Source of the DNA: an uncultured Bacteroides sp.
GTDB lineage: Bacteria > Bacteroidota > Bacteroidia > Bacteroidales > GCA-2748055
Direction: 5' to 3'
Assembly (NCBI GenBank): GCA_964604655.1
Contig: CAZRZY010000001.1
Span: 80-64,079, forward strand
DNA length: 64,000 bases
The position numbers and the translations under genes were made by a program. The notes under the pieces were generated by a model. That model was not told the DNA's origin and searched no databases. It was given only the letters and a program-made list of their open reading frames with translations. Numbering within the stretch: position 1 is the first letter of the stretch; every line of letters starts with the position of its first letter. Positions 1 to 64,000 of the stretch are shown piece by piece.

Positions 1-72
1 TCCCGTACCTCAGACTGTAATATGAGTGACAGTTCAAATACACTTTCGACTTTCGACTTGCTGCGGGTATCG

Positions 73-1335
73 CTAGCGATACCAGTAGCGGTATCTGCGG
101 TTTTTCAGGTTATCCACCTGCTGCCTCTCCTCGGGCCTGGGTACTGCCTTCTGCTCATCGTTCTCTTCCTGGCGGGCATCCAGTTCCCGGAGCTGCATGC
201 CGCTGGCCTTCCTGACCGCATCGGACCCGAAGCGCTTGCGCATACGGTCCAGGGCCAGGTAAAGGCGGACCATCTCGGAGGTATCCTCGAAGAGGTCCAG
301 CTGCTGGGTACCCCTGATCAGGCCCGAGAAACGAACCCCTACCAGGCGTATAAGCATGCGCCGCTGGTAGAGACGGTCGAACAGCTCCCTGGCCACCGGC
401 ATAAGCACGTGATCGAAACAGGTGTAGGGAACCCGCTTCTGCAGGGTATGGGTATCGAAATTGGAGTAACGGATCTTCACGGTGACAACGGAAACCAGCT
501 TCTCTTCCTTTCGCAACTGGAAGGTCAGCTTCTCCACCATGGAGGTGAGCAGATCCCGCAGGCCGGCCACATCCATGGTATCGCGCTGGAAGGTGCGCTC
601 GCTGCCGATGGATTTGCGCTCGGAGTATTGCTCCACAGGTGTAGGGTCGATGCCGTTGGCCTTCTTCCAGATCACCATCCCGTTTTTTCCCAGCAGGCTC
701 TCCATCATCTCGACAGGGATTGCTCCCAGGGTACCGATGGTGCCGATGCCCATGGAACGGAGCAGATGGAAGGTGCGCTGGCCGATCATTGGAATCTTCC
801 GGATGGATAGGGGAGAGAGGAAGGGCTTTACCTGTCCGCCGGGGACCTCGATCTCTCCGTTGGGTTTCGCCTCCCCGGTGGCGATCTTCGAAACGGTCTT
901 GTTGACCGAGAGGCCACAGGAGATAGGGAGGCCTGTCTGCTTTATGATGCGCTGCCTCAGTTCACGGGTCCACTCCATGCACCCGAAAAAGCGGTCCATT
1001 CCGGTGATATCCAGGTAGTGTTCGTCGATGGAGGATTTTTCATATACCGGGGCCTGCTCGGAAATGATATCCGTGACCATTCTGGAGTACCTGCTGTAGG
1101 CATCCATATCCCCCCGGATCACAATGGCCTCGCTGCAAAGCGAGCGGGCCATCTTCATGGGCATGGCCGAATGAACCCCGTAACGCCTCGCCTCATAACT
1201 GCAACTGGAAACCACCCCGCGGTCCGACATGCCCCCGATGATCACCGGCTTTCCCATGAGGGTGCTGTTCATCAGCCGCTCCACCGATACAAAGAATGTA
1301 TCCAGATCCATATGCACAATATGTCGCATGATCAA
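73..1335 (-). CDS. dinB: DNA polymerase IV (Y-family translesion polymerase)
   Basis: The N-terminus MIMRHIVHMDLDTFFVSVERL carries the Y-family catalytic DxD-FF motif. SIDEHYLDIT and the little-finger region follow, and the 420-aa length is typical. Confidence 0.9.
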   Translation of the reverse strand: MIMRHIVHMDLDTFFVSVERLMNSTLMGKPVIIGGMSDRGVVSSCSYEARRYGVHSAMPMKMARSLCSEAIVIRGDMDAYSRYSRMVTDIISEQAPVYEKSSIDEHYLDITGMDRFFGCMEWTRELRQRIIKQTGLPISCGLSVNKTVSKIATGEAKPNGEIEVPGGQVKPFLSPLSIRKIPMIGQRTFHLLRSMGIGTIGTLGAIPVEMMESLLGKNGMVIWKKANGIDPTPVEQYSERKSIGSERTFQRDTMDVAGLRDLLTSMVEKLTFQLRKEEKLVSVVTVKIRYSNFDTHTLQKRVPYTCFDHVLMPVARELFDRLYQRRMLIRLVGVRFSGLIRGTQQLDLFEDTSEMVRLYLALDRMRKRFGSDAVRKASGMQLRELDARQEENDEQKAVPRPEERQQVDNLKNRRYRYWYR

Positions 1336-1372
1336 TTCGGTAATTGTGAAACTTTTATTTGTGATTCTCCGA

Positions 1373-1416
1373 TGATTAACCTAAGTTTGATTAGTTTTTA
1401 ATCATTTTATTGATTA
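1373..1416. promoter_or_regulatory. Candidate operator array in the dinB/lexA-like divergent promoter
   Basis: The hexamer TGATTA occurs at 1373-1378, 1388-1393 and 1411-1416, and its complement TAATCA at 1399-1404. This gives an inverted repeat TAATCA-N6-TGATTA (1399-1416) inside the 118-bp divergent intergenic region. Confidence 0.3.
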
Positions 1417-1453
1417 CAATATAACCATTACGAATCGTTCAAACAATAAACGG

Positions 1454-2308
1454 ATGGATTTTAACAGCTATTTTGACTCCAATATCAAGTTCCTGCGGAA
1501 ACGCAGAAAGCGCACCCAGGACGAGGTGGCCGCGCAGCTGAATATGAAGCGTTCCACCCTGAGCGGGTACGAAAACCGGGTGGCACAGCCCGGAGTGGAA
1601 GTGCTGCTGCAATTTGCAGCGTACTACCATCTGGCCATCGATACCTTACTGAAAGTGGACCTGTCCGGACTGAGCGAGACCCAGTTGCGGCAGCTGGAAA
1701 ACGGGGAGGATGTCTTCATAAGGGGTGGGAACCTGAGAATACTGGCCTCTACCGTAAATCCTTCCAACGAGGAAAATATTGAACTGGTGCCGGTAAAAGC
1801 ACAGGCCGGGTATACCCGGGGTTTTTCCGACCCGGAATATATCAGTGAACTTCAGGTATTCCAGTTGCCTTTCCTCTCCCGGGAGAAGAAGTACCGGACG
1901 TTTCAGCTGCAGGGCGATTCGATGCTCCCCATCCCCGAACGGTCATGGGTCACCGGTGAATTCGTACTCGACTGGCGAGAAGTGAAGACCGGGGAAGCGT
2001 GCATCATCCTCACCTCTGATGAAGGGATCGTCTTCAAGATCGTGGAGAACCGGATCGAAAAGGAAGGAGTGCTGATCCTCTACTCACTGAACCCCGTGTA
2101 TGAGCCCTATGAGGTAAGGGCAGGTGAAATCCGGGAAATCTGGAGGTTTGTCCACTTCATCAGTCAGGAGATCCCTGAACCCCTGGTTCCGGAAAACCAG
2201 CTGGTGAGGACAGTGGCCAGACTGAAGCAGGAAATGGACCGGTTCAAATTGAATTTCAGGGAGGGGACCGAAACGAAGGAACATAGTGATGATGCGGGGG
2301 TGGTTTAA
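1454..2308 (+). CDS. XRE/CI-type HTH fused to S24 peptidase (non-canonical LexA-like SOS repressor)
   Basis: The N-terminal HTH is FLRKRRKRTQDEVAAQLNMKRSTLSGYENR. The C-terminal S24 autopeptidase has GDSM (Ser nucleophile) and a downstream VFKIV Lys. The gene is divergent from dinB. Confidence 0.8.
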   Translation: MDFNSYFDSNIKFLRKRRKRTQDEVAAQLNMKRSTLSGYENRVAQPGVEVLLQFAAYYHLAIDTLLKVDLSGLSETQLRQLENGEDVFIRGGNLRILASTVNPSNEENIELVPVKAQAGYTRGFSDPEYISELQVFQLPFLSREKKYRTFQLQGDSMLPIPERSWVTGEFVLDWREVKTGEACIILTSDEGIVFKIVENRIEKEGVLILYSLNPVYEPYEVRAGEIREIWRFVHFISQEIPEPLVPENQLVRTVARLKQEMDRFKLNFREGTETKEHSDDAGVV

Positions 2309-2907
2309 TTCAGGCCGAAATCATTTCCCAACAGGGCCTCCTGCTTGCGGATCATCTTCAGATACCGCAGTTGTCCTGCCAGGTATCTCTCTTTCTGTTT
2401 TCCGTTGGGCATGCAGATGAACTGATATTTATCCTCGGAAGGAAGATTGAGTGCTCTCATGACATCCTGCCGTGTAATATGATCTTTTTCGCTATCCTCC
2501 AAAAACTGCCGGTCGAACTGTTCCCTGTATTCTTTGATCAATACAATCAGCTCCTGATTTTCCAGCGGGTCGGAACATGGAATCCGCCTCACGGCACCGC
2601 CTGCATAGAGTTTTCCTTCCAGCTGCTTGCTGAAGCTGATGATCTGTACCACGGCTACTGCTTCGACAGTGATCACCATTCTGCCCCCGGGATTGTCGGC
2701 CACCACCTCCTTCAGTCGCACTTCGCATCCAAATTCCTGTATTTGCTGATCTATGATAAAAGGAATGGCGAAAGATATACCAGTGGTCCTTGCATCTTCG
2801 ATCAGCTGGCGATATCTGGGCTCGAAAATACGCAGAGGTATATCCTCACCCGGCAGGAGAAATACACTCAGGGGGAAAAAAGGCAGTTTATGTTGTTTTT
2901 GTTCCAT
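2305..2907 (-). CDS. Lon protease N-terminal (substrate-binding) domain protein, stand-alone
   Basis: LPFFPLSVFLLPGEDIPLRIFEPRYRQLIEDA is the hallmark start of the LON N-domain. At 200 aa it has no AAA+ or protease domain. Its 3' end overlaps the lexA-like gene by 4 nt in convergent orientation. Confidence 0.75.
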   Translation of the reverse strand: MEQKQHKLPFFPLSVFLLPGEDIPLRIFEPRYRQLIEDARTTGISFAIPFIIDQQIQEFGCEVRLKEVVADNPGGRMVITVEAVAVVQIISFSKQLEGKLYAGGAVRRIPCSDPLENQELIVLIKEYREQFDRQFLEDSEKDHITRQDVMRALNLPSEDKYQFICMPNGKQKERYLAGQLRYLKMIRKQEALLGNDFGLN

Positions 2908-3004
2908 GTACAGAGGTATCCATCCATAAACAATTCATCTTTCACAATTGTTTAGCTGACGGATGCCGGGATGGATCCGAAGTTTACTTAATTCCACTTT
3001 TCCC

Positions 3005-3730
3005 ATGTGTTTCACCATCGAGGTTCACCTGAACAGAAAAGCCATTGAAAACAGGTTTAAGGTGGACACCTCCAGGCTTTTCGAATTCGATTTCAATTAC
3101 TTCTACAAAGCGTTCACCCATCCCGCAATCCCGGTCATTTCGCAAAAGGAACCTCATCTTGCCATTCTCATGGATTGGGGACTTATCCCGGGCTGGTCTT
3201 CCGACCGGGATAAGGCCGAGCAAATAAGAAAAGGAACCTATAATGCAAGGGCGGAAACATTGCATGAAAAACCGGCATTCCGAAAAGCTTTTCAGCAGGG
3301 GAGATGCCTGGTCATTGCACATGGTTTTTTCGAATGGCAGCATAAAGAAGGGCAAAAGATCCCCTGGTACATACGCCTGAAAAATGAAAAGCCCTTCGTT
3401 TTCGCAGGGCTTCATGATACCTGGGCCGATCCTGCTACCGGTGAGATCCTGCAAACCTTCTCCATTGTCACCACCAGAGCCAATCCCTTGATGGAGCATA
3501 TACACAATACAAAAAAGCGAATGCCGGTCATACTTCCAGAAGCTCGTGAAATGGAGTGGATCCATGAAGAGATGTCCCTGCGTCAGGCGAGGCAGTTGCT
3601 CCTTCCGTTTGATGAAAAGGAACTCCATGCGCATACCATATCGCCCATGGTTTCCTCTCCAGGGGTGAAACCCGATGATCCAGCCATAGTGGAACCTTAT
3701 TCCAATCCCCCCTCAGAGGAGTTGTTCTGA
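3005..3730 (+). CDS. SOS response-associated peptidase (SRAP/YedK/HMCES family, abasic-site DNA-protein crosslink)
   Basis: I moved the start to the ATG at 3005 so the protein begins MC (catalytic Cys2). NARAET, GFFEW, IVTTRAN and KRMPVIL match SRAP family motifs. Confidence 0.85.
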   Translation: MCFTIEVHLNRKAIENRFKVDTSRLFEFDFNYFYKAFTHPAIPVISQKEPHLAILMDWGLIPGWSSDRDKAEQIRKGTYNARAETLHEKPAFRKAFQQGRCLVIAHGFFEWQHKEGQKIPWYIRLKNEKPFVFAGLHDTWADPATGEILQTFSIVTTRANPLMEHIHNTKKRMPVILPEAREMEWIHEEMSLRQARQLLLPFDEKELHAHTISPMVSSPGVKPDDPAIVEPYSNPPSEELF

Positions 3731-3871
3731 TTCAGATATTAACAATGACTATTCAAAAAGCACAATGCTAGTTGACTGAATGGGAAATTATTACATATTT
3801 TCGTTAACACATATTTAACCTTTTGTTAATAAAATCTGTTCATTCAATGTTCACTTCTTCGGTTCGGAAAA

Positions 3872-3903
3872 TTTGGACTGAAATCTCAAAGCGTATACAT
3901 TTG
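3872..3903 (+). promoter_or_regulatory. Bacteroidetes-type promoter (-33 TTTG / -7 TAnnTTTG) with no downstream ORF
   Basis: TTTG lies at 3872-3875, followed by a 20-nt spacer and TACATTTG at 3896-3903. The predicted transcription start is near 3908-3912, at the edge of a GC-rich structured block. Confidence 0.4.
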
Positions 3904-3907
3904 ATAA

Positions 3908-4326
3908 CATCAAGTGAGCGATAAAAGGCCACTCCGTTCTTTAAATGATGTGAGTCATTGCTTCGGGTCGCCCCGAAGCCTGAACACGAGTCACATGAGC
4001 AACTAACCAGGTATTGAAGTTGCTCTGCCGGTCCTCGGACCGGGCTGACGACTCTGATGCGGGAACTTCCCCCGGGTTGTTTCCGATGTCAACGTGGAAA
4101 CCGTAGAGTACCTGAAAACGCGGTGAAAACGGTCTTCAGTTGAGCATCTATCCCTGTCTCCGGACAAATGGATGCAAGTTGTCCGATTCGTCGGGCAGCG
4201 AAGGGAAAGTGAGGTTATGCTTCACCCTCCGGTCAAAATAACCGTAGCTTGACGCGAACTGGCAGCTACGGGTGCCAGCAAGCGGAATGGGAACCAGATG
4301 AAAATTTGGCTCCCATTCGTGTTTTA
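3908..4326 (+). ncRNA. Candidate structured non-coding RNA (~0.4 kb), family unknown
   Basis: The block has no credible ORF and is GC-rich between AT-rich flanks. It has many perfect stems: 3960-3967/3972-3979, 3997-4003/4019-4025, 4028-4033/4038-4043, 4079-4084/4096-4101 and 4242-4249/4264-4271. A terminal hairpin 4285-4292/4311-4318 is followed by GTGTTTTA. Confidence 0.45.
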
Positions 4327-4620
4327 CAGCCCTTCCATTCCGATCTTTTGACCAACTCCATTTTCACGGTTGCCAACGGGGATAAACGGTCTCCCAAAGC
4401 AGTGTTTTTTGTGCGAAGAGCTTTTTATTTTACAGCATATATATCTATTCGCAATCATCGTCTAAACATCTTAATCCTCCCATTACTAATAATTTGCGTC
4501 TTTAAATTTCGGATTGTTGATATCGAAAGTTTGAACAAAATCGCAGGAATTTGATTTAACTGTAATTTTATATATGTGCAAAACGCTGCAGCGGAGAAAA
4601 GAAATTTACAGGCAATACCG

Positions 4621-5952
4621 ATGATTAAGAAAACAGGTATTTTTATATCACTCTTCTTGGTATTTTTTTTCGGGGAGACAGCCATCTCCTTCTCCGATAA
4701 GGGATACCCCTCACTGCTTCAGGATGAGGAAATTCCATTTTCATTGCTGCTGGACAACCATTTTTCAGATTACGATGAAACGGAAGTGATTGACCGGAAG
4801 GTGGAGCATTTTATTTCGAGCTGGAGGATACAGGGGGCCAGTGTTGCCATCACGAAAGATGAACGGCTTGTTTACGCCAAGGGGTTCGGGGTGGCTAACA
4901 GCGAGACCGGTGAAACCGTTCAGCCGGGCCATCTCTTTCGTATTGCATCTGTCTCGAAGCTGATCACTGCTGTGGCAGTGCTGAAATTGGTGGAAAATGA
5001 GATCCTGGATCTGGATGATCAGGTTTTTGGACCTGAAGGTATTCTAAACGACTCCATTTTCCTGGATTACAGGGATCTTCGTGTGGAGCAGATCAAAGTC
5101 AAACATCTTTTGAACCATACGGCCGGCTGGTCCCGGTATTCGGGCGATCCCATGTTCAACTCCCTTTATATAGCCAGGAAAATGGAGGTGAGTCCCCCGG
5201 CAGGACTGGAGTACATTATTGCCTTTGCACTGGCCAATAGACTGAATTACAGACCCGGAACCAGATACAGTTATTCCAATCTGGGGTATGCCATCCTTGG
5301 TAAAATTATTGAGCGTAAAAGCGGAATGCCCTATCAGGATTATGTGGTGATGAACATTCTGAAACCGCTGGATATCCATGATATGCATATCGGCAAGAGC
5401 TACTATCATGAAAAATACCCGAATGAGGTCCGATATCACAGCAGTTCAGGAAGTATGACCGCCTATGACATAGACGGGTCGGGACAAAAGGTTCCCATAT
5501 TTTACGGAGGAAACCACATTGAACTCCTGGGACCTGCAGGAGGATGGGTAGCCTCGGCTCCCGAGCTGATCAAATTTCTGACCGCTATTGATGGATTTCC
5601 CGGCCAACCCGATATTCTGGGTCAGCCAACCATCGACCAGATGGCCGATCCCCACGAAGCCGGACGGGGTTTATTCGGATGGCGGGGAAGCAACCGGTAT
5701 GGTACCTGGTGGCGAACAGGCTATCTGACCGGATCATCGGCGTTGATGGTCCGGCAGAAGGACGGCTTGAACTGGGTGGTTATGATTAATACCAGTACCT
5801 TTAAGCATTCCAGGATACACAGGTATGTCTCCGGCATGATGTTCGGAGCTGTCAGCCAGGTAGAAAGCTGGCCTTTCATTGACCTGTTTTCCATGGAATC
5901 GGAAGAGCCGGAACCCATAAGCAAAATCCCTGCAACCAATCCAAAACTTTAA
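4621..5952 (+). CDS. Serine hydrolase, beta-lactamase/PBP (class C-like) family, membrane-anchored or secreted
   Basis: The SxxK motif sits in FRIASVSKLITAVAV, and YSNLGY is the Tyr-x-Asn region. I took the start at ATG 4621 (MIKKTGIFISLFLVFFF, a hydrophobic signal) rather than the GTG at 4576. Confidence 0.8.
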   Translation: MIKKTGIFISLFLVFFFGETAISFSDKGYPSLLQDEEIPFSLLLDNHFSDYDETEVIDRKVEHFISSWRIQGASVAITKDERLVYAKGFGVANSETGETVQPGHLFRIASVSKLITAVAVLKLVENEILDLDDQVFGPEGILNDSIFLDYRDLRVEQIKVKHLLNHTAGWSRYSGDPMFNSLYIARKMEVSPPAGLEYIIAFALANRLNYRPGTRYSYSNLGYAILGKIIERKSGMPYQDYVVMNILKPLDIHDMHIGKSYYHEKYPNEVRYHSSSGSMTAYDIDGSGQKVPIFYGGNHIELLGPAGGWVASAPELIKFLTAIDGFPGQPDILGQPTIDQMADPHEAGRGLFGWRGSNRYGTWWRTGYLTGSSALMVRQKDGLNWVVMINTSTFKHSRIHRYVSGMMFGAVSQVESWPFIDLFSMESEEPEPISKIPATNPKL

Positions 5953-6012
5953 CGACTTTCCTGCGCGTAAAAGGATTTTCCTTATATCTTTGATCTACCC
6001 TTGGTGTGCCTG

Positions 6013-6942
6013 ATGGAGCTTTCTTCGGTCCAATACATAGCGTCTTCCGATCTCACTGATTTTTTACCGGACCTCTTTATCACTACCCTGGGCTATGAAT
6101 CGCGCTGCACAACCATTGCCCGGTTAATCGAAAAGGTGCCATGCCGCAAGATAGCCCTTTCACGTACAGATCATGTAAGGGGGTTTGCATTCCAGCAGAA
6201 TAAAACCTACTATGAAGCGCAGCAATACGAAATAATCGCTTTAGAAAAGAGAGTGCCGGAGATGAAAGAGATTACCGGGACCATCTCCGGACCGGGAGAA
6301 GAGTTGAATATCCTGATGGATTGCACAAGCATGTCTCCCCGATGGTATTTTGAAATATTTAGCTGGTTTGCCGATCATACGGAAGGATATTCGAGGGTTA
6401 CTTTACGGATCGCATACACGCTTGCAAAATTCACCAACCAGGACCCGGTCAGAAAGGTCCGCCGACTTCGTGAGGTGGTCAAACCCGAACGTAACAGAAA
6501 AAGCAGCAAATCGGTTCTGATCCTGGGATTGGGGCATGAAAGAAGCGTCGGAGAGGCTCTGCTGAAAAGGGTGAAGTCCGATCGGCTTTACCTGTTCTAT
6601 GCCGACCCTCCTGTCGATAAACAGTTCGTGGAGAAGGTTTTTGTAAATAATCATGCGCTGATCAATGAGGTGCCCATCAGAAATCTGATAGCTTACCCCA
6701 TCAGAAACGGGCAGCAGATATATCAAAGTCTGATCGACATCATCCTGCCCCTGCGTAAGGATCATTCCATTACTCTGATACCTCATGGTCCGAAGATCTT
6801 CTCCATAGTAGCCATGCTTATATATGTGGGATACCCCGATATTCAGATCAGCCATCCCGAATTCAAGAAGCCTCCCGATGACGACCGCCTGCCCTGGGAT
6901 GAGCCTGTAGTTATCGATGCCCTCTTCGAGGATGACGATTAA
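6013..6942 (+). CDS. Hypothetical protein, no recognisable family
   Basis: This is a long ORF with coding-like composition and an acidic C-terminus (FEDDD). It has two beta-alpha-like halves (LFITTLGYESR ... NILMDCTSMSP, and SVLILGLGHERS ... ITLIPHGPK). The start is uncertain (TTG 6001 or ATG 6013). Confidence 0.5.
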   Translation: MELSSVQYIASSDLTDFLPDLFITTLGYESRCTTIARLIEKVPCRKIALSRTDHVRGFAFQQNKTYYEAQQYEIIALEKRVPEMKEITGTISGPGEELNILMDCTSMSPRWYFEIFSWFADHTEGYSRVTLRIAYTLAKFTNQDPVRKVRRLREVVKPERNRKSSKSVLILGLGHERSVGEALLKRVKSDRLYLFYADPPVDKQFVEKVFVNNHALINEVPIRNLIAYPIRNGQQIYQSLIDIILPLRKDHSITLIPHGPKIFSIVAMLIYVGYPDIQISHPEFKKPPDDDRLPWDEPVVIDALFEDDD

Positions 6943-7010
6943 AAACATTTTAAGGGCATGCTTGTTATACCAACGAATTATAATCCACACCTCAATCAAC
7001 TAATTTTTAT

Positions 7011-8363
7011 ATGGCCAGTTTCGATATCATCATGCCGAAGATGGGTGAAAGTATTGAGGAGGCAACCATCACCAATTGGTTTGTTAAAGAGGGCGATCAG
7101 GTGGAAGAGGAAGATATTCTTCTGGAGATCGCCACAGACAAGGTTGATTCCGAAATACCCTCTCCTGTCGATGGAGTAGTCAAAAAAATCTTATTCGCAC
7201 AGGATGAAGTGGTGGCCGTCGGCACTGTCATTGCAGTGATAGACATGGATGGAGAACCCTCAACGGAAGATTCGGAAGAACCTTCGGGGGAGGAGACTAA
7301 ACCTGATGCGGAGCCTTCAGTGGATGCGGAGCCTGAGAAAGATGATCAACCAGTGTCGTCCCCGGGCGATAACATATCCTCTTCCTCCGAACGATTTTAC
7401 TCCCCCTTGGTAAAGAAAATAGCCAGGGAGGAGAACATCACCCAGGAAAAACTGGATCGCATGGAGGGAAGCGGTCTGAATGGAAGGGTTCAGAAGAATG
7501 ACATACTGCGTTATCTGGATCAAAGGCAGGGAGCAGGCGGCAAGGAGGAAATCCTCGATACCGAACCACAGAAGGAACGGCCGAAAAAAGAACAACCAGC
7601 TCCGGCAACGACGTCCGGAGAGAACAAACGGGCCACCACAGATAGTGGCGACGAGGTGGTCGAGATGTCCAGGATGCGAAAGCTCATCGCCGGGCATATG
7701 ACCCGCTCCAAACAGACTTCGGCTCATGTGACCAATATGCTCGAAGTGGATGTGACCAATGTGGTGAACTGGAGAAACCGGGTGAAGGAAGATTTCCTGA
7801 AGAGAGAAGGAGTCAAGCTTACTTACCTGCCGGTTTTCCTGGAGGCAACGGTCAAAGCTCTGAAAGAATTCCCCCAGATCAATGCATCCGTGGAGGGTGA
7901 CAGGATCATACTGAAACGAAGGATCAATCTGGGGGTGGCCGTTTCGCTGCCGGGGTATAATCTGATCGTTCCCAACATCAAGGATGCCGATACACTGAAC
8001 CTCTCCGGACTGACCAGGAAAATGAATGAGCTGGCCGATGCGGCACGCTCCAATAAGCTGAACCCGGACGACATCAGCGGCGGCACCTTTACGGTGACCA
8101 ATTTCGGTTCGTTCCAGAACGATATCGGAACACCGATTATCAATCAGCCCGAAGTGGCTATTCTGGCGGTAGGTGCCATCAAGAAAAAAACCGCCGTGAT
8201 AGAAACCAGAGAGGGAGATATGATTGGCATCCGACAGAAAATGTGGCTTTCGCTCACTTATGATCACAGAATCATAGATGGTGCCCTGGGCGGGGCTTTT
8301 CTGAAGCGTCTGAGCGATTACCTGGAATCATTCGATCCCCATTCCGGAACATTCAAACTCTGA
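7011..8363 (+). CDS. 2-oxoacid dehydrogenase E2 (dihydrolipoamide acyltransferase)
   Basis: The lipoyl domain is IMPKMGESIEEATITNW...LEIATDKV. An acidic/Pro linker and an E3-binding-like segment follow. The catalytic domain has the DHRIIDG motif. Confidence 0.9.
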   Translation: MASFDIIMPKMGESIEEATITNWFVKEGDQVEEEDILLEIATDKVDSEIPSPVDGVVKKILFAQDEVVAVGTVIAVIDMDGEPSTEDSEEPSGEETKPDAEPSVDAEPEKDDQPVSSPGDNISSSSERFYSPLVKKIAREENITQEKLDRMEGSGLNGRVQKNDILRYLDQRQGAGGKEEILDTEPQKERPKKEQPAPATTSGENKRATTDSGDEVVEMSRMRKLIAGHMTRSKQTSAHVTNMLEVDVTNVVNWRNRVKEDFLKREGVKLTYLPVFLEATVKALKEFPQINASVEGDRIILKRRINLGVAVSLPGYNLIVPNIKDADTLNLSGLTRKMNELADAARSNKLNPDDISGGTFTVTNFGSFQNDIGTPIINQPEVAILAVGAIKKKTAVIETREGDMIGIRQKMWLSLTYDHRIIDGALGGAFLKRLSDYLESFDPHSGTFKL

Positions 8364-8368
8364 TCTCA

Positions 8369-10411
8369 ATGGCAAAGGAAAAATATTACAGCATAAAAAA
8401 AACAAGTAAAGAAACACTGGCCAAATGGTTCAAGCTGATGTTGGTGGGCAGGGCGATTGACGACAGGGCCCCCAACTACCTCAAACAGGCCATCGGCTGG
8501 TCCTACCATGCTCCCTATGCGGGTCATGATGGAATTCAGCTGGCCATAGGGCAGATATTCGACAGGGAGAAAGATCATCTCTTTCCTTATTACCGGGATA
8601 TGCTGACCGCTCATTCGGCCGGCCTTTCGGCTGAAGAGCTGATCCTTAACGGGATCTCCAAGGACGCCGACGTGGCGGGTGGAGGAAGGCATATGTCCAA
8701 CCACTTCGCGAAACCGGAATGGAACATTCACAACACTTCCTCCTGCACCGGGAACCATGCCCTTCACGCAGTTGGGGTGGCCAGGGCCCTTAAAAAATAT
8801 AACGATCCCGGTATCGCCATCAGCTCTCAGGGTGAATCTTCTGTTTCGGAGGGATACGTTTACGAAGCTATTAACGGTGCCTCCACGGAAATGCTTCCGG
8901 TCATTTTCGTGTTTCAGGACAACGGTTACGGGATCTCTGTTCCGAAGTCCGACCAGACGGCCAACAGGAAAGTGGCCAATAATTTTTCGGGATTCAAGAA
9001 CCTGAAGATTTTCCATTGCAACGGAAAGGATGTGTTCGATAGTATGAATACGATGATGGAAGCCAGGGAATATATAGAGAAGTACGAAAGCCCTGTGATC
9101 GTTCAGGCCAACTGTGTAAGAATCCATTCTCATTCAAACTCGGACCGGCACGACCTTTACCGGGACGATTATGAACTCAATTATGTGCACGAATACGACC
9201 CGCTGGCCAAATTCAGAAGGTTGCTGCTGCGCTACGAACGATTTACCGGGAAGGAGATCGAAATCCTTGAAAATGAAGCCAGGGATATTGTCAAAGCCGC
9301 CCACAAGGCAGGTATGAGCTCACACGATCCGAAACCTGAATCGATCCATGATTTCGTTATTCCGGAGCCATATGTAAGTGAGAAGTACCCGGAAGGCCTT
9401 CACTCCTATGAAGGAGAACCCAGGAAATTGATCGAAGGACTCAATGAGACTCTGAAAGCAGAGTTCAGACACAATCCGGATACCTTTATCTGGGGACAGG
9501 ATGTGGCCTACAAGGAGAAGGGCGGTATCTTCAATGTCACCAAGGGCATGCAACAGGAATTTGGCCGGGAGCGGGTATTCAATGCACCCATTGCGGAAGA
9601 TTTCATCATGGGCACCGCCAACGGAATGAGCAGGTACAACGATAAACTGAGGGTCGTGGTGGAAGGAGCCGAATTTGCCGATTACTTCTGGCCTGCCATG
9701 GAACAGCTGGTGGATACTTCTCATGATTACTGGAGAACCAAAGGTCAGTTCTCGCCCAACATTACTGTCAGACTTGCATCGGGTGGTTATATCGGTGGAG
9801 GGCTCTATCACTCGCAGACCATCGAGGGTGCCCTGACCACCCTGCCCGGAATCCGTGTGGTCTATCCCAGCTATGCGGATGACGCGGCCGGGTTGCTCAG
9901 GACCAGCATCCGATCCAGGGGAGTCACTTTGTTCCTCGAGCCCAAAGCGTTGTATAATGCTCCAAAAGCTGCCGCTCCCATTCCGGACGATTTTGAGGTT
10001 CCATTCGGGAAAGCAAGGGTGCGCAGGGAAGGAGAGGACCTGAGCGTTATCACCTTTGGGAACACCACCCCCATGTGCGTGGAACTCGCCGATAAGCTCA
10101 GGGAAGAAGGTGCGGCAAGCCTGGAGGTTCTGGATCTCCGATCGCTGAGCCCGCTCGATACCAAAGCCATCCTGGCCACTGTCCGAAAGACCGGAAAAGC
10201 GCTGGTGGTCCACGAAGATAAAGTGTTTGCAGGTTTCGGGGGAGAGGTGGTCTCGGTAATTAATGAACAGGCATTTGAATACCTGGACGGACCGGTCAAA
10301 AGGGTGGGTTCCACCTTTACCCCCGTAGGATTTAACCGGATTCTGGAGGCCGCGATACTTCCGGATACAGAGCGTATCCGGAAGGCAGCATTGGAACTGA
10401 TAGCGTATTAA
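8369..10411 (+). CDS. 2-oxoacid (branched-chain type) dehydrogenase E1, fused alpha-beta subunits
   Basis: The 680-aa protein has a TPP-binding alpha part (GESSVSEGYVYEAINGA) followed by a transketolase-like beta part (FNAPIAEDFIMGTANG). It starts 6 nt after the E2 stop. Confidence 0.85.
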   Translation: MAKEKYYSIKKTSKETLAKWFKLMLVGRAIDDRAPNYLKQAIGWSYHAPYAGHDGIQLAIGQIFDREKDHLFPYYRDMLTAHSAGLSAEELILNGISKDADVAGGGRHMSNHFAKPEWNIHNTSSCTGNHALHAVGVARALKKYNDPGIAISSQGESSVSEGYVYEAINGASTEMLPVIFVFQDNGYGISVPKSDQTANRKVANNFSGFKNLKIFHCNGKDVFDSMNTMMEAREYIEKYESPVIVQANCVRIHSHSNSDRHDLYRDDYELNYVHEYDPLAKFRRLLLRYERFTGKEIEILENEARDIVKAAHKAGMSSHDPKPESIHDFVIPEPYVSEKYPEGLHSYEGEPRKLIEGLNETLKAEFRHNPDTFIWGQDVAYKEKGGIFNVTKGMQQEFGRERVFNAPIAEDFIMGTANGMSRYNDKLRVVVEGAEFADYFWPAMEQLVDTSHDYWRTKGQFSPNITVRLASGGYIGGGLYHSQTIEGALTTLPGIRVVYPSYADDAAGLLRTSIRSRGVTLFLEPKALYNAPKAAAPIPDDFEVPFGKARVRREGEDLSVITFGNTTPMCVELADKLREEGAASLEVLDLRSLSPLDTKAILATVRKTGKALVVHEDKVFAGFGGEVVSVINEQAFEYLDGPVKRVGSTFTPVGFNRILEAAILPDTERIRKAALELIAY

Positions 10412-10428
10412 GAATTAACTCCATAGCG

Positions 10429-10935
10429 ATGAAAAAAACGGCATTAATCTACAGCTTCAATACCAGGAAAACCGGGAAGATCGCAGAAAAGATCAGGGAC
10501 GAGTTCCATGAAGAGGCGGTGGAGATGGTCAACGCGGAGGACCTGACCGAATCTGTATTTCTATCCTTCGATCAGATGATCCTGGGTGTTCCAACCTGGT
10601 TCGACGGAGAGCTTCCCAATTACTGGGATGAATTTGTGCCGGCGCTGGAGGAGATGGATCTGAAAGAAAAGAAGATCGCTCTTTTTGGACTGGGAGACCA
10701 GAAAGGTTATCCAGAAAACTTTCTCGACGGAGTGGGGATCATGGCGGATCTGCTGGAGAACCGGGGCGCGACACTGGTGGGATTCACCTCCACGGAAGGC
10801 TACGAATATGAAAGTTCCAAAGCAACCAGGGGTGATCAATTTCCGGGGCTGGCTATCGATTATGAGAACCAGGGTTCCATGAATAAGGAGAGGGTAGCCG
10901 GCTGGGTGGAACAGCTGAGAAAAGCATTCGATTGA
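10429..10935 (+). CDS. fldA: Flavodoxin (long-chain)
   Basis: The FMN phosphate-binding loop is ALIYSFNTRKTGKIAE, followed by GVPTWFDGELPNYWDEF and LFGLGDQKGYPENF. Length is 168 aa. Confidence 0.85.
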   Translation: MKKTALIYSFNTRKTGKIAEKIRDEFHEEAVEMVNAEDLTESVFLSFDQMILGVPTWFDGELPNYWDEFVPALEEMDLKEKKIALFGLGDQKGYPENFLDGVGIMADLLENRGATLVGFTSTEGYEYESSKATRGDQFPGLAIDYENQGSMNKERVAGWVEQLRKAFD

Positions 10936-11076
10936 GCAGCCTTTAGGAGTTTTCCTTGGTCCCTGAAGCCCCGATTTGATCCCTCGGAGCGATTATATCA
11001 GATGTTTCGTAGCATATTTTCCGCAGAATTTGCTTTTTTTGTGTCTGGAAGGAGAAACTTCTGAAAACTCACCACT

Positions 11077-12576
11077 ATGGCAAAGGATCGTGTGTACATA
11101 TTTGATACTACCCTGAGGGACGGGGAACAGGTCCCGGGATGCCAGCTGAATACCATTGAGAAAATTGAAGTAGCCAAAGCACTGGAGACTCTGGGAGTGG
11201 ACGTTATTGAGGCAGGTTTCCCCATTTCCAGTCCGGGCGATTTCAATTCCGTGGTGGAAATCAGCAAGGCCGTGACGGAGCCGGTGATATGCGCGCTTAC
11301 CAGGGCCGTCAGGGAAGACATCAAAGTCGCGGCTGAATCACTGGAATTTGCCAAAAAGCCCCGGATCCATACCGGGATCGGGACCTCCTATTTTCATATT
11401 TACCATAAACTGAACAGCACCCCGGAAAAGATCATTGAAAGGGGAGTGGAGGCAGTGAAATATGCCAGGAGCTTCGTGGAAGATGTGGAATTCTATGCCG
11501 AAGACGCGGGCCGCACTGACAACAAGTTTCTCGCAAAGGTAATCGAGGCAATGATCGATGCCGGTGCCACCGTGGTTAACATACCCGATACTACCGGATA
11601 CACCCTTCCGGAAGAGTACGGAAAAAAAATCAAATACCTGATGGATCATGTGCCCAACATCGACAGGGCCGTTATATCCACTCATTGCCACAATGATCTG
11701 GGGATGGCTACGGCAAATACGATGAGCGGCGTGATCAACGGAGCCAGGCAGGTGGAGGTCACCGTGAACGGTATCGGAGAGCGGGCTGGAAACACCTCCC
11801 TGGAGGAGGTGGCGATGATTATAAAAAGCCGCAAGCACCTGAATCTGACCACCAACATCAATCCCCGGAGGATCTACAGAACCAGTCGCCTGGTCTCCAC
11901 GCTCATGCGGATGCCTGTGCAGCCTAACAAGGCCATAGTGGGAAGAAACGCATTTGCCCACTCCTCGGGCATCCACCAGGATGGTGTTCTGAAAAGAAGG
12001 GAGAACTACGAGATCATCAATCCCAAAACCGTGGGGATCAATGAATCCTCCATCCTGCTCACTGCCAGGAGCGGACGGGCGGCACTGAAGCATCGTCTGG
12101 AGAAACTTGGATACAAGTTTACCAAGGATGCCCTGAATTCCATTTATGAGGAGTTTGTGAAACTTGCCGATTCGAAGAAAGAGATCATCGATGAGGATCT
12201 GAAAGTGCTTGCGGGAGCCAGTGCCAGGGATATCAAAAGAAATCTTCACCTGAACCACCTGCAGGTTCTCTGCGGAAAAGGGACCACCCCGGTAGCTTCC
12301 GTGAACCTGGTATGGGACAATGTCTGCCACACAGCTACTGCTGAGGGAAATGGACCGGTCGACGCTGCCATCAATGCCGTCAAAGAGATCCTGAAAAAGA
12401 AAGTTCGTATCGAAGAGTTCCTGATCCAGGCCATCACCAGAGGAAGCGATGATTTGGGGAAGGTGCATATGCAGGTGGAATATAAGAATGTGGTTTACTA
12501 TGGATTCTCCGCTTCCACCGATATTATCACTGCCTCGGTGGAGGCATTCATCGATGCCATGAGTCAGATAGTATGA
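11077..12576 (+). CDS. leuA: 2-isopropylmalate synthase
   Basis: [15 protein letters not shown] marks the HMGL-like domain, with [15 protein letters not shown]-terminal LeuA dimer/regulatory domain is present. Length is 499 aa. Confidence 0.9.
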
Positions 12577-12612
12577 TCTGAGCAACTTTCTGGTCAATTA
12601 TTGCTCTTTTTT

Positions 12613-12645
12613 ATCCGGAATCTGACAAATTCCGGATTTGTTTGT
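12613..12645 (+). terminator. Rho-independent terminator after leuA
   Basis: A perfect 9-bp stem ATCCGGAAT (12613-12621) / ATTCCGGAT (12629-12637) is followed by TTGTTTGTTATT. Confidence 0.5.
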
Positions 12646-12657
12646 TATTCCTACCAT

Positions 12658-14991
12658 ATGATACGGTCAGGTTGTACCATTATACTGAGTTTACTGCTGG
12701 CAGGAACTGTTCTTCAGGTTTCTGCCAGGAATACAGTGAGCGGGTATGTGCGCGATGCAGAAACGGGGGAAGAGCTGATCGGTGCCACCGTGGCCATCTA
12801 TGAAACCGGAAACGGGACCATCACCAATACCTATGGCTATTATGCCCTGTCGCTGGAATCCGGTTTCTACACGCTGGTTTTTTCCTACCTGGGTTACGTG
12901 GCCGAGACGCGGCCGGTCACCCTTGGAGAGGACCTCAGCCTGAATGTGGAGCTGTTCAGAAAGACGGAACAGATCGATGAGGTAACCATTACGGCAGAGG
13001 CGGGGAATGCCAATATCACGAGACTGGAGACCGGATCCACACAGCTGCCCATCCAGTCCATCCGCCGGATCCCTGCCTTACTGGGAGAGGTGGACGTGAT
13101 TAAAGCCATTCAGTTGCTGCCAGGTGTGCAGGTAACCAGCGAGGGTTCCTCCGGATTCAGTGTCCGTGGAGGGAGTCCGGACCAGAACCTGATTCTGCTG
13201 GATGAGGCCACTGTTTACAATGCCTCCCATCTGCTCGGATTTTTCTCCGTTTTCAATAATGATGCCATCAAGGATGTAAAGCTGTACAAGGGAGATATTC
13301 CGGCTAGCTCTGGAGGACGGCTTGCTTCATTGCTGGACATCCGTATGAAGGACGGAAACAACCGAAGGTTCAGTGCCACAGGCGGAATAGGCACCATCTC
13401 CAGCAGACTTACCGTGGAGGGGCCCATCTTTTCGGAGAAGGCTTCGTTTCTGTTATCGGGAAGGCGCACCTACGCCGATATTTTTCTTCCGCTGGCACGT
13501 GATACGGCAGTGCGGGACAATTCTCTCTTCTTCTACGACCTCAATGGAAAAGTGAACTACGTGATCAATGAAAAGAACAGGATCTATCTTTCCGGGTACT
13601 ACGGCAAAGATGTTTTCGCCAATGATTTTGCGGGCCTGTATTTTGGAAACCGAACCTTTACACTGCGCTGGAACCATCTGTTCTCCCAGAAACTGTTCAG
13701 TAATTTCACTGTGGTAAACTCCCATTACTTTTATGATCTGGGGACTCCGGAAGGGGAGGTGCCATTTTTCAACTGGATCTCCTTTCTGGAGGATTACGGA
13801 TTGAAAGGGGATTTTATATGGTACTTCACTCCAGAGCATACATACCGCTTCGGGTTTTCCACAGTCTATCATATCATTAAACCAGGTACCATAACCGCAA
13901 TGGACCAGGACGAGAATAATACCGAAAGCCGGCTTTCCAATAACTATGCCCTCGAAAACGGTCTTTACCTGTCAGGTGAATCAAAATTCTTCGACCGCCT
14001 GGGACTTCGCTACGGACTCCGGTTCTCCAGTTTTCATAATATTGGCGAAGCCACTGTTTTTACCTATGGTAATTCCTATGATGTTGTTGACTCCACCCGG
14101 TATGGGAAGGGAGAATTCTTCAATACCTATATGGGCCTGGAGCCCAGGATTGCCCTGAATTTCGTTATCAACGAGAAGCAATCGGTAAAGTCCAGCTATT
14201 CCAGAACCCGGCAATACCTTCAGCTTGCAAGCAACTCTAATGCAGGCACTCCACTTGATATCTGGTTCCCTGCCTCCCCGAATATCCGTCCGCAGATTTC
14301 CGATCAGGTATCGCTGGGATATTTCAGGAATTTTTTGGACAACCGGATCGAATCCTCCCTGGAACTCTACTATAAGAAAATATCCCGGTCCATCGATTTC
14401 AGGGATCATGCGCAACTCCTTCTGAACCCCCGGCTTGAAGGTGAGTTGAGGATCGGCGACGCTACCTCTTACGGGGCGGAGGTTTATGTGAAATATGATG
14501 CCGGAGGCTTTTCCGGCTGGCTCAGTTATACCTGGTCCAGGACCATGAGAGATATTCCGGATATCAACGAAGGAAAGCCCTATCCCGCGCCCTATGACAA
14601 GCCACACGACCTGGCACTGGTTGCCAGCTACGAGCTCACTCCCCGTATTGGGGTCGCCGCCAACTGGATTTACAGTACCGGAATCCCCTTCACCCTTCCT
14701 TCGGGAAGGTACTCAGTGCTGGGCAATATCCTTCCGGTATACACCGGAAGGAACGAATACAGGCTGCCGGATTACCACCGTCTCGATCTGTCAGTGACCC
14801 TTAAAGGAAAAGAGAGACCCGACAGGCGATGGAGGGGGGAATGGAATTTCTCCGTGTATAATGCCTATGCCAGGAAAAATCCGTGGACACTCAATTTCGT
14901 TCAGGACAGCGATAATCCGGATGTTACCTATGCAGAGATGACCTACCTTTTCTCCATCATCCCTGCGATCACCTACAATTTTACCTTCTGA
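12658..14991 (+). CDS. TonB-dependent receptor with N-terminal carboxypeptidase-regulatory-like domain
   Basis: The signal MIRSGCTIILSLLLAGTVLQVSA is followed by the CarbopepD_reg motif VSGYVRDAETGEELIGATV. A plug region (LLGEVDVIKAIQLLPGV) and a C-terminal barrel ending in F are present. I took the start at ATG 12658. Confidence 0.85.
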   Translation: MIRSGCTIILSLLLAGTVLQVSARNTVSGYVRDAETGEELIGATVAIYETGNGTITNTYGYYALSLESGFYTLVFSYLGYVAETRPVTLGEDLSLNVELFRKTEQIDEVTITAEAGNANITRLETGSTQLPIQSIRRIPALLGEVDVIKAIQLLPGVQVTSEGSSGFSVRGGSPDQNLILLDEATVYNASHLLGFFSVFNNDAIKDVKLYKGDIPASSGGRLASLLDIRMKDGNNRRFSATGGIGTISSRLTVEGPIFSEKASFLLSGRRTYADIFLPLARDTAVRDNSLFFYDLNGKVNYVINEKNRIYLSGYYGKDVFANDFAGLYFGNRTFTLRWNHLFSQKLFSNFTVVNSHYFYDLGTPEGEVPFFNWISFLEDYGLKGDFIWYFTPEHTYRFGFSTVYHIIKPGTITAMDQDENNTESRLSNNYALENGLYLSGESKFFDRLGLRYGLRFSSFHNIGEATVFTYGNSYDVVDSTRYGKGEFFNTYMGLEPRIALNFVINEKQSVKSSYSRTRQYLQLASNSNAGTPLDIWFPASPNIRPQISDQVSLGYFRNFLDNRIESSLELYYKKISRSIDFRDHAQLLLNPRLEGELRIGDATSYGAEVYVKYDAGGFSGWLSYTWSRTMRDIPDINEGKPYPAPYDKPHDLALVASYELTPRIGVAANWIYSTGIPFTLPSGRYSVLGNILPVYTGRNEYRLPDYHRLDLSVTLKGKERPDRRWRGEWNFSVYNAYARKNPWTLNFVQDSDNPDVTYAEMTYLFSIIPAITYNFTF

Positions 14992-15857
14992 TGCGCAGAG
15001 ATCTGAAACCATATCCATTGCTCCTTACTCTTTTCCTGGGTCTGATCCTGATGTCCTGCACTGAGCGGATCGATATCGAGTTGGATACTACCTACCGAAG
15101 GCTGGTGGTTTATGGTACGGTTACCACCGATTCTGTCAGGCACCAGGTGAACCTGACCACCTCCAGTGATTACTTTTCCAATATGCCGCCCCCTCCCGTG
15201 AGCGACGCGCTGGTGGAACTCGTTTTTGAAGACCAGACCATCCAGATGGTGGAACAGGACAGCGCTCCGGGACTGTACATGACTCCGGAGCCATTCAGAG
15301 GAGTACCCGGGGTCAATTACTCGCTCCGGATCAATGATGTGGATGTGGATAGCAATGGGGAAAGCGAACAATACCAGGCTGAAAGCCGGATGCCCCCGGT
15401 TCCTCAACTCGATTCCATAAGGCTTACCTATTTCCGGAGCCCGTTCGTTTCAGGATACCAGGTGAGCATGTTTGCCCTGGATTCACCCGCTCGTGAATGG
15501 TACCGGTTCACGCTCCGTAAAAACAGGGAGCTCCTAACCAAGGATCTCCCTGAAATTACCGTGCAGACAGACGATCTTTTCAATGGGACTTACATATTCG
15601 GACTTCCCGTCGGCTTTCTTGCCGAGGAGGATCCCGGAGAGGCACCCCTGCCTGGTGATACGGTCACTTTTGAATTGAGCGGTATCGATCAGTCTTACTA
15701 CTATTTCGTGACCGATGCGCAGCTGGAGCTCTTCGGGAACAATCCCCTTTTCTCGGGTCCTCCTTCCAATGTACGGTCCAATATTTCCAACGAAGGAAAA
15801 GGGGTGTTCGCTGCCATTTCCGTGGCCAGAGCATCCGCCATCATCCCCGAAGAATAG
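14991..15857 (+). CDS. DUF4249-like lipoprotein partner of the TonB-dependent receptor
   Basis: It has a lipoprotein signal (LGLILMSC) and a 1-nt start/stop overlap with the receptor gene. Its size and position match the usual receptor/DUF4249 pair. Confidence 0.6.
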   Translation: MRRDLKPYPLLLTLFLGLILMSCTERIDIELDTTYRRLVVYGTVTTDSVRHQVNLTTSSDYFSNMPPPPVSDALVELVFEDQTIQMVEQDSAPGLYMTPEPFRGVPGVNYSLRINDVDVDSNGESEQYQAESRMPPVPQLDSIRLTYFRSPFVSGYQVSMFALDSPAREWYRFTLRKNRELLTKDLPEITVQTDDLFNGTYIFGLPVGFLAEEDPGEAPLPGDTVTFELSGIDQSYYYFVTDAQLELFGNNPLFSGPPSNVRSNISNEGKGVFAAISVARASAIIPEE

Positions 15858-15888
15858 AACTTCCCGCATAATTAAGGAGATGGGTATT

Positions 15889-16665
15889 CTAATAGAGTCC
15901 CACCTGCCTTTGATGCTTCACGATGACCTCCGAAATCCCGTTGAACGTGGTGATGAGTCCGGTTACAGTGACATGCTCGCCCAGAAAATATTTTTCCGGT
16001 CTCCAGCTGAATCGTCTGGCCACATGGCCTGGCAGAACGATGGTGAACTGATGGGAAGGATAGTCTCCACCGAAAAAGAGCAGGTAGTCGTCGGTCTCCC
16101 GGTTGTGCCAGGTGGCGTATACCCTGCCGTAGACCATGGCTACTTTCCCCAGGCTGTATTTGGCTTCAAAGGCTGAAATAGTCCTGATCCTGTATCCGTA
16201 ATTGTAGCGCCACCTGTATTCCGGATACCATCTGCGATAATCCCTGTACATGCTCCGAGTCCACACAATGTGGGTGTGTGCAGGATAATGAAGCACCGGA
16301 TATACATCATGGTAATGGTGCCCGCTGTAATAGCGCTTATCAGAGTATTTATTCGGTTTCCTGCGGACCGGTACCCTTCCGTCTGCGTAGACCCTGGTAT
16401 GGGCTTTTTTGTAGTCGCTGCGCGGATTCTTGGGAGTGCTGTAGCTAACAGGTTGGCGAGCCCGTGTCACCTCCCGGTGATGCTTAACCGGTTCCCGGGC
16501 GGCAGTGGCCTTGTTTTTTGTTCCCTCCCCGGAATAGGAACTGACCGGCCTTTCTCTGTCAGTCTTTTCCCGGGTTGAGCTCCTCTGGGTGGTTTGTGCT
16601 TCCATTACTGTGGAACCCAAAAACAGAGCGAGCAGTAAAACGGTGGTGTATGGTATAGTTTTCAT
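15889..16665 (-). CDS. Secreted hypothetical protein, Arg/Tyr/His-rich
   Basis: The start at the internal ATG gives a clear signal peptide MKTIPYTTVLLLALFLGSTVMEA. The middle is strongly basic with Tyr/Arg/His repeats, and the C-terminal ~100 aa look globular. Confidence 0.5.
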   Translation of the reverse strand: MKTIPYTTVLLLALFLGSTVMEAQTTQRSSTREKTDRERPVSSYSGEGTKNKATAAREPVKHHREVTRARQPVSYSTPKNPRSDYKKAHTRVYADGRVPVRRKPNKYSDKRYYSGHHYHDVYPVLHYPAHTHIVWTRSMYRDYRRWYPEYRWRYNYGYRIRTISAFEAKYSLGKVAMVYGRVYATWHNRETDDYLLFFGGDYPSHQFTIVLPGHVARRFSWRPEKYFLGEHVTVTGLITTFNGISEVIVKHQRQVGLY

Positions 16666-16797
16666 GATTTCCCGGTTTAAACTGTTAAACGTGTTCGCCT
16701 GGTAAAGTTCAAATTCAGTGCCAAAAACAGTAAGTGTATCTGACACACCCACTGAGAGAGCCGGTCAATTCATTGACTATGAAAGATTAAATAATAA

Positions 16798-16830
16798 GAA
16801 AGTCCCCGCCTTTTTGCAGACGGGGACTTT
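16798..16830 (-). terminator. Rho-independent terminator (minus strand) downstream of the AmmeMemoRadiSam operon
   Basis: The stem is AAAGTCCCCG (16798-16808 region) / CGGGGACTTT (16821-16830). On the minus strand it is followed by CTTATTATTT. It lies about 207 nt after the AMMECR1 stop. Confidence 0.45.
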
Positions 16831-17036
16831 CAGACACAGATTCAACTTTAGGGTTAGTGACTATGTGATGTAGTCTGTAACAATCCTCTTACCAGCAAAT
16901 ATATGGCATTATCCCTAAAATACAAATTTCGACGGCAGATCTTTCCTGCCTCAGTTTCATGGTATTCATGCGAAAAACGTCACGGTGAATGTTTGGAATC
17001 TCTGATGTTTGAAGAAAGATTCATTGCGGAAAGGAC

Positions 17037-17600
17037 TCATGTAAACGGAGGATAGGTGACGGAGTTAAACACAGTGGCTTCATAGGTGAACACATCGGCA
17101 GTTTTCCAGCCGTCCCATCCGATACCTGCCTTGTACTCGGAGCAGTTGCCAAGGAACTGTTCCAGATCCCACCCCTGTTTCAGGGGCACCTGGGGCAGCA
17201 AGGTGCCTCTGAATGATCCTTTTTCAATGAAAATCCCATGCTTTCCCAGTTCAATTTGTGATGGATCATCCATTCTCTGCCTGGGCGAGAGAACGCTTAA
17301 TTCAATGGTCATCTCATCCAGATCTTCCCGGTGAACAGGTTCGAACCTGTTATCATACAGGGCCGCCGACACGGACATCTCTCTGATGTTCTTTACCAGT
17401 AGCTCTTCCTCCGAAAAGGTGCCGATGCATCCTCTCAGCATCTTTCCGGTGTAGACAGATACAAAAACACCACACTTCAGGGAGCCCAGCGGATGTTCCT
17501 TCACCAGCGGCACTGCTCTTGCTCTCTTACCCAGTCTTTCCTCGATGGTGACAAAGGCGAGCGTGATCAGCATCCCTTTTTCCGTATGATTCAATTTCAT
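17037..17600 (-). CDS. amrA: AMMECR1 domain protein (AmmeMemoRadiSam system protein A)
   Basis: CGVFVSVYTGKMLRGCIGTF and LLPQV are AMMECR1 hallmarks. It overlaps the upstream gene by 4 nt. Confidence 0.85.
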   Translation of the reverse strand: MKLNHTEKGMLITLAFVTIEERLGKRARAVPLVKEHPLGSLKCGVFVSVYTGKMLRGCIGTFSEEELLVKNIREMSVSAALYDNRFEPVHREDLDEMTIELSVLSPRQRMDDPSQIELGKHGIFIEKGSFRGTLLPQVPLKQGWDLEQFLGNCSEYKAGIGWDGWKTADVFTYEATVFNSVTYPPFT

Positions 17601-18424
17601 TGATAAACCATCATGGAGATGTAGTCCACTACCTCAGGGGATGGCATGACCTCCCCCGAATGCCCTCTCGCAAGCACATGGAGGCGGTATTCAGGCAGTT
17701 GGGATCCCGCATACTCCATCAGAGTCATGATGGGTCCGTAGCCGCATACTGAAATTCGTTCTTCCCTGACCACCGATTCCACTCCGCGGGGGTCCCTGTC
17801 CAGGATTTTATCCATCACCAGGTCATCTCTCCGGCGTCCTTCCTCAGGGGTGATAAAATGAGAGAAATCGCAGGATGCCAGGACCATTACCTCCCTTTTT
17901 GTTCGAGTCGCCGCTTCGTTAATCCTCCGGGCTACCTTTTGTGCATTTTCATAGGTCTGTTCTCTCATGCATATGGGCACGATGGAAAACTCCTTCCGAA
18001 GGAAGTACTGCATGAACGGTATGATCACCTCTGCAGAATGCTCCCTGACATGGGCCATACTGTCCATGGGAAGATCCATGATGGCAGCCAGTTCCAGATC
18101 GACGGGGACCCTGCCGGCCGAGTTGACCCAAAATTTGGAATCATCGATGGCGATGGGTTCTCCGAATCCGGAATGGTTCGGATGGAGAATGAGGTAGGTA
18201 TCCGGCTGCTGCTCCAGCCCCTGAATAAATTTGAAAAACGGGACCGTCTGATGCCCGGAATATACATGCCCGGCGTGGGGAATCACCCCCCCAAAGACTC
18301 TGGTGGGCTTCATATCCGGAACGGAGTAGCGTTGCTCACGCTCCATCAGTCGGATCTGATCGAAGATCTCAGATTTAGAGGAGGGATAGAACCTTCCTTC
18401 CACTGCTGCATGACGTACATTCAT
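17597..18424 (-). CDS. amrB: MEMO1-like protein (AmmeMemoRadiSam system protein B)
   Basis: AAVEGRFYPSSKSEI, VIPHAGHVYSG and EHSAEVIIPFMQY are Memo-family His-rich site motifs. Confidence 0.85.
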   Translation of the reverse strand: MNVRHAAVEGRFYPSSKSEIFDQIRLMEREQRYSVPDMKPTRVFGGVIPHAGHVYSGHQTVPFFKFIQGLEQQPDTYLILHPNHSGFGEPIAIDDSKFWVNSAGRVPVDLELAAIMDLPMDSMAHVREHSAEVIIPFMQYFLRKEFSIVPICMREQTYENAQKVARRINEAATRTKREVMVLASCDFSHFITPEEGRRRDDLVMDKILDRDPRGVESVVREERISVCGYGPIMTLMEYAGSQLPEYRLHVLARGHSGEVMPSPEVVDYISMMVYQ

Positions 18425-18430
18425 AAGCGG

Positions 18431-19441
18431 TTAATTAACGAAAACACCTTTTATCTTCAGACCGCACTTTTTACAGGTACCATTACTGCCGATTCCGCTG
18501 ACCTCGGACTGGTATAAATTTCTGCTCACAAGCATATTCCCGCACCCGGGACAGAGTGTATGGCTTTCGAGCTGGGGAGTGTTGCCCGGGTAGACATACC
18601 GTATCTTCTCCCTTGCCATTGCCACAAAACGCTCAATAGTTTTCAGCGGTGTAGGCGGATTATTCATCCTGTGCCTCGGAAAATACCGGCTCACGTGCAG
18701 GATAGTATCTGTTCCGCAATGGTCGGAGATCCAGGAGATCATCTCCTTCCATTCTTGATCGTTGTCGTTATATCCGGGAATGATCAGGAAGGTCAGCTCC
18801 AGGTGTGTTCCATTGGACACAATCCGGCTGATAGTATCAAGGACAGGCTGGAGTCGTGATCCCGTGCGCCTCACGTAGAACCGGTTTGAAAAGGCTTTCA
18901 GATCAACGTTGAGTGCGTCCATAAGCGGCAGAAGCATCTCCAGCGGTTCCCGGTTAATGTAGCCATTGGTAACCATTACATTCTTCATACCACGCTCTCT
19001 GACCTGTCTGGCACATTCCAGCATAAACTCATAGAAGATGACCGGTTCATTATAGGTATAGGCCAGACCGATATTGTCTCTGTGAAGCTCCGCTTTCTGA
19101 ACTAAATCGCCAGGATCCCTGAAGGGGCTATTTGCCAGTATTCCCTGACAAACCTGAGAAATCTCGCTGTTCTGACAAAAATCGCACGACATGTTGCAGC
19201 CATAACTGCCGATAGAGAGGATCGATCGACCCGGATAGAAATGATACAGCGGTTTCTTCTCTAACGGATCGGTTGCTACAGCCGACAGGACTCCGAAATT
19301 CTCGGTGACCAGTTTTCCGTCCCTGTTCACCCGGACATGACACTTGCCGTACTGGTCAGTTTTGAGAATACAGTAGTGAGGGCACAATTGGCATTGAACC
19401 TTTGAATCCTCACGCGATCTGAAGAATAAAGCCGGATACAT
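18431..19441 (-). CDS. amrS: AmmeMemoRadiSam system radical SAM enzyme
   Basis: The N-terminal Cys cluster is VQCQLCPHYCILKTDQYGKCHVR. The radical SAM motif CNMSCDFCQN is present, and there is a C-terminal CPGCG...CKKCG. Confidence 0.85.
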   Translation of the reverse strand: MYPALFFRSREDSKVQCQLCPHYCILKTDQYGKCHVRVNRDGKLVTENFGVLSAVATDPLEKKPLYHFYPGRSILSIGSYGCNMSCDFCQNSEISQVCQGILANSPFRDPGDLVQKAELHRDNIGLAYTYNEPVIFYEFMLECARQVRERGMKNVMVTNGYINREPLEMLLPLMDALNVDLKAFSNRFYVRRTGSRLQPVLDTISRIVSNGTHLELTFLIIPGYNDNDQEWKEMISWISDHCGTDTILHVSRYFPRHRMNNPPTPLKTIERFVAMAREKIRYVYPGNTPQLESHTLCPGCGNMLVSRNLYQSEVSGIGSNGTCKKCGLKIKGVFVN

Positions 19442-19538
19442 CCTTCTAAAGTTACAATTTATAATACTGCAAAACCAGCCTCAAACAAAAGCGCTATCCA
19501 CGGGTTTATAACATAAGGATGAGGAAAAACAGAGGAAA

Positions 19539-20156
19539 ATGGATAAAAAGTTTTTGGTCATTGCAGCAACAATATTAAATACGTTCACCATGAAAGGGTT
19601 TGATGCCAGTGAAGGAACCACGGAGAAGGCCACCTTCGGAGGGGGGTGCTTCTGGTGCGTGGAAGCTATTTTTGAAAGAGTGGAAGGAGTCCATAAGGTC
19701 GTTTCCGGCTACTCCGGTGGAGATGTGAAGAATCCCGCTTACAGAGAAGTGACCACAGGCCGTACAGGTCATGCGGAGGTGGTGCATATCGTTTATGATC
19801 CCCGGGAGGTGAGCTACCTGGAGCTCTTGGAAATATTCTTTAAAACACACGATCCCACCACTCTGAACCGGCAGGGAGCGGATGTGGGCACCCAGTACCG
19901 CTCCATTATTCTGTATCACACCGATTCGCAGAAGCAGGAAGCCAGACAGGTTATCCAGGATCTGGATGCAGCAAATATCTGGGAGGATCCCATTGTTACT
20001 CAGGTCGAGCCGTTCGAAGCGTTCTATGAAGCAGAGCGGTACCACCAGGAGTACTTTGAAAACAATCCGAACCAGGGATACTGCCGTTTGGTGATACAGC
20101 CCAAGGTGGAGAAATTTGAAAAACTATTCCGGGATAAATTGAAGGAATCCAGCTAA
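19539..20156 (+). CDS. msrA: Peptide methionine (S)-sulfoxide reductase
   Basis: The GGGCFWCVEAIF active-site motif is present, with HAEVV and QYRS. Confidence 0.9.
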   Translation: MDKKFLVIAATILNTFTMKGFDASEGTTEKATFGGGCFWCVEAIFERVEGVHKVVSGYSGGDVKNPAYREVTTGRTGHAEVVHIVYDPREVSYLELLEIFFKTHDPTTLNRQGADVGTQYRSIILYHTDSQKQEARQVIQDLDAANIWEDPIVTQVEPFEAFYEAERYHQEYFENNPNQGYCRLVIQPKVEKFEKLFRDKLKESS

Positions 20157-20165
20157 GCAGCAGCT

Positions 20166-22154
20166 CTATACGGGTAAATGGACATGGAAGGCGGCTCCTT
20201 TACCGGGTTCGCTTTCCACCTCGATCTTTCCCTGATTTTTCTCCACGAATTCTTTACATATTAAAAGGCCAAGGCCTGAGCCTGCTTCGCCGGCTGTACC
20301 GGGTGTGGTCACCATCTCACCGGTATCAAACAGCTTTTCCTGTATTTCCTGCTGGATGCCGATCCCTTCGTCTGCTACCGATATCACGCATTCATCCTTC
20401 AAATGTTTCGCTGAGATATGAACCTTTCCACCGGGGAAGCTGAATTTCACGGCATTCATAATCAGGTTTCGTATGACCATGTGGATCATCGATCTGTCGG
20501 CAGTAACCACACACCGGCGGTCGATCTTCAGTGTAAACTCGATTCGCTTATGGGTGAGATTGGGCTTCAACTCTTTCAGGCACTCCTCCAACACCTCCTT
20601 CATCCGGAGTTCTTCCGGTTGGAATCTGACCGTTTGCATCTGCGACCTTGCCCACACCAGCAAGTTCTCCAGCAGATCCTGGATCCGTTGCGTGCCCTGA
20701 AGGATCTGGAGAAGATACTCCTTCTGGGTATCCCGGGAAAACTGATCGAAATTGCTGAAAAGCAACTCGGAAAAACCCGCAACGGCCGAAACAGGATTTC
20801 TCAGATCGTGTGCGACTACGGAAAAAATACGGTCCTTGGAACTATTCAGTCGCTTCAGTTCCTTTTCAGACTCACTCAATCGCTGAAGCGTACTGGATAT
20901 CTGGCGATTGCTCTCTTCAAGCATCAGATTGGTGCGCTTCTTGTTCCGGAGGTTGACCGCGATAATGATCATCAGGACCACCGTCAGCCCGATAAAAATG
21001 ATGAAGACCAGATTCAATGTCCGCTGGATCTGCGACTCCGATTGCAGCTGTTCGATTTCCCGGTCCTTGATCTCCTGTTCGTATCTTGCCCTGAGCTGTG
21101 CGATTTGCTCCGACTGGGTTTCGTTAAACAGATTTTTATACAGGGTGTCATACCTGAGCTGCCAGTTATAGGCCGAGGCATAGTTACCAGCGGAGTAGTG
21201 CAACCGGGCCAGTTCGTCATAGGTATCCAGCATCAGTTGCAGAAATCCCCGTTCATTGGAAATACGCAGCGCCCGGTGGAGATAATAGAGTGCCGAGTCC
21301 TGCCGGTCCATCTTGCCATAGAGGGATCCCAGGTTCATATAGACCGATCCGGTCCGGAAAGGATCCTTCAGGGATCGTGAAATTTGCAGGCCTTTTAGCA
21401 GGCAGCCCAGGGCCTCCTTGTTTTTCCCCAAAGCCGAATAGACCCTTGCCGTGTTGCTGTATACCTCAGGAAGAACGGAAGAGGAGAGAAGCCGGATGGA
21501 CGAATCGGACTCCAGGATCTCCATAGCTTCCTGAAAATAGGTAAGGGAGGAATCGTACTGCTGTTTATCATAAAGGATCAGCCCTATGCGGTTCATGGAA
21601 CTGGATTTCTCCGCAGGCTGGTCCATCTGCTTAAAAATCTCCAGGGCGTTCAGGTAATGGATTTCCGCCTCTTCCAGATTTCCCATCTCATGAGCCACCA
21701 TGCCCAAGCTGTTCTCCATGCAGGCAATTCCCCGGTTGTCCTCATCACGCTCATATGCATTCAGGCTTTGCAGGTAATGGAAATATGCCTCGCTGAAATT
21801 GGCCATTTCATAATAGATGTTTCCCAGCTCACGGGCGCAGACAGCTATCTCCTGATAATCTTCCAGTTTGATGAATTCCTCATAGGCCCTCTTATAGTAA
21901 AGCAGGCTTTGCTCCGATGCGCCCTTCAACTGGTAAATCCTGCCTTTGGTCCTGAAAAGGTGGGGCAGCCGGTTATCCGGGTCACTCTTCATAAGGATCA
22001 GCTCAGCCTGGTTGGCCATACCAAGGGCACTGTCAGGAAAGGTTTCCCGGATGCGGACCGAGGCTTCCATCAGGATTTCGGCTTTTTCAGGCTGGGCCAC
22101 CGCGGAATGGACTGCAAGGATAGCGAGGAATATATATAAGAGCAGGCGTTTCAT
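20166..22154 (-). CDS. Sensor histidine kinase with periplasmic/extracytoplasmic TPR repeats (orphan, no adjacent response regulator)
   Basis: A signal peptide is followed by multiple TPR-like repeats, one TM segment (LVFIIFIGLTVVLMIIIAV), a HisKA domain (FSVVAHDLRNP) and a HATPase_c domain (GSGLGLLICKEF). Confidence 0.85.
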   Translation of the reverse strand: MKRLLLYIFLAILAVHSAVAQPEKAEILMEASVRIRETFPDSALGMANQAELILMKSDPDNRLPHLFRTKGRIYQLKGASEQSLLYYKRAYEEFIKLEDYQEIAVCARELGNIYYEMANFSEAYFHYLQSLNAYERDEDNRGIACMENSLGMVAHEMGNLEEAEIHYLNALEIFKQMDQPAEKSSSMNRIGLILYDKQQYDSSLTYFQEAMEILESDSSIRLLSSSVLPEVYSNTARVYSALGKNKEALGCLLKGLQISRSLKDPFRTGSVYMNLGSLYGKMDRQDSALYYLHRALRISNERGFLQLMLDTYDELARLHYSAGNYASAYNWQLRYDTLYKNLFNETQSEQIAQLRARYEQEIKDREIEQLQSESQIQRTLNLVFIIFIGLTVVLMIIIAVNLRNKKRTNLMLEESNRQISSTLQRLSESEKELKRLNSSKDRIFSVVAHDLRNPVSAVAGFSELLFSNFDQFSRDTQKEYLLQILQGTQRIQDLLENLLVWARSQMQTVRFQPEELRMKEVLEECLKELKPNLTHKRIEFTLKIDRRCVVTADRSMIHMVIRNLIMNAVKFSFPGGKVHISAKHLKDECVISVADEGIGIQQEIQEKLFDTGEMVTTPGTAGEAGSGLGLLICKEFVEKNQGKIEVESEPGKGAAFHVHLPV

Positions 22155-22284
22155 GAGATTGTAATGCAGTTCGCCCGGTTCGGGTAAGGTAAAGATACTT
22201 ATTTTGGGATGAAATCATCCATACAGGGATTCCTGATTCCTTCACTCATGGAGGTCTCCATACCTTTGGATCAAAACACTCCGT

Positions 22285-22941
22285 ATGGCGACTGCAGCAA
22301 AATTCACAAAAGGGGAGGAACTGGCCAATGCCCTTTCTCATCTGACAGGTACGTTACTTGCGGTGGCCGGACTGGTGCTGTTGCTGAACCGCTCCATTCA
22401 TGAAGGGGATGGCTGGCATATCATCAGTTCAGCTATTTTTGGTGCATCCATGATCATCCTCTATCTCTCCTCCACCATGACTCACTCCCTGCCCATGGGA
22501 AAATGGAAGGACTTCTTTTTTAATATGGACCGGGTGGCCATCTATATACTTATAGCAGGCACCTACACTCCCATTACCCTGGTAACACTCAGAGGTCCTG
22601 TTGGCTGGGTTCTCTTCGGAATCGAATGGGGGCTGGCTCTGGTGGGGACGTTCATGATCGTTTACCGGCCGGGCAAGTTTAACAAGGGAGTCAACGGATT
22701 TTACGTGCTCTCGTATGCAGTCATGGGCTGGCTGATCCTTGCTGCCATCGTTCCGGTGTGCAATTCCCTTTCCATGATGGGATGCCTCTGGATCCTCATC
22801 GGGGGTATTTGCTATACTCTTGGCATATACTTTTTTAAACGTACCCACTTCCGTTATCACCACCTGGTGTGGCATTTGCTGGTCATGGCGGGGACCCTTT
22901 CCCACTTTTTTGCCGTGTTTTTCTATATTATTCCGGGCTAG
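22285..22941 (+). CDS. Hemolysin III / PAQR family membrane protein
   Basis: It has seven predicted TM segments, N-terminal EELANALSH, and HxxxH-type motifs near the C-terminus (FRYHHLVWH). Confidence 0.8.
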   Translation: MATAAKFTKGEELANALSHLTGTLLAVAGLVLLLNRSIHEGDGWHIISSAIFGASMIILYLSSTMTHSLPMGKWKDFFFNMDRVAIYILIAGTYTPITLVTLRGPVGWVLFGIEWGLALVGTFMIVYRPGKFNKGVNGFYVLSYAVMGWLILAAIVPVCNSLSMMGCLWILIGGICYTLGIYFFKRTHFRYHHLVWHLLVMAGTLSHFFAVFFYIIPG

Positions 22942-23024
22942 TGTTATGGAATGTGTGGATACAATTGGTGCATTTGGTTTTTTTTTATACTACCTTTGTA
23001 CCGTTAATCATTTTAACTATTACA

Positions 23025-23216
23025 ATGAAAGAAGGTAAAGTAAAATTTTTTAATGAATCCAAAGGGTATGGCTTCATTAAGGACGTAGAGTCCGAAGAAG
23101 AGTATTTCGTACATGTTTCCGGTCTGATCGACAAGGTCAAGGAGGATGATGACGTGACTTTTGAACTCACAGAAGGGCGCAAAGGATTAAATGCAGTGAA
23201 TGTCAAACTGATATAG
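23025..23216 (+). CDS. Cold-shock protein (CspA family)
   Basis: MKEGKVKFFNESKGYGFI is the RNP1 motif and FVHVS is RNP2. Length is 63 aa. The longer track ORF from 22869 is an artefact of upstream read-through. Confidence 0.9.
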   Translation: MKEGKVKFFNESKGYGFIKDVESEEEYFVHVSGLIDKVKEDDDVTFELTEGRKGLNAVNVKLI

Positions 23217-23245
23217 TTGACCAGCTCATTACGTGTTAATCTGTG

Positions 23246-23274
23246 CCCCCCGGATTTTCCGGGGGGTTTTTTTT
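23246..23274 (+). terminator. Rho-independent terminator after csp
   Basis: The stem CCCCCCGG (23246-23253) / CCGGGGGG (23259-23266) is followed by T8. Confidence 0.7.
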
Positions 23275-23317
23275 GCCCTTATTTTTTTTCCGTATACTTT
23301 TAGAAAAATTCTTGGTC

Positions 23318-24154
23318 ATGAACTATAATCGAAGGAAATTCATCGCCGGCTCCGCTGCAGCCGCACTAGGTGTAGCCATGGATCTGAATGCCGGGCCCCG
23401 CCGTCCCGGGCTGTCCACTGTCAGTGGAACAGCACCGGAAATAAATCAACTGCCTTCCCTGGAAGGGAGAAAAATACTCTACACCTACGGAGGATGGGAA
23501 GGCCATGAACCTGAGCAGTCGGTCTCCCTGTTCAAACCATGGATGGAGCAGGAGGGAGCCGCCGTGGAGGTCTTCCCTTCCCTGGATCCATACGCCGATG
23601 AAGCGTATATGAAAGGGGTCGACCTGGTGATCCAGATATTTACCATGGCTCAAATTTCAGGGGAACAGGAGAAAGGGCTGCTCCAGGCCTTACGCAACGG
23701 CACCGGTATCGCCGGATGGCACGGAGGTCTCTGTGACTCATTCAGAAACAATGTGGCTTACCAGTTTATGACCGGGGGGCAATGGGTAGCCCACCCGGGT
23801 GGGGTGATCGATTATAGCGTGCAGCCGGTGGACCAGGAGGATCCTGTCACCAGGGGACTGGAGGAGTTTCATATGCACAGTGAGCAGTACTATATGCACG
23901 TGGATCCCAATATGAAGGTGCTTGCCACTACCACCTTCAGCGATGAGCATGCCAGCTGGATAGACGGGTGCACCATGCCGGTGGTCTGGAAAAAAATGTA
24001 CGGGAAAGGCAGGGTCTTTTACAGCTCACTGGGACATGTGATGAAGGATTTTGAGGTGCCAGAGGCACTGGAAATCATGAAAAGAGGGATCCGGTGGGCC
24101 TCTGCAAGCAAGTATGCACCCCCCGAATCCTGGATCCATCCGGTATATGGATAA
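23318..24154 (+). CDS. ThuA-like (trehalose-utilisation-type) domain protein with Tat signal
   Basis: The start at ATG 23318 gives MNYNRRKFIAGSAAAALGVA, a twin-arginine signal. The body resembles ThuA-family proteins (GGWEGHEP ... GWHGG ... VFYSSLGH). Confidence 0.65.
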   Translation: MNYNRRKFIAGSAAAALGVAMDLNAGPRRPGLSTVSGTAPEINQLPSLEGRKILYTYGGWEGHEPEQSVSLFKPWMEQEGAAVEVFPSLDPYADEAYMKGVDLVIQIFTMAQISGEQEKGLLQALRNGTGIAGWHGGLCDSFRNNVAYQFMTGGQWVAHPGGVIDYSVQPVDQEDPVTRGLEEFHMHSEQYYMHVDPNMKVLATTTFSDEHASWIDGCTMPVVWKKMYGKGRVFYSSLGHVMKDFEVPEALEIMKRGIRWASASKYAPPESWIHPVYG

Positions 24155-24218
24155 AATTGTTTGGAGAGATCGATTTATTTCCTAATTTCGGAGCATCTGT
24201 TGTATAACATAATTTGAC

Positions 24219-24305
24219 ATGAACTCATCACACCGTAACAGAATCTGGCGATGGCGCTGGTGGCATTCACGGGAAGTTGCTTCGCTGGCTGTGATGAATA
24301 TGTAA
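24219..24305 (+). CDS. Trp-rich leader peptide (28 aa) of a transcription attenuator
   Basis: The peptide MNSSHRNRIWRWRWWHSREVASLAVMNM has four TGG codons within 6 codons (24246-24263). It sits directly upstream of a strong terminator and a Trp-synthesis gene. Confidence 0.6.
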   Translation: MNSSHRNRIWRWRWWHSREVASLAVMNM

Positions 24306-24330
24306 ATTGATAAAATCATCATGATTGATG

Positions 24331-24365
24331 CGGGGCAGGTCCAATGACACTGCCCCGTTTTTTTT
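24331..24365 (+). terminator. Attenuator terminator of the trp leader
   Basis: The stem CGGGGCAG (24331-24338) / CTGCCCCG (24350-24357) is followed by T8 (24358-24365). It ends only 19 nt before the trpB2 ATG. Confidence 0.7.
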
Positions 24366-24384
24366 AATCCATAAAACCAAAGCA

Positions 24385-25761
24385 ATGAGCAAACTGAAGA
24401 AGATTACTCTGGAAGAGCATGAAATGCCCCGCCAGTGGTATAACCTGGCAGCAGACCTCCCCGGGGCAATGAATCCTCCCCTGGGTCCGGACGGGAAGCC
24501 GATCGGTCCGGAAGCACTGGCCCCCGTGTTTCCTATGAACCTGATCGAGCAGGAGGTGAGCATGGAGCGATGGATCGATATCCCTGAAAAGGTCATGGAA
24601 CTGCTCAGCATCTGGCGACCTGCTCCGCTGGTCAGGGCCTATGCGCTGGAAGAAGTACTGGGGACTCCTGCAAGGATCTATTACAAGAATGAAAGCCTGT
24701 CACCCGCCGGCAGCCACAAACCCAATACCGCTATACCGCAGGCTTACTACAACCGGGAATTCGGGATACGGAAACTGACCACCGAGACCGGTGCCGGTCA
24801 GTGGGGTAGTGCGCTCTCCTTCGCATGCTCTTTGCTTGGAATGGAGTGTAAAGTATTCATGGTCCGGGTCAGCTTCGACCAGAAACCGTTCCGAAAGCTG
24901 ATGATGCAGGCCTGGGGAGGAAAATGCGTGGCAAGTCCCAGCCTGGAGACGCAGGCCGGAAGGGCAGTTTTGGAAAAGGATCCTGACACTCCTGGCAGTC
25001 TGGGTATCGCGATCAGTGAGGCAGTGGAGGCTGCAGTGACCGATGAGACCGGTCAGACGCGATACTCTCTGGGAAGTGTGCTGAACCATGTGATGCTTCA
25101 CCAGACCATCATTGGCCTGGAGGCCAAGAAACAGCTGGAAAAGATCCAGGAAAGGACCCCGGATGTGGTGATCGGTTGTGCCGGAGGGGGAAGCAATTTT
25201 GCCGGACTGAGCTTCCCGTTCATGCTCGATAAGATCCATGGTGCAGAGATCGATATCATCCCGGTGGAACCGGCCAGCTGCCCGACGCTTACCAAAGCAC
25301 CCTTTGTTTATGACCACGGAGACCTGGCCAGGATGACACCCTTGCTGGCCATGAATTCACTGGGTCATGAATTTATTCCTCCCCCCATTCATGCGGGTGG
25401 ACTGAGGTATCACGGTATCGCTCCCATGATCAGTCATGCCGTCAACCACGGTCTCGCCAGGCCGGAGTCGATCCAGCAGCTGGAATGCTACCATGCTGGA
25501 GTCACCTTTGCCCGGTCCGAAGGGATCATTCCGGCGCCTGAAACCACTCACGCCATCGCTTCGGCCATCCGGGAAGCCAATAAGGCTAAAGAGGAGGGGA
25601 AGGAGAAGGTGATCCTTTTCAATTTCAGCGGGCACGGATTAATGGACCTGGTGGGCTATGATAAATATCTGACTGGCCAGCTCACCGATCACGAGTTGTC
25701 CGATGAAGACTTTGCCAGGTTTACGGAAATCCTCAAGGACCATCCGGTGCCAACTATATAA
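24385..25761 (+). CDS. trpB2: TrpB-like PLP-dependent enzyme (tryptophan synthase beta, TrpB2 class)
   Basis: The start at ATG 24385 gives [26 protein letters not shown], a TrpB2-type N-terminal extension. The PLP lysine region is [13 protein letters not shown], followed by [12 protein letters not shown]. There is no trpA neighbour. Confidence 0.85.
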
Positions 25762-26173
25762 GTTTGGCTTTCAGCTTAACAGGAGTGGGGGAGACCAGCC
25801 TTGAAACAGGACACTTTTCCTTGGAAGCAGCGGTAAGTTCGTTGAATTTATCCTCTGAAAGTCCTTCGCATTCCACCTCACACTCCAGTTCTATGGAGGT
25901 AATAACCGGACCGGTGTCATCGCTTCCCAGGTGAACGTTGGCATCGGTCTTAACCGATTCCGGTACCAGGTTCTCCTCACTGATCAGAGCGGAGAGGAAC
26001 ATGGAGAAGCACCCGGACAATGCTGCTCCGATCAACTCCTCCGGATTGGTACCTTTGCCTTCCTGAAACCGGGATGCAAAGGTAAAAGGCCCTTCATAAT
26101 CACTGAATTTCATGGTCCCTTTGCCCTGCTTGAGGGTTCCGGACCAGATAGCACTTGCGTTTCTTGTAGACAT
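25754..26173 (-). CDS. OsmC family peroxiredoxin
   Basis: The start at the internal ATG gives [19 protein letters not shown]. The conserved Cys motifs are AALSGCFSM and KEKCPVS. Length is 139 aa. Confidence 0.85.
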
Positions 26174-26317
26174 AATTTTCGATTTAAATATACCGTTACG
26201 TTTCTTTACTTTTTTTATTAACCTGCCGGGAAGTCGAATGTTCGAGCAACATGTCCGATGATTTGACTTTCGGACCACGGGAATGTAACTTTATGGAAAC
26301 CCCTATAATTCGCCACC

Positions 26318-27085
26318 ATGAACCCATATATCTACCTTTCGGCAACCCCGGAGTCGTTGATTGCTTCTCATCTGCCACCCTTTGAATTCGGGAACTACCT
26401 GGCCGTAGGAACCAAAAAACGCACCCGTGGCCAGGCCATCTATTTCGATGTGGATCCTGATAAGGTCAGCACCCTTCCCAAAGAATACATTAAAAGGAAG
26501 CTGGTTCCCTATGAAAGCGGCGAACCGAAACGCTCCGTCTATCTCTCCATTTACCGTTCCCTGGAGCAGACCCCTCTGGATGCGCTGAAGAGTCTCTACC
26601 TGGTTACCGACGACGGAAAAGTACTGCGACTTGAAGGCACCACATGGGAACCGGATGAAGAGACCCTGATTTACCTGTACCAGCAATTTATCCCCATATC
26701 CACCCGTGTGGCCAGCAAGCTTACTCCACCGGAATTCATTGGATTTCTCACCGATCCGGAAAAACCGGTATTTGCCCCCAGAATTTTCATGGCCGACCTG
26801 AAACTGAACAAACTGGCCAGGCACCCCGATGCACCCATTCATGACCTTCCATACCCCAACCCCGATCATCTGAGGGACTGCCTCACCAGGCTGATGGCCT
26901 CCGAAGCGCGGCTGACCAAAACGGTGATCAGGCAATTCAAATCCGAATTGTCGTACAGAACGCTAAAGAAAGGATTCTACGTGGGTGACCAGGAAGGGTA
27001 TAAATATTATCCGATGCCATCCACCAAGGAGCTGGAGAGCACCCATTACTCCTGGTGGCGTTCGGCACTCACCCAGGGATTCTAG
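26318..27085 (+). CDS. Hypothetical protein (255 aa), no recognisable domain
   Basis: It is a clean ORF with coding-like composition and no signal peptide. I recognised no motifs. Confidence 0.5.
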   Translation: MNPYIYLSATPESLIASHLPPFEFGNYLAVGTKKRTRGQAIYFDVDPDKVSTLPKEYIKRKLVPYESGEPKRSVYLSIYRSLEQTPLDALKSLYLVTDDGKVLRLEGTTWEPDEETLIYLYQQFIPISTRVASKLTPPEFIGFLTDPEKPVFAPRIFMADLKLNKLARHPDAPIHDLPYPNPDHLRDCLTRLMASEARLTKTVIRQFKSELSYRTLKKGFYVGDQEGYKYYPMPSTKELESTHYSWWRSALTQGF

Positions 27086-27413
27086 CTTTGCTTTTTGACT
27101 GGAGTTTCCATTTGATTACCGTTTTCTACCAATAGTTTTTATATTTTAGTGTCATATTCGGAAGCTCCATGCGCTTTTCGCTCCATCCGCAACAGAGGCC
27201 TGAATTCAGGTTCAGGAGCCTGAGTATTCATGAGATCCTGGATATTTGCGAACATTCGCTCCCCTCCCTGGCCGAAGCTTTCGGAAGGTCCATCGTCATA
27301 CCGTCTTTTTTTTCTTTCTCCGACAAGAAACTGGTGGCATTCTATCGAAGCGCAACACCCAGAATCTGCTACCGTGCGGCCATACCCAGTGAACTCACCT
27401 GACCTTTCACCAT

Positions 27414-28919
27414 ATGAAAAATCTACGAATTCCTGTTATTCTTGCCCTCATGGTATCTACTGCCCATTTAAATGCACAATTCCAGGGCCCCGGTATCGGT
27501 TTCCTTGAAGTGCTTTCCGATATTGGCTCTCCCGGCCTGCCAGGGACTGCAGCATATGCAGAGCCCTCCCAGGAATACACGCTATCAGGCTCGGGAGAGA
27601 ATATCTGGTTTCGAACGGATCAATTTTCTTTTCTATCGAAAAGGATGAGTGGGGATTTTATCCTGCAGGGGCGGCTATCATGGATAGGTGAGGGGGAGGA
27701 TCCTCACAGGAAGGCCGGGATCATGTTCCGCAAAGGTCTCACCTCCGATGCACCCCACATCAGCTGCGTCGTACACGGAGATGGTCTTACCTCGTTGCAG
27801 TACCGCGAATCTCCGGGAGATGAAACCAGGGAGATACGGTTTCAGCTTACTGCTGCCGATGTGCTGCAGCTGGAGAAAAAAGGAGACTATTACACCATGT
27901 CGGTAGCCCGGTCAGGAGATTTGTATACTACCCGGGGAATCCAGTTGTCTCTGGGCAACGAGCTCCATGCCGGCCTGTTCATCTGTTCCCATAAAGACGG
28001 GGTAGTGGAAAAAGCCCGGTTCACCAATGTCAGGCTACTCGGAACCGCCCCGGATGACCTGGAACCCTATGCCGGATACATCGGGAGCCTCCTGGAGGTG
28101 ATGGAGGTGGAGACGGGACACCGCGTGATACTGGACGGATCGCCGGGCTCGTGGCAGGCACCCAACTGGACTCCCGACGGGAGCAAACTGATCTATAACT
28201 CGGATGGGCTTCTATACAATTACGACCTTCTCAAACGCTCCTCCGGTGTGCTCCCCACCGGTTTTGCCGACCGGAACAATAACGACCATGTGATCTCCTT
28301 CGACGGGACCCGGCTGGCCATCAGTCACCACCCGGAAGAGGATGACGGACAGTCGGTGGTCTATACCCTTCCCCTGGAGGGAGGCACCCCCGAAAGAGTC
28401 ACCCCGAACAGCCCCTCCTACCTGCATGGCTGGTCGGCCGACGACCGGTTTCTGGTCTACACCGGCAGAAGAAACGGAGTCTATAATATCTTCCGGATCC
28501 CGGTGGAGGGAGGTGAGGAGGTGCAGCTGACCGACGAAGAGTGTCTCGATGACGGTCCCGAATACAGCCCGGACGGGAACTACATCTACTTCAACTCCTG
28601 TCGCACCGGAACCATGCAGCTATGGCGGATGGATCCTGACGGAGGGAACCAGACCCAGCTTACCTTCGATGAATACCACGACTGGTTCCCCCATATTTCT
28701 CCCGACAACCGGTGGATCGTATTTATCTCCTATCCTCCCGAAGTGGCGGCCGATGCCCATCCCTTTTACAAGCGGGTTTTTCTCCGGATCATGTCGGTGG
28801 AGGAAATGAAGCCCAGAGTGATCGGATACCTTTACGGCGGACAGGGCAGCATGAACGTACCCAGCTGGTCACCCGACAGCAGAAAAATCGCCTTTGTCAG
28901 CAACGGAATTTTCCATTAA
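27414..28919 (+). CDS. Secreted protein: N-terminal lectin/jelly-roll-like domain plus TolB-type (PD40) beta-propeller
   Basis: It has the signal peptide MKNLRIPVILALMVSTAHLNA. Repeated PD40 signatures are present (WTPDGSKLIY, YSPDGNYIYFNS, ISPDNRWIVFIS, WSPDSRKIAFVS). Confidence 0.7.
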   Translation: MKNLRIPVILALMVSTAHLNAQFQGPGIGFLEVLSDIGSPGLPGTAAYAEPSQEYTLSGSGENIWFRTDQFSFLSKRMSGDFILQGRLSWIGEGEDPHRKAGIMFRKGLTSDAPHISCVVHGDGLTSLQYRESPGDETREIRFQLTAADVLQLEKKGDYYTMSVARSGDLYTTRGIQLSLGNELHAGLFICSHKDGVVEKARFTNVRLLGTAPDDLEPYAGYIGSLLEVMEVETGHRVILDGSPGSWQAPNWTPDGSKLIYNSDGLLYNYDLLKRSSGVLPTGFADRNNNDHVISFDGTRLAISHHPEEDDGQSVVYTLPLEGGTPERVTPNSPSYLHGWSADDRFLVYTGRRNGVYNIFRIPVEGGEEVQLTDEECLDDGPEYSPDGNYIYFNSCRTGTMQLWRMDPDGGNQTQLTFDEYHDWFPHISPDNRWIVFISYPPEVAADAHPFYKRVFLRIMSVEEMKPRVIGYLYGGQGSMNVPSWSPDSRKIAFVSNGIFH

Positions 28920-28934
28920 ATTTTGAAAAAACGC

Positions 28935-29615
28935 ATGTATTTCCTTCATAAACCCTGCAGTTTTTCTTCTCTAAGGGGGATCTTCCCCTCCATCATTATC
29001 ATGTCCGGCTTGCTGCTGCCCCACTCCTATTCCATGGCCCAGGAGGAAGGCTACAGGCCCGGACTTGCCTTCCGGGAGGACTGGAAGGAGATACCCGCGC
29101 ACATCCCTGTTAACCAGGAGCATATCAATAATCCGCAGCTCATACTGCAGACCTACGGACCGGGTAGGGACAGTATTAAAAAGAGTCATCACGACAATCC
29201 ACCCGATGATCCCTGGTACATCTGGTCGGGCCTTTGTGAGGGGAACTGGGCGGTTTCCCTCCGGCACCGGGAGTCGGACATCGACCTCTCCACCTATGCT
29301 AAAATACGTTGGCGCACCAAACAGGCCGGTATGCGGCGGCTCCATATCCTTTTGAAACTGTCGGATGGAACCTGGCTGGTCAGCAGGGAGAGCGACCCTT
29401 CATCGGTGGACTGGCGCATCAGGGAATTCAACCTTTCCGAAACTCAATGGTACCGGCTGGATATCCATCAGGTGATTGAAAGATCCCCCGTCCCCAATCC
29501 CGATCTGTCCAGGGTGGAGGAGATCGGTTTCACCGACCTGACCAGGGGAGGAAGCAGCCAGGCCTGTTCCAGGCTTGACTGGATCGAAGTATATGGTTAT
29601 CTTGTTGAACGGTAG
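28935..29615 (+). CDS. Hypothetical protein
   Basis: The ORF starts within ~15 nt of the propeller gene stop. The start is uncertain (TTG 28923, ATG 28935 or a later Met). I recognised no motifs. Confidence 0.4.
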   Translation: MYFLHKPCSFSSLRGIFPSIIIMSGLLLPHSYSMAQEEGYRPGLAFREDWKEIPAHIPVNQEHINNPQLILQTYGPGRDSIKKSHHDNPPDDPWYIWSGLCEGNWAVSLRHRESDIDLSTYAKIRWRTKQAGMRRLHILLKLSDGTWLVSRESDPSSVDWRIREFNLSETQWYRLDIHQVIERSPVPNPDLSRVEEIGFTDLTRGGSSQACSRLDWIEVYGYLVER

Positions 29616-29634
29616 TAATCCTGAACTGACCCAT

Positions 29635-30645
29635 ATGAAACCGATGAAAAAGAAACTGACCCGAAGAGAATTTGTACAGACCACCGGTGCCGCGGCAGCT
29701 GGTCTGGCCATCGCTCCTGCGGCCGGATGTTCAGCCAACCGCACCCCGTTCGATCCGAAGGGACTTCCCACTGTCAAACTGGGAACCACAGGAGTGGAGG
29801 TCCCGTTCATGGGCGTCGGCTGCGGAAGCAGATGGATGTCCATCGAAAACGATGATCAGGCCCTTGAGATACTGGAATATGCACTGAATAACGGTCTGTA
29901 TTACTGGGATACAGCCGCATCGTACGGCAATGACCGGATATCCAGTGAGGAGCGGATCGGAAAGATCCTGCCGGACCAAAGGGAAAAGGTCTTTCTCGTT
30001 TCCAAGACCGGAGACCGGGGAGCAGACCTGGCCAAAGAGAGCATTGAACGCAGCCTCCGGCGGCTGGGAACTGATTACATCGACCTGATGCATGTCCACT
30101 CCATCTCTTCGGTAGAGGATGCGGAGCAATTGGGAGAGAAGGGGAAAGTGCTGGAGGTCCTTCACCGGTATAAAAGCGAGGGCGTCATACGTCACATCGG
30201 TTTTACCGGGCATACTACGGCCGAAGGGATGAAACGGGCTGCTGAGCTCTATGATTTCGAAGCGATGATGATCGCGCTGAATCACCAGTCTTCCGACCGC
30301 TCGGAAAAGTTCGAAGAACTTCCTGTTCCCGTTGCCAGAAAGAAGGGGATGGGGGTTATCGCCATGAAAGTGATCAGGCCCAGGGAAACGGTGAATGGCC
30401 TTGCAGCTGCGGACCTGGTCCGTTACGCTCTGAGCCTGGAGGAATTTCACATGATCAATGTGGGGATCGACAGCCTGGAGGTTCTGAAGTCCAACCTGGA
30501 TGTCTTCAGGGACTTCAAGCCGCTGGAAGAAGAAAAAATGGAGGAGATCCGGCTTGCTCTTCAGCCCTTCTACAGGGGAAAAGGGGTTGCCTGGATGGAA
30601 CCCTCCTATGTGGATGGCTGGCAGCCACTCACCTACCGTGCATAA
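29635..30645 (+). CDS. Aldo/keto reductase with Tat signal
   Basis: The start at ATG 29635 gives MKPMKKKLTRREFVQTTGAAAAGLAIAPAAG, a twin-arginine signal. The AKR body has YWDTAASYG, SKTGDR, YIDLMHVH and GFTGH. Confidence 0.8.
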   Translation: MKPMKKKLTRREFVQTTGAAAAGLAIAPAAGCSANRTPFDPKGLPTVKLGTTGVEVPFMGVGCGSRWMSIENDDQALEILEYALNNGLYYWDTAASYGNDRISSEERIGKILPDQREKVFLVSKTGDRGADLAKESIERSLRRLGTDYIDLMHVHSISSVEDAEQLGEKGKVLEVLHRYKSEGVIRHIGFTGHTTAEGMKRAAELYDFEAMMIALNHQSSDRSEKFEELPVPVARKKGMGVIAMKVIRPRETVNGLAAADLVRYALSLEEFHMINVGIDSLEVLKSNLDVFRDFKPLEEEKMEEIRLALQPFYRGKGVAWMEPSYVDGWQPLTYRA

Positions 30646-30651
30646 CAGAAT

Positions 30652-32046
30652 CTATTCCGTTTCGGAATAGAAGCGGTTTCTGTGCTTTTCGGCTATTCCT
30701 AATAACTCATCGGCCACCTCCCGGTGTTCCTGCAGCACATTGGTGGTCTCGAACGGATCACTGACCATATCGAAGAGCGCCGTATCGATGCTTTGCATGT
30801 CGTACTTTCCTGGTAATCCGTCTTTCCCTGGGGTGCGCAACGTTCGATAGGGGTGGGGGAGGTGAAGCTTCCATTTTCCGTCACCGCTCATCACTCCCTC
30901 AAAATTACTTCCGTTGGAAAAGGCATAATAGGTGTGTGGATTAGTGGCTTCATCGTCGCCCCGTATCCAATCCCAGACATTTTTTCCGTCGATCTCGTTC
31001 CCGGGAACCTCGATCCCTGCAAGGTGACAGAGCGTCGGCAGCAGGTCCACCGATCCGAAGGTCCTCTCCGATACCGTACCGGCCTCAATATGAGGGGGGT
31101 ATCTGATAATGCATGCCGAACGCACGCCCCCGTCGAAGGAGGTCCCTTTGGCTTCCCGGTACGGAGTGATCCCGGCATGGTTCCCGTAGGATACCCAGGG
31201 TCCGTTGTCGGAGGTAAAAACCACCACCGTCCGCCGGTCCAACCCCTGATCCTTTAAGGCCTGCTGTATCTGCCCAACGCTCCAGTCGATCTCCAGCATC
31301 ACATCCCAGTAAAGTCCTTTGCCCGATTTTCCTTCGAATTCTTCCGAACAGAACAGGGGAACATGGGGCATACTGTGGGGTACATAGAGCAGGAAAGGCT
31401 TTTCGCTGTGGTCTTTGATGAATTTTACCGCCCGCTCGGTATACCATCGCGTCAGGTGGGTCTGGTCCTCCGGGGTCATCTCCCCGATGGTCACCTGCCC
31501 ATCCTCCCAGTATCGCAGGGGCCACTGGCTCCAGTACTCCGGGTTGCCGGGATGGTATTTCCACATATCGTTGGAGTACATCAGTCCGCAGGTTTCGCCA
31601 AAACCACGGTCATGGGATCTCCTGCCGGGCTGATCCCCGCAATGCCACTTCCCGAAGCAGGCGGTGGCATATCCCGCACGGGAGAAGACCTCTCCCATGG
31701 TGGCAAAAGCAGTATCCAGACCCGGAGCCTCGGGCGGATGGGCATTGAAAACCCTGGTCCTTCCCGGATAACAACCAGTTAGCAACGCTGCCCTTGAAGC
31801 GGAGCAGACAGCCTGAGGCACATAGAAATTGTGATAGGCGCACCCTTCTGCGGCAAGCCGGGTGACATGGGGGGTCTCCAGAACCTTCTCTCCGAAAGGT
31901 TCAAAATCGGCCCATCCGGAGTCATCGAGGAAAATGACGACCACGTTGGGAGGTAATTCCTCTGTTTTTGACTGGCAGGAAAAAAGAGAGATGCCGGCAA
32001 GTATGACGATAACAACAGAAATGGGATTCATGATTTTCAGTAGCAT
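30652..32046 (-). CDS. Sulfatase (formylglycine-dependent, Cys-type)
   Basis: It has a lipoprotein signal, VVVIFLDDSGWADF and the signature CSASRAALLTGCYPGR (a C-x-A-x-R variant), followed by GKWHCG. Confidence 0.85.
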   Translation of the reverse strand: MLLKIMNPISVVIVILAGISLFSCQSKTEELPPNVVVIFLDDSGWADFEPFGEKVLETPHVTRLAAEGCAYHNFYVPQAVCSASRAALLTGCYPGRTRVFNAHPPEAPGLDTAFATMGEVFSRAGYATACFGKWHCGDQPGRRSHDRGFGETCGLMYSNDMWKYHPGNPEYWSQWPLRYWEDGQVTIGEMTPEDQTHLTRWYTERAVKFIKDHSEKPFLLYVPHSMPHVPLFCSEEFEGKSGKGLYWDVMLEIDWSVGQIQQALKDQGLDRRTVVVFTSDNGPWVSYGNHAGITPYREAKGTSFDGGVRSACIIRYPPHIEAGTVSERTFGSVDLLPTLCHLAGIEVPGNEIDGKNVWDWIRGDDEATNPHTYYAFSNGSNFEGVMSGDGKWKLHLPHPYRTLRTPGKDGLPGKYDMQSIDTALFDMVSDPFETTNVLQEHREVADELLGIAEKHRNRFYSETE

Positions 32047-32115
32047 GATGTTGGTTGTTTAATGATCTGAAGATTAGTTCGGTCAAAGTTCGATTAATAC
32101 TAGTGGCAATAAAGG

Positions 32116-34935
32116 TCACCGATGACGGGTGCGAAAATCGAAGGTCAGGGAAACAGAGAGGGCTTCTCCTTCCACTCTGCGGGGCAGGTACTGGTAGGGC
32201 CGGGAAAGAGGCCCCAGATGGCGGGGCTCCTTGAACTTGGTCCCGATGGCAGGTATGCCCCGCATGAAGGAAAGATCGCCTTTTGGGTGGCTCACCGTGG
32301 TGCGTGCCGGCTGCGGAGCCTCTCCCGGCGTGAAAAGCCGCAGAAACAGGTCCCTGGTGTGGCTGTAAACAGTGAAGTCAACTCCTTCTTCCCGGTAAAA
32401 CCTGGCCCAGTAAAGCTCCGAGTAATACCCCTTGAATTCCGGATACTCATAACCGGAATGCCCGGTGATGGTCTCATTGAACGGCTTCTCCCAGACATGG
32501 AACTGCACTCCTTTCATCCGATTCTTCCAGACCCGGTAGGGTCCGTTGCCCATGTAGCTAACCGAAGTGATCCCCTCCTCCGGGTAGGTGAAGGAAGCGC
32601 CTGTGTAAGGAATCGTGCCCCCTTCCGGCTGGTAGGAGAGCTCCATATCTACCAGTCCGTTCCTGTGAATGGTCCAGGTCAGACTTCCGCTGGCGCCATA
32701 ATCGGCCACTGCCACATGTGCATCTTCCCGGGCGAAATGGCGAAAGCTTTTCAGTTCCGGATCATCCCGCCGAAAAAGAGGGCCGTTGGTCAGGGGAATC
32801 ACACTTCCGTTTGACTCCACCTTCACCAGCCGCCCATCCCTCCTGGAAATTTCCAGCACCACTCCCCCGGCTTCCAGCTCCAGGCCGGATGCATTCTCCC
32901 TGACCTTAACGGGCTGCATATTCGCTTCCATGGTTTCAGGAAACTCGCTCTCCAGTTCTTCTGTGGAAATCGATGCCGGACTTTTTACCGGCCAGCTCCA
33001 GAGGTGGATGAGCCTTCCATGGGGGTCCACCGCCTCCAGGGTGAGGACATCGGCATGCCGCCACCCTTCGGTCAGGGGTACGGCCAACTCTCCCCACTGT
33101 CCGGGAGAAAGGGGGTCGACAAGGGGGCTCCCGAAATCGAGGATCCTGGCCGATTCGATCTCATCCGGGTATCTGGAGCCTCTGTTCCCCGGTCCGGGAA
33201 GATCGAGCCAGTGGTAACGGAAGGTGCACTGATCGAGTCCGGTATAATGAAACCGGTTCTGCACCCGGAAGATACCGTTGAATTCAGGAGTGATATACCG
33301 CTCCTCCAGATGGACCGGGGACCAGATGTGGCGAATGGTATAATAACTCCCTTCCTTCTGATGGTAGGGACCCAGGATCCCGTCAGGAGCATGGTTCCCG
33401 TCTGTATCCAGTTCTCCCGTGTCGGTCCTTCGGATGGCCTCATCGGCAAAGACCCAGAGAAAGCAACCGGCCGCCAGCGGGTGTTCCCATATCCGCAGCC
33501 AGTAGTCCTCCAGCCCCGCACCGTGTCCGCCGTCATAGAGTCCGTGAATCAATTCTGTGGGAAAGAAGACTTTGCGGGGGGCAAAATGATCCATCGACAG
33601 GTGATCATAGTTCATATAGTGGGCCGTATTGGTACTGCCGTGGACCGCCCAGGGATGATTCACCTCCCGCTGCTGGATATCCATCTCCCTGAAATCGGAA
33701 TCGTAGGCGGTGTTCCATCCCCCCTCGTTTCCATTGTCCCACATCACCACCGAAGGATGGTTCACATCCCTGGCAATCATCTCCCCCAGGAGCTTCCTGC
33801 CGACCACCGAATCGTAGGGGGGACGCTGCCATCCGGCCAGTTCATCCAGCACGAACAGGCCCAGGGAATCACACACTTCCAGGAAGTGCTTGTCGGGCGG
33901 GTAGTGAGACATCCTTACCGCGTTCATGTTCATATCCTTGATCAGGTTAACCACCTGGATGCTGAACTCCCTGGAGGAAGTCCGTCCATGGTCCGGATGG
34001 AAGGAGTGGCGGTTCACTCCTTTAAACTTGATGCGCCGGCCGTTCACGTAGATTCCATCCTGGGCGCGTACCTCCACGGTACGGAACCCTGTCTTTTCCC
34101 GGTGTCGATGAAGCACTTCTCCCTTCCTGTCGAGAAGGACGAACTCTGCCTGATACAGGGCAGGAAACTCCGGGTTCCAGGGTTGAATCCCCTCGACAAC
34201 GCCCTCCAGCCTGTGCACCCTTCCATCCCCGGTCTCTGCAGTGAAGCTTGATTTCTCCTGTCCGTCCGCCTCCAGCACCTCTACCCGGAGGGAAGATCCT
34301 TTTCTCAGATTCGAAGTGTAGACATCGGCCCGAAAGCTCCCGTCGGCACGGGCATCGATGGCCACCCGCCGGATGTGCTCCTTCGGCCGGGCCACCAGGT
34401 ATACCGGCCGGAAGATCCCTCCGAAAATCCAGTAATCGGCTTTCCGCTCCGCCTGATTGACCGACATGTTACCGGAGAATTTTTTCACAAATACTTCCAG
34501 GGTATTCTCCTTTCCATAATGCAGCAGTTCCGATATCTCATAGCTGAACCGGTAAAACGCTCCCTGATGGACCTCTCCGGCCTGCCGGCCGTTCAGCACC
34601 ACCCGGCAATCAGTCATTACCCCTTCGAATACCACATCAACGGACATCCCCTCCCAATCATCCGGTACGTTGAAGAGGTGACGGTAATGGCCCTCCTCCT
34701 TCAGTCGTTCCTCAAAGGGTACATGGCCGTAGTGATACTCCCCGAATCCCTGCTGCTCCCAGCAGGAGGGAACCTGGATGGTCGTCCACTGACCGCTGTT
34801 CCTGCCTGCCGTGCAGTAGAACTCCCACGTGGCGGTCCGGTCAAAACCGGTGCCGGAAAGATAACGCACCTGACTCTCCTGGGAATGTAAAATAAACGGA
34901 CCGATTATCAGAATAAGAGAAAATAATCGTTTCAT
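32116..34935 (-). CDS. Glycoside hydrolase family 2 (beta-galactosidase/beta-glucuronidase-like)
   Basis: The start at the internal ATG gives the signal MKRLFSLILIIGPFILHS. GH2 motifs are NAVRMSHYPP and the acid/base region VVMWDNGNEGG. The sugar-binding, Ig-like and TIM domain order fits the ~940-aa length. Confidence 0.85.
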   Translation of the reverse strand: MKRLFSLILIIGPFILHSQESQVRYLSGTGFDRTATWEFYCTAGRNSGQWTTIQVPSCWEQQGFGEYHYGHVPFEERLKEEGHYRHLFNVPDDWEGMSVDVVFEGVMTDCRVVLNGRQAGEVHQGAFYRFSYEISELLHYGKENTLEVFVKKFSGNMSVNQAERKADYWIFGGIFRPVYLVARPKEHIRRVAIDARADGSFRADVYTSNLRKGSSLRVEVLEADGQEKSSFTAETGDGRVHRLEGVVEGIQPWNPEFPALYQAEFVLLDRKGEVLHRHREKTGFRTVEVRAQDGIYVNGRRIKFKGVNRHSFHPDHGRTSSREFSIQVVNLIKDMNMNAVRMSHYPPDKHFLEVCDSLGLFVLDELAGWQRPPYDSVVGRKLLGEMIARDVNHPSVVMWDNGNEGGWNTAYDSDFREMDIQQREVNHPWAVHGSTNTAHYMNYDHLSMDHFAPRKVFFPTELIHGLYDGGHGAGLEDYWLRIWEHPLAAGCFLWVFADEAIRRTDTGELDTDGNHAPDGILGPYHQKEGSYYTIRHIWSPVHLEERYITPEFNGIFRVQNRFHYTGLDQCTFRYHWLDLPGPGNRGSRYPDEIESARILDFGSPLVDPLSPGQWGELAVPLTEGWRHADVLTLEAVDPHGRLIHLWSWPVKSPASISTEELESEFPETMEANMQPVKVRENASGLELEAGGVVLEISRRDGRLVKVESNGSVIPLTNGPLFRRDDPELKSFRHFAREDAHVAVADYGASGSLTWTIHRNGLVDMELSYQPEGGTIPYTGASFTYPEEGITSVSYMGNGPYRVWKNRMKGVQFHVWEKPFNETITGHSGYEYPEFKGYYSELYWARFYREEGVDFTVYSHTRDLFLRLFTPGEAPQPARTTVSHPKGDLSFMRGIPAIGTKFKEPRHLGPLSRPYQYLPRRVEGEALSVSLTFDFRTRHR

Positions 34936-35020
34936 TGGATGTTCCATAAAATAAAATGATGAAGTAGCTTCTGGTTCCAAGATCGCAATTTTTTTTCCGG
35001 ATCCAATCATTCTTCAAGGA

Positions 35021-35230
35021 TCAAACGGTACCCTGTATTCTCACCCGGAGTGCTGCCGGCAAAGTCCTCTTACCGGGACCCTCCAGAAACTGATGCAGCG
35101 GGAACCCGTTGGCACAGTGCCGGAAGGTGATACCGCTGATACGGATATAACCCATCCCGTACTCCTCCGGCACGAAAAACTGCTCCCGGATGGCTCTTTC
35201 AAAGGATGTTTCAGAGCAAATGTAGCAGTT
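35021..35230 (-). pseudogene. Possible remnant of a right-handed beta-helix (pectate-lyase-fold) protein gene
   Basis: The minus-strand open frame has no start codon: ...FERAIREQFFVPEEYGMGYIRISGITFRHCANGFPLHQFLEGPGK...*. The I-x-G-I-T-F-R-H-x-A-N pattern resembles beta-helix repeat proteins. It lies in the GC-rich part of a ~400-bp intergenic region. Confidence 0.25.
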
Positions 35231-35343
35231 TCAGCAGCCCGTTACCATGTACCCGTGTCCCGAATCCGGGGCATAATGAGACGTATTTACACCTGCAGCA
35301 AATCAAAACCTTTTAAATTTACATCAAAATCAAATATTCGTCC

Positions 35344-36657
35344 ATGTTTCATTCCCATCGCTCTTTAATACGTTATCACACCCTGCTGCTTCTCCTGGGG
35401 ATCTCTGTTGCTTCTATGGCTCAGAACAGGCCGGAAAGAGAACAATGGCTGCAGGATAATGGATTCGGAATGTTCATCCACTGGAGTTTCGACTCGCAGC
35501 TGGGAATCGTCATCAGCCATTCGGCAGTAGGGGCCTCCGAATCATATACCGACCGGTACTTCCATCAGCTTCCAACCACTTTCAATCCCACTGCTTTCGA
35601 TCCGGACAGAATCGCCTACCTGGCAAAGATGGCGGGCATGAAATATATGGTCTTCACGGCCAAGCACCATTCGGGTTACTGCATGTGGGACACACGCACC
35701 ACCGATTTCAATATCATGGAAACATCCTATGGAAAAGATGTAGTCCGGGCATATGTGGAGGCGTGCAGAGCGCACGGACTGGCCGTGGGGCTCTATTTCT
35801 CCCCGGAGGATTTTCATTTTCTTTTCTCGGAGGACCAGGTGATCCGGCGCACCCGGATCCAGGAGATCCCGGCAGAGGTCAAAGAGCGTTATATCCGCCT
35901 TTTGAAGGAACAGTGCAGGGAGCTGCTCACCGGCTATGGACCCGTCGATATCATGTTCTTTGACGGGGGAGAGAATTTCCTGGTCGAAGATCTGAAGCCT
36001 TATTGCTGGGAGCTCCAACCCAACCTGCTGATTACCCGCGGCGAGATCGAGACCCCCGAGCAACACCTCCGGGAGCATCCTTCCGAGAGGGTCTGGGAAG
36101 CCTGTATGACCATGGGAACCCAGTGGCAGTTCAAACCCACCAACGAAAACTATAAAAGCGGAGGGGAGATCCTTAGATATCTGGTGGAGACTCGCGCCAA
36201 GGGGGGATCCCTGCTGATGAACGTCGGTCCAGACGCTTTTGGTACCCTGCCCCACGAACAGGAACGGATACTCACGGAGATTGCCGCATGGAATTTCATC
36301 AACGGAGAGTGCCTTCAGGAGGTGAGGCCCTGGAGGGTGACCAACGACGGCCCCGTCTGGTACACCTGGCATCCCGGTGAAAAGATCTTATATGCAGTTC
36401 TTTTTGGACAGGAGGAGTGGGAGAGAGGCGAACGCAGGGAGATCCTGCTCCCCTCGGTCCGTTCCACCGACCAGACCAGGATCAGCGTGCTGGGACAGTC
36501 GGGCGAGCTGGTGGAATACCAGCCGGAGGTGGCGGCAGATACACGATTTGAACAAGCCGGCCGGGGACTCAGGGTTTCCCTGGTCCGGGCGCAGCGTATG
36601 TACAACAATCACCGCTGGCCACATCCCCTGGTATTAAAACTGGAACATATAAACTAA
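35344..36657 (+). CDS. Alpha-L-fucosidase (GH29)
   Basis: It has a signal peptide. FGMFIHWSFDSQLG and KYMVFTAKHHSGYCMWDT are classic GH29 motifs. Confidence 0.85.
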   Translation: MFHSHRSLIRYHTLLLLLGISVASMAQNRPEREQWLQDNGFGMFIHWSFDSQLGIVISHSAVGASESYTDRYFHQLPTTFNPTAFDPDRIAYLAKMAGMKYMVFTAKHHSGYCMWDTRTTDFNIMETSYGKDVVRAYVEACRAHGLAVGLYFSPEDFHFLFSEDQVIRRTRIQEIPAEVKERYIRLLKEQCRELLTGYGPVDIMFFDGGENFLVEDLKPYCWELQPNLLITRGEIETPEQHLREHPSERVWEACMTMGTQWQFKPTNENYKSGGEILRYLVETRAKGGSLLMNVGPDAFGTLPHEQERILTEIAAWNFINGECLQEVRPWRVTNDGPVWYTWHPGEKILYAVLFGQEEWERGERREILLPSVRSTDQTRISVLGQSGELVEYQPEVAADTRFEQAGRGLRVSLVRAQRMYNNHRWPHPLVLKLEHIN

Positions 36658-36668
36658 ATCATATCCTT

Positions 36669-38339
36669 ATGAAACCCAACCGCACCATCTCTTTCCTGCT
36701 CCTCACTTTCCTGGCACTCCTCGGATCCTGCCGTAATACTTCTCAAACGGCTTCTCCGGATAGTTTCAATGCCGATGTAATTGTCTATGGAGGAACCTCT
36801 GCAGCGGTCACCTCGGCTATCCAGGTGGCCCGGATGGGAAAGAGTGTCATCATGGTCTCACCCGATAAACACCTGGGAGGATTGACCGCCTCGGGTCTGG
36901 GTTGGACCGATACAGGAAACAAGGCGGTCATCGGCGGGCTATCCCGAAACTTCTACCACCGCCTTTTCAATCACTACCAGGAGGAATCGGCCTGGATGTG
37001 GGAGGACAGGAGCGAATATGGCAATGTGGGGCAGGGAAATGTAGCCATCGACGGAGAGTTCCGAACCATGTGGATCTTTGAACCCAGCGCCGCCGAAAAG
37101 ATATTCGATGCCATGATAGCCGAATTTGAAGTTCCCGTCTACCGGGAGGAACTTCTGGACCGGAACGGGGGAGTAGTCACCAAAAACGGAGGGATCCGCT
37201 CCTTTCGAACCCTCAGCGGAAAGGTGTTTTCCGGAGAGGTGTTCATCGATGCCACCTATGAAGGAGACCTGATGGCAGCAGCCGGGGTCAGTTACCATGT
37301 GGGCAGGGAAGCCAACTCCGTATATAACGAGGAGTGGAACGGTGTTCAAACCGGAGTGCTCCACCACAGCCATCACTTTAAAACAGATATCAGTCCTTAC
37401 GTGGTGCCGGGAGATCCCTCCAGTGGTGTATTGCCCAGGATTTCCACCGAAAATCCCGGTGAATACGGGGAAGGTGACCACAGGGTCCAGGCCTACTGTT
37501 TCCGGATGTGCCTGACCCATGTACCGGAAAACCGGGTGGAGATCACCCGCCCGGAGAATTACGATTCTACCCAGTATGAACTGTTGGTCCGTATCTTCGA
37601 TTCGGGCTGGCGAGATGTATTTCACAAGTTCGATCCCATCCCCAACGGAAAAACCGATGTGAATAACCACGGCCCCTTCAGCTTTGACAATATTGGTATG
37701 AACTTTGATTATCCGGAGGCCGGATACGAACGCCGGAAGGAGATCATTGCCGAACATACCAGCTACCAGAAAGGATTGCTCTGGTTCCTGAAGTCCGATA
37801 CCAGGGTGCCTGAAGAGATAAGGACAGAGATGTCCCGGTGGGGCTTTCCGAAGGACGAGTTCACCGATAACGGTCACTGGCCACATCAGATCTACGTCAG
37901 GGAGGCCAGACGAATGATCGGTGAATACGTGATGACCGAGAACGAAGTTCTGGGCAGGCGTCCGGTGGAAGAATCGGTCGGTATGGGTTCCTATACCATG
38001 GATTCACACAATACCCAGCGTTACATCAAACCCGACGGGTTCGTGCAGAACGAAGGAGATATCGGGGTGAAGGCCCCCCGTCCCTACCAGATCGACCGCC
38101 GTTCACTGCTGCCTGTCAGGGAGGAGTGTGACAACCTCCTGGTCCCGGTATGCCTCTCCTGCTCTCACATCGCTTTCGGCTCCATCCGGATGGAACCGGT
38201 TTTCATGATCCTGGGACAGAGTGTCGCCACACTGGCCGTACTGGCCCTCGAATCGGATGCGCCCCCCCATGATGTTCCTTATGCTGTTCTGAGGCAGCAG
38301 CTGCTGGAGGATGGCCAGGTACTGGAGTATCAAGAATAG
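36669..38339 (+). CDS. FAD-dependent oxidoreductase (FAD_oxidored family common in polysaccharide loci), lipoprotein
   Basis: LLGSC is a lipobox. The dinucleotide-binding motif is DVIVYGGTSAAVTSAIQVARMGKSVIMVSPDKHLGGLTASGLG. Confidence 0.75.
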   Translation: MKPNRTISFLLLTFLALLGSCRNTSQTASPDSFNADVIVYGGTSAAVTSAIQVARMGKSVIMVSPDKHLGGLTASGLGWTDTGNKAVIGGLSRNFYHRLFNHYQEESAWMWEDRSEYGNVGQGNVAIDGEFRTMWIFEPSAAEKIFDAMIAEFEVPVYREELLDRNGGVVTKNGGIRSFRTLSGKVFSGEVFIDATYEGDLMAAAGVSYHVGREANSVYNEEWNGVQTGVLHHSHHFKTDISPYVVPGDPSSGVLPRISTENPGEYGEGDHRVQAYCFRMCLTHVPENRVEITRPENYDSTQYELLVRIFDSGWRDVFHKFDPIPNGKTDVNNHGPFSFDNIGMNFDYPEAGYERRKEIIAEHTSYQKGLLWFLKSDTRVPEEIRTEMSRWGFPKDEFTDNGHWPHQIYVREARRMIGEYVMTENEVLGRRPVEESVGMGSYTMDSHNTQRYIKPDGFVQNEGDIGVKAPRPYQIDRRSLLPVREECDNLLVPVCLSCSHIAFGSIRMEPVFMILGQSVATLAVLALESDAPPHDVPYAVLRQQLLEDGQVLEYQE

Positions 38340-38479
38340 GACTGGAGGGGTGCTTTCTGCTGCAGGTATCAGGCATTTCAGGGACTCCGGCGGTATAAAA
38401 ACCCCCTTAATTTGAAACATTCCTACACTTCTGGCAACCTCAGTTTTGTAGCTTAGCTGAATAGAAAAACACCCTTGCT

Positions 38480-39166
38480 ATGAAAAGATCGGAGATCAAC
38501 CGGCTCATTGAAGAGGCCCTCGGTTTTTTTGAGGATATGAACTTCAAACTCCCACCCTGGGGATACTGGTCCCCCGAAAAATGGATGGAAAGCACCGATA
38601 ATTTGGAAGAGATTGTCGAAAACCAGCTGGGTTGGGACCTGACCGATTTCGGTTCGGGTGATTTTAAAGAGACCGGACTCCTGCTCTTCACCATTCGAAA
38701 CGGTAATCTGAAACGGAATCAAAAGAGCTATGCGGAGAAGATCATGATCGTGGAGGAGGATCAGGTGACTCCCATGCATTTCCACTGGTCTAAAATGGAG
38801 GATATCATCAACAGGGGAGGAGGGAACCTGATGCTTCAGCTCTATCCATCGGATGAGGAGGAGGAGCCGGCCCATTTCCCCTTCGAGGTAAGCCTCGATG
38901 GCATCCGCAGGAGGTGCCATCCCGGTGATGTGATCAGGCTCCGGCCGGGTGAAAGCATCACCCTCTACCAGGGACTCTATCACAAGTTCTACGGCGAAAC
39001 AGGTAATGGAAGAGTATTGGTGGGAGAGGTCAGTGCGGTGAACGACGATCATTCCGACAACCGGTTCCATTTTGAGGTGGGAAGGTTCCCGAACATTGAG
39101 GAGGATGTAGCCCCATCCCATCTTCTGGTGGGGGATTACGAAACTTATCTGGCATCGAAAACATGA
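38480..39166 (+). CDS. D-lyxose/D-mannose ketol-isomerase-like cupin
   Basis: The N-terminal MKRSEINRLIEEALGFFEDMNFKLPPWGYWSPEKW pattern and the cupin His cluster (TPMHFHWSKMEDIINRGGG) resemble the D-lyxose isomerase family. Confidence 0.7.
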   Translation: MKRSEINRLIEEALGFFEDMNFKLPPWGYWSPEKWMESTDNLEEIVENQLGWDLTDFGSGDFKETGLLLFTIRNGNLKRNQKSYAEKIMIVEEDQVTPMHFHWSKMEDIINRGGGNLMLQLYPSDEEEEPAHFPFEVSLDGIRRRCHPGDVIRLRPGESITLYQGLYHKFYGETGNGRVLVGEVSAVNDDHSDNRFHFEVGRFPNIEEDVAPSHLLVGDYETYLASKT

Positions 39167-39212
39167 AGGGGTGGCTCCGTGGGGAGAACTGACCGGCCAA
39201 ACAAAATAGTTC

Positions 39213-40571
39213 ATGAGAGGGATCCATATTATCATAACGGCCATCTTGCTGATGGTCTCCTGCAGGGAGCAGGAGCAACAATGGCCCAATGTATTGCTGA
39301 TACTGGCCGATGACATGGGATGGAACCAGCTGGGCTGCTACGGAGGCCCCTACCATACCCCTCATATCGACTCTCTCGCAGCCACCGGGATGCGGTTCAC
39401 CCAGGCCTACTCGGCCGCGGCGGTCTGCAGTCCCACCAGGGCGGCCCTGATGACCGGGAAATACCCGGCCCGGCTTCATCTGACCGATTTTATCAAAGGG
39501 CAGGAATTCCCCGATAGTCTTCTTTCTCAGCCGGACTGGCAGAAGTACCTGCCCCTCCAGGAAATCACCCTGGCGGAGGTGTTCAGGGAAAACGGTTACC
39601 GGACGGCCCTTTTCGGAAAATGGCACCTGAGCCGGGAAAAGCAACCCCCGGGTTCTCTGCCTTTCAATCCCGATAAACAGGGATTTGACGAGTATATGAT
39701 CACCTATAAACCGGTTCGGGGAAAGACCGATCCCGACCACGATCCTCATAACATCGACTCCATAACCCGCCGGTCGGTACAATTTATGGAACAGCACCGG
39801 AACAGACCTTTTCTGCTGGTGGTATCCCACAATGCCATTCATGATCCGATCATGGAGAGTGAGATCCGAGTGGAGCGATATGAACGGCAGTTCACCGGTT
39901 CCCGGTACCGGGTGGACCCGCGGCTTGGAGCCATGGTTTCCAGGCTGGACCAGTCCACGGGTGTTATTCTGCGTACCCTGGATCAACTGGGCCTGACCGG
40001 CCACACCCTGATCCTGTTCTGCTCAGACAACGGAGGGAAAGAACATTACGCCAGCCAACACCCCTTCCGGCGAGGAAAGGGATGGCTCTATGAAGGGGGG
40101 ATCAGGGTTCCCATGATCGCCAGCTGGCCGGGCCGGATTCCCGCAGGCAGGGAGAATAATGTGATCACCTCCACCATCGACCTCTTTCCCACCATTCTGG
40201 AAATGACCGGCCTTTACGGCCTTGCGGACGGGATGGACGGGATCTCCATGGTTGGGGAGTTCAGGGGAGAAGATCCGCCCCTGGAACCGAGAAACCTGTA
40301 TTGGCATTACCCTCACTACCACCGGGGTTCGGGCATGAAACCGGCCTCCGCCATCCGGGTGGGTGACCTGAAACTGATCGAATGGCATGAGGAATTTATG
40401 CTGCATGAACATGCCTGGGAACTATACGACCTTTCGGCCGATCCAGGTGAGGAGAGGGACCTTTCCCTTGAAGATCCCTCCACCCTGGATGAGATGCGAA
40501 AAGCACTCTACCTCTGGCGAAACGAAATGGATGCACAGATGCCCGTTGTGAAAACCCGGACCTACCCATGA
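39213..40571 (+). CDS. Sulfatase (Cys-type)
   Basis: It has a lipoprotein signal, NVLLILADDMGWNQLGCYGG, the signature CSPTRAALMTGKYPAR, and GKWHL. Confidence 0.85.
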   Translation: MRGIHIIITAILLMVSCREQEQQWPNVLLILADDMGWNQLGCYGGPYHTPHIDSLAATGMRFTQAYSAAAVCSPTRAALMTGKYPARLHLTDFIKGQEFPDSLLSQPDWQKYLPLQEITLAEVFRENGYRTALFGKWHLSREKQPPGSLPFNPDKQGFDEYMITYKPVRGKTDPDHDPHNIDSITRRSVQFMEQHRNRPFLLVVSHNAIHDPIMESEIRVERYERQFTGSRYRVDPRLGAMVSRLDQSTGVILRTLDQLGLTGHTLILFCSDNGGKEHYASQHPFRRGKGWLYEGGIRVPMIASWPGRIPAGRENNVITSTIDLFPTILEMTGLYGLADGMDGISMVGEFRGEDPPLEPRNLYWHYPHYHRGSGMKPASAIRVGDLKLIEWHEEFMLHEHAWELYDLSADPGEERDLSLEDPSTLDEMRKALYLWRNEMDAQMPVVKTRTYP

Positions 40572-41605
40572 AAAAGTACCATGGTGCGCTGACAACGCTT
40601 TTACTGGCTCTCTTTACGGGAACCTTTGCACCGGCACCGTCAAAGGGGTACCGCTCCGGTCCCGACCAAATAATCAGGAAACAACTGCTCACCCGGCTGG
40701 GGATCGACCTTCCCCTGACGCCGGAGAATATGCAAGCCATCCAGGAACATCCTGCCATGAGGGAATACCAGGCGGAGAGTTGGCACAAAAGGGTCGACCG
40801 GATGAAGGAGAAGCCCCCGAGGCCCAGGGGAATGGGTGAACCGGGCAGAAACAATCCGTGGATGCCGGAACGACTCATTCCTTATTTTACAGAATGGCTA
40901 AAAAATGAATACAATACGCTGGAAAACCTGAAGCAGGCATGGATTTGCTTAAGGGTACGGTGCTACCCCCGGGGGCGTAATCGCCGCAATTACGGCCGCC
41001 AATCAAGGTTTGTCGGTAATGCTCATCGAACCCATGTCCGTGATAGGGGGAATGTACAGCAGCGGGCTGAACTTCAACAAGGTGGCCCTGGCGGGAGTAT
41101 CCTACACATTCGGACGCGAGTCGGTTGCAGAGTATAATGAATCTCTTGCCGGGGTGAGACTCATTGACGATACGTTGAAAGGACGAACGGTGGATGAACA
41201 AGGTGCTCTACTTCCATATTTCAACTGCTATGACACCCTGATTCCCGGCAGTGGCGATGAACGGGTGATGAATTACAATTTCAGGCCGACCATGACTAAA
41301 GACTCGGCTAATTTCGTAGCGGATTACCTTCAAAGCAGTCCTGCACTGAAACCTGGGGATCTCATTGGAATTTTCCCGCGCGGATCAGGAAAATATGAGT
41401 TTAATAACCAGCAGAGATCGTTGATATCCCTGGGAATGTTCGGGGCCAATGCCGGTTATACGAACGGGGATCAGAAGACCTGGACGCTGATTTGATCAGA
41501 GAGTATGACGATTATGATTGGCTGAACGGACACCGCAGATTCGGTGACCGGTTTAAAAGATTATATTCCCATTATGGTGTCGATCCGGAGGATTCTAAAT
41601 CTTAG
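40568..41605 (+). pseudogene. Fragmented coding region: signal-peptide N-terminal piece plus frame-shifted, internally deleted FAD-dependent oxidoreductase
   Basis: Three reading frames are needed. Frame A (from 40568) gives a signal peptide and ...YFTEWLKNEYNTLENLKQAW. From 40953, frame C gives GYGATPGGVIAAITAANQGLSVMLIEPMSVIGGMYSSG, a dinucleotide-binding motif paralogous to 36669..38339. That frame stops after ~180 aa (41495), and a further frame continues to 41605. Confidence 0.6.
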
Positions 41606-41642
41606 TATCCGTGCCGGCAATTGATTATCATTGTAAAAAATT

Positions 41643-43448
41643 ATGATGATGAACCGTATCTCAGCTGTACTTCTTCTTACATCTTCTTTGCTCTTCCTTT
41701 CGGGATGTGTGAAGGAGGTTTTTGTGGAATGTGAATCTTTCGAAGAACATGGCGGATGGGTGGTCGATCCCCAGTTTGTGGAACAGATGGGCTCCCCCTA
41801 TCTGATGGCCCATGGCATGGGGGAACCAGTGGAAAATGCCCGGACAACCATCGAGATTCCGGCAGGCGGAACCTACCATGTCTGGGCCCGGACAAGAGAC
41901 TGGGCTCCCGGAAGATGGGAGGCACCCGGGCGGTTTCATGTACTCCTGGACGGGGCCGCATTGCCTGAGACTCTCGGCGACCAGATGGGAGGCTGGGGGT
42001 GGAATTATGCCGGTAAGACAAAAGCAATAAAAGGAAGCGCCACATTGGAAGTGGAGGATCTGACGGGATTCAACGGCCGGTGTGATGCCATCTATATCTC
42101 CAACCGGTACCGGACCCCCACTAACGAACCGGGATACCTTCGCGACATGCGCGAAACCCTCACCGGAAAGAGGGAGTTACCCGGGAAGGTCCTGGATTTC
42201 GACCTGGTGGTGGTAGGAGGGGGGATCGCCGGTTGTGCTGCAGCCATTGCTGCGGCCGAAGAAGGAATGGAAGTGGCCCTGGTTCACGACCGGCCCGTCC
42301 TGGGTGGGAACGCCAGCAGCGAGATCCGCGTCCATACCCTTGGCATATACGGGCACTTTGAAAGGATCCTGAAAATGCTCGACACCGAACACTACCCCAA
42401 CGGTTCCCCCGATGCCTTCCTGGACGAGGAGAAAAGGCATAAAAACATCCAACAGTACGACCGGATATCCCTTTTGTTGGAGACCAGGGCTTACCGGGTG
42501 GACACGCTGAACGGGGAGATCACGGCAGTGGATGCGCGGCACACCCGGACCGGTGAAACGATCCGGCTCCGGGCCCCTTACTTTGCTGACTGTACGGGGG
42601 ATGGGTGGATCGGATACTGGGCAGGTGCGGAATACATGTATGGCCGTGAACCAGTGGACCAATACGGAGAGCAGTGGGAGGAGTTCGGCGAGCTTTGGAG
42701 CCCTGATGAGGCGGACGACAAGGTGATGGGCTCTTCGGTACTGTGGCGGACCCGTGAAGCGGATACCATCTCCCCTTTTCCCGAAGTACCTTGGGCCATG
42801 GAGGTGGCCGGAAGCCATGCCGCCAGAAAGGGAACCTGGCACTGGGAGCTGATCAGCGAGGAGTGGAACCAGGCGGAACAGGGGGAACAGATCAGGGACC
42901 ACATGCTGAAAGCGATCTACGGTTCCTTCTACAATGAAAAGCAGAAAACGGGCTCCGACAGCCTGGAGCTGGAATGGGTCTCTTACCTGCTCGGAAAACG
43001 GGAGTCGAGGCGACTGGTGGGAGATTACATCTATACGTTTAACGATGAGAGGGAGTCCCGTACTTTTCCCGATGCAGTGGTCATGGAGGACAGGGCGGTG
43101 GATGTACACTACCGTCAGGATGAGCTGGATGATTCGAAGCCGGGATTTCTGACCGAAGCCATGTTTTACCTCGCCGAACGCTACTACATCCCTTACCGCT
43201 CGCTCTACACCCGTGATATCGGTAACCTGTTTATGGCAGGACGATGCTTCAGTTGCAGCCACGTGGGACTGGGAGGACCCCGGGTGATGCGCACCACGGG
43301 CCAGATGGGAGCAGCGGTGGGGTATGCATCTGCTGTGTGCCACAGGAACGATTGTACGCCCCGCCAACTCTACGAAGACCATCTGGAGGAGTACATGGAG
43401 CTGGTGCGCTCTTCCGATGACCGGAACCGGCAAACGACCCATCCATGA
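41643..43448 (+). CDS. FAD-dependent oxidoreductase with ~170-aa N-terminal extra domain, lipoprotein
   Basis: The lipobox is LFLSGC. The N-terminal domain is rich in W/G (GGWGWNYAG). The FAD motif is FDLVVVGGGIAGCAAAIAAAEEGMEVALVHDRPVLGGNASSE. Confidence 0.8.
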   Translation: MMMNRISAVLLLTSSLLFLSGCVKEVFVECESFEEHGGWVVDPQFVEQMGSPYLMAHGMGEPVENARTTIEIPAGGTYHVWARTRDWAPGRWEAPGRFHVLLDGAALPETLGDQMGGWGWNYAGKTKAIKGSATLEVEDLTGFNGRCDAIYISNRYRTPTNEPGYLRDMRETLTGKRELPGKVLDFDLVVVGGGIAGCAAAIAAAEEGMEVALVHDRPVLGGNASSEIRVHTLGIYGHFERILKMLDTEHYPNGSPDAFLDEEKRHKNIQQYDRISLLLETRAYRVDTLNGEITAVDARHTRTGETIRLRAPYFADCTGDGWIGYWAGAEYMYGREPVDQYGEQWEEFGELWSPDEADDKVMGSSVLWRTREADTISPFPEVPWAMEVAGSHAARKGTWHWELISEEWNQAEQGEQIRDHMLKAIYGSFYNEKQKTGSDSLELEWVSYLLGKRESRRLVGDYIYTFNDERESRTFPDAVVMEDRAVDVHYRQDELDDSKPGFLTEAMFYLAERYYIPYRSLYTRDIGNLFMAGRCFSCSHVGLGGPRVMRTTGQMGAAVGYASAVCHRNDCTPRQLYEDHLEEYMELVRSSDDRNRQTTHP

Positions 43449-45907
43449 GACAGAAACATTGGTTTACCTTCCTGCTCCCCGCCGTCCTCCTGGCATGGCT
43501 CCTGTCAGGTTGCCTGCCTGACGAAAAAGTGATGCTCAGCGGGATCTATCCACACCTGGCATATTACAACCACGAAGGGGAATGCGGTACCGGGGCGGTG
43601 GTACCCTGGGCAGACCGGCTGTGGGTGGTGACCTACGGACCCCATCTGCCACATGGATCCTCCGACAAACTTTACGAAATAACCAGGGATCTGGAGAAGA
43701 TCACCCGGCCGGAGAGCATCGGGGGAACTCCGGCCAACCGGATGATCCACCGCGAGAGTAACCAGCTGTTTATAGGCCCCTACGCCATCAGCGGAGAGGG
43801 GAAGGTGCAGGTGATCCCCTACGACCGGATGCCGGGACGGCATACCGGCAATGCCCGGCATCTGGCCGATCCCGAAGGAAAGATCTATTATGCTACCATG
43901 GAAGAAGGATTTTACGAAGTGGACGTGGCGAGCCTCCGGGTTACCACCCTGGTACCTGACGCCCACCAGCTTCCTGAGGATCCATACGGCAAATTTCTTC
44001 CCGGCGCACACGGCAAGGGATTGTACTCCGGACAGGGCGTACTGGTCTACTCCAATAACGGAGAAGCTTCCCGCGAGGCACGTACCCGGTTCGATGCGGA
44101 ATCGGGGGCGTTGGTGGAATGGAATGGAAGCGATTGGAAATTGATCCGCAGAAACCAGTTTGTGGAAGTAACCGGTCCGGGAGGGATCTATGGGAACTCC
44201 CATCCGGCCACCGATCCCATTTGGGCCACGGGATGGGACCAGAAATCCCTGTTGCTGGGAGTAAGGGATGCGAAAACCAATGACTGGCGATTCTACCGCC
44301 TTCCCAAAGCAAGCCACAGTTACGACGGTGCGCACGGCTGGAATACCGAATGGCCCAGGATCAGGGATGTGGGCACCCCGGGCTCTCCCGACTACCTGAT
44401 GACCATGCATGGGATGTTCTGGCGTTTCCCGGAAAACTGGAACCCCTCGGGCAGCGGGGGGATCAGGCCCCGTTCGGCCTACCTGAAGGTGATCGGTGAT
44501 TTCGCCAGGTGGGGAGACCGGCTCGTAATGGGATGTGACGATTCAGCCCAGCGGGAATTCCTCAATAAACGGAAGGTCAAAGGTTCTATTGAAGGGCCGG
44601 GACAATCCAACTCTAACCTCTGGTTTATGGACCCGGAAATGCCCGGCCTGCTGGGACCTGCCACTGCCGAAGGCGGGGTCTGGTTGAAGGAACGGGTAAC
44701 CGCCGGAGTTCCATCCGAGCCTTTCCTGTTTACCGGGTGGACTCACCGAACCTGTTGGATTCAGCAACATGGTGAACATCCGGTGGAGTTAATCCTCGAG
44801 ACCGACCTGATTGGAGACGATACCTGGACCGAGTTGCAGAGGGTAGTGGTCGCTGGTGGTGAAAGCCTTCAGCTTCCGTTCAGTGAAACGGATCGCGGGG
44901 AGTGGATCCGGGCCATCCCGCAGGATTCTGCAAGGGTGACACTCCATTTCTGCTACACGGACCCCGATCTCAGGGATACTATTCCGGAAGATCTTTTCCG
45001 GGGTATCTCCTTTTCTTCGGATCACGCTTCGATTGGTGGTCTTCTCTATGGTCTGGGTGACGATCAGGAAAAGCTGGGTCTGGCCGTCAGCCGTTTTGAA
45101 GGAGACCAATCCGCACCGGGAGGGTATTATGAACTGGATGAATCACTGCAACTGGTTCGGACAGAGGAACCCGGAAAGGAAGAGTTTATCAGAGAGAAAT
45201 TTGCCATTCCGGAAGGATTGGTCTCCGTAGAGTCCTCGTCGGTTCTGGTGATCGATGACAGCGGCAGAAGATGGAGGCTGCCGCCTGGCGAAACACCACT
45301 GGATCTGCTGACCGAAAGCGGTACCCTCAGAATTTCCCGTGAAGTGGCCACCGAGCGGGATCTGTTCAGCTGCCACGGGACCTTCTATGAACTGCCTGCC
45401 GAAAATGCAGACGGATTCGCCAAGATCCGCCCGGTGGCTTCCCATCCCTTCCGGATTCATGATTATGCCAGTTATCGGGGACTGCTGGTCATGACGGGGA
45501 TCGATCCGGAATATGCCGGGACAAATCCACACGTGATCACCTCTGAGGATAGGAAAGCAGCCGTTTGGGCCGGTGTGATCGACGATCTCTGGAAACTGGG
45601 CAAACCCACCGGCAGGGGCGGACCATGGCACCGGACTCTGGCAGAGGCAGGGGAGCCTTCCGATCCCTACCTGATCGGGTTCTATGACCGGAAACATTTG
45701 ATGATCACCCACGATTCCCCGGGTGCCGTTACCATCGCAGTGGAAATCGATCCTACGGGACATGGTCCCTGGATGAAATACAGGGAGGTGACCCTGGATC
45801 CCGGAGAGACCTTCAATTATCTGTTTCCCGCTCATTTCCAGGCGCGATGGATCCGGTTCCGGAGCCATCAAAGTGCACGGATAACCACGCTGCTGACCTA
45901 CGAATAA
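43445..45907 (+). CDS. Large lipoprotein of unknown function (820 aa)
   Basis: An ATGA start/stop overlap links it to the upstream oxidoreductase gene. The lipobox is WLLSGC. I saw no catalytic motif, and the repetitive beta-rich composition suggests a propeller/sandwich architecture (inference). Confidence 0.6.
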   Translation: MRQKHWFTFLLPAVLLAWLLSGCLPDEKVMLSGIYPHLAYYNHEGECGTGAVVPWADRLWVVTYGPHLPHGSSDKLYEITRDLEKITRPESIGGTPANRMIHRESNQLFIGPYAISGEGKVQVIPYDRMPGRHTGNARHLADPEGKIYYATMEEGFYEVDVASLRVTTLVPDAHQLPEDPYGKFLPGAHGKGLYSGQGVLVYSNNGEASREARTRFDAESGALVEWNGSDWKLIRRNQFVEVTGPGGIYGNSHPATDPIWATGWDQKSLLLGVRDAKTNDWRFYRLPKASHSYDGAHGWNTEWPRIRDVGTPGSPDYLMTMHGMFWRFPENWNPSGSGGIRPRSAYLKVIGDFARWGDRLVMGCDDSAQREFLNKRKVKGSIEGPGQSNSNLWFMDPEMPGLLGPATAEGGVWLKERVTAGVPSEPFLFTGWTHRTCWIQQHGEHPVELILETDLIGDDTWTELQRVVVAGGESLQLPFSETDRGEWIRAIPQDSARVTLHFCYTDPDLRDTIPEDLFRGISFSSDHASIGGLLYGLGDDQEKLGLAVSRFEGDQSAPGGYYELDESLQLVRTEEPGKEEFIREKFAIPEGLVSVESSSVLVIDDSGRRWRLPPGETPLDLLTESGTLRISREVATERDLFSCHGTFYELPAENADGFAKIRPVASHPFRIHDYASYRGLLVMTGIDPEYAGTNPHVITSEDRKAAVWAGVIDDLWKLGKPTGRGGPWHRTLAEAGEPSDPYLIGFYDRKHLMITHDSPGAVTIAVEIDPTGHGPWMKYREVTLDPGETFNYLFPAHFQARWIRFRSHQSARITTLLTYE

Positions 45908-45985
45908 TGAGTATAACAGAGCAATTTAATCGAATATAAATAATCTGACAAGCTATTTTTAGAATCGATTATAATGTGTGCTATA

Positions 45986-47905
45986 ATGAAATTAAATTAT
46001 ATAATACCGGGCTTTAAGTATCGATCTTTTTTCCCTATCCTGGCTCTCATACTCCTAACAGGTTTTACTGCCTGTAACAAGAAAGACCAATTCAGGGCTG
46101 ACTTTCAAATGATTGATCCTGACCGCATCACGGATACTACCGAGAACGTGGGCGTGTTCGGAGGATCCACCCGCATTACCCGGAAACCGGTGGAAGCCGG
46201 TGGAGCCACCTGGAATGTGGAATCAGGAAGGCTTTATCTTGATTTTGAAGAGCTTGGCTATTTCAGCATCACCCCCGAGGTGATTGGTCTGCCCGGATCA
46301 TGGAAAGGACTGGAGACCTTGCATGTAAAGTTGCATTCCGATACCATTGCCACCCTGATCCTGGAGATATACGGGCGCCGCTCCCGGATCAGGGATACAC
46401 TGTCCGTTAAGAAAGGGCGTTCCCGGCATGAAATGGATATTCGTGAAACAGCGTTGCTTGGAGGACTGGATGTGATGCCGGACCGGATACGGATCACATC
46501 AGCAGATCCCTCCCGCGTGCAAATAAGTCATTTGAGGCTTCAGAAGGGGGAGGAGCAGCTCTTTCTGATCGATCGCTGGGGTCAGCGGGCATTATCCCAT
46601 TGGCCGGGTAAAGTGCAATCGAAGGAGCAGTTGATCGATCTCACCGGAGAAACCGCGTTCCTGGATTCTCTGACCTCCATTGACGAGAAGGGATCGCTGG
46701 ATCCCTATGGCGGATATGCCGGCAGGGAGCTGTTATTTGATGCAACGGGCTTTTTCCGGGTGGATAAAAGGGACGGCCGTTGGTGGCTGGTGACCCCCCT
46801 GGGCAATCCGTTCTACAGCCTCGGGGTGAACGGAGTCCGGATCAAATCGTTCAGGAGTACGGCCGATGTTACCCGGATTCAGGGAAGAGAGGAGCTCTTT
46901 GCGGAGGTTCCTGAATTCGAACAATGTCCCCTGTGCTTCATGGAAGATTCCACCTATTTCTCATTCTACAGCTGGAATATCCGGAAGAAATACCCCACCA
47001 TCGAAAAATGGAAGGATCAGACTGAGAGGAGGTTACGGACGACAGGATTCAATACCATCGGGAACTGGAGCGACACCCTTTACTATCTGGAACCGAAAAT
47101 GCCCTATACGTATACCCTGGACAGCCGGAGGAATCCGGAGGTGATGATGTCCAACGGCATGCCGGATGTGTTCCATCCGGGCTGGGAGGAACATCTGTCA
47201 GTTGCATTCTCTATGATCACTGATTTCAGAGTGGATCCCTTTTTGCTGGGATATTTTGTGGACAATGAAATGGGATGGGGTGCCATCAACCGCCCCGATT
47301 CTTCCAGTCACACCTTCCCCGTACTGGAACGCTATGAAACGGAGGAAGAAAAGCGGGCGGTCTATGCCGAACGCTATTTTTCTACCGTCAGACAGGCCAT
47401 ACGGTTACATGATCCCAACCACCTCTACATGGGGTGCCGGTTTACCCGGAACTTCAGACGAATGGCCCCCATTGCAGAGGCTGCGGGAAGGCATGTGGAT
47501 ATTTTGTCCATCAATGTCTATTCGGCTCATCCCATCAAACAGCAGATGGACCAGTGGTACCGGGCAGCCAGAAGACCCATGCTCATCGGGGAACATCACA
47601 TTCCGCCCCGAACTGCCAGACAACTCTGGCCCAGGTATCCCAATTTTCCTCTGCCGGAACGCGATTCGATGCTGTCAAACTATATCTCCACCTGGGCCGG
47701 TTACCCGTATGCTGTAGGAAGCCATTGGTACCAGTATAAGGACCAGGAAGTGGCCGGCAGGGGAGATGGTGGTGAGAACCAGCCGATCGGACTTGTTACC
47801 GTGGCCGACCAGCCCAACTATCCGCTTCTGGAAACCTACCATTGGATCGCCAACCAGCTGCCGGATTGGCTGGGAGTGGGCTATTCGATGATTGCCGGCA
47901 AATAA
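45986..47905 (+). CDS. Putative glycoside hydrolase, clan GH-A-like TIM barrel (family not assignable by eye), lipoprotein
   Basis: The lipobox is LLTGFTAC. GFNTIGNWSD, YFVDNEMGWG (NE acid/base-like) and PMLIGEHHI (candidate nucleophile Glu) follow the GH-A pattern. The start is at ATG 45986. Confidence 0.55.
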   Translation: MKLNYIIPGFKYRSFFPILALILLTGFTACNKKDQFRADFQMIDPDRITDTTENVGVFGGSTRITRKPVEAGGATWNVESGRLYLDFEELGYFSITPEVIGLPGSWKGLETLHVKLHSDTIATLILEIYGRRSRIRDTLSVKKGRSRHEMDIRETALLGGLDVMPDRIRITSADPSRVQISHLRLQKGEEQLFLIDRWGQRALSHWPGKVQSKEQLIDLTGETAFLDSLTSIDEKGSLDPYGGYAGRELLFDATGFFRVDKRDGRWWLVTPLGNPFYSLGVNGVRIKSFRSTADVTRIQGREELFAEVPEFEQCPLCFMEDSTYFSFYSWNIRKKYPTIEKWKDQTERRLRTTGFNTIGNWSDTLYYLEPKMPYTYTLDSRRNPEVMMSNGMPDVFHPGWEEHLSVAFSMITDFRVDPFLLGYFVDNEMGWGAINRPDSSSHTFPVLERYETEEEKRAVYAERYFSTVRQAIRLHDPNHLYMGCRFTRNFRRMAPIAEAAGRHVDILSINVYSAHPIKQQMDQWYRAARRPMLIGEHHIPPRTARQLWPRYPNFPLPERDSMLSNYISTWAGYPYAVGSHWYQYKDQEVAGRGDGGENQPIGLVTVADQPNYPLLETYHWIANQLPDWLGVGYSMIAGK

Positions 47906-47932
47906 ACATTATCAATTATAAATTTCTAAATA

Positions 47933-48783
47933 ATGAGAAATGTGATTGGCGTTACAATAGTTACATTCATATTCATTAGCTGCTCATCACCAATTAATAA
48001 CAACGATCACCTAAAGCCAAATGTTATATATATCATGGTGGATGATATGGGGTATGCCGGATCGCCTGTCTGTGCCCCTTCGCGCAGCACATTGATGACC
48101 GGGATGCATACCGGCCACACGACGGTGCGTGGTAATAAATCACAGATCCCGCTGGATCTTCCCAATCCCGATCGTGTTCCGCTCAGGAATGAGGATTTTA
48201 CGCTGGCGGAGCTGTTCAAAAATGCCGGGTATGTGACCGGTATGACCGGCAAATGGGGACTGGGGGAGCCCGGAACCACCGGCGAATTCAATGCCCAGGG
48301 ATTCGACCAATGGATGGGGTTCCTGAATCAACGGAGAGCCCATAACCACTTTGCCGAATACATCTGTAGATCCGGATCCCAATGATCGCCTGGATGCCAG
48401 GAGCCGTTCCGGAAGGAAGCACCAGTGATTTTCCCTGGTAATTCCCGGATGTTTTACCCACCATGGCCGAGTTCATCGGTGAGCAACCCCCAACAGGGAT
48501 AGACGGGATCAGCGTGCTTCCGGAGATCCTGGGAAATGATATGTTACCCGGGAATCGATTTATGTACTGGGAGTTCCATGAAGGGGACTTTTTCCAGGCA
48601 GTCCGCTGGAAGGACTGGAAAGCGGTCAGAAAAGGCCTGGAAGGCCCCCTGGAACTTTACGACCTTTCTATCGATCCTTCCGAGACCACCGATCGGATCC
48701 TGGATTTTCCTGAGGTGAGAGAAACCATACTTCACTACCTGGATACAGCCAGAACAGAATCAGACTACTGGATCGCCAGATAG
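47933..48783 (+). pseudogene. Decayed sulfatase gene (three lesions)
   Basis: In NVIYIMVDDMGYAGSPVCAPSRSTLMTGMHTGH, about 30 aa normally found between DDMGY and the CxPSR signature are missing. The central ~170 aa are missing with a frame change near 48370-48385. The C-terminal frame IRIPMIAWMPGAVPEGSTSDFPW*FPDVLPTMAEF has an in-frame TAA at 48439-48441. Confidence 0.75.
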
Positions 48784-48809
48784 AGGTTAGGTGGGGACGG
48801 ATCCTGCCC

Positions 48810-49463
48810 CTATACCATCCACCGATCCATCTGGAAGAGATCGAAAAAGATGACCCCCTGCAGTATAAACCTGATAAGGCGGGAAAGAGCAAACAACAGA
48901 AAGGCCCTGAAGGGATATTTCATCATACTGAGGGCGATCACCACCAGGGAAAAGGGAGTAAACGGGAAGAGTGCTGCAATGATAATGAATGCTCCTCCCC
49001 ATTTTCTGACGAAATCGATGTAACGGTAAAGCTTCCTCTCCAGAAAGGCCCTCACATTGGGCCATCTGGAGACCCAGGTACCAATCCCGTAGGAGATGAT
49101 CCCGCCGGTGTAGGAGAGTGCCCCGAGCAATGCCAGGTAGGAGAGTGGACGGGAAAATTTCTGGGTCCAGACCAGGAACAGGTCTACAGGAATCATCCCG
49201 GTGAACGATTCCGATATAAAGAACAGAAGGATCACCAGTCTGTCTGATAATCTGCCAACAAGGCTGCTGAAAAGACTATTGAAATCAACCAGGTACCGGC
49301 CGATCAGAAATACGATCACCACCAGTGCCAGGTAAACTCCTGCAATCCAGAGAATACTCCGGCCCATGTAGCGGAAAAACCCTCTCTTCTGCAGATCTCT
49401 GTACCGTTTTCCCCATCTTTCCAGCATTCCTGAAAAGGAGTGCTGACCGCTTCGACTTGACAT
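48810..49463 (-). CDS. YqaA/DedA-like (VTT/SNARE-associated domain) membrane protein
   Basis: It has 5-6 hydrophobic segments. FISESFTGMIPVDLFLVW resembles the DedA/YqaA core motif. Confidence 0.5.
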   Translation of the reverse strand: MSSRSGQHSFSGMLERWGKRYRDLQKRGFFRYMGRSILWIAGVYLALVVIVFLIGRYLVDFNSLFSSLVGRLSDRLVILLFFISESFTGMIPVDLFLVWTQKFSRPLSYLALLGALSYTGGIISYGIGTWVSRWPNVRAFLERKLYRYIDFVRKWGGAFIIIAALFPFTPFSLVVIALSMMKYPFRAFLLFALSRLIRFILQGVIFFDLFQMDRWMV

Positions 49464-49548
49464 TTATTGATATCTCAACAGGATATGTAATTTATGTAAA
49501 AAAACTTTAATGTCGTACTGCAGCACAGGAGCAACTGATTATATATTT

Positions 49549-50814
49549 TTATGGTTTTATTTCAGGATTATTATCCACTCTGAAGGCCATCAGAACATCT
49601 CCCCGCCGCAGATATAGGATGCCCCGGTGGATCACCGGGTGGGAAAAGTGCTGTTTGGTGCCTTTTGTGATCCTGAAGGAGCTGATCTCCTTCAGCTGTC
49701 CATCTTTCGGTTGGACAAGATGCAGGATGCCGCGCCAGTTATAGAAATAGAGCATGCTGTCTGCCGCAATGACAGCCCCGGTGCCAATTTCCAGGGAATC
49801 GGTCCACTCACCGGAATGCCTGTTCAGGGCCTTCAGGTACCGGTTTTTCGTACCCGCCCCGTACAGGAAATCCCCAAACCTCACAATTCCCCCCATAAAG
49901 CTGTCGAACCCGGGATTCCTCCAGACCTCCCCGATGCCTGAACCATCCTTAGAGAGTTGGAGCTTTACCCCCCCGTTCCCGTCTCCTGCCGCATAATAGA
50001 TGCCGCCATCTTCATACAGGGTCGTATTGGCATGGGTATCCCCATAGCCCAGTTTCCGCTCCTCAAGGGGCAGGTTATCCTGCTCGTGCGACCATAGCAT
50101 CTCACCGGTTTCTGCATCGAACCCCATCAGATGATATGCGGAGAAGGTGACCAGTATGGGTCTTCCGTTGTGAAGGATCAACCTGGGAGGATGGTATGCA
50201 GAACGCTCGCTGAAGCCTGGATGGCTCCATATCAGTTCTCCGGTCATTCGGTCGAGTGCCACCACATTATTCTCCTTACCTCCGGGGGTCCAGAATACCC
50301 GGTCGCGGTACATCAGTGCCGATTCGGAATGCCCGTGCAGGGGATATTGGCCTTGAAAGTCCTCTGAAAAAGAGCGTCTCCACTGCAATTCGCCGGAGTC
50401 CTTTCCCAGGCAGTATAGATCTCCCTTGCCGGTACCCACATAGATCCTGTCCCCAGCAATGGTGGGTGCGGAGCGGGAACCGGGAAAGCTGGTGACCCAT
50501 TCAGGGCCAAGAGCGGTTTCCCATTGTTTGACACCCGCAAGATCATAACAGTAGAGCCATGCCACGCTATCTTTTTCCCCGGTGATGTAGAAACGGTCTT
50601 CCGTAAATACCGGGGAACTAAACCCGTTTCCAAGTCCTTCAATGGTCCTTAGCTCTTCAGGTCCCTCTTCGGGCCATGCTTTCAAAAGGCCCGTATCCGG
50701 ATAGATCCCGGACCGGTCCGGGCCGCGCCACTGGTAAATGGTATAGTTTTCCTTGCTGCAGGATGTAACGAAAAAGTAAAGGAAGGGGATGATTATCCAC
50801 TTCATGGATCGCAA
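49549..50814 (-). CDS. PQQ-like (BamB-type) beta-propeller repeat lipoprotein
   Basis: The lipobox is FFVTSC. There are repeated W-x-G/aromatic blades (GELQWRRSF, GELIWSHPGF, GEMLWSHEQ). Confidence 0.7.
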   Translation of the reverse strand: MRSMKWIIIPFLYFFVTSCSKENYTIYQWRGPDRSGIYPDTGLLKAWPEEGPEELRTIEGLGNGFSSPVFTEDRFYITGEKDSVAWLYCYDLAGVKQWETALGPEWVTSFPGSRSAPTIAGDRIYVGTGKGDLYCLGKDSGELQWRRSFSEDFQGQYPLHGHSESALMYRDRVFWTPGGKENNVVALDRMTGELIWSHPGFSERSAYHPPRLILHNGRPILVTFSAYHLMGFDAETGEMLWSHEQDNLPLEERKLGYGDTHANTTLYEDGGIYYAAGDGNGGVKLQLSKDGSGIGEVWRNPGFDSFMGGIVRFGDFLYGAGTKNRYLKALNRHSGEWTDSLEIGTGAVIAADSMLYFYNWRGILHLVQPKDGQLKEISSFRITKGTKQHFSHPVIHRGILYLRRGDVLMAFRVDNNPEIKP

Positions 50815-50867
50815 ATTTTCAAAATGAAATCCTGAAGATAGGACTTTTTAGCGATCACTCTTTAGTT

Positions 50868-52001
50868 CTATTCTACGAAAGTAAGAGCCTTTCCGGATTT
50901 ACCGGCACGACCGGTACGTCCGATCCGGTGAATGTAACTGTCATGTGTTCGGGGAACCTGGTAATTGATCACATGAGATACATCCGAAATATCCAGTCCC
51001 CGTGATGCCACATCGGTGGCAACCAGCACGCGCACCTTGCCCTGCTTGAAATCGTTCAGCGCCCTCTGTCTGGCATTCTGGCTCTTATCCCCATGGATCT
51101 GATCCACAGGTATACCTGCCCTGCTGAGTTTCTGGGCGAGTCTCTGAACCCGGTGTCGAGTCTCTTCGAATAGCAGAACTTTCTCATATTCCTTCTGATT
51201 CAGAAGATCCATCAGAACCCGGAACTTTTGTTCCGTGGAACCGAATTTGATCACATCCTGCTCGATCTGTTCGGCAGGACGATCCCCCGAGCTCACCTTT
51301 ACTGTAACCGGATCTTTCAGGATCTGGTCAATAATGGATTGTTGGGACCTGTTATGAGTGGCCGAGAACAGCATGGTCTGCTTTCGGGCGCTCATTTTGG
51401 AAATGATACGATTCACATCGTGAATGAATCCCATATCCAGCATCCGGTCAAATTCATCCAGGACCAGTACCTGGAATGAATGAAGCTTCAGCGCCCCCCG
51501 GTTGACCAGGTCATTGAGTCTGCCGGGGGTGCCGATGATGATATGGGAAGAACGTCTGAGCGCATGAAGGTCCCTGTTGATAGCGGTTCCACCAATAAAA
51601 CAGGCGCTGTAAAGACCCAATCCCCGGGTCATGCTTTTAAACTCCTCTTCTACCTGATTGGCCAGTTCTCGGGTGGGTACCACCACCAGGGCATAGGAGG
51701 CGGACCGATGATCAAGCAGGTTCTCGATGATTGGAAAAAGGAATGCCCCCGTTTTTCCAGTACCTGTTTGGGCGATTCCAAGCAGGTTCCTGCCGTCCAG
51801 AAGCCTTTCCAGTGTCCGGTCCTGGATTTCAGTAGGGGTTTGGAACCCTTTGCCGGAAAGCCGTTTCTTCAGATCTTTGCTGATAGGTAAATCGCTTATA
51901 TGACGATGGGAACGGTAGGAATTCTCAGGTTTCAGATCCGCTTTTCTCACCAGAAGTGAGGGATCCATGGTAGAGGGTACTTTAATCTTATGATGATTCA
52001 T
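50868..52001 (-). CDS. DEAD-box ATP-dependent RNA helicase (motif II variant DEFD)
   Basis: The Q-motif region is TPTEIQ, motif I is AQTGTGKTGAF, and motif II reads VLDEFDRM. SAT and HRIGRTGRAG are also present. Confidence 0.9.
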   Translation of the reverse strand: MNHHKIKVPSTMDPSLLVRKADLKPENSYRSHRHISDLPISKDLKKRLSGKGFQTPTEIQDRTLERLLDGRNLLGIAQTGTGKTGAFLFPIIENLLDHRSASYALVVVPTRELANQVEEEFKSMTRGLGLYSACFIGGTAINRDLHALRRSSHIIIGTPGRLNDLVNRGALKLHSFQVLVLDEFDRMLDMGFIHDVNRIISKMSARKQTMLFSATHNRSQQSIIDQILKDPVTVKVSSGDRPAEQIEQDVIKFGSTEQKFRVLMDLLNQKEYEKVLLFEETRHRVQRLAQKLSRAGIPVDQIHGDKSQNARQRALNDFKQGKVRVLVATDVASRGLDISDVSHVINYQVPRTHDSYIHRIGRTGRAGKSGKALTFVE

Positions 52002-52194
52002 GAATAGTGTATATCGACCTTTTGGGGCCGTTGTTAGTAAATAATCTGCCCCGTGTGGGTCAGATAGAAATAAGTTTGTAGCTGAATTGTTATTGGAAAG
52101 GTAAAAAGCCGGCTAAAACCGTGGCAAAGGTAATCAAATAATTGAACAGGCATCAGTCCTTTAATTTTTTGGTATATTTATTTCCTTCTCGCAC

Positions 52195-53106
52195 ATGACC
52201 TTCGATGTGGCCAATATTGCAGATATCTTCGCCGATTTGGTGATTACCGGACCGGATAAACCCTCCTTCGGGCAGGTGGAGACACTGGCCGACAGCTATG
52301 AGGTGGAACTGGGGGGCTCTGGCCCTATCTTTGCATCCCAGTATGCCAAACTGGGAGGTAGCATCAGTGTGATTACCGTCGTTGGTAAGGATCGGATGGG
52401 GGACTTCGTAACGGATCGAATGCGGGAACTGGGGATCGACACCCGCTATGTCAGGCAAAGTGAAAACCACAGGACCCCCCTTGGGCTCAATATCTCCGTG
52501 GAAGGGGACCGGTCCATGCTCACGGTGCTCGGAACCCTGCAGGAGATCAATCCCGGCCTGGTCCCCGGAGATATTCTGGACTTTGTTCGTCACTGGCACA
52601 TTTCCGGTTATTTCCTACTCCCGGAACTGTTCGATTTCTGGCCGGGCTTTTTAATGCAAGCCCGGGAAAAAGGCATCACTACCTCTCTGGATACCAACTG
52701 GTCACCGGAAGGAAACTGGGACAGGGTTCAGGAGATTCTTCCCCTGGTCGACCTGTTCCTTCCCAATGAAGAGGAGGCCATGGCCATCACCGGCAGCAGT
52801 GATCCCTCTATGGCAGGAAGGCTCCTCTCCCAAAAGATTCCCATGGTGATCATGAAACGGGGTGCAAAAGGGGCTACCATTTTCAAAGAAAAAGAAGAAA
52901 TACACCTGCCCGTTGAAACCGTAGTCCCGGGCCCCTTAGAGGTGGTGGATACCACCGGAGCCGGGGATAGTTTCGATGCGGGCTTTATTTACGAGTGGCT
53001 GAAAGGAGGTTCCCCTGAAGGCTGCCTGCAGAAAGCCATACGGTGCGGGTCCAGCAATGTGCAGGGTATCGGGGGCATCCGCTCCCAGTATATACCGGAT
53101 CCATAG
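52195..53106 (+). CDS. PfkB-family carbohydrate kinase
   Basis: The C-terminal signature is DTTGAGDSFDAGFIY, with an N-terminal GGSG region. Length is 303 aa. Confidence 0.85.
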   Translation: MTFDVANIADIFADLVITGPDKPSFGQVETLADSYEVELGGSGPIFASQYAKLGGSISVITVVGKDRMGDFVTDRMRELGIDTRYVRQSENHRTPLGLNISVEGDRSMLTVLGTLQEINPGLVPGDILDFVRHWHISGYFLLPELFDFWPGFLMQAREKGITTSLDTNWSPEGNWDRVQEILPLVDLFLPNEEEAMAITGSSDPSMAGRLLSQKIPMVIMKRGAKGATIFKEKEEIHLPVETVVPGPLEVVDTTGAGDSFDAGFIYEWLKGGSPEGCLQKAIRCGSSNVQGIGGIRSQYIPDP

Positions 53107-53133
53107 ATATTGAATCCCTAAATATCAGATTAA

Positions 53134-54219
53134 ATGAAGAACAAAATTGGAGTTGGACTGATCGGTTCTCAGTTCGTCACTACCATCCATGCGGAGGCAC
53201 TCCGGTCAGTAGCCGATGCGGAGGTACTTGCCGTCATGTCCCCCACAGGGGGTCACGCCAGGGATTTTGCCACTAAGAACGAAATCCCCCGCCATTTCAC
53301 AAAGCTGGATGAGATGCTGGCCTTGGATGAGATCGATATGGTCGTTATCGGAGCACCAAACCATGTGCACTGCGAGATTACCGAAAAAGCCGCAAAGGCG
53401 GGTAAAAACATCGTTGTTGAAAAACCTTTCTGTCTGAACCTGGCCGAAGCAGACCGGATGATCGAGTCATGCCGAAGTGCGGGAGTGAAGCTGATGTATG
53501 CCGAAGAGCTCTGTTTTGCCCCCAAATATGTTCGGTTAAAAGAGTTGCTGGATGAGGGTGCCCTGGGAAAGCCCGTGCTGTTTAAGCAATCTGAAAAGCA
53601 CGACGGACCCCATTCCGATCATTTCTGGGATGTGGACCGTTCGGGTGGAGGAGTGACCATGGATATGGGTTGCCATGCCTTTGAGTTCTTCCGGTGGTTG
53701 AACGAACGAAAACCGGTCAAGTCGGTATATGCCCACATGACCACCAGCGTGCATGGTCAGCTGACCAGAGGAGATGATAACGCCGTGATCATTCTTGAGT
53801 TTGAGGATGGGGTGACTGCCATTGCCGAGGAAAGCTGGACCAAACTGGGAGGAATGGACGACCGTGCAGAGATCCACGGTTCGGAAGGAGTGGCATACGC
53901 CGATGTACTCCAGGGGAATTCCATCCAGACATACAGTGCAAAAGGAGTGGGATATGCTGTGGAAAAGGCAGGAAATACGGCGGGCTGGAGCTATACTATG
54001 TATGAGGAGGTTTGGAACTACGGATTTCCCCAGGAGTTCGCTCATTTTGTCGATTGTGTAAAAAATAACCGGCAACCGTTGGTGACCGGAGAGGATGGGA
54101 AAGCGGTGCTGGAGATCATCTTCGCCGCCTATGAATCTGCAGGAACCGGCAAGAAGGTGATGCTGCCGTTCTCTACCGATGCAAAAAAGCCATACGACCT
54201 CTGGAAGAACCGGGAATAA
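53134..54219 (+). CDS. Gfo/Idh/MocA family NAD(P)-dependent oxidoreductase
   Basis: The N-terminal Rossmann fold is IGVGLIGSQFVTTIHAEAL, followed by the VVVEKPFCLNLAEADRM (EKP) motif. There is no signal peptide. Confidence 0.85.
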   Translation: MKNKIGVGLIGSQFVTTIHAEALRSVADAEVLAVMSPTGGHARDFATKNEIPRHFTKLDEMLALDEIDMVVIGAPNHVHCEITEKAAKAGKNIVVEKPFCLNLAEADRMIESCRSAGVKLMYAEELCFAPKYVRLKELLDEGALGKPVLFKQSEKHDGPHSDHFWDVDRSGGGVTMDMGCHAFEFFRWLNERKPVKSVYAHMTTSVHGQLTRGDDNAVIILEFEDGVTAIAEESWTKLGGMDDRAEIHGSEGVAYADVLQGNSIQTYSAKGVGYAVEKAGNTAGWSYTMYEEVWNYGFPQEFAHFVDCVKNNRQPLVTGEDGKAVLEIIFAAYESAGTGKKVMLPFSTDAKKPYDLWKNRE

Positions 54220-54226
54220 GGGGATC

Positions 54227-54931
54227 ATGAGGTTTGAAGCTTTTACCAATTCTGCCGGACTGGACGAAAGTGCGGCGGCACGGGTGGCCGAAGAGGTGGC
54301 CGCGAAACCGAATCTGCTGATGTGCACCGCCACAGGGTCCTCTCCTATGGGCCTTTACAGGCGGCTTGATCATTGGCAACGACAGCAACCCGGATTATTC
54401 GGGGAAATCCGGATCATCAAACTGGATGAATGGCTGGGAATGCCCGACAGCAGTGCAGGAACCTGTGAGCAGTACCTGAAGAAATGGCTGGTGAAACCCC
54501 TGCGCATTACCCCTGACCGCTTTATCTCCTTCTCCTCCGATCCGCCTGTTCCGGTGGAAGAGGCCGGGAGAATCCAGTCCTATCTCATCCGGCATGGACC
54601 CATCGACCTCAGCATCCTGGGGCTGGGAAGGAATGGCCATCTGGGACTCAATGAACCCGGTCCCGCTCTTCAGCCGGATTGTCACGTAGCTACTCTGAGT
54701 CCGGAATCCCGGCAGCACGAAATGGTGACCCATCTGGGAATGGTCCCGGAACGCGGACTGACTCTGGGAATGCGCCATCTCCTGAATTCCAGGCATATCA
54801 TTCTGATTGTTGCCGGCAGCGGAAAGCAAAAAGCATTGAAAACCCTGGAGTCGGGCCGGATTACCACCTTATGCCCCGCCTCCTTTCTGTGGCTTCACCC
54901 CCGGGTAGATTGCCTGATCCTGAAGGATTAG
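54227..54931 (+). CDS. Glucosamine-6-phosphate deaminase / galactosamine-6-phosphate isomerase (NagB/AgaI) family protein
   Basis: The start is at ATG 54227. CTATGSSPMGLY and LGLGRNGHLGLNEPG match the NagB/AgaI/6-phosphogluconolactonase fold signatures. Confidence 0.75.
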   Translation: MRFEAFTNSAGLDESAAARVAEEVAAKPNLLMCTATGSSPMGLYRRLDHWQRQQPGLFGEIRIIKLDEWLGMPDSSAGTCEQYLKKWLVKPLRITPDRFISFSSDPPVPVEEAGRIQSYLIRHGPIDLSILGLGRNGHLGLNEPGPALQPDCHVATLSPESRQHEMVTHLGMVPERGLTLGMRHLLNSRHIILIVAGSGKQKALKTLESGRITTLCPASFLWLHPRVDCLILKD

Positions 54932-54932
54932 G

Positions 54933-55685
54933 TCAAGCCATTATCAGATCCACACCGGCTTCGGTGAAAATTTCCCGGTAATGGGGGGCCAGATCTGTAT
55001 TGGTGGCCAGATGCCGGATGTCTTCCGGGTGGCAGATGGTAGTCAGTGCACTTCTGCCGAACTTGGTGGAATCCGATACCAGGAATACATCTTCTGCCTT
55101 TTCGATGATGAACCGGGAGATCTCCGCCCTGAACAGATCCCGGATCATAAAACCCTTTTCTCTGGTAAATCCGTCCATTCCTATGAAGGCCTTGTCGATA
55201 TGGATCTGTTCAATGCAACTTTTCGTGATATCGCCCACAAGCGTCTCACTATCGTGTTGATAGATCCCGCCCAGAAGTATAATGGTGGCCTGTGGATTCT
55301 TTCTGAACTGCCTGGCTATAAAAACATTGGTAGTGATGATCGTTACCCGCTCGATCCGTGCAAGTTCCCGTGCCAGTAACGCGTTGACCGAGCCCGATTC
55401 GATCAGGACCGTTTCCCCTTCCCGGACCCGGGAAGAGAGTTTCCGGGCGATACGCAGCTTTTTATCATAATGGACCCCTAACCTGTTGTCCAAATCGTCG
55501 GCATCCTTCAGCACCGCACCTCCATGGATGCGCCTCAGGAGGCCTTCACCCTCCAGGTAACGCAGATCCTGACGAATGGTGACTGCCGATACTCCCAGCT
55601 TATGGGAAAGGGAGGCCACCGTGGCCTTGTCATCCTCTCCCAGTATTTTCAGAATCTGTTTCTGCCTGTCATTCAACATCGTCAC
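54933..55685 (-). CDS. DeoR/GlpR(AgaR)-family transcriptional repressor
   Basis: The HTH is LNDRQKQILKILGEDDKATVASLSHKLGVSAVTIRQDLRYLE. It has a C-terminal sugar-phosphate sensor domain. Confidence 0.9.
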   Translation of the reverse strand: MTMLNDRQKQILKILGEDDKATVASLSHKLGVSAVTIRQDLRYLEGEGLLRRIHGGAVLKDADDLDNRLGVHYDKKLRIARKLSSRVREGETVLIESGSVNALLARELARIERVTIITTNVFIARQFRKNPQATIILLGGIYQHDSETLVGDITKSCIEQIHIDKAFIGMDGFTREKGFMIRDLFRAEISRFIIEKAEDVFLVSDSTKFGRSALTTICHPEDIRHLATNTDLAPHYREIFTEAGVDLIMA

Positions 55686-55695
55686 TTATCAGTTT

Positions 55696-56688
55696 CTATT
55701 CAAGAGACAAAGCCGCAGCGCCAATGACTCCCGCATCGCTGGCTATCTCCGACAGCACGATCCGGACCGGATCGAAAATCATCTCCCTGATCAAACTGTA
55801 GAAGGTTTCCCGGATATGGTTCAGATAAAAATCTCCCCAATTGGTCAGTCCACCACCGATCACGATCAGGGGTGGATTCAATACCTGGAAAAGGTTATAA
55901 AGGCCTATTCCCACATAGCGAGCGCTGTCGGCAATCACTGCCCTGGAAAGAGGATCGCCCATATCAAGCCCCTTTTTCAGGGTCTGCCCGTTAATCTTCG
56001 AGAGATCAAAATGTGCGGGGATATGTAATTTGGTTATTACCCCCTCCTCCAGCTTCTTCCGGAAAAGATGGGGAAGGGCCATTCCACAAGCGCAGGCCAT
56101 CAGGCAACCCCGGTTTCCGCAGGTACAGACCAATTCGCTCTGCGGTTCCACAATGGTGTGACCAAATTCTCCGGCGGTTCCGGTCATTCCCCGGTAGAGC
56201 TTCCCCTCCAGAATGATACCCGCACCGATTCCGGTGCTGACCGTGACAAAAATCATATCGTTGAAGCCTCTCCCGGCCCCGAACCTGAACTCCCCATAGG
56301 CTTGTGCGTTGGCATCGTTGTCGAGAATCACAGGAATGTTGAAATGATGCTGCAGCTCACTTCTCAACGGATAATTACGAAATCCTTTCAGGTTGGAGCT
56401 GGTGATCATAATCCCCTCGCGGAACCGGATATGTCCTGCCGATCCCACTCCGATGGCGGGAAGGTCTTTTTCCTGCAACCTGTTCCTGTGAAGGATCTCC
56501 TTCACCTTTCCGGCCACCATTGCGATCACCTCCTCCTCCTTTCGGTCCACGTGGGCACAGGTCTGTATCTTGTCAAGGAGGAAACCGTGCTCATTGATCA
56601 GGCCGATGGCTACTTTGGTCCCTCCGATGTCTACACCGCAGAGTATTTGTTGAGCGTCCTTAACCGATGGTGTGTTCTGTTCGTGCAA
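55696..56688 (-). CDS. ROK-family sugar kinase
   Basis: The ATP-binding motif is CGVDIGGTKVAIG, and the ROK Zn motif region is CTCGNRGCLMACACG. The only ATG (56829) lies deep inside the upstream GRE gene, so I propose a TTG start at 56688. The exact start is uncertain. Confidence 0.75.
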   Translation of the reverse strand: MHEQNTPSVKDAQQILCGVDIGGTKVAIGLINEHGFLLDKIQTCAHVDRKEEEVIAMVAGKVKEILHRNRLQEKDLPAIGVGSAGHIRFREGIMITSSNLKGFRNYPLRSELQHHFNIPVILDNDANAQAYGEFRFGAGRGFNDMIFVTVSTGIGAGIILEGKLYRGMTGTAGEFGHTIVEPQSELVCTCGNRGCLMACACGMALPHLFRKKLEEGVITKLHIPAHFDLSKINGQTLKKGLDMGDPLSRAVIADSARYVGIGLYNLFQVLNPPLIVIGGGLTNWGDFYLNHIRETFYSLIREMIFDPVRIVLSEIASDAGVIGAAALSLE

Positions 56689-59077
56689 TGATATCGTCCT
56701 GAGTATCGGGAGACAAGGTCGTAAAAAAAGCGGAATATCCCGCAATCCGAACCACCAGGTCACGGTAAGCCTCCGGGTTCTTCTGTGCGGCCAGCAGCGT
56801 CTCCCTGGAGACGATATTATACTGAACATGCCAGCCCTTCAGATCAGCAAAGAAAGTACGGATAATGGATATCAGTTTCTCCCTGTCACTTTCCGTGCGA
56901 AGGGCAGAAGGGGAGAGCTTCTGGTTCAGCAGCACACCTCCCATAATCTGGTGGGCAGGAAGTTTAGCTACAGATTTGAAAACAGCGGTCGGTCCAAGAC
57001 AGTCGGTCCCGGAAGAGGGAGAGCTCCCCTCAGCCACCGGCTTGAATGCCTTCCTGCCGTCAGGGGTGGCCGGGACCACCGCCCCACTGGGTACATTGGC
57101 CGAGATGCTGGAAGTTCCAGCATAGTATCGGCATCCGATGGGTCCCCGACCATAGCGGGTGGTATGGTATTTCTCCAGTTGCTTGATAAACTCCATATAG
57201 GCATCCCTGAGCAGCAGGTCTACATAGTCATCGTCGTTGCCATATTTGGGAGCAAAGTTGAGCAGCAACTGCCGGATCTTCTCCCGCTCCACCCCTTCAA
57301 AATCATGCTCTATGGCATCCAGCAATTGATCTTTGGAGATACGGCCCTCCTCAAAAACAAGCTTCTTTATGGCGGCCAGTGCATTCCCCAGATTGGCAAT
57401 CCCCACCTGGAGGCCCGAGATGAAATCATACTTGGAGCCTCCCTCTTTAATGGTCTTTCCGCGGGGGATGCAATTGTCCACAAAGGCGGAACAGAGAATA
57501 TCCGGAACATTCTCTTCCAATGCGGTGTCTGCCGCTGTGTCGATTTCCACCGTTTTCTGGGTATAATAGGTGATCTGGCGCTTCCATGCGCTGAAAAGAT
57601 CCTCATAGGAGCTAAACGTGCGGAAATGGCCGGTCCCTTTATGAAAGGTCTTGCCGGACTGGCCATCCAGTCCGTCGTACATGGCAGCAAGGAAGACCCG
57701 CATAAGGTTCAGGAAACTCATTCCCGTGCATCGGTATCCCCATTTGCCGGGTACTGCGATCTCGATACATCCGATGGCCGAGTAATTGTATGCATCCTGT
57801 TTTTCAACGCCCAAACCGATCAACTCCGGGATGACGATCTCGTCATTATTGAATGACGGCATCCCGAATCCCATTTCGATCACCCTTATACATTCATGCA
57901 TAAATTCCTGACTCATTCCCTGATGAAACCTGACGGAAAGATTGGGCTGGGTAAGACGCATCCTGCCCACTGAACGAAGAATCAGAAAACTCAGTTCATT
58001 CACGGCATCCCTCCCGTCGGGTGTCTGACCGCCGATGGTCACATTCTGGTAAAGGGGTCCGCCTGCCGAAAACCTGGTATGGGACCAGGGGCGTATCTTA
58101 TTGATAGATAATAGTTTAATCCATGTATTCTCCAACAATTCCGAGGCCAGTTCCTCACTGATCGTGCCGTTCAGCCTGTCCGTTACAAAGAAGGGGAGGA
58201 GATACTGGTCCATTCTTCCAAGAGAGACCGAATGGCCATTGCTTTCGATCTGGAGCACCAGCTGAATGAAATAGGTAAGCTGCAATGCCTGGTAAAAATC
58301 CTTCGGGGGCCTGGTGGCGATGCGTTCACAGTTACCGGCAATCCGTTCCAGTTCATGGATGCGGACCGGGTCCTTTTCTTCTTTGCTCAGATAAATGGCC
58401 AGATCCCGGTACCTGAGAATAAAATCCTGAAGGGCCACCAGCGCCAGGGTAACAGCCTGGTAGAAATGATCTTTTCGGACCCCGTCCTGTCGAAACCGTT
58501 CCACCTGCCGGTGGAAATGACCCACCTCCTTCAGGTACCCATCCAGACCGACGGAGAGGATCTTTTCGAACTCCACCGCAATATGGGCATCCCCCGAGGT
58601 CAGGTTACCGGTGGCTTTGATGATGGCAGAATCCTGCAGGTCCCGCAGTTCCTGAGACATCAGGGCGCGGCCCCTGTCCCAGAGCACTTTTCCTTTCCAC
58701 CATTGGGCAATATCCCGCAGCTCCTTCTTGTGCTCGTAGGTGATATAGAAGGCGTCCCCCGGTCTTTTATCCAGTTCGTCCATCTCCGCAGGCAGCCAGT
58801 CCACTGCATATTCGGGAAATATAGGTGCGGCCCTGTGGGAAGAGGACTGATTTCCAACGATCAGCTCACCCTCGTCGATGTAGATGGTCATCTCCCTGAG
58901 CGTTTTCTGCAGCGCCAGGGCACGCTTGATAATGACCGGCCGATCTTCATTGTTCCGGTAGACTTCGGTATAAAACCTGGCTCTTTCGGTACATACCGAC
59001 GGTTTGGCGCTCAGGACCCGTTCTCTCAGACCGGCAATTCTTTCTGTGACCTGCTGTTCCTTCATTGTGCTGATCAT
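56660..59077 (-). CDS. Glycyl radical enzyme, PFL2/glycerol-dehydratase (1,2-eliminase) clade, substrate unknown
   Basis: The 805-aa protein has the C-terminal glycyl radical motif VVRIAGYSAFFTTL. The thiyl loop is AIGCIEIAVPG (Cys-x-Glu, as in the dehydratase/lyase GREs, not the Cys-Cys of pyruvate formate-lyase). Confidence 0.9.
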   Translation of the reverse strand: MISTMKEQQVTERIAGLRERVLSAKPSVCTERARFYTEVYRNNEDRPVIIKRALALQKTLREMTIYIDEGELIVGNQSSSHRAAPIFPEYAVDWLPAEMDELDKRPGDAFYITYEHKKELRDIAQWWKGKVLWDRGRALMSQELRDLQDSAIIKATGNLTSGDAHIAVEFEKILSVGLDGYLKEVGHFHRQVERFRQDGVRKDHFYQAVTLALVALQDFILRYRDLAIYLSKEEKDPVRIHELERIAGNCERIATRPPKDFYQALQLTYFIQLVLQIESNGHSVSLGRMDQYLLPFFVTDRLNGTISEELASELLENTWIKLLSINKIRPWSHTRFSAGGPLYQNVTIGGQTPDGRDAVNELSFLILRSVGRMRLTQPNLSVRFHQGMSQEFMHECIRVIEMGFGMPSFNNDEIVIPELIGLGVEKQDAYNYSAIGCIEIAVPGKWGYRCTGMSFLNLMRVFLAAMYDGLDGQSGKTFHKGTGHFRTFSSYEDLFSAWKRQITYYTQKTVEIDTAADTALEENVPDILCSAFVDNCIPRGKTIKEGGSKYDFISGLQVGIANLGNALAAIKKLVFEEGRISKDQLLDAIEHDFEGVEREKIRQLLLNFAPKYGNDDDYVDLLLRDAYMEFIKQLEKYHTTRYGRGPIGCRYYAGTSSISANVPSGAVVPATPDGRKAFKPVAEGSSPSSGTDCLGPTAVFKSVAKLPAHQIMGGVLLNQKLSPSALRTESDREKLISIIRTFFADLKGWHVQYNIVSRETLLAAQKNPEAYRDLVVRIAGYSAFFTTLSPDTQDDIIARTEHTIG

Positions 59078-59989
59078 TTATCCTCCAATTTTAGTGCGGT
59101 AACCCAATGATTCCGCCATTTCGGTGAAGGGATTCAGCTCCTCGTAGGTAACCTGCTTTCTTTCCGGATGGGGATAGGCTCTCCCCAGCATACGATATTT
59201 TTCTACCCCCAGGGTATGATAGGGAAGAAAGTGTATGACACTGATCCCGTCCAGGGAGGACACGAACCGGAGGATCTGGCTCATATCCTCCATGGAATTA
59301 TTGAACCCGGGGATAACCGGTATCCGTATGGTGACAGGAGCTCCCGTAAAGGTCAGTCGCCGCAGGTTCTCCATGACCAGCCTGGCATCTCCTCCGGTGT
59401 ATTGCCTGAGCCTGAACGGATCCACATGTTTCAGATCGGCTAGAAACAGATCCGCAAGACCCAGACATGTGCGGATCTTGCCCCATTCCACATGCAGGGA
59501 GGTTTCAATGGCTACGTGTATCCTCCTAGCTCTTAATTGTTTGAGCAAAGAAAGCAGTTCAGTTCCCTGTGCAAGAGGTTCACCGCCCGTCAGGGTCACT
59601 CCTCCATCATTCCCGTAAAAAGCCACATCTTTGTCGATCTCCTGTAAGATGTTCCGGCAATCCATCGATTCACCACAGAGGGTCAGCGCCCTGGACGCAC
59701 AAATATCCTTTAGAGCCAATGGATCACCTACAAGATCGCGATTGATCTTCACACCTCCTTCACACTCCAGATGGATCGCTTCAGGGGCCACCACCATGCA
59801 ATCGCCAAAACGCTTACACAAACGGGAATCATACATCAGATCATACCCAAAACTCTGGCTTTCCGGATTGCAGCACCAGCTGCATCGCAATGGGCATCCC
59901 TTGAAAAAGACCAGGGTCCGCACACCTTCGCCATCATGGGTAGAATATCGTTGAATATGGAAGATCATCCGGTTCCTGCAAGTTTTCAA
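59078..59989 (-). CDS. Glycyl radical enzyme activating enzyme (radical SAM)
   Basis: The CPLRCSWCCNPES CX3CX2C motif follows GEGVRTLVFFKGC. There is an extra Cys-rich ferredoxin-like insert. It directly abuts the GRE start codon. Confidence 0.9.
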   Translation of the reverse strand: MKTCRNRMIFHIQRYSTHDGEGVRTLVFFKGCPLRCSWCCNPESQSFGYDLMYDSRLCKRFGDCMVVAPEAIHLECEGGVKINRDLVGDPLALKDICASRALTLCGESMDCRNILQEIDKDVAFYGNDGGVTLTGGEPLAQGTELLSLLKQLRARRIHVAIETSLHVEWGKIRTCLGLADLFLADLKHVDPFRLRQYTGGDARLVMENLRRLTFTGAPVTIRIPVIPGFNNSMEDMSQILRFVSSLDGISVIHFLPYHTLGVEKYRMLGRAYPHPERKQVTYEELNPFTEMAESLGYRTKIGG

Positions 59990-60213
59990 TGTAAAGATAA
60001 TAAACTTTCATGTGAAATCAATATTGCCTTCGTTAAGAATTAGTAATCATATTTCCGGGCTTATTCCTCTAAGGAAGGCCGGATGCCGTGCAGGTTCAGG
60101 TGAAAGAAGAAGACCTGGAGCGTTCCATACAGCACCTGTTCAAAACGGTTCTGCAGGAATCGAATATTCCCGTACGCATATTCCCTCGGTAGGTGTGATT
60201 TTTCACAGGACAG

Positions 60214-60594
60214 CTACACAGTCATCTCCAGCCAGCTGAATAATTCCCTGGAGCGCTGCAGGTACTCCTTTGCCTGATCGGCAGTGGGCTGCTCCAGACC
60301 ATGATCGGGGTGCCTGATCTCCAGCCTTGATTCCATCAGCACCTCCAGCAGTTCCATATCCTCCTCATTGACCTTGATATTGGCCATTTTCATAAGCAAT
60401 TTCGGGTCATCCTGCCGGGGAGGATAATCCCTGGTATTCCTTATCACATGAGCATTCAGAATCTTTTCGATGGCCAAATAGCAGAAAAAAAGCCCCTCAA
60501 CCGGCCGGGCCTCATCAATTAGAAGTGCTCCGGTCACCAGGTCCGACCTGCCTGACCGGATCCAGCTGATAATGTTTATCTCAAGGTCTTTCAC
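60214..60594 (-). CDS. HEPN domain protein (no adjacent nucleotidyltransferase partner)
   Basis: The 126-aa helical protein has LFFCYLAIEKILNAHVI and an R-x4-H motif in RLEIRHPDH. This pattern is typical of small Bacteroidetes HEPN proteins. Confidence 0.6.
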   Translation of the reverse strand: MKDLEINIISWIRSGRSDLVTGALLIDEARPVEGLFFCYLAIEKILNAHVIRNTRDYPPRQDDPKLLMKMANIKVNEEDMELLEVLMESRLEIRHPDHGLEQPTADQAKEYLQRSRELFSWLEMTV

Positions 60595-60733
60595 TGCTAT
60601 ACAAATTTAATACAATTACCGGAATTCGACTGGTCCGGCTATTTTCCCGTTTCATCGGCCGGAAACTACCATTCGGCGATTTTCTTTTTTAAAGATACCA
60701 GAACTGATGGAAATTCGCAGAGTGATTAAATGA

Positions 60734-62965
60734 TTGAAAGATATGTTCACATACATACGAATCGAGTTGATGCTGATATTCTTTACACTCCTTGCTTCCG
60801 GACTTCTCGGGCGAAGCAATGATCTGTCTTTCCCGGAGACCGGTCCGCAGGACAGGAGTATGGTCCGCGGAAAAGTGCAGGATGGAAACGGAGCTGGGCT
60901 GCCGGGGGCCAATATATATCTGGCAGGTACCTATGACGGCACCTCCAGTGATTCTGAAGGTACCTTCTCCCTGGAAACCGGGCATGTGGGAATCCGCACG
61001 CTAAAAATCGAGTTCGTTGGGTTTAAATCCTATACTCAGGACCTGGATCTGAACGGTCAGATACTGGACCTGGGGACCATTCGGCTGAAAGAGGAGATCA
61101 ACGACCTTACCGCGGTGACCATTACCGCAGGAACCTTTGAGGCTGGGGATAATAGAAAATCGATTGCACTCAGTTCACTGGACATGGTTACTACTGCAGG
61201 AGCTTCAGGGGATGTATTCGGCGCATTAAAATCGCTTCCGGGGACCACTCCGGTGGGAGAGTCGGGAAAACTGTTTGTCAAAGGGGGAGATAGCCGGGAG
61301 TCTGCCACTTACATTGACGGAAACCTGGTCTATGTTCCCTACAGCTCGTCCACTCCCAATCAATCGGTCAGGGGTAGATTCAATCCTTTCATGTTCAGTG
61401 GAATGATGTTCAGTACAGGGGGGTATTCCGCTGAATACGGACAGGCGCTCTCCTCCGTCCTGGCCCTGCAGACCAACGCCATGCCGGTACAGGACCAGTT
61501 AAATTTATCTTTGCTCACGGTAGGTGCTGAACTGGGAGGAAGCAAAACCTGGGAAAGTGTCTCCGTCTCGTCCACCCTCAGCTATTATAATCTCTCCCCT
61601 TACATGAAGCTGGTTCCCCAGTTCACCCGCTGGGAAACAGAGCCCAGGTCCTTTTCGGGTGACCTGAGTCTTCGCTGGAGGACCGGGAAGTCCGGTATGC
61701 TGAAGGTCTACGCTACCGCCAACCGTTCCCGCCTTTCTGCACTGGAGAGGAGCCTCGATCGTTCAGATACTTATCTCAATTACAAGCTATTAAATGATAA
61801 CATCTTTATAAACACTTCCTGGGCTGGTGAGCTTAAGGAAAACTGGATACTATCCACAGGATTCTCCTATACGCACAATGCCGATCATATTCAGTTCGAC
61901 ACGGCAAAACATATGGAAGAACTGGTCGGAACACATGCAAAAGTCACCCTGAAACACCGGATAAATGACCATATCCGGATCCTGGCCGGAGGTGAGCATT
62001 TTTATAAACAATACGGGTTCCGTTTCCCTTCCATGGAGATGCCCGATCTGCCAGGTTTCAGTAACCATCTGGCCGGAATCTTCATCGAAAGTGAACTATA
62101 CGCCTCGACCCGGTTTGTCACCAGGGTGGGCATCCGTGGTGAGTATTCCTTCCACCTAAACCGGACCAGCCTGGCTCCCAGGCTGTCCACGGCTTACAAG
62201 CTCTCCGGACAGAGCCAGGTTTCCATGGCCTATGGATGGTTCTTCCAGGATCCGGCGGATGAATTCCTGCTCTATACGAACCGCCTGAAGTCCGAGCGTG
62301 CCGATCACCTGACATTCAATTACATGTTCAAAGAAGATCAGAGAGTGCTGAGAACCGAGCTGTTCTACAAGGACTATAAGAACCTGGTCAGGTATTCCGG
62401 TCAGCAGAACGGTCCATATGAAGGTCTCAACAATGGCGGAGAAGGTCATGCATACGGTCTGGACCTGTTCTGGAGAGACCGGCGCTCCATTCCTTCCGCA
62501 GAATACTGGATATCCTATTCATATATCGATGCCCGACGGCTCTATCTCCACTATCCCCATGAATCCATACCCGGATTTTCCAGCAAACATAACCTGTCGC
62601 TTGTTTACAAACACTGGATCGACAGACTTCGCTCTCAGCTAGGTGCTACCTTTCATATCTCCTCACCCCGTTATTACCATAATCCGAATTCATCCGAGTT
62701 CAACGGAGAGAAAACACAACCCTACCAGTCACTGGACCTGAACTGGAGTTTTCTGCCCGCCCAGAATGTAATCCTGTATGCCTCCGTCTCCAATGTGCTG
62801 GGATTGGATCAGTCATTTGGCCGCAGGTATTCGAACATGCCTGACGAGAACGGATTCTACCAGAGCGCTCCCATTCTCCCGGCTGCCAGAAGATTCTTTC
62901 TGCTGGGTTGCTTTATCACCCTCTCCAGAAATGGGGAGCTGAACCAGCTGGATAAAATCAATTGA
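60734..62965 (+). CDS. TonB-dependent receptor with carboxypeptidase-regulatory-like domain
   Basis: The CarbopepD_reg motif is VRGKVQDGNGAGLPGANIYL, followed by a plug region (SLDMVTTAGASGDVFGALKSLPG) and a long beta-barrel. Confidence 0.8.
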   Translation: MKDMFTYIRIELMLIFFTLLASGLLGRSNDLSFPETGPQDRSMVRGKVQDGNGAGLPGANIYLAGTYDGTSSDSEGTFSLETGHVGIRTLKIEFVGFKSYTQDLDLNGQILDLGTIRLKEEINDLTAVTITAGTFEAGDNRKSIALSSLDMVTTAGASGDVFGALKSLPGTTPVGESGKLFVKGGDSRESATYIDGNLVYVPYSSSTPNQSVRGRFNPFMFSGMMFSTGGYSAEYGQALSSVLALQTNAMPVQDQLNLSLLTVGAELGGSKTWESVSVSSTLSYYNLSPYMKLVPQFTRWETEPRSFSGDLSLRWRTGKSGMLKVYATANRSRLSALERSLDRSDTYLNYKLLNDNIFINTSWAGELKENWILSTGFSYTHNADHIQFDTAKHMEELVGTHAKVTLKHRINDHIRILAGGEHFYKQYGFRFPSMEMPDLPGFSNHLAGIFIESELYASTRFVTRVGIRGEYSFHLNRTSLAPRLSTAYKLSGQSQVSMAYGWFFQDPADEFLLYTNRLKSERADHLTFNYMFKEDQRVLRTELFYKDYKNLVRYSGQQNGPYEGLNNGGEGHAYGLDLFWRDRRSIPSAEYWISYSYIDARRLYLHYPHESIPGFSSKHNLSLVYKHWIDRLRSQLGATFHISSPRYYHNPNSSEFNGEKTQPYQSLDLNWSFLPAQNVILYASVSNVLGLDQSFGRRYSNMPDENGFYQSAPILPAARRFFLLGCFITLSRNGELNQLDKIN

Positions 62966-63011
62966 ACAAAATATTATATAGTCAATTATAAACCCTTAAT
63001 AGCATATTATT

Positions 63012-63653
63012 ATGAAAACTATTGCATTCATTTTCTTAACAGTCATCTCACTGAATCTTTTTGGTGAAAACGATCCCTACACCAAAAAAATGAAGGAGAG
63101 CATCGAACGGTTTCATTCCTGTACCCGTGCGGAGGAGTTCAATGAAGTGGCCAACCAGTTCAGAATAATTTCCGCAATGGAGTCCCGGAAGTGGCTACCG
63201 CTCTACTATGAAGCACACTGCTATATTCTCATGAATTTTATGGATCAAAGCGGGCCTGAAACCAAAGATGCCTACCTGGACCGGGCCGGGGAAGCGATCG
63301 ACAAAATGCTGGAACTGGCACCGGAAGAGTCGGAAGTACATGCCCTTCATGCATTTTGCCTGACCGGCAGAATGGTAGTGAATCCCCCTGCCCGTGCCCA
63401 AACCTATGCTCCACAGATTGGAGCGGCCATCGGAAAATCGCTTGCCCTTGAACCTGACAATCCGCGTGCCCGGTATATCAAGCTTTCCAATGATATGGGA
63501 ACCGCACAGTTTTTCGGCAGTGACATTACTACTTATTGCGGGGAAGCAAAAAATCTGCTGGAAGCATGGGATTCCTATCCCATCAAATCCCAATTCCATC
63601 CCATTTGGGGAAAAGAGCTGGTGCAGGGGCTGGCCAATTCCTGCAGTGACTGA
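63012..63653 (+). CDS. Secreted hypothetical protein, helical (TPR-like by composition)
   Basis: It has the signal peptide MKTIAFIFLTVISLNLFG. I recognised no family motif. Confidence 0.5.
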   Translation: MKTIAFIFLTVISLNLFGENDPYTKKMKESIERFHSCTRAEEFNEVANQFRIISAMESRKWLPLYYEAHCYILMNFMDQSGPETKDAYLDRAGEAIDKMLELAPEESEVHALHAFCLTGRMVVNPPARAQTYAPQIGAAIGKSLALEPDNPRARYIKLSNDMGTAQFFGSDITTYCGEAKNLLEAWDSYPIKSQFHPIWGKELVQGLANSCSD

Positions 63654-63685
63654 ATCTCAAAGAAACTACTAATTTTAAGGTCCAA

Positions 63686-64000
63686 ATGAAAAAATATCTC
63701 CGACCGGTCGGTGGAAGTGCGATCCTGGCCCTCCTGTTGGCATTGCTCATTTTCAGGGGATACAAGGACAATTGGGGGGAATTCCTGATATCCTATGCCT
63801 GGTCGTTTGCCCTCTGCATCACCCAGTGGCTGGGCCATGATTACATCTATGACCTGTTGGACCGCAGGATCAGTTGGAGGGAAAAACCGGTGAAGCGTGC
63901 GGCCTACGGAAGTCTGGCCATCATCCTCTATGCTGTTGCTGCTTTTATGGTGGTCCATACCCTGATGTACCGTATAGTTTACGGAGCTTTTCCGGAGAAT
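63686..64000 (+). CDS. Membrane protein, 5' part only (runs off window); possibly the TM sensor domain of a LytS/YehU-type histidine kinase
   Basis: The frame opens at ATG 63686 and stays open to the window end (105 codons). It has at least three hydrophobic segments (ILALLLALLIF, ISYAWSFALCITQW, LAIILYAVAAFMVV). The kinase assignment is a guess from typical Bacteroidetes architecture. Confidence 0.4.
   Translation, partial: MKKYLRPVGGSAILALLLALLIFRGYKDNWGEFLISYAWSFALCITQWLGHDYIYDLLDRRISWREKPVKRAAYGSLAIILYAVAAFMVVHTLMYRIVYGAFPEN

Follow-up and report, generated by a model that had tools for sequence, protein, structure and literature searches.

The segment at positions 3908-4326 of the 64-kb window (the whole stretch of DNA analysed, 64,000 nucleotides) is best explained as a single-copy chromosomal gene on the + strand. 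It would encode an unclassified noncoding RNA of ~420 nt that has its own promoter and terminator and that probably functions in trans, in the form of a folded three-dimensional particle. We place the probability of this reading at about 0.6. A preliminary description had proposed a stand-alone, promoter-to-terminator structured RNA of ~0.4 kb at this location, and the proposal is borne out by conservation in 81 loci, by covariation, and by an invariant promoter and terminator. All coordinates given below are those of the window, and the features are collected in Table 1.

Conservation and genomic context

Homologues were gathered from 24 genome loci and 57 metagenome contigs (81 loci in total), which yielded 68 distinct sequences for alignment. 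The preliminary description had left conservation in related genomes to be checked; nhmmer matched the RNA in all of the related loci, with E values from 1e-57 to 1e-184. Each of the 24 related genomes and each of the 57 true metagenome loci carries the RNA, as one copy per locus. Relative to the window, its nucleotide identity has a median of 0.76, compared to 0.67-0.80 for the flanking coding sequences, a value level with those of the neighbouring genes that are conserved best. The block at 3900-4350 has a G+C content of 47-58%, compared to 26-37% in its flanks.

The order of the genes around the RNA (dinB, HTH-S24, Lon-N, SRAP, RNA, beta-lactamase-family hydrolase, ORF, E2, E1) is frozen across the loci, and co-linearity around the RNA spans at least 10 kb in every locus, on both flanks. 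Since the homologues sampled come from a single Bacteroidales lineage, all with this frozen gene order, the neighbouring genes are uninformative about the function of the RNA. The metagenomes were scanned with an invariant 19-mer from the near-invariant 5′ block (3911-3934), which returned 57 homologous loci and 3 chance matches. The metagenome loci found with this 19-mer have the syntenic context throughout, and no other genomic context for the RNA was observed among them. When the downstream hydrolase was used as a protein query, the best 120 matches listed were all from the same clade, with at least 71% identity. The best reading of these results is that the RNA represents a new class and is confined to a single lineage of uncultured Bacteroidales.

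Viral contigs searched with the invariant 19-mer gave 0 matches. A mobile or phage origin was rejected on the basis of this absence, together with the occurrence of one copy per locus at a fixed position. No tRNA was detected in the 64-kb window by ARAGORN.

Table 1. Features of the predicted RNA gene and of its upstream region, in window coordinates.
Feature	Positions	Strand	Description
AT-rich palindrome upstream of promoter	3812-3832	.	Family consensus TTATTAAC-N4/5-GTTAATAA; most positions invariant, 25 sequences
Direct repeat TGTTCA-N5-TGTTCA	3837-3853	+	Conserved in alignment A1; only exact match in window
-33 element TTTG, Bacteroidetes-type promoter	3872-3875	+	Invariant in 25/25 sequences
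-7 element TACATTTG	3896-3903	+	Consensus TAnnTTTG; T, A and TTTG positions invariant in 25/25
Predicted RNA	3908-4326	+	~419 nt; 5′ end predicted from promoter geometry, 3′ end from terminator U-tract
P1 5′ strand UCAAGU	3910-3915	+	Pairs with 4247-4252
Near-invariant 5′ block CAAGUGAGCGAUAAAAGGCCACUC	3911-3934	+	Holds P1 5′ strand and conserved junction
P2 domain	3931-3991	+	Stem 3931-3939/3982-3991 around two hairpins; helices 3-7
P3 hairpin	3997-4025	+	Conserved 15-nt loop UAACCAGGUAUUGAA; compensatory changes at 6/7 stem pairs
Pseudoknot strand CAGGUAU	4008-4014	+	In P3 loop; pairs with 4108-4114
P4 hairpin	4028-4043	+	Compensatory changes at 4/5 pairs
P5 sub-domain	4044-4140	+	Long-range stem 4044-4052/4132-4140 around P6 and P7; helices 12-17
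P6 variable hairpin	~4055-4090	+	Inside P5
P7 hairpin	4093-4104/4120-4131	+	Inside P5; conserved 15-nt loop
Pseudoknot strand GUACCUG	4108-4114	+	In P7 loop
P8 hairpin	4144-4175	+	Outer stem 4144-4148/4171-4175; UUCG-capped tip 4154-4158/4163-4167
P9 hairpin	4178-4199	+	UUCG cap; column pair 318:338 = G-C 47, A-U 16
P10 hairpin	4205-4230	+	Column pair 360:367 = A-U 40, G-C 27
P1 3′ strand GCUUGA	4247-4252	+	Closes multi-helix domain of ~340 nt
P11, 3′ hairpin outside P1	4253-4284	+	4253-4255/4282-4284 and 4259-4266/4271-4278
Intrinsic terminator	4285-4326	+	Stem 4285-4299/4304-4318, 14 pairs, then GUGUUUUA

Promoter, upstream elements and terminator

The two promoter elements had been located correctly in the preliminary description. 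They are separated by 20 nt in the window, and the sequence of this spacer varies freely among the 25 aligned sequences. The full consensus, TTTG-N20-TAnnTTTG, is found at 3 sites in the 64 kb, compared to 0.44 expected.

Upstream of the promoter, the AT-rich palindrome reads TATTTAAC-CTTTT-GTTAATAA in the window, a single occurrence in 64 kb, and looks like an operator for a putative regulator. The direct repeat of TGTTCA has a period of 11 bp and lies ~20 bp upstream of the -33 element, where it may serve as a site for an activator or a response regulator. Since these two conserved operator-like elements lie upstream of the promoter, expression of the RNA is probably regulated through them.

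The terminal hairpin recognized earlier at 4285-4292/4311-4318 is conserved, and it proves to be part of the longer, 14-pair terminator stem, after which the U-tract side reads GUGUUUU, conserved in the 68 sequences. Six pairs of this stem never vary and six vary one-sidedly, with 99.6% of cells paired in the 68 sequences. A generic terminator scan missed the hairpin, though it is conserved in all homologues. Identity falls and variable-length insertions start right after the terminator (after 4335). Promoter and terminator share the + orientation, and the RNA is predicted from these signals to be its own transcription unit, from promoter to terminator.

Secondary structure and covariation

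Folding of 3905-4330 gives a minimum free energy of -172.4 kcal/mol, with z = -6.7 relative to dinucleotide shuffles; for the minus strand of the same block, z = -4.5. RNAalifold returned 91 pairs, 49 of them with compensatory changes. The refined consensus fold contains 131 pairs, and pairing holds in 95.3% of cells, compared to 28-42% in slid controls. Double changes occur in 67 pairs, compared to 20-32 in the slid controls and 29.7 +/- 2.8 in shuffles, where 0 of 500 reach 67. Compensatory cells number 393, compared to 51-85 in the slid controls, with the raw covariation being partly phylogenetic, as many column pairs outside the structure co-vary between two subclades. G-U cells greatly exceed A-C cells (1016 vs. 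135), and the RNA is therefore fixed on the + strand; the alignment-fold energy is -238 for the + strand and -193 for the - strand.

Near the 5′ end, 23 of the 24 positions of the near-invariant block are identical in all 68 sequences, and the remaining one varies in fewer than 10% of them. Both ends of helix P1 vary in a manner that keeps pairing: the pair 3910:4252 is C-G in 41 sequences, U-G in 19 and U-A in 8, and 3915:4247 is U-G in 58 and U-A in 10. The inner hairpins of P2 are at 3944-3948/3955-3959 and 3960-3967/3972-3979, the latter with a GNRA-type loop in most relatives. This latter hairpin, listed in the preliminary description, recurs in every homologue at an identical position, with differing sequences (e.g. 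GCAGCCGGGG-CAAC-CCCGGGUGC), and column pair 69:80 of the P2 inner hairpin is G-C in 42 sequences and A-U in 22. The loop of P4 is UUCG in most relatives and CUCG in the window, with insertions of 11-13 nt in two relatives (L027 and L055). Similar exchanges of base pairs are seen in the P5 sub-domain (column pair 232:252, C-G 56, U-A 10), in P8 (289:302, C-G 34, U-A 22), and in P11 (410:421, C-G 30, A-U 22).

The other helices proposed earlier fared unevenly. Those at 3997-4003/4019-4025, 4028-4033/4038-4043, 4259-4263/4274-4278 and 4285-4292/4311-4318 are conserved with compensatory changes. GTTTCC/GGAAAC (4079-4084/4096-4101) is able to pair in only 6-47% of homologues, and the 8-bp CCGTAGCT/AGCTACGG helix is specific to the window, with one pair that forms in only 4% of homologues and uncompensated changes at two other positions. 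The idea of two switchable conformations falls with this competitor helix, which is not kept in relatives; the sequence changes fit P1 instead. A repeated octamer, AACCGTAG (4099-4106 and 4240-4247), which had also been pointed out, is conserved in the family.

The loops of P3 and P7 are joined by a 7-bp pseudoknot, with 98.9% of cells paired, compared to 2-48% in slid controls, and in 6 sequences a G-C pair is replaced by A-U. This pairing (4008-4014/4108-4114) is a feature that does not appear in the preliminary description. A blind column-pair scan for further pseudoknots was dominated by subclade co-variation, and only the P3-loop/P7-loop pairing survived. Judging from the sequences, the 7-bp loop-loop pairing could be either intramolecular or intermolecular.

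Putative function and alternative explanations

Transcription of the RNA would start from the full-consensus Bacteroidetes promoter and end at the intrinsic terminator, with the exact ends placed by prediction. In the consensus fold, the long-range helix P1 closes a core in which about ten helices branch off; UUCG or GNRA loops cap several of these, and their stems change freely by compensation. The pseudoknot would lock two branches together, and an eleventh hairpin and the terminator hairpin lie 3′ of P1. It is in the junctions, internal loops and hairpin loops, and not in the stems, that conserved nucleotides are concentrated. Given this architecture, the most probable role of the RNA is that of a trans-acting particle with a defined three-dimensional shape, which would scaffold or partner one or more putative proteins or, possibly, bind a ligand or act as a catalyst. 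A more specific version of this reading, to which we assign a low probability, is a new class of RNA machine, as opposed to a simple regulator: a compact particle of ~420 nt that either self-assembles via the 7-bp pairing, in the manner of ROOL, GOLLD and OLE, or contains a catalytic or ligand-binding core. It might be under dedicated transcriptional control, in an abundant uncultured lineage of sediment and anaerobe Bacteroidales.

A cis-acting leader or a linear base-pairing regulator is a less likely identity for the RNA. As a leader or attenuator of the hydrolase-ORF-E2-E1 operon, its folded domain would sense a signal and choose between termination at 4285-4326 and read-through into the operon. 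Such a role would fit the location of the RNA, which is on the same strand as the hydrolase operon and always upstream of it, the terminator hairpin at its end, and the further conserved blocks in the intergenic DNA up to the hydrolase start. We consider this role improbable, however, as the terminator and the start codon are 295 nt apart, the terminator is followed by a spacer that varies in length between 0 and ~100 nt, and the downstream conserved blocks hold promoter-like elements of their own. In addition, no conserved pairing that would compete with the terminator stem was detected, the sole proposed competitor helix being the one not kept in relatives, and the sensing domain would have to be ~340 nt; typical riboswitch aptamers are far smaller. 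The region between the terminator and the hydrolase gene was also considered as a second structured element and was rejected, as its blocks are conserved and show no covariation.

About as improbable is a trans-acting regulatory RNA whose invariant single-stranded segments would pair with mRNAs, the structure serving mainly for stability. In its favour are the RNA's own promoter and terminator and several near-invariant stretches, 7-24 nt long, that are unpaired in the predicted structure, and seeds for base pairing could equally lie in the invariant 5′ block and in the loops that are conserved. However, a length of ~420 nt with ~12 covarying helices and a pseudoknot argues against this role, since known bacterial base-pairing sRNAs are far less elaborate, and at least one conserved loop pair is engaged in intramolecular or RNA-RNA self-pairing rather than in pairing with an mRNA.

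A connection to DNA-damage biology, which had been suggested at the outset and which would make the RNA an SOS-induced partner of the adjacent dinB / LexA-like / Lon-N / SRAP cassette, appears weaker still. The RNA is directly downstream of SRAP in 80 of the 81 loci, but this adjacency is uninformative because the gene order is frozen in every locus; it is not specific to SRAP, and one relative without SRAP (L027) keeps the RNA. The dinB/HTH-S24 promoter carries an invariant palindrome pair, TGATTA-N5-TAATCA (1388-1427), which is probably the operator of the LexA-like (HTH_3 + Peptidase_S24) repressor. No counterpart of it was found near the RNA promoter (3800-3905), which instead carries the different conserved elements described above. 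An operator shared with the SOS cassette was rejected, as the dinB/HTH-S24 palindromes differ from the RNA-promoter elements.

Relationship to known RNA families and coding potential

The RNA has no match in Rfam 15 (4227 families). At gathering thresholds, no match was obtained in the 64-kb window; at E <= 10, the region 3700-4650 gave just two spurious matches, both outside the RNA; and at E <= 1, seven homologous loci gave nothing inside the RNA. The families covered include RNase P RNA, tmRNA, 6S, SRP RNA, riboswitches, OLE, GOLLD and ROOL, as well as raiA, HEARO and Bacteroidales/Bacteroides motifs. These results, together with a negative ARAGORN search of the window, agree with the preliminary description, in which no known family had been recognized. 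No description of the RNA turned up in literature searches, whether these were made by topic or by sequence string.

It is very improbable that the RNA is a divergent housekeeping RNA (RNase P RNA, tmRNA, 6S or SRP RNA) missed by the covariance models. Its size and its helix joining the 5′ and 3′ ends recall RNase P RNA or tmRNA in outline, but the permissive Rfam searches and ARAGORN are negative, the RNA belongs to a single lineage rather than being universal, and its 3′ end is a terminator rather than acceptor-like. Identity with tmRNA in particular is not supported, given the negative ARAGORN result in the window and the 3′ end, which consists of a terminator hairpin and U-tract.

A degraded remnant of a coding gene, or an unannotated gene for a small protein, is effectively refuted: the G+C content resembles coding DNA, and chance stop-free stretches of up to 144 codons occur in some homologues, but no frame is open across the homologues (median of 4-8 stops in every frame), 0 of 81 indels have a length divisible by three, the variability across the RNA homologues has no 3-base (codon) periodicity, a Pfam search with the translated ORFs of the block gave no matches, the substitutions in helices are compensatory, and the block matches the functional genes beside it in conservation, unlike a decaying pseudogene. 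The absence of a credible ORF from the block, already remarked upon, stands, with the longest ATG ORFs being 28 and 26 aa, none of them conserved. Two ORFs with TTG starts were also noted, one of 54 aa on the minus strand of the block and one of 101 aa (4249-4554) that runs out through the terminator; neither is conserved.

Significance and comparison with known systems

Large, intricately folded bacterial RNAs without an assigned function are rare. Earlier examples of large folded RNAs, such as RNase P, group I/II introns, tmRNA, OLE, ROOL and GOLLD, proved to be catalysts, cores of protein complexes or self-assembling particles. The RNA described here is new, in that it is unrelated in sequence and fold to the catalogued families, yet it is represented by 68 sequences with ~12 covarying helices and a pseudoknot. 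The boundaries of its gene are clean, and all knowledge of its host lineage comes from metagenomes, in which RNAs of this kind are seldom sought. It is a well-defined new target for RNA biology, whose alignment and structure can now be taken into covariance-model searches, chemical probing, cryo-EM and pull-downs. A possible handle on the conditions under which the RNA is produced is provided by the operator-like elements that are conserved upstream of its promoter.

Among known systems, OLE RNA (ornate, large, extremophilic) of Bacillota is similar in being a stand-alone, chromosomal, conserved multi-helix noncoding RNA of several hundred nucleotides, with conserved nucleotides in junctions and loops and with a biochemical function that was not known at its discovery. 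It differs in that it has no sequence or covariance-model similarity to the RNA described here, is found in a different phylum, is longer (~600 nt (PMC12054373), compared to ~420 nt), and has oapA-like partner genes, which do not adjoin the RNA described here. The ROOL and GOLLD RNAs are also large and ornate, with covarying kissing-loop interactions; their covarying loop-loop pairs are intermolecular bridges of homo-oligomeric cages (PMC12286853). However, they have no covariance-model match to our RNA, which is smaller, has no phage or tRNA-island link, and is single-copy at a fixed chromosomal position. The raiA RNA motif and similar orphan noncoding RNAs resemble it in extending from promoter to terminator, in being recognized by covariation and in having no assigned function; they are unrelated in sequence and fold (no Rfam match), and the distribution of the RNA described here is much narrower.

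The likeness to bacterial RNase P RNA is one of architecture only. Both are ~400 nt RNAs in which P1 joins the ends of a multi-branch core, with peripheral helices capped by GNRA or UUCG loops and a long-range pseudoknot. In contrast to RNase P RNA, to which it has no covariance-model match at permissive thresholds, the RNA described here is restricted to one lineage and carries an extra 3′ hairpin and a terminator outside P1.

Conservation of the locus

Between SRAP (2963–3730) and the start of a gene for a beta-lactamase-family hydrolase (4621) lie 890 bp that include a block (~3900–4350) of 47–58% G+C, flanked by DNA of 26–37% G+C, a measured difference that agrees with the GC-rich block and AT-rich flanks of the preliminary description. 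Scanned with the SRAP protein, species-representative genomes yielded 24 loci; each locus comes from a metagenome-assembled genome of Bacteroidales or Bacteroidota and has the block directly downstream of SRAP (nhmmer E-values of 1e-57 to 1e-134). The near-invariant 19-mer GTGAGCGATAAAARGCCAC of the RNA matches 60 metagenome loci; 57 contain the full element, and three are chance matches in unrelated DNA. No copy of the 19-mer was found in viral contigs.

The conserved stretch starts at ~3811 and ends at ~4335, with variable-length insertions beyond. The median nucleotide identity to the window copy is 0.76 for the RNA and, among neighboring coding sequences, ranges from 0.67 (ORF 6001–6939) and 0.69 (SRAP) up to 0.80 (dinB). 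Purifying selection on this gene-free block thus equals that on the best-conserved local genes, within the one lineage from which all compared homologues derive.

Consensus fold and covariation

The region 3908–4326 on the + strand is very probably a genuine structured noncoding RNA gene. The + strand of 3905–4330 folds at −172.4 kcal/mol (z = −6.7 compared to dinucleotide shuffles; z = −4.5 for the minus strand). For an alignment of 68 distinct sequences and 484 columns (A2), RNAalifold predicts 91 pairs, of which 49 show compensatory changes, while a ribosum-weighted consensus contains 131 pairs in 28 helices. Overall, 95.3% of cells are paired, compared to 28–42% when partners are slid by 1–3 columns and 90.9% in column shuffles (n = 500); 67 pairs are changed on both sides (20–32 slid, 29.7 ± 2.8 shuffled), and 393 cells are compensatory (51–85 slid, 110 shuffled). 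None of the 500 shuffles reaches the observed value for either of the first two measures. These values bear out the proposed ~0.4-kb structured promoter-to-terminator RNA, with the proviso that part of the raw covariation counts is phylogenetic, as a blind column-pair scan yields mostly co-variation between two subclades. The excess of G-U over A-C cells under the consensus structure (1016 vs 135) and the lower alignment-fold energy of the + strand (−238 vs −193) place the RNA on the + strand, in agreement with promoter and terminator.

Features of the RNA and its promoter region (window positions; P1–P11, helices or hairpins of the consensus fold)
Feature	Position	Strand	Description
Palindrome upstream of promoter	3812–3832		consensus TTATTAAC-N4/5-GTTAATAA; conserved
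Direct repeat upstream of promoter	3837–3853		TGTTCA-N5-TGTTCA, 11-bp period; conserved
Promoter (−33/−7)	3872–3875, 3896–3903	+	TTTG, 20-nt spacer, TACATTTG; from sequence
P1	3910–3915/4247–4252	+	closes ~340-nt core; 3910:4252 is C-G, U-G or U-A
P2 domain	3931–3991	+	two inner hairpins
P3	3997–4025	+	15-nt loop, conserved
P4	4028–4043	+	
P5	4044–4052/4132–4140	+	long-range stem around variable hairpin P6 and P7
P7	4093–4131	+	inside P5
P8	4144–4175	+	
P9	4178–4199	+	
P10	4205–4230	+	
P11	4253–4284	+	outside P1
Terminator	4285–4318	+	followed by GUGUUUUA

The stems show free compensatory variation in A2. Near-invariance is seen at the junctions and in several loops, along the terminator stem and over the first 24 nt of the core. 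The most divergent homologues, L027 and L055, carry insertions exactly at hairpin tips (A2 columns 57–62 and 145–156, in the P2b region and P4 loop) and have the blocks GUUGAGCA and UGCAAGU replaced, with the 5′ block, pseudoknot strands, P1 and terminator kept.

A previously overlooked pseudoknot, a 7-bp loop-loop helix, pairs CAGGUAU in the P3 loop (4008–4014) with GUACCUG in the P7 loop (4108–4114) and was traced from one pair standing out in the blind scan. Its cells are 98.9% paired, compared to 2–48% in slid controls, and six sequences show a clean exchange of G-C for A-U, with no sequence breaking that pair.

Two earlier proposals are not maintained in relatives. The helix GTTTCC/GGAAAC (4079–4084/4096–4101) could form in only 6–47% of them, and across the family its first strand belongs to P6. 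Two conformations had been postulated from CCGTAGCT/AGCTACGG, which forms 8 bp in the window only, with one pair possible in 4% of relatives. Changes at A2 columns 390 and 394 are uncompensated opposite an invariant partner strand, and the G to A change at column 394 fits P1, where U-G becomes U-A. Thus, the two-state switch appears to be without comparative support.

Transcription signals and mode of action

The promoter is located exactly where it had first been placed. The full Bacteroidetes consensus, TTTG-N18–21-TAnnTTTG, has three matches in 64 kb (0.44 expected), and one of the other two lies 5′ of the LexA-like gene. The conserved palindrome and direct repeat upstream of the RNA promoter look like transcription-factor sites, suggesting that the RNA is probably regulated.

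The RNA, apparently a separate transcription unit, has a compact, pseudoknotted, multi-branch fold, with its conserved nucleotides outside the stems. From these properties, we infer that it acts in trans as a folded particle (probability about 0.6). It might serve proteins as a scaffold or partner; a ligand-binding or catalytic role is less likely. Its being a cis-acting leader of the hydrolase operon is unlikely, given the gap of 295 nt to the hydrolase gene, the variable spacer after the terminator, the promoter-like elements downstream of the RNA, and the failure to find any alternative pairing with the terminator. We consider a base-pairing sRNA just as doubtful as such a leader.

Several elements are located between the RNA and the hydrolase gene. 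TTGACn-N17-TAnAAA, a sigma-70-like −35/−10 pair, is conserved at 4344–4375, beyond the variable-length spacer behind the terminator; it is unexpected, since the main sigma factor of Bacteroidota reads TTTG and TAnnTTTG. The invariant blocks TGTGCGAAGAG (4400–4410) and ATTCGCA (4448–4454) contain a 6-bp inverted repeat (GCGAA/TTCGC, ~38 nt apart) in which no covariation was detected, so that an RNA hairpin and DNA sites are indistinguishable. Upstream of the hydrolase promoter (~4500–4545), the conserved words CTATTAACA, GTTGATATC and TGAAC resemble TTATTAAC, GTTAATAA and TGTTCA of the RNA promoter, with the window copy departing from consensus; this likeness makes a regulator shared by the two promoters possible.

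Genomic context

The gene order at all loci is dinB (−), HTH_3 + Peptidase_S24 (LexA-like) repressor (+), Lon N-domain protein (Lon-N; −) and SRAP (+), then the RNA (+), hydrolase (+), a family-less ORF, and 2-oxoacid dehydrogenase E2 and E1. The sole exception is L027 (Ga0307990_1003176, 1702–2697), a divergent relative in which SRAP has been lost and the Lon-N gene is followed by the RNA, kept with its upstream region. Since the order is frozen on both sides, adjacency to SRAP carries no specific information. Two TGATTA-N5-TAATCA palindromes (1388–1404 and 1411–1427) in the dinB/repressor divergent promoter, invariant across ~38 related loci, are probably the operator of the LexA-like repressor; the motif differs from classical LexA boxes. 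The RNA promoter carries other conserved elements. The frozen synteny, the locus without SRAP and the different promoter elements all argue against the DNA-damage link suggested initially by the dinB/lexA/SRAP neighborhood. No feature linking the RNA to the local SOS-type repressor was found, and it is improbable that it is an SOS-linked partner of the cassette.

Another palindrome, AAACAATT (2928–2935)/AATTGTTT (2946–2953), is present in the divergent Lon-N/SRAP promoter region. Directly 3′ of the hydrolase gene, the ORF at 6001–6939 (313 aa) is present in all related loci with 35–72% identity and has no Pfam or NCBIfam match.

Coding potential and relation to known RNAs

The whole 64-kb window contains no tRNA or tmRNA detectable by ARAGORN and no match to Rfam 15 (4227 families) at gathering thresholds. 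At E ≤ 10, 3700–4650 gives only two spurious matches, both outside the block, and at E ≤ 1 nothing is found inside the RNA in seven homologous loci. These searches agree with the original assignment to no known family and make a divergent housekeeping RNA very unlikely. A coding remnant can be dismissed almost entirely: none of the frames, on the + or the − strand, is open throughout the 68 distinct homologues (median 4–8 stops per frame), the lengths of the 81 deletions counted against the window copy are never divisible by three, column variability lacks 3-base periodicity, and neither the 54-aa TTG ORF on the minus strand nor the 101-aa TTG ORF crossing the terminator into AT-rich DNA has a Pfam match. 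The longest ATG ORF in the block is 28 aa, as initially reported.

No description of the RNA was found in the literature searched, either by topic or by its invariant sequence strings. It is of a known general kind, the orphan ornate bacterial ncRNAs; its sequence and fold are unrelated to those of any described class, which makes "new class" the most fitting label. The covarying kissing loops of ROOL and GOLLD, once taken as tertiary contacts, are intermolecular bridges of multimeric cages (PMC12286853). The P3/P7 pairing of this RNA could, judged from sequence, be either intramolecular or intermolecular.

Follow-up and report, generated by a model that had tools for sequence, protein, structure and literature searches.

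A stand-alone TrpB2 gene

How is a TrpB2 gene that lies outside any trp operon controlled, and what does that control say about the function of its product? The role of outside-operon TrpB2 has been debated for two decades, with proposals ranging from indole salvage and O-phosphoserine-dependent synthesis to other functions. Stand-alone enzymes of this type (the trpB2_o class) are encoded outside the trp operon and bind indole tightly, and indole salvage has been proposed for them (Merkl 2007, PMC1854888). A TrpB2 homologue of Bacteroides thetaiotaomicron rescues an E. coli ΔtrpA strain via cross-fed indole (PMC11535334), and Trp synthesis together with indole salvage is ascribed to T. kodakarensis TrpB2 in work cited in PMC11085991. 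Here we analysed a 64-kb stretch of Bacteroidota DNA (hereafter the window) in which such a gene is preceded by a short Trp-rich open reading frame (ORF) and a hairpin. We propose, with a probability of roughly 0.85, that these elements constitute a ribosome-mediated leader-peptide transcription attenuator, with expression of the stand-alone trpB2 depending on charged tRNA-Trp.

The gene at 24385-25761 (plus strand) encodes a TrpB-like PLP enzyme of 458 aa, as recognized by NCBIfam profiles, and is monocistronic; a ThuA-like gene lies upstream on the same strand (23315-24154) and an OsmC gene on the minus strand (25754-26173) is convergent with it. The protein matched TIGR01415 at 627.9 bits (cutoff 518.85) and NF009057 at 702 bits (cutoff 366), whereas the TrpB1 model TIGR00263 scored 160.8 bits, under its cutoff of 392.45. 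The nearest solved structures were the TrpB2 chains 6HUL, 4QYS and 6HTE, at 384-408 bits compared with about 125 bits for TrpB1. Judged by these scores, the gene belongs to the TrpB2 class and is nearer to TrpB2 than to TrpB1. The first-pass annotation of this locus had described the TrpB2 as lone, without other trp genes in the vicinity; in agreement with this, none of the 16 genes tested (six neighbours and ten further ORFs, 11-35 kb) was a trp gene, and no TrpB1 paralog was found within the 64-kb window. Elsewhere in the window, a candidate Leu leader ahead of LeuA (11077) was rejected, as the gap there is occupied by a flavodoxin-like gene. The same annotation had also argued for a trpB2 start at 24385 and not at 24325, and this choice is borne out by the alignment of NCBIfam profile position 4 with residue 5 of the protein read from 24385, by the 80 homologues that align from residues 1-6 of that protein, and by indels that are not multiples of three in the stretch between terminator and ATG in relatives.

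The leader peptide and its terminator

Upstream of trpB2, a 28-codon ORF (24219-24305, plus strand, ATG to TAA) encodes MNSSHRNRIWRWRWWHSREVASLAVMNM. Its putative regulatory Trp codon block (24246-24263) reads TGG CGA TGG CGC TGG TGG, that is, W-R-W-R-W-W, with the TGG codons at positions 10, 12, 14 and 15 (24246, 24252, 24258 and 24261); the ORF and the four TGG codons in six positions reported for it at first reading match to the base. Across all six frames of the window no other short ORF has four Trp in six codons, and short ORFs with at least three Trp in seven codons occurred in 1.5% of control windows (n=790, each of 330 nt, from related loci), so a chance origin of the Trp-rich ORF can be set aside. 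In two alignments of relatives (A1 and A2) the TGG positions show little or no variation, nine codons precede the first Trp in 19 of 31 loci, and the N-terminal part is variable, with 59% column identity. One relative (L010) has TAG in place of one Trp codon and TTG in place of another.

A candidate promoter of the Bacteroidetes type lies at 24160-24190 (plus strand), with a -33 TTTG element (24160-24163), a 19-nt spacer and a -7 box, TAATTTCG (24183-24190), that matches TAnnTTTG at 5/6 positions. TAnnTTTG is the consensus type for promoters of this group. In 31 of 31 loci a box of the TAnnTT(C/T)G type preceded the leader start, mostly by 16-21 nt and often with TTG or TTTG 19 nt further upstream; matches of at least 5/6 also occurred in 34% of background windows. 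Transcription probably starts about 20 nt ahead of the leader ATG.

The leader stop is followed after 25 nt by an intrinsic terminator (helix 3:4, 24330-24365, plus strand), whose end is 19 nt short of the trpB2 start codon at 24385. Its hairpin, CGGGGCAGGUC-CAAU-GAC(A)CUGCCCCG (24331-24357), has a stem of 11-12 bp with one bulged A, a CAAU loop and a folding energy of -21.2 kcal/mol, and it runs into U8 (24358-24365). A strong terminator with an 8-bp GC stem and T8 had been noted at this spacing from the leader and the ATG, and this description is confirmed, with the stem proving longer by three pairs: beyond the bulged A, three further pairs extend the eight G/C-rich ones. A simple terminator scan missed the hairpin only because its loop limit was 8 nt and a bulge was disallowed. 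In relatives the terminator lies about 40 nt ahead of the TrpB2 start, and its pairing is kept in 89.8% of cells, compared with 34-52% for slid partners, with three compensatory pairs. The terminator does not cover the start region of trpB2.

An overlapping antiterminator

The 5' arm of the terminator has a second predicted partner inside the leader ORF. In this antiterminator (helix 2:3, 24277-24338, plus strand, -18.1 kcal/mol), an outer helix joins UUGCUUCGC (24277-24285) to GCGGGGCAG (24330-24338), the latter being the terminator 5' arm, and an inner helix joins GUGAUGA (24291-24297) to UCAUCAU (24316-24322); the loop holds the leader stop codon (24303-24305). Counted from the first base of the final Trp codon, the 5' strand of the antiterminator starts 16 nt downstream in the main group of relatives and also in a subgroup (L017-L022), despite their differing sequences. 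Given the size of the ribosome footprint, this distance puts the strand right at the front edge of a ribosome stalled on the Trp codons. The first-pass annotation had proposed leader-peptide attenuation and a search for the antiterminator pairing; the outer helix supplies that pairing with the right geometry and with support from conservation, and the response to Trp is what the arrangement predicts.

In the main group, 95.3% of antiterminator cells were paired, compared with 33-65% when the partners were slid, with two compensatory pairs and a covariation score that was reached by 8 of 500 shuffles; covariation in this group is modest, the sequences being closely related and compensatory pairs few. 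The L017-L022 subgroup forms a different 10-bp pairing, CCCGAUGAUC:GAUCGUCGGG, at -17 to -25 kcal/mol compared with about -10 kcal/mol for shuffles. Across loci, antiterminator folds averaged -15.2 kcal/mol, compared with -10.6 kcal/mol for dinucleotide shuffles (p<=0.05 in 14 of 33 loci). It was the energies alone that separated real from shuffled sequences, as the fraction of the terminator 5' arm paired upstream was 0.60 in the former and 0.54 in the latter.

The default hairpin in the absence of a ribosome (helix 1:2, 24247-24286, plus strand, -13.2 kcal/mol) pairs 24247-24258 with 24272-24286 and sequesters the antiterminator 5' strand. In the main group it is paired in 89.7% of cells, compared with 32-57% for slid partners, and showed zero covariation, which is uninformative here because the TGG codons dictate the bases; helix 1:2 is the weakest supported of the three helices. 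Helices 1:2, 2:3 and 3:4 are mutually exclusive and increase in stability in that order. When a ribosome footprint of 28 nt was masked at each Trp codon, minimum free energy folding kept the terminator every time; the switch would then have to be kinetic, as we assume by analogy with E. coli trp, and equilibrium folding cannot reveal a switch of that type.

Recurrence upstream of TrpB2 in other genomes

The comparison sample comprised 80 homologous TrpB2 loci. Of 46 Bacteroidota loci, 22 had a leader layout with at least three Trp in seven codons ahead of TrpB2, compared with the 1.5% of controls; such a leader was not seen in about half of the Bacteroidota TrpB2 loci, nor in most loci of other phyla. 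Leader and terminator together stand upstream of TrpB2 in the window and in more than 30 other loci, with near-constant spacing, and the conservation in relatives by which the first-pass annotation had proposed to judge its reading thus extends to more than 30 other genomes. The TrpB2 genes of the relatives are likewise monocistronic and without trp neighbours. Leader, terminator and spacing also stay with TrpB2 in loci that have an unrelated gene upstream or one on the other strand (L002, L003, L009, L017-L022, L025, L028, L036 and L044).

A covariance model built from 17 members recovered held-out members solely directly upstream of TrpB2; one further match (L058:5392-5509) was rejected as a leader, being a plain bidirectional terminator. 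Metagenomes were scanned with the pattern TGGCGNTGGNNNTGGTGGN{10,20}TGCTTCG, which was tailored to the main group. The matches listed were mostly chance hits within GC-rich or Gly-rich coding sequence, and among them at least six were genuine and had enough DNA, with TrpB2 at +148 to +162 in each. None of the matches listed placed the leader ahead of any other gene, a negative that is weak because of the tailored pattern. Ten other short W-rich metagenome candidates were inspected and rejected. Outside the Bacteroidota, leaders with a run of W and a terminator precede TrpB2 in three loci (L055, L074 and L076) and are apparently of independent origin. Carriers of the Desulfobacterota type include Desulfatibacillum alkenivorans DSM 16219, a weaker leader candidate, which as a cultured organism could make the prediction testable.

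Proposed mechanism and alternative readings

In the mechanism that we propose, transcription would begin about 20 nt upstream of the leader ORF. When Trp is plentiful, a ribosome would pass the four Trp codons (24246-24263) and cover 24277-24297 on its way to the stop codon at 24303; because it is covered, this segment would be unable to pair with the newly made 24316-24338, so that the terminator (24330-24357 with U8) would form and transcription would end 19 nt before trpB2. When Trp-tRNA is scarce, the ribosome would stall on the Trp codons with its leading edge at about 24276, leaving 24277-24285 free to pair with 24330-24338; the terminator would be blocked and RNA polymerase would enter trpB2. 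With no ribosome on the leader, the Trp-codon region would pair with 24272-24286 (helix 1:2) and the terminator would form again. Both the Trp-dependent termination and the ribosome stalling are what we infer from the sequence. As TrpB2 makes Trp from free indole, indole salvage would thereby be induced by Trp starvation.

There is a slim chance that the terminated leader RNA, the 28-aa peptide or both have an additional function in trans, which would be compatible with attenuation. A precedent is offered by rnTrpL and peTrpL of Sinorhizobium (PMC6614838 and PMC7298713), and under Trp-replete conditions the predicted terminated transcript, about 165 nt long, would build up. In the leader tail, synonymous GCA/GCU/GCG changes ahead of a conserved AUG are a weak hint of constraint on the peptide; against this, the analysis yielded no evidence of a target, and outside the Trp block the peptide sequence is poorly conserved between subfamilies.

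It is very unlikely that the leader instead encodes an arrest peptide like TnaC, sensing free tryptophan and inducing trpB2 at high Trp, or that the switch is mainly translational. The peptide does contain Trp, and its C-terminal half (..ASWAM.GL), which is conserved within the main group, could hint at a peptide-level role. However, the conserved codons of this half overlie the antiterminator 5' strand and their third positions are conserved too, which points to the RNA level, and the L017-L022 leaders are without the conserved tail. The combination of an intrinsic terminator with an overlapping antiterminator is that of classical attenuation, the uncovered trpB2 start region argues against a translational switch, and induction of a Trp-forming enzyme at high Trp would make little physiological sense. 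TnaC is marked by one conserved Trp, by an Asp and a Pro ahead of its stop codon, and by Rho-dependent termination; these hallmarks are not seen in the leader sequence.

Control of termination by a trans factor and not by the ribosome (a T-box with tRNA, a TRAP-like protein or another RNA-binding protein) is extremely unlikely. A terminator/antiterminator pair alone is silent on what flips it, but there was no T-box or other Rfam match in the window and 20 relatives, the stretch 24195-24365 shows no array of (G/U)AG repeats, and the most conserved feature is the in-frame TGG cluster, fixed 16 nt from the antiterminator strand and with its start nine codons upstream. It is likewise extremely unlikely that the hairpin and U8 merely terminate the ThuA-like gene or act bidirectionally, with a chance Trp-rich ORF and a trpB2 promoter elsewhere: although the ThuA-like gene is on the same strand with no other terminator before trpB2, and plain terminators can match the leader model weakly (L058), the hairpin lies 177 nt past the ThuA stop but only 19 nt before trpB2, a promoter-like box separates the leader from ThuA, the TGG codons do not vary and their density is unique in the window, and leader, terminator and spacing travel with TrpB2 whatever the upstream gene.

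Implications for TrpB2 function

The mechanism is a textbook one and the switch itself is unsurprising; its value lies in the information that it gives on the controlled gene. Whatever the organism, conservation of a Trp-codon attenuator signals that the enzyme is wanted specifically when charged tRNA-Trp is low, and the presence of one on trpB2 therefore speaks for a role in supplying Trp, for instance by indole scavenging. Such a role agrees with the rescue of an E. coli trpA mutant by a Bacteroides TrpB2 on cross-fed indole. We put at about even odds the wider view that this is an uncatalogued leader family dedicated to stand-alone trpB2, widespread in Bacteroidales and with apparently independent leaders in Desulfobacterota-type genomes, and that it provides the first regulatory evidence placing outside-operon TrpB2 in the Trp-starvation regulon, with indole salvage inducible through a leader that differs from that of the canonical trp operon. 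If this is true, indole salvage in anaerobic communities rich in indole would be a response that starvation induces, and it would be regulated apart from the canonical trp operon. For annotation, the gain is an RNA family missing from Rfam and a gene start corrected from 24325 to 24385.

Comparison with known leaders

The trpB2 leader resembles E. coli trpL (Trp_leader, RF00513) in its short ORF with clustered Trp codons, its three overlapping helices and U-tract, the ordering of their energies (here -13, -18 and -21 kcal/mol) and the read-through expected on stalling, whereas the two share no sequence or covariance-model similarity. E. coli trpL has two adjacent Trp codons, a stop codon between segments 1 and 2 and a biosynthetic operon as its target; the trpB2 leader has four Trp codons in the W-R-W-R-W-W arrangement within a 28-codon peptide, a stop codon inside the antiterminator loop and a single stand-alone trpB2 as its target. 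Unlike that of trpL, its host is a member of the Bacteroidota without initiation of the Shine-Dalgarno type.

With the Bacteroid-trp motif (RF01692; Weinberg et al. 2010, PMC2864571) it shares the phylum and the presumed mechanism, and it fits the general description of that class as a 5' leader in Bacteroidetes upstream of a Trp-synthesis gene, with at least two conserved UGG codons and a hairpin. In contrast, the RF01692 seed leaders carry ..UGGUGGUGG.. (YWWW) and a 'loosely conserved' hairpin unlike the one in the window, and the class is defined by a place before the trp biosynthetic operon, with trpB or trpE as a first gene, whereas the gene here is a monocistronic TrpB2 without trp neighbours. 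At the gathering threshold, cmscan with Rfam matched none of Bacteroid-trp, Trp_leader and T-box in the 64-kb window, and neither RF01692, T-box nor any other family in 20 relatives; at E<=10 on 24100-24450, RF01692, Trp_leader and T-box were again absent and sub-threshold terminator look-alikes alone appeared. The resemblance to the Bacteroidetes trp leader class that the first-pass annotation had drawn therefore holds in kind, but the RF01692 model misses both the window and the 20 relatives.

The Trp attenuators predicted for Actinobacteria by comparative genomics (Seliverstov et al. 2005, PMC1262725) are similar in having leaders with two or three UGG codons and a terminator/antiterminator pair, and in acting also on non-operon targets such as trpS2. 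They differ in phylum and sequence, and their 'trpB2A' is a second copy of the trpBA operon and not the TrpB2 class. The stand-alone TrpB2 enzymes of T. maritima, T. kodakarensis and B. thetaiotaomicron (BT_RS23500) are alike in belonging to the same enzyme class outside the trp operon, and in the literature that we found no Trp-responsive leader is reported for the stand-alone TrpB2 class. On these sequence-level comparisons, the trpB2 leader would be a new sequence family of a well-known attenuator kind.

A stand-alone TrpB2 gene

The ORF starting at 24385 encodes a TrpB2-class enzyme, scoring 702 bits against NF009057 (cutoff 366) and 627.9 bits against TIGR01415 (cutoff 518.85), but only 160.8 bits against the model of canonical TrpB1 (cutoff 392.45). 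The nearest solved structures are TrpB2 chains (6HUL, 4QYS and 6HTE; 384-408 bits), with TrpB1 chains at about 125 bits. Because the profile alignment begins at residue 5 of this protein, 80 homologues align from residues 1-6, and the stretch between terminator and ATG carries indels in related loci that are not multiples of three, the 24385 start favoured by the first-pass annotation is right and the TTG at 24325 is an ORF-calling artefact.

The gene follows a ThuA-like gene on the same strand (ending at 24154) and converges with an OsmC-family peroxiredoxin gene on the minus strand (25754-26173). The other neighbours encode a cold-shock protein, TrhA, a TolB-like protein and a 255-aa protein, ten more ORFs at 11-35 kb are unrelated to Trp synthesis, and tblastn with the TrpB2 query found no TrpB1 paralog in the window. 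The window TrpB2 is monocistronic and, as had been proposed, stands alone. Its stop region overlaps the OsmC gene by 8 nt (25754-25761), and no terminator was detected between the two. The 255-aa ORF (26318-27085), for which neither Pfam nor NCBIfam gave a hit, shows conserved synteny close to TrpB2/OsmC in several relatives, with 69-76% identity in the loci L004, L011 and L012. A strong terminator (GCCCCCCGGATTTTCCGGGGGGT plus a T-run, 23245-23280) lies 3' of the cold-shock-protein gene (about 23022-23216) and just 5' of the ThuA-like gene, so that a separate promoter for the latter is probable. With its listed GTG start, the 23243 ORF would run across this terminator, and that start too is likely an ORF-calling artefact. 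Elsewhere, a flavodoxin-like ORF (10429-10935) lies directly 5' of LeuA (2-isopropylmalate synthase) at 11077 (region 10429-12573); the gap between them holds neither a Leu-rich leader nor a terminator, so attenuation by a leader peptide is not evident for LeuA.

The leader and its alternative helices

Between the ThuA-like gene and TrpB2, there is a 28-codon leader ORF (24219-24305; ATG start, TAA stop). Its product is MNSSHRNRIWRWRWWHSREVASLAVMNM, and codons 10, 12, 14 and 15 (24246-24263) are TGG. The terminator hairpin CGGGGCAGGUC-CAAU-GAC(A)CUGCCCCG (24331-24357) begins 25 nt after the TAA and is followed by U8 (24358-24365), which ends 19 nt before the ATG; its stem has eight G/C-rich pairs and three further pairs past a bulged A, and folds at -21.2 kcal/mol. 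The sequence thus bears out the ORF, terminator and spacings described by the first-pass annotation. A generic terminator scan of the window missed the hairpin only because its loop and bulge rules exclude it. Across all frames of the 64 kb, no other short ORF has four Trp in six codons, and short ORFs with at least three Trp in seven codons occur in just 1.5% of 790 control windows from related loci.

A candidate promoter may lie 5' of the leader ORF. A promoter-like box, TAnnTTCG (24183-24190), matches the Bacteroides -7 consensus at 5 of 6 positions, with a candidate TTTG element (24160-24163) 19 nt 5' of it. All 31 loci compared (31/31) have the box at a conserved position 5' of the leader ORF, and many of them have TTG or TTTG at the same 19-nt distance.

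The layout had been put forward without an antiterminator, and one is present. Folding the RNA 3' of the Trp codons up to the terminator loop gives a two-part helix of -18.1 kcal/mol, in which UUGCUUCGC (24277-24285) pairs with GCGGGGCAG (24330-24338), in the terminator 5' arm, and GUGAUGA (24291-24297) pairs with UCAUCAU (24316-24322). The Trp-codon region (24247-24258) can pair instead with 24272-24286 (-13.2 kcal/mol). The three helices overlap and, with energies of -13, -18 and -21 kcal/mol, form the classical 1:2, 2:3 and 3:4 arrangement.

Ribosome-mediated attenuation, in which a shortage of charged tRNA-Trp would switch on trpB2, is the best explanation, with a probability that we put at roughly 85%. 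The analysis shows the sequence elements, the alternative helices, and their geometry and conservation; the promoter, ribosome stalling and the response to Trp are inferred. Without a ribosome, helix 1:2 would form and lock the antiterminator strand away. Measured from the last Trp codon (its first base), the antiterminator 5' strand begins 16 nt further on, so that, given the usual size of a ribosome footprint, a ribosome stalled on that codon would leave the strand starting just past its leading edge. Because the leader stop codon sits in the antiterminator loop, a ribosome passing the Trp codons would have to disrupt the antiterminator. Equilibrium folding with the footprint masked still prefers the terminator, and the switch would therefore have to be kinetic, as in E. 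coli.

A fifth, isolated TGG (..ASW..) lies inside the antiterminator 5' strand of most main-group leaders (window 24285-24290; columns 43-45 of the main-group leader alignment A2; L002-L016, L021 and L030). In the window and in L001 this site reads CTG (Leu), and the helix is compensated there by C-G for U-A or U-G.

Structural support and conservation

Across the 17 main-group sequences of A2, the terminator is paired in 89.8% of cells against 34-52% with the 3' partner slid, with three pairs altered on both sides; the antiterminator in 95.3% against 33-65%, with two compensatory pairs (A-U/C-G/U-G and U-A/C-G/U-G) and a covariation score reached by 8 of 500 shuffles; and helix 1:2 in 89.7% against 32-57%, without compensatory change, as expected where TGG codons fix the bases; these figures are supportive rather than conclusive, since the sequences are closely related. 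A stronger argument is that different subfamilies arrive at one architecture through different sequences. In L017-L022, CCCGAUGAUC, which includes the leader stop codon, pairs with GAUCGUCGGG; the energies are -17 to -25 kcal/mol, those of shuffles about -10 (p<=0.02 in 6/6 loci). In L025/L032 and L028/L036 other segments pair, in each case with an inner portion of the locus's own terminator. Over 33 loci the mean antiterminator fold is -15.2 kcal/mol against -10.6 for dinucleotide shuffles (p<=0.05 individually in 14).

Scanning a single genome for each species gave 80 TrpB2 loci, comprising Bacteroidales MAGs at 94-74% identity and, at about 72%, Desulfobacterota, Spirochaetota, Planctomycetota and others. 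Since the closest relative is a MAG labelled uncultured Bacteroides sp., the window belongs to a member of the Bacteroidales. The leader ORF recurs 5' of TrpB2 in relatives, as the attenuator proposal had demanded. Most Bacteroidales loci have a Trp-rich short ORF there: ..W(R/C)W(R/L/H/P)WW(H/N/Y).. with a tail ..ASWAM.GL in the main group, ..IWRWRW(R/Q)WH.. in L017-L022, ..WIWRWRW.. and ..RRWRWR.. in L025 and L032, and two-Trp leaders (for example ..KWCW.., ..EWNWR.., ..NWLWR..) in several more distant loci. With any start codon allowed, at least three Trp in seven codons occur in 22 of 46 Bacteroidota loci (background 1.5%) and two in seven in a further 12 (background 14%). Spacing is near-constant in leader loci; in the main group it is 39-45 nt from last Trp codon to stop, about 25 nt from stop to terminator and about 40 nt from terminator to TrpB2. 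The N-terminal part of the leader varies in sequence, yet nine codons precede the first Trp in 19/31 loci.

Close relatives keep the order ThuA-leader-TrpB2-OsmC; in L009, L017-L022, L025, L028, L035-L044 and L065 the neighbours are wholly different and the leader still accompanies TrpB2. None of 10 same-strand neighbours tested in relatives is a trp gene. In the L017-L022 subgroup, a PF00282 group II PLP-dependent decarboxylase (about 475 aa) adjoins the leader-TrpB2 unit and shares its strand: immediately 3' in L017 (L017:4631-6061, +), probably at the matching position in L020 (a 474-aa ORF, L020:2478-3902, +), and 5' in L019 (L019:639-2057, +). It scores below every NCBIfam equivalog cutoff, and a putative indole-to-Trp-to-amine route is conceivable in this subgroup.

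A covariance model built from A2 (R1) was searched against 643 kb comprising the window and related loci. It matched the window once. The held-out L010, L106, L107, L114, L133, L137 and L150 scored 90-113 bits and the divergent loci L017-L022, L025 and L032 scored 22-35 bits, and every one of these matches lies directly 5' of TrpB2. The lone moderate match elsewhere, L058, is an ordinary terminator. In L010 (L010:2820-2870) the first leader Trp codon is TTG and the fourth TAG, cutting the peptide to MSDCTNTDSLRWRW in an otherwise intact leader RNA (90 bits); the locus may represent either an attenuator that is decaying or altered, or an error in the assembly.

Scanning metagenomes with a pattern specific to the leader and fitted to the main group returned mostly chance matches inside coding sequence and at least eight genuine leaders, and TrpB2 lies at +148 to +162 in all six of those with enough downstream DNA among the matches listed. 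Among the matches listed, no leader was found 5' of a gene other than TrpB2; with a pattern built around the main group, this is weak evidence. Outside Bacteroidota, three loci have a W-run leader and a terminator 5' of TrpB2: L055 (MTRRSWWWWWQTP), L074 (..LWWGWW..) and L076, from Desulfatibacillum alkenivorans DSM 16219 (..FWWWR..). Their unrelated sequences suggest independent origins. The last is a cultured isolate and potentially tractable experimentally; its candidate leader MGNAMKYTGFWWWRSLLSR (L076:2695-2836), followed by a hairpin and T7, lies about 165 nt 5' of TrpB2, scores weakly with R1 (16 bits) and has a hairpin that a simple terminator finder did not call.

Comparison with known systems

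The first-pass annotation had likened this leader to the Bacteroid-trp class (RF01692), an element described in Bacteroidetes (Weinberg et al. 2010, PMC2864571). The likeness holds in kind and does not extend to detectable membership: RF01692 had no match in the window at the gathering threshold, in 24100-24450 at E<=10 or in 20 relatives, and its seed leaders (..UGGUGGUGG.., for example ..NTYWWWRP.. in B. thetaiotaomicron) and hairpins are unlike those found here. The window leader is outside that family as modelled.

Our search of the accessible literature turned up no description of a Trp leader preceding a stand-alone TrpB2 gene. Published functional work on TrpB2 points to indole salvage, as for T. 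kodakarensis TrpB2 (work cited in PMC11085991); the B. thetaiotaomicron homologue BT_RS23500 rescues E. coli delta-trpA via cross-fed indole (PMC11535334), and a Geobacter genome paper likewise terms TrpB2 indole-scavenging. The leader is of interest in linking the long-ambiguous stand-alone TrpB2 to a Trp-starvation response, and annotators gain a covariance model and a corrected start codon. Mechanistically it would be a classical Trp leader-peptide attenuator: this type of switch is very well known, and the sequence family is new.

Follow-up and report, generated by a model that had tools for sequence, protein, structure and literature searches.

The window, that is, the whole stretch of 64,000 nucleotides that we analysed, contains three consecutive genes on the forward strand, referred to here as A, B and C, which encode an exported flavoenzyme, a lipoprotein from a large unannotated family and a glycoside hydrolase (Table 1). 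All three proteins begin with a signal peptide and a lipobox cysteine, within LSGC in A and B and within FTAC in C. The three open reading frames and the ATGA overlap between the stop of A and the start of B, both reported in the preliminary description, are real and can be read directly from the sequence (...cat cca tga gac...), with the TGA of A at 43446-43448 and the ATG of B at 43445-43447. The 639 aa given earlier for C correspond to a start at the second ATG (45986), whereas the frame that opens at 45974 encodes 643 aa.

Table 1. Features of the three-gene cluster and of the surrounding island (positions in the window)
Feature	Position	Strand	Basis
S1 sulfatase	30652-32046	-	Pfam
GH2	32116-35010	-	Pfam
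GH29 α-L-fucosidase	35344-36657	+	Pfam
Second exported PF12831 flavoprotein, 556 aa	36669-38339	+	Pfam
Cytoplasmic D-lyxose/D-mannose isomerase-family protein	38480-39166	+	Pfam
S1 sulfatase, nearest S1_16 κ-carrageenan sulfatase	39213-40571	+	PF00884; PDB 9fo1, E 1.9e-100
Decayed PF12831 gene remnant	40568-41495	+	Weak Pfam match
Gene A, exported flavoenzyme with lipoprotein signal, 601 aa	41643-43448	+	ORF; PF12831
A, N-terminal W/G-rich domain (aa ~23-175), unannotated	41709-42167	+	48 invariant columns, 8 homologues
A, PF12831 FAD-binding oxidoreductase fold (aa 187-582)	42201-43388	+	Pfam E 4e-66
ATGA overlap, A stop / B start	43445-43448	+	Direct sequence reading
Gene B, 820-aa lipoprotein, large unannotated family	43445-45907	+	ORF; homologue search; AF2 model
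B, predicted 7-bladed β-propeller (aa ~30-400)	43532-44644	+	Model secondary structure
B, predicted C-terminal β-rich region (aa ~405-820)	44657-45904	+	Model secondary structure
Gene C, GH50 glycoside hydrolase lipoprotein, 643 aa	45974-47905	+	ORF; phmmer
C, putative acid/base E432	47267-47269	+	Alignment to GH50
C, putative nucleophile E540	47591-47593	+	Alignment to GH50
Disrupted S1 sulfatase, pseudogene	47933-48783	+	Two fragments, different frames, middle third missing

The earlier placement of the trio inside a sulfatase island was likewise correct, with three sulfatase genes, one of them disrupted, on its flanks. The 556-aa flavoprotein and the isomerase are conserved upstream partners of A; the same order recurs in locus L007, the isomerase accompanies A in L167, and the flavoprotein accompanies A in L168. 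From the decayed remnant just upstream of A, only residues 40-108 and 202-290 of a protein resembling this flavoprotein can be recovered. SusC/D genes do not adjoin the trio; the TonB-dependent receptor-like frames closest to it are at 12601-14991 and 60734-62965.

Gene C had been said to carry a clan GH-A-like NE...E pattern and no family-diagnostic sequence. The pattern is indeed present (D430-N431-E432 and G539-E540), but the second part of the statement does not hold, since C aligns with the GH50 β-agarases over residues 182-620. The phmmer search returned Saccharophagus degradans Aga50D (4bq2, E 9e-45), 6xj9 (6.6e-44), 5z6p (1.3e-43) and the Bacteroides GH50 enzyme 5t3b (1.9e-18), with the alignment falling into three segments (182-293, 328-446 and 462-620). 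FVDNE(432)MGWG aligns with FIDNEKSFG, whose glutamate is the residue replaced by glutamine in 4bq4, and LIGE(540)HHIP aligns with IIGEFHIG; at a chain offset of 43, we take this catalytic pair to be E534 and E695 of Aga50D. By alignment, then, C is an ordinary member of CAZy family GH50 that keeps both catalytic glutamates, and the assignment is a routine one. C shares the β-sandwich and (β/α)8 domains of these enzymes, although it falls short of Aga50D by about 100 residues and its similarity is limited to the three conserved segments. It would be a retaining clan GH-A hydrolase of the β-galactan type. Agarose need not be its substrate, because the scanned genes of the island included no further agarolytic ones of the GH16, GH86 or GH117 types. 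Of 166 other loci, only one has a GH50-like gene near B, and C is a local addition and not a conserved partner of B.

Gene A matches PF12831 (FAD_oxidored) over essentially the whole model (positions 1-413 of 416; E 4e-66; 224 bits, with the cut-off at 27) and has a Rossmann GxGxxG motif at about residue 192. On the strength of this match above the curated threshold and of the dinucleotide-binding motif, A is placed in the PF12831 family of FAD-dependent oxidoreductases, from which it differs in having a lipoprotein signal and a conserved N-terminal domain of about 155 aa. The unusual W/G-rich domain described earlier is genuine and conserved, with PF12831 beginning only at residue 187. Among about 8,000 homologues of A, the best 120 are 62-90% identical over their full length, N-terminal domain included; W18, W60, W66, W97, W99 and many glycines of this domain are invariant across homologues, and the domain accompanies the FAD domain at other loci too. 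Its sole Pfam match is a weak one to Golvesin_C (E 0.002), and a PDB profile search gave no match. This N-terminal module is probably β-sandwich or carbohydrate-binding-like and probably binds the glycan. When A as a whole was searched against the PDB, only the region of the dinucleotide-binding motif (about 40-50 aa) was matched, and no characterised close relative was found.

The statement that B contains no recognised motif is borne out by searches against Pfam (E ≤ 0.01), NCBIfam (E ≤ 1) and, by sequence, the PDB, none of which returned a match. A scan of 23 distant relatives of B against curated models at E ≤ 1 gave only isolated weak matches, each in a single member. Sporadic weak matches to F5/8-type-C and CBM35-like domains, again in single family members, go with the C-terminal β-rich region. 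Despite this, B belongs to a very large family, with homologues in 7,771 clusters (E ≤ 0.001), or 1,510 representatives at 50% clustering, all of them named "hypothetical protein" in their sources. Identity to B is 60-67% across the classes of Bacteroidota and about 40-55% in Planctomycetota, Verrucomicrobiota, Acidobacteriota and Armatimonadota. Mean column identity among 33 Bacteroidota homologues is 68%, and an alignment of 74 sequences from several phyla retains over 100 invariant columns, in which R, H, E, D and W are frequent. We know of no enzyme related to B. The statement that the three proteins are of unclear function stands for B, and for A to the extent that it offers only PF12831 and an unmatched domain, but fails for C, whose place in a characterised CAZy family is half of one outcome that the preliminary description had named as refuting its proposal.

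The structure prediction and Foldseek comparison proposed in the preliminary description were run for B and gave a confident AF2 model (pLDDT 93.5, pTM 0.92) for which the PDB holds no match over the full length. The model consists of a propeller with seven blades of four strands each, followed by a β-sandwich (~405-565), a mixed β domain (~570-720) and a second β-sandwich (~723-819). The best local match in the PDB is the seven-bladed propeller of E. coli YncE (TM 0.59, target-normalised); when normalised to B, the matches are to generic propellers only, at TM 0.15-0.27, and no solved structure with the overall four-part architecture of B was matched. Propellers of several kinds occur among carbohydrate-active enzymes: GH43 and GH32 have five blades, the GH181 and GH33 sialidases six, and PL22, PL24, PL25, GH145 and PL42 seven. 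None of PL22, PL24, PL25, PL42 and GH145 is among the top 50 Foldseek matches of B in the PDB. Like these enzymes and YncE, B is built around a propeller, one whose innermost strands bear conserved charged residues, and it shares with the enzymes its appended β-sandwich domains and its occurrence in glycan-utilisation loci, but it has no sequence similarity to any of them and its query-normalised TM is as low as just given. In six of the seven blades, the first strand begins with, or directly follows, invariant charged residues (E46, R99, R132, H189/K191, E302/R305 and D352). The active site would accordingly be sought in the axial pocket of the propeller, a location deduced solely from the secondary structure of the model, with the invariant carboxylates E46, E302 and D352 and the invariant R99, R132, R138, H189, K191, R305 and R307, all at innermost strand starts, as candidate pocket residues.

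To place B in its genomic setting, we use a sample of 83 loci, mostly from Bacteroidota. SusD was found in 56 loci, SusC in 52, PF12831 in 31 and S1 sulfatases in 18 (both within 10 kb), M14-like peptidases in 7 and CstA in 5. B lies directly downstream of SusC-SusD in more than 50 of the loci, many of which are minimal (ECF-σ/FecR-SusC-SusD-B), and in many PULs B is the only candidate enzyme. Its strongest partner is thus SusC/SusD and not the flavoprotein. Five representatives of the 50% clusters have an S1 sulfatase fused N-terminally to B, one has a fused M14-like peptidase domain, and in metagenome loci GH29 and sulfatase genes recurrently adjoin B. In the Planctomycetota, Verrucomicrobiota and Acidobacteriota loci, where B is common, no SusC/D-like gene was detected nearby. 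In soil genomes (Spirosoma, Dyadobacter, Larkinella) no sulfatase lies near B, so its substrates may not have sulfate as their common feature.

The preliminary description proposed to test whether A and B occur together across phyla, and the pair turns out to be co-conserved in part. An A-like protein, with the same N-terminal domain and FAD fold, is encoded on the same strand within 10 kb of B in 31 of the 83 loci and directly adjoins it in 13 of these. Adjacency extends beyond Bacteroidota to a Bryobacteraceae (Acidobacteriota) genome with the order BNR_2-PF12831-B-PF12831, in which 3 bp separate the first PF12831 gene from B and 25 bp separate B from the second. The A-like neighbours of B form at least two subgroups, with 60-73% and 32-48% identity to A. 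On the other side, PF12831 genes are absent from the 10 kb around B in about 60% of the Bacteroidota loci and in about 85-90% of those from a metagenome set of mixed phyla, and the syntenic relatives L167 and L168 have A but neither B nor C. These two share the backbone of flavoprotein, isomerase and sulfatase at 62-79% identity; they keep the sulfatase found here at 30652-32046 (64-72% identity) and are without the GH2, the GH29 and the S1_16 sulfatase. Because A occurs in both without B, the two proteins do not need each other. The link between A and B recurs across phyla but is optional.

Elsewhere, orthologues or paralogues of A sit with ApbE and with a secreted protein of about 360 aa, here called c7, that carries a Dxx[ST]GAT flavinylation motif. 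The motif [S/T]GA[S/T] of ApbE substrates has been validated experimentally (PMC8238504). In having ApbE together with a protein bearing this motif, the A-like loci resemble extracytosolic flavinylated electron-transfer systems (PMC8238504), from which they differ in that c7 has no Pfam match to FMN_bind, DUF2271 or DUF3570. Within the window, neither c7 nor ApbE is found near the trio.

The explanation that we favour, though as a whole we hold it tentatively and a little short of an even chance, is that the region supplies the enzymes of a Bacteroidota locus that degrades a sulfated (anionic) glycan, in which A and B are co-transcribed and translationally coupled, B is an enzyme of a new family, A an optional redox accessory and C a GH50 enzyme. 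B itself is probably an enzyme, so far uncharacterised, whose substrates are anionic or sulfated glycans. Whereas the gene structures, family assignments and fold class, the conservation and the neighbourhoods and fusions are shown, we infer that B is catalytic, where its pocket lies and that its substrate is anionic. It would cut the glycosidic linkage beside a sugar that carries a negative charge from sulfate or carboxylate groups, either on the cell surface or within the periplasm, together with the SusC/SusD import route. As the founding-type member of a very large and so far uncharacterised family of lipoproteins, with a seven-bladed β-propeller and CBM-like β-sandwiches in the model, it is a good candidate for a new family of carbohydrate-degrading enzymes. 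A would be an exported FAD enzyme and a facultative partner of B, oxidising or reducing its substrate or product; the direction and role of this redox step are what we infer. At other loci, A may draw on the flavinylated ~360-aa protein and ApbE. The earlier proposal of an undescribed glycan-processing module is fair for A and B, because B, unannotated and found in glycan loci, recurs beside an A-type flavoprotein across phyla; it does not extend to C, a GH50 enzyme.

Alternatively, B may have no catalytic role and be a surface glycan-binding protein (SGBP) of the SusE/F position, capturing glycan for SusC/SusD while other enzymes do the cutting. The slot directly after susD is also typical of such proteins, and B occupies it immediately 3' of susD in most of the sampled loci; it is a lipoprotein with CBM-like β-sandwiches, it has one weak fold match to the SGBP-B of B. 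thetaiotaomicron, and fusions to enzymes such as sulfatases are frequent for binding modules. However, SGBPs are usually poorly conserved, whereas B is far more so, both in its identity across Bacteroidota classes and in its invariant columns across phyla; it is common in phyla whose loci have no detected SusC/D-like gene, and many PULs would be left with B as their sole candidate enzyme. We consider a purely binding role unlikely. We give even less weight to a substrate that is not a glycan, or is mixed (a glycopeptide, a peptide or another anionic polymer), with the glycan setting of the window being incidental; this is the least probable of the readings. SusC/D-like pairs import peptides in some Bacteroidota (RagAB), and the M14-like peptidases that adjoin B in seven loci, one fused to it elsewhere, could together with CstA transporters indicate peptide-containing substrates, but S1 sulfatases, GH29 and GH2 dominate the fusions and neighbours of B, and neither Pfam nor Foldseek against the PDB revealed a peptidase-like motif or fold in it.

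The remaining readings concern the relation of B to A. The two might form an obligate two-step oxidative cleavage system, in which A would first turn a sugar hydroxyl into a keto group and the keto-glycoside, activated in this way, would be cleaved by B through elimination or hydrolysis. Their translational coupling in the window, their adjacency in two phyla and the extracytoplasmic flavin electron-transfer partners of related loci are in its favour; yet most B loci have no PF12831 gene nearby, A persists without B in L167 and L168, and the A-like neighbours of B are split into subgroups, so that we regard this arrangement as improbable. Somewhat less doubtful, but still rather unlikely, is that the three genes do not work as a unit, A belonging to the conserved backbone and B and C having been inserted beside it as the island was assembled. 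The backbone of L167 and L168, which lacks B, C and three further enzymes, the decayed genes on both flanks of the trio and the rarity of GH50 near B are consistent with such assembly, but the 4-bp ATGA overlap suggests that A and B are expressed together, and A-like/B adjacency recurs independently in many lineages.

Whichever substrate it acts on, the B family is among the larger ones still without a name, domain model or structure; its thousands of members come from Bacteroidota of soil, gut and sea and from four further phyla. Its substrate, once found, would annotate thousands of loci at once, because B is the sole candidate enzyme in many PULs, and could add a new family to CAZy. The exported PF12831 flavoproteins are themselves uncharacterised and are common in sulfatase-rich genomes. 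In a bolder form, which we think has a minor chance of being right, B would be a new CAZyme family of seven-bladed propeller hydrolases or lyases for anionic or sulfated sugars that cooperates in many bacteria with a flavin relay of A-type PF12831 protein, c7 and ApbE. If so, extracytoplasmic glycan breakdown would include a redox step wired to the electron pool of the cell, either an oxidative activation of the glycoside or a reduction of an unsaturated product, and c7 would represent a new class of ApbE-flavinylated protein. The repeated pairing of B with the PF12831 flavoproteins and the flavinylation machinery offers a concrete test case for redox chemistry in extracytoplasmic glycan degradation.

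The three consecutive ORFs that we call A, B and C are present as the preliminary description had them, and the proposed ATGA overlap between the stop of A and the start of B can be read directly in the sequence (cat-cca-tga-gac, around 43441). An AT-rich spacer of 66 bp separates B from C, and in all three proteins a lipobox cysteine ends the signal peptide. The trio had been placed in a sulfatase island, and indeed three S1 sulfatase genes, one of them disrupted, lie across ~30.6-48.8 kb. The same stretch contains a GH2 gene, a GH29 fucosidase gene, a gene for a D-lyxose-isomerase-family protein and, besides A, two more PF12831 genes, one coding for an exported flavoprotein and the other decayed. 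The S1_16-like sulfatase, taken with the GH50 assignment of C (see below) and the GH2 enzyme, suggests that the substrate of the island may be a sulfated galactan. The glycyl radical enzyme encoded elsewhere in the window makes an anaerobic or facultatively anaerobic source organism probable, a point relevant to which electron acceptor A could use.

Coordinates of the features discussed, in nucleotides of the window
Feature	Coordinates	Size or details	Basis
Exported PF12831 flavoprotein (556 aa), then cytoplasmic D-lyxose/D-mannose isomerase-family protein	36669-39166		
S1 sulfatase	39213-40571	very close to solved κ-carrageenan S1_16 sulfatase 9fo1, E 1.9e-100	
PF12831 flavoprotein remnant (decayed third copy)	40568-41495	two overlapping ORFs; recoverable parts match aa 40-108 and 202-290 of the 556-aa neighbour	
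A, PF12831 flavoenzyme lipoprotein	41643-43448	601 aa	ORF
B, unannotated lipoprotein	43445-45907	820 aa	ORF
C, GH50-family lipoprotein	45974-47905	643 aa; 639 aa from second ATG at 45986	ORF
S1 sulfatase pseudogene	47933-48783	two fragments in different frames; approximately the middle third (aa ~163-296) gone	
Pyruvate-formate-lyase-like glycyl radical enzyme (805 aa) beside ROK-family protein	55696-59077 (- strand)		

The claim that C carries no family-diagnostic sequence does not hold, since GH50 can be assigned from PDB sequence matches, led by Aga50D (4bq2 and 4bq4, E = 9e-45 and 2e-44) and followed by further GH50 entries (6xj9, E = 7e-44; 5z6p, E = 1e-43; 5t3b, E = 2e-18). Residues 182-620 align to GH50 from the β-sandwich domain into the (β/α)8 barrel. 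The reported N-E...E pattern is there, at E432 and E540: FVDNE432MGWG aligns with FIDNEKSFG, the same Glu being Gln in the 4bq4 mutant, and LIGE540HHIP aligns with IIGEFHIG. Judged by these alignments, C is a member, and an ordinary new one, of the characterised CAZy family GH50 (clan GH-A), with a predicted activity as a β-galactan hydrolase. A GH50-like gene adjoins B in only one of 166 other loci, so that C is best seen as a local neighbour, outside any conserved unit. Of the undescribed glycan-processing module that had been proposed, the part formed by A and B is supported, but the part assigned to C was wrong.

The PF12831 (FAD_oxidored) match in A spans residues 187-582 (E = 4e-66). It is preceded by the W/G-rich N-terminal domain noticed earlier, which comprises ~155 residues before the FAD fold and has 48 invariant columns among eight homologues; for this domain Pfam gives one weak match (Golvesin_C, E = 0.002) and a PDB profile search none. 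We found no characterised close relative of A, the PDB matches covering the region of the dinucleotide-binding motif only, and a literature search returned no paper on the function of PF12831 proteins in B-type loci. Some PF12831 proteins are presumably annotated as 'xanthan lyase'. We regard A as a flavoenzyme that is exported and probably carries a glycan-binding module. The arrangement of isomerase and A, or of flavoprotein and A, is kept in three comparison loci (L007, L167 and L168), which hints at a sugar-conversion route tied to PF12831 flavoproteins. In L168, a split PF12831 gene, orthologous to the 556-aa flavoprotein, lies directly upstream of A.

B belongs to a large family. A search of 5.8 billion proteins gave 7,771 homologue clusters at E ≤ 0.001, the best 120 of which are full-length with 62-67% identity and, if named at all, are called 'hypothetical protein'; an exhaustive search of 50%-identity representatives gave 1,510 relatives, 432 of them below 1e-30. 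B is encoded in at least 564 stretches of species-representative genomes, and the best 80 of these are all from Bacteroidota, including soil (Spirosoma, Dyadobacter, Chitinophaga, Larkinella), gut (Parabacteroides distasonis, Bacteroides congonensis) and marine or sediment lineages (Prolixibacteraceae, Cyclobacteriaceae). More distant members, with ~40-55% identity to B, are labelled Planctomycetota, Verrucomicrobiota, Armatimonadota and Acidobacteriota, and an alignment of 74 sequences from these phyla has over 100 invariant columns, many of them Arg, His, Glu, Asp or Trp. That B has no recognisable motif agrees with Pfam and NCBIfam scans, which gave no match; a Pfam scan of 23 distant relatives at E ≤ 1 returned scattered single-member matches only, PDB sequence searches returned none, whether B alone or a 33-sequence profile served as the query, and a literature search found no paper describing the family.

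An initial AlphaFold model of B, for which the alignment was shallow (all sequences shared more than 60% identity with B), had a pLDDT of 74.7; its most conserved loops were disordered, and it matched only generic propellers. After the alignment was rebuilt with relatives from other phyla, the model reached a pLDDT of 93.5 and a pTM of 0.92. In this model, seven blades of four strands each occupy residues ~30-400. Beyond them lie two β-sandwiches, one at ~405-565 and one at the C-terminus (~723-819), with a mixed β domain (~570-720) between the two. Structure prediction and Foldseek, which had been suggested for the trio and were run on B, thus gave a confident propeller model but no full-length PDB match: the PDB matches are all generic propellers, none of them pointing to a known family of glycoside hydrolases or lyases, the best local one being E. 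coli YncE (TM 0.59 normalised to the target, 0.27 to the query), and a viral structure library gave no full-length match. B therefore falls outside every family tried, whether by Pfam, NCBIfam, PDB sequence or PDB fold. From the secondary structure of the model we infer a candidate axial pocket in the propeller; in six of the seven blades, invariant charged residues are found at the innermost strand, which is the first, or immediately before it (E46, R99, R132, H189/K191, E302/R305 and D352). For B we also considered a role in sulfatase maturation, a PhoX or phytase-like phosphatase activity and a PQQ-type dehydrogenase activity, but dropped all three, as neither sequence nor fold evidence supports them.

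To describe the neighbourhoods of B, ORFs were called and clustered in 83 loci (80 genome loci and three from contig look-ups), and the clusters were named by Pfam. SusD is found near B in 56 of these loci and SusC in 52, followed by a PF12831 flavoprotein (31), FecR anti-σ (30), ECF σ (27), S1 sulfatase (18), a protein of ~367 aa with no Pfam match that we call c7 (18), an M14-like peptidase (7), and CstA, a sodium:solute symporter and ApbE (5 each). The layout seen most often is ECF σ - FecR - SusC - SusD - B, in many cases with no other gene; it is frequently extended after B by a flavoprotein and c7, or by c7, a flavoprotein and ApbE, in these orders. A minimal locus, seen in Spirosoma fluviale (L001) and about ten other soil Bacteroidota, has a divergently transcribed gene, c8, and then SusC - SusD - B; c8 encodes ~450 aa with no significant Pfam match and is possibly a regulator, and in L001 the gene after B encodes a hybrid two-component regulator whose sensor domain is of the periplasmic-binding-protein type.

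The c7 proteins form a secreted family of ~360 aa, encoded outside the window (for example at L008:14591-15718 and L169:11794-12876, and in 17 other loci), beside A-like flavoproteins and sometimes also ApbE and a thioredoxin-like protein. Of 19 members, 15 carry a conserved Dxx[ST]GAT motif, which PMC8238504 validated as the site of flavinylation by ApbE. The substrate classes named there are the FMN-binding domain, DUF2271 and DUF3570; c7 lies outside these and may, from its motif, represent a new class of flavinylated protein.

The co-occurrence of A and B is borne out in part: adjacency recurs, including in Acidobacteriota, but most B loci have no flavoprotein nearby. In 31 of the 83 loci, a gene for an A-like protein, with both the N-terminal domain and the FAD fold, lies no more than 10 kb from B and in the same orientation; it directly adjoins B in 13, and c7 alone intervenes in 8 more. 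A Bryobacteraceae genome (Acidobacteriota) has the order BNR_2 - PF12831 - B - PF12831, with 3 bp between the first PF12831 gene and B, and L007 repeats the order of the window (556-aa flavoprotein - isomerase - A - B). Of three A orthologues chosen at random, one (L169) lies in the order A - c7 - thioredoxin-like - SusC - SusD - B. This recurrence stands against a trio that is merely juxtaposed, which we consider improbable. Two syntenic relatives, L167 and L168, share a backbone at 62-79% protein identity (PD40 protein, aldo-keto reductase, sulfatase, the 556-aa flavoprotein or the isomerase, A and DEAD helicase, with VTT and PQQ-propeller genes between A and the helicase in L168 only), and both lack B, the GH50 gene, GH2, GH29 and the S1_16 sulfatase. 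Hence, in this lineage A belongs to the backbone, B and C were added beside it, and the island (30652-47905) grew by insertions around A. That A and B form an obligate pair, which oxidises and then cleaves, is less probable still: in a second set of 83 loci (79 metagenome loci obtained with a distant-subfamily profile, plus L084-L087), an A-type flavoprotein was detected in 7 and any PF12831 gene in 12. Sulfatases were seen in ~20 loci of this set and GH29 in ~7. The flavoproteins beside B comprise at least two subgroups, with 60-73% as opposed to only 32-48% identity to A. The link between A and B is real but facultative.

As for B itself, its extreme conservation, its occurrence in phyla whose B loci showed no SusC/D-like gene nearby and its position as the sole enzyme candidate in many minimal loci argue that it is most likely an enzyme; for the same reasons we think it unlikely, though the most credible of the alternatives, that B is a non-catalytic surface glycan-binding protein. 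Domain fusions bear on the substrate. Five 50%-cluster representatives, independent of one another, have an S1 sulfatase domain N-terminal to B, and a sixth has an M14-like peptidase domain there (together P0121, P0123, P0130, P0152, P0166 and P0185); the nearest solved relatives of the fused sulfatase are the S1_11 GlcNAc-6-sulfatases 7p24 and 5g2v, and other relatives of B carry WD40-type propeller, bacterial TSP3, FecR or T9SS sorting domains. The sulfatase fusions and the abundant invariant basic residues point to an anionic sugar, sulfated or carboxylated, as the proposed substrate of B, and a peptide or glycopeptide substrate, to which the M14-like domain might be related, seems to us the least probable of the alternatives. 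Our overall reading, held tentatively and with a little less than even confidence, is that B would be an enzyme acting on anionic sugars, A an optional flavin accessory and C a GH50 β-galactan hydrolase. A would, in other genomes, be wired to a flavinylated partner, and its redox step could be an oxidation or a reduction, before or after the action of B.

The preliminary observation was thus largely correct. What we see is a glycan-utilisation locus with a widespread, uncharacterised B family at its core and an optional extracytoplasmic flavin module, and B is a strong candidate for experimental characterisation.
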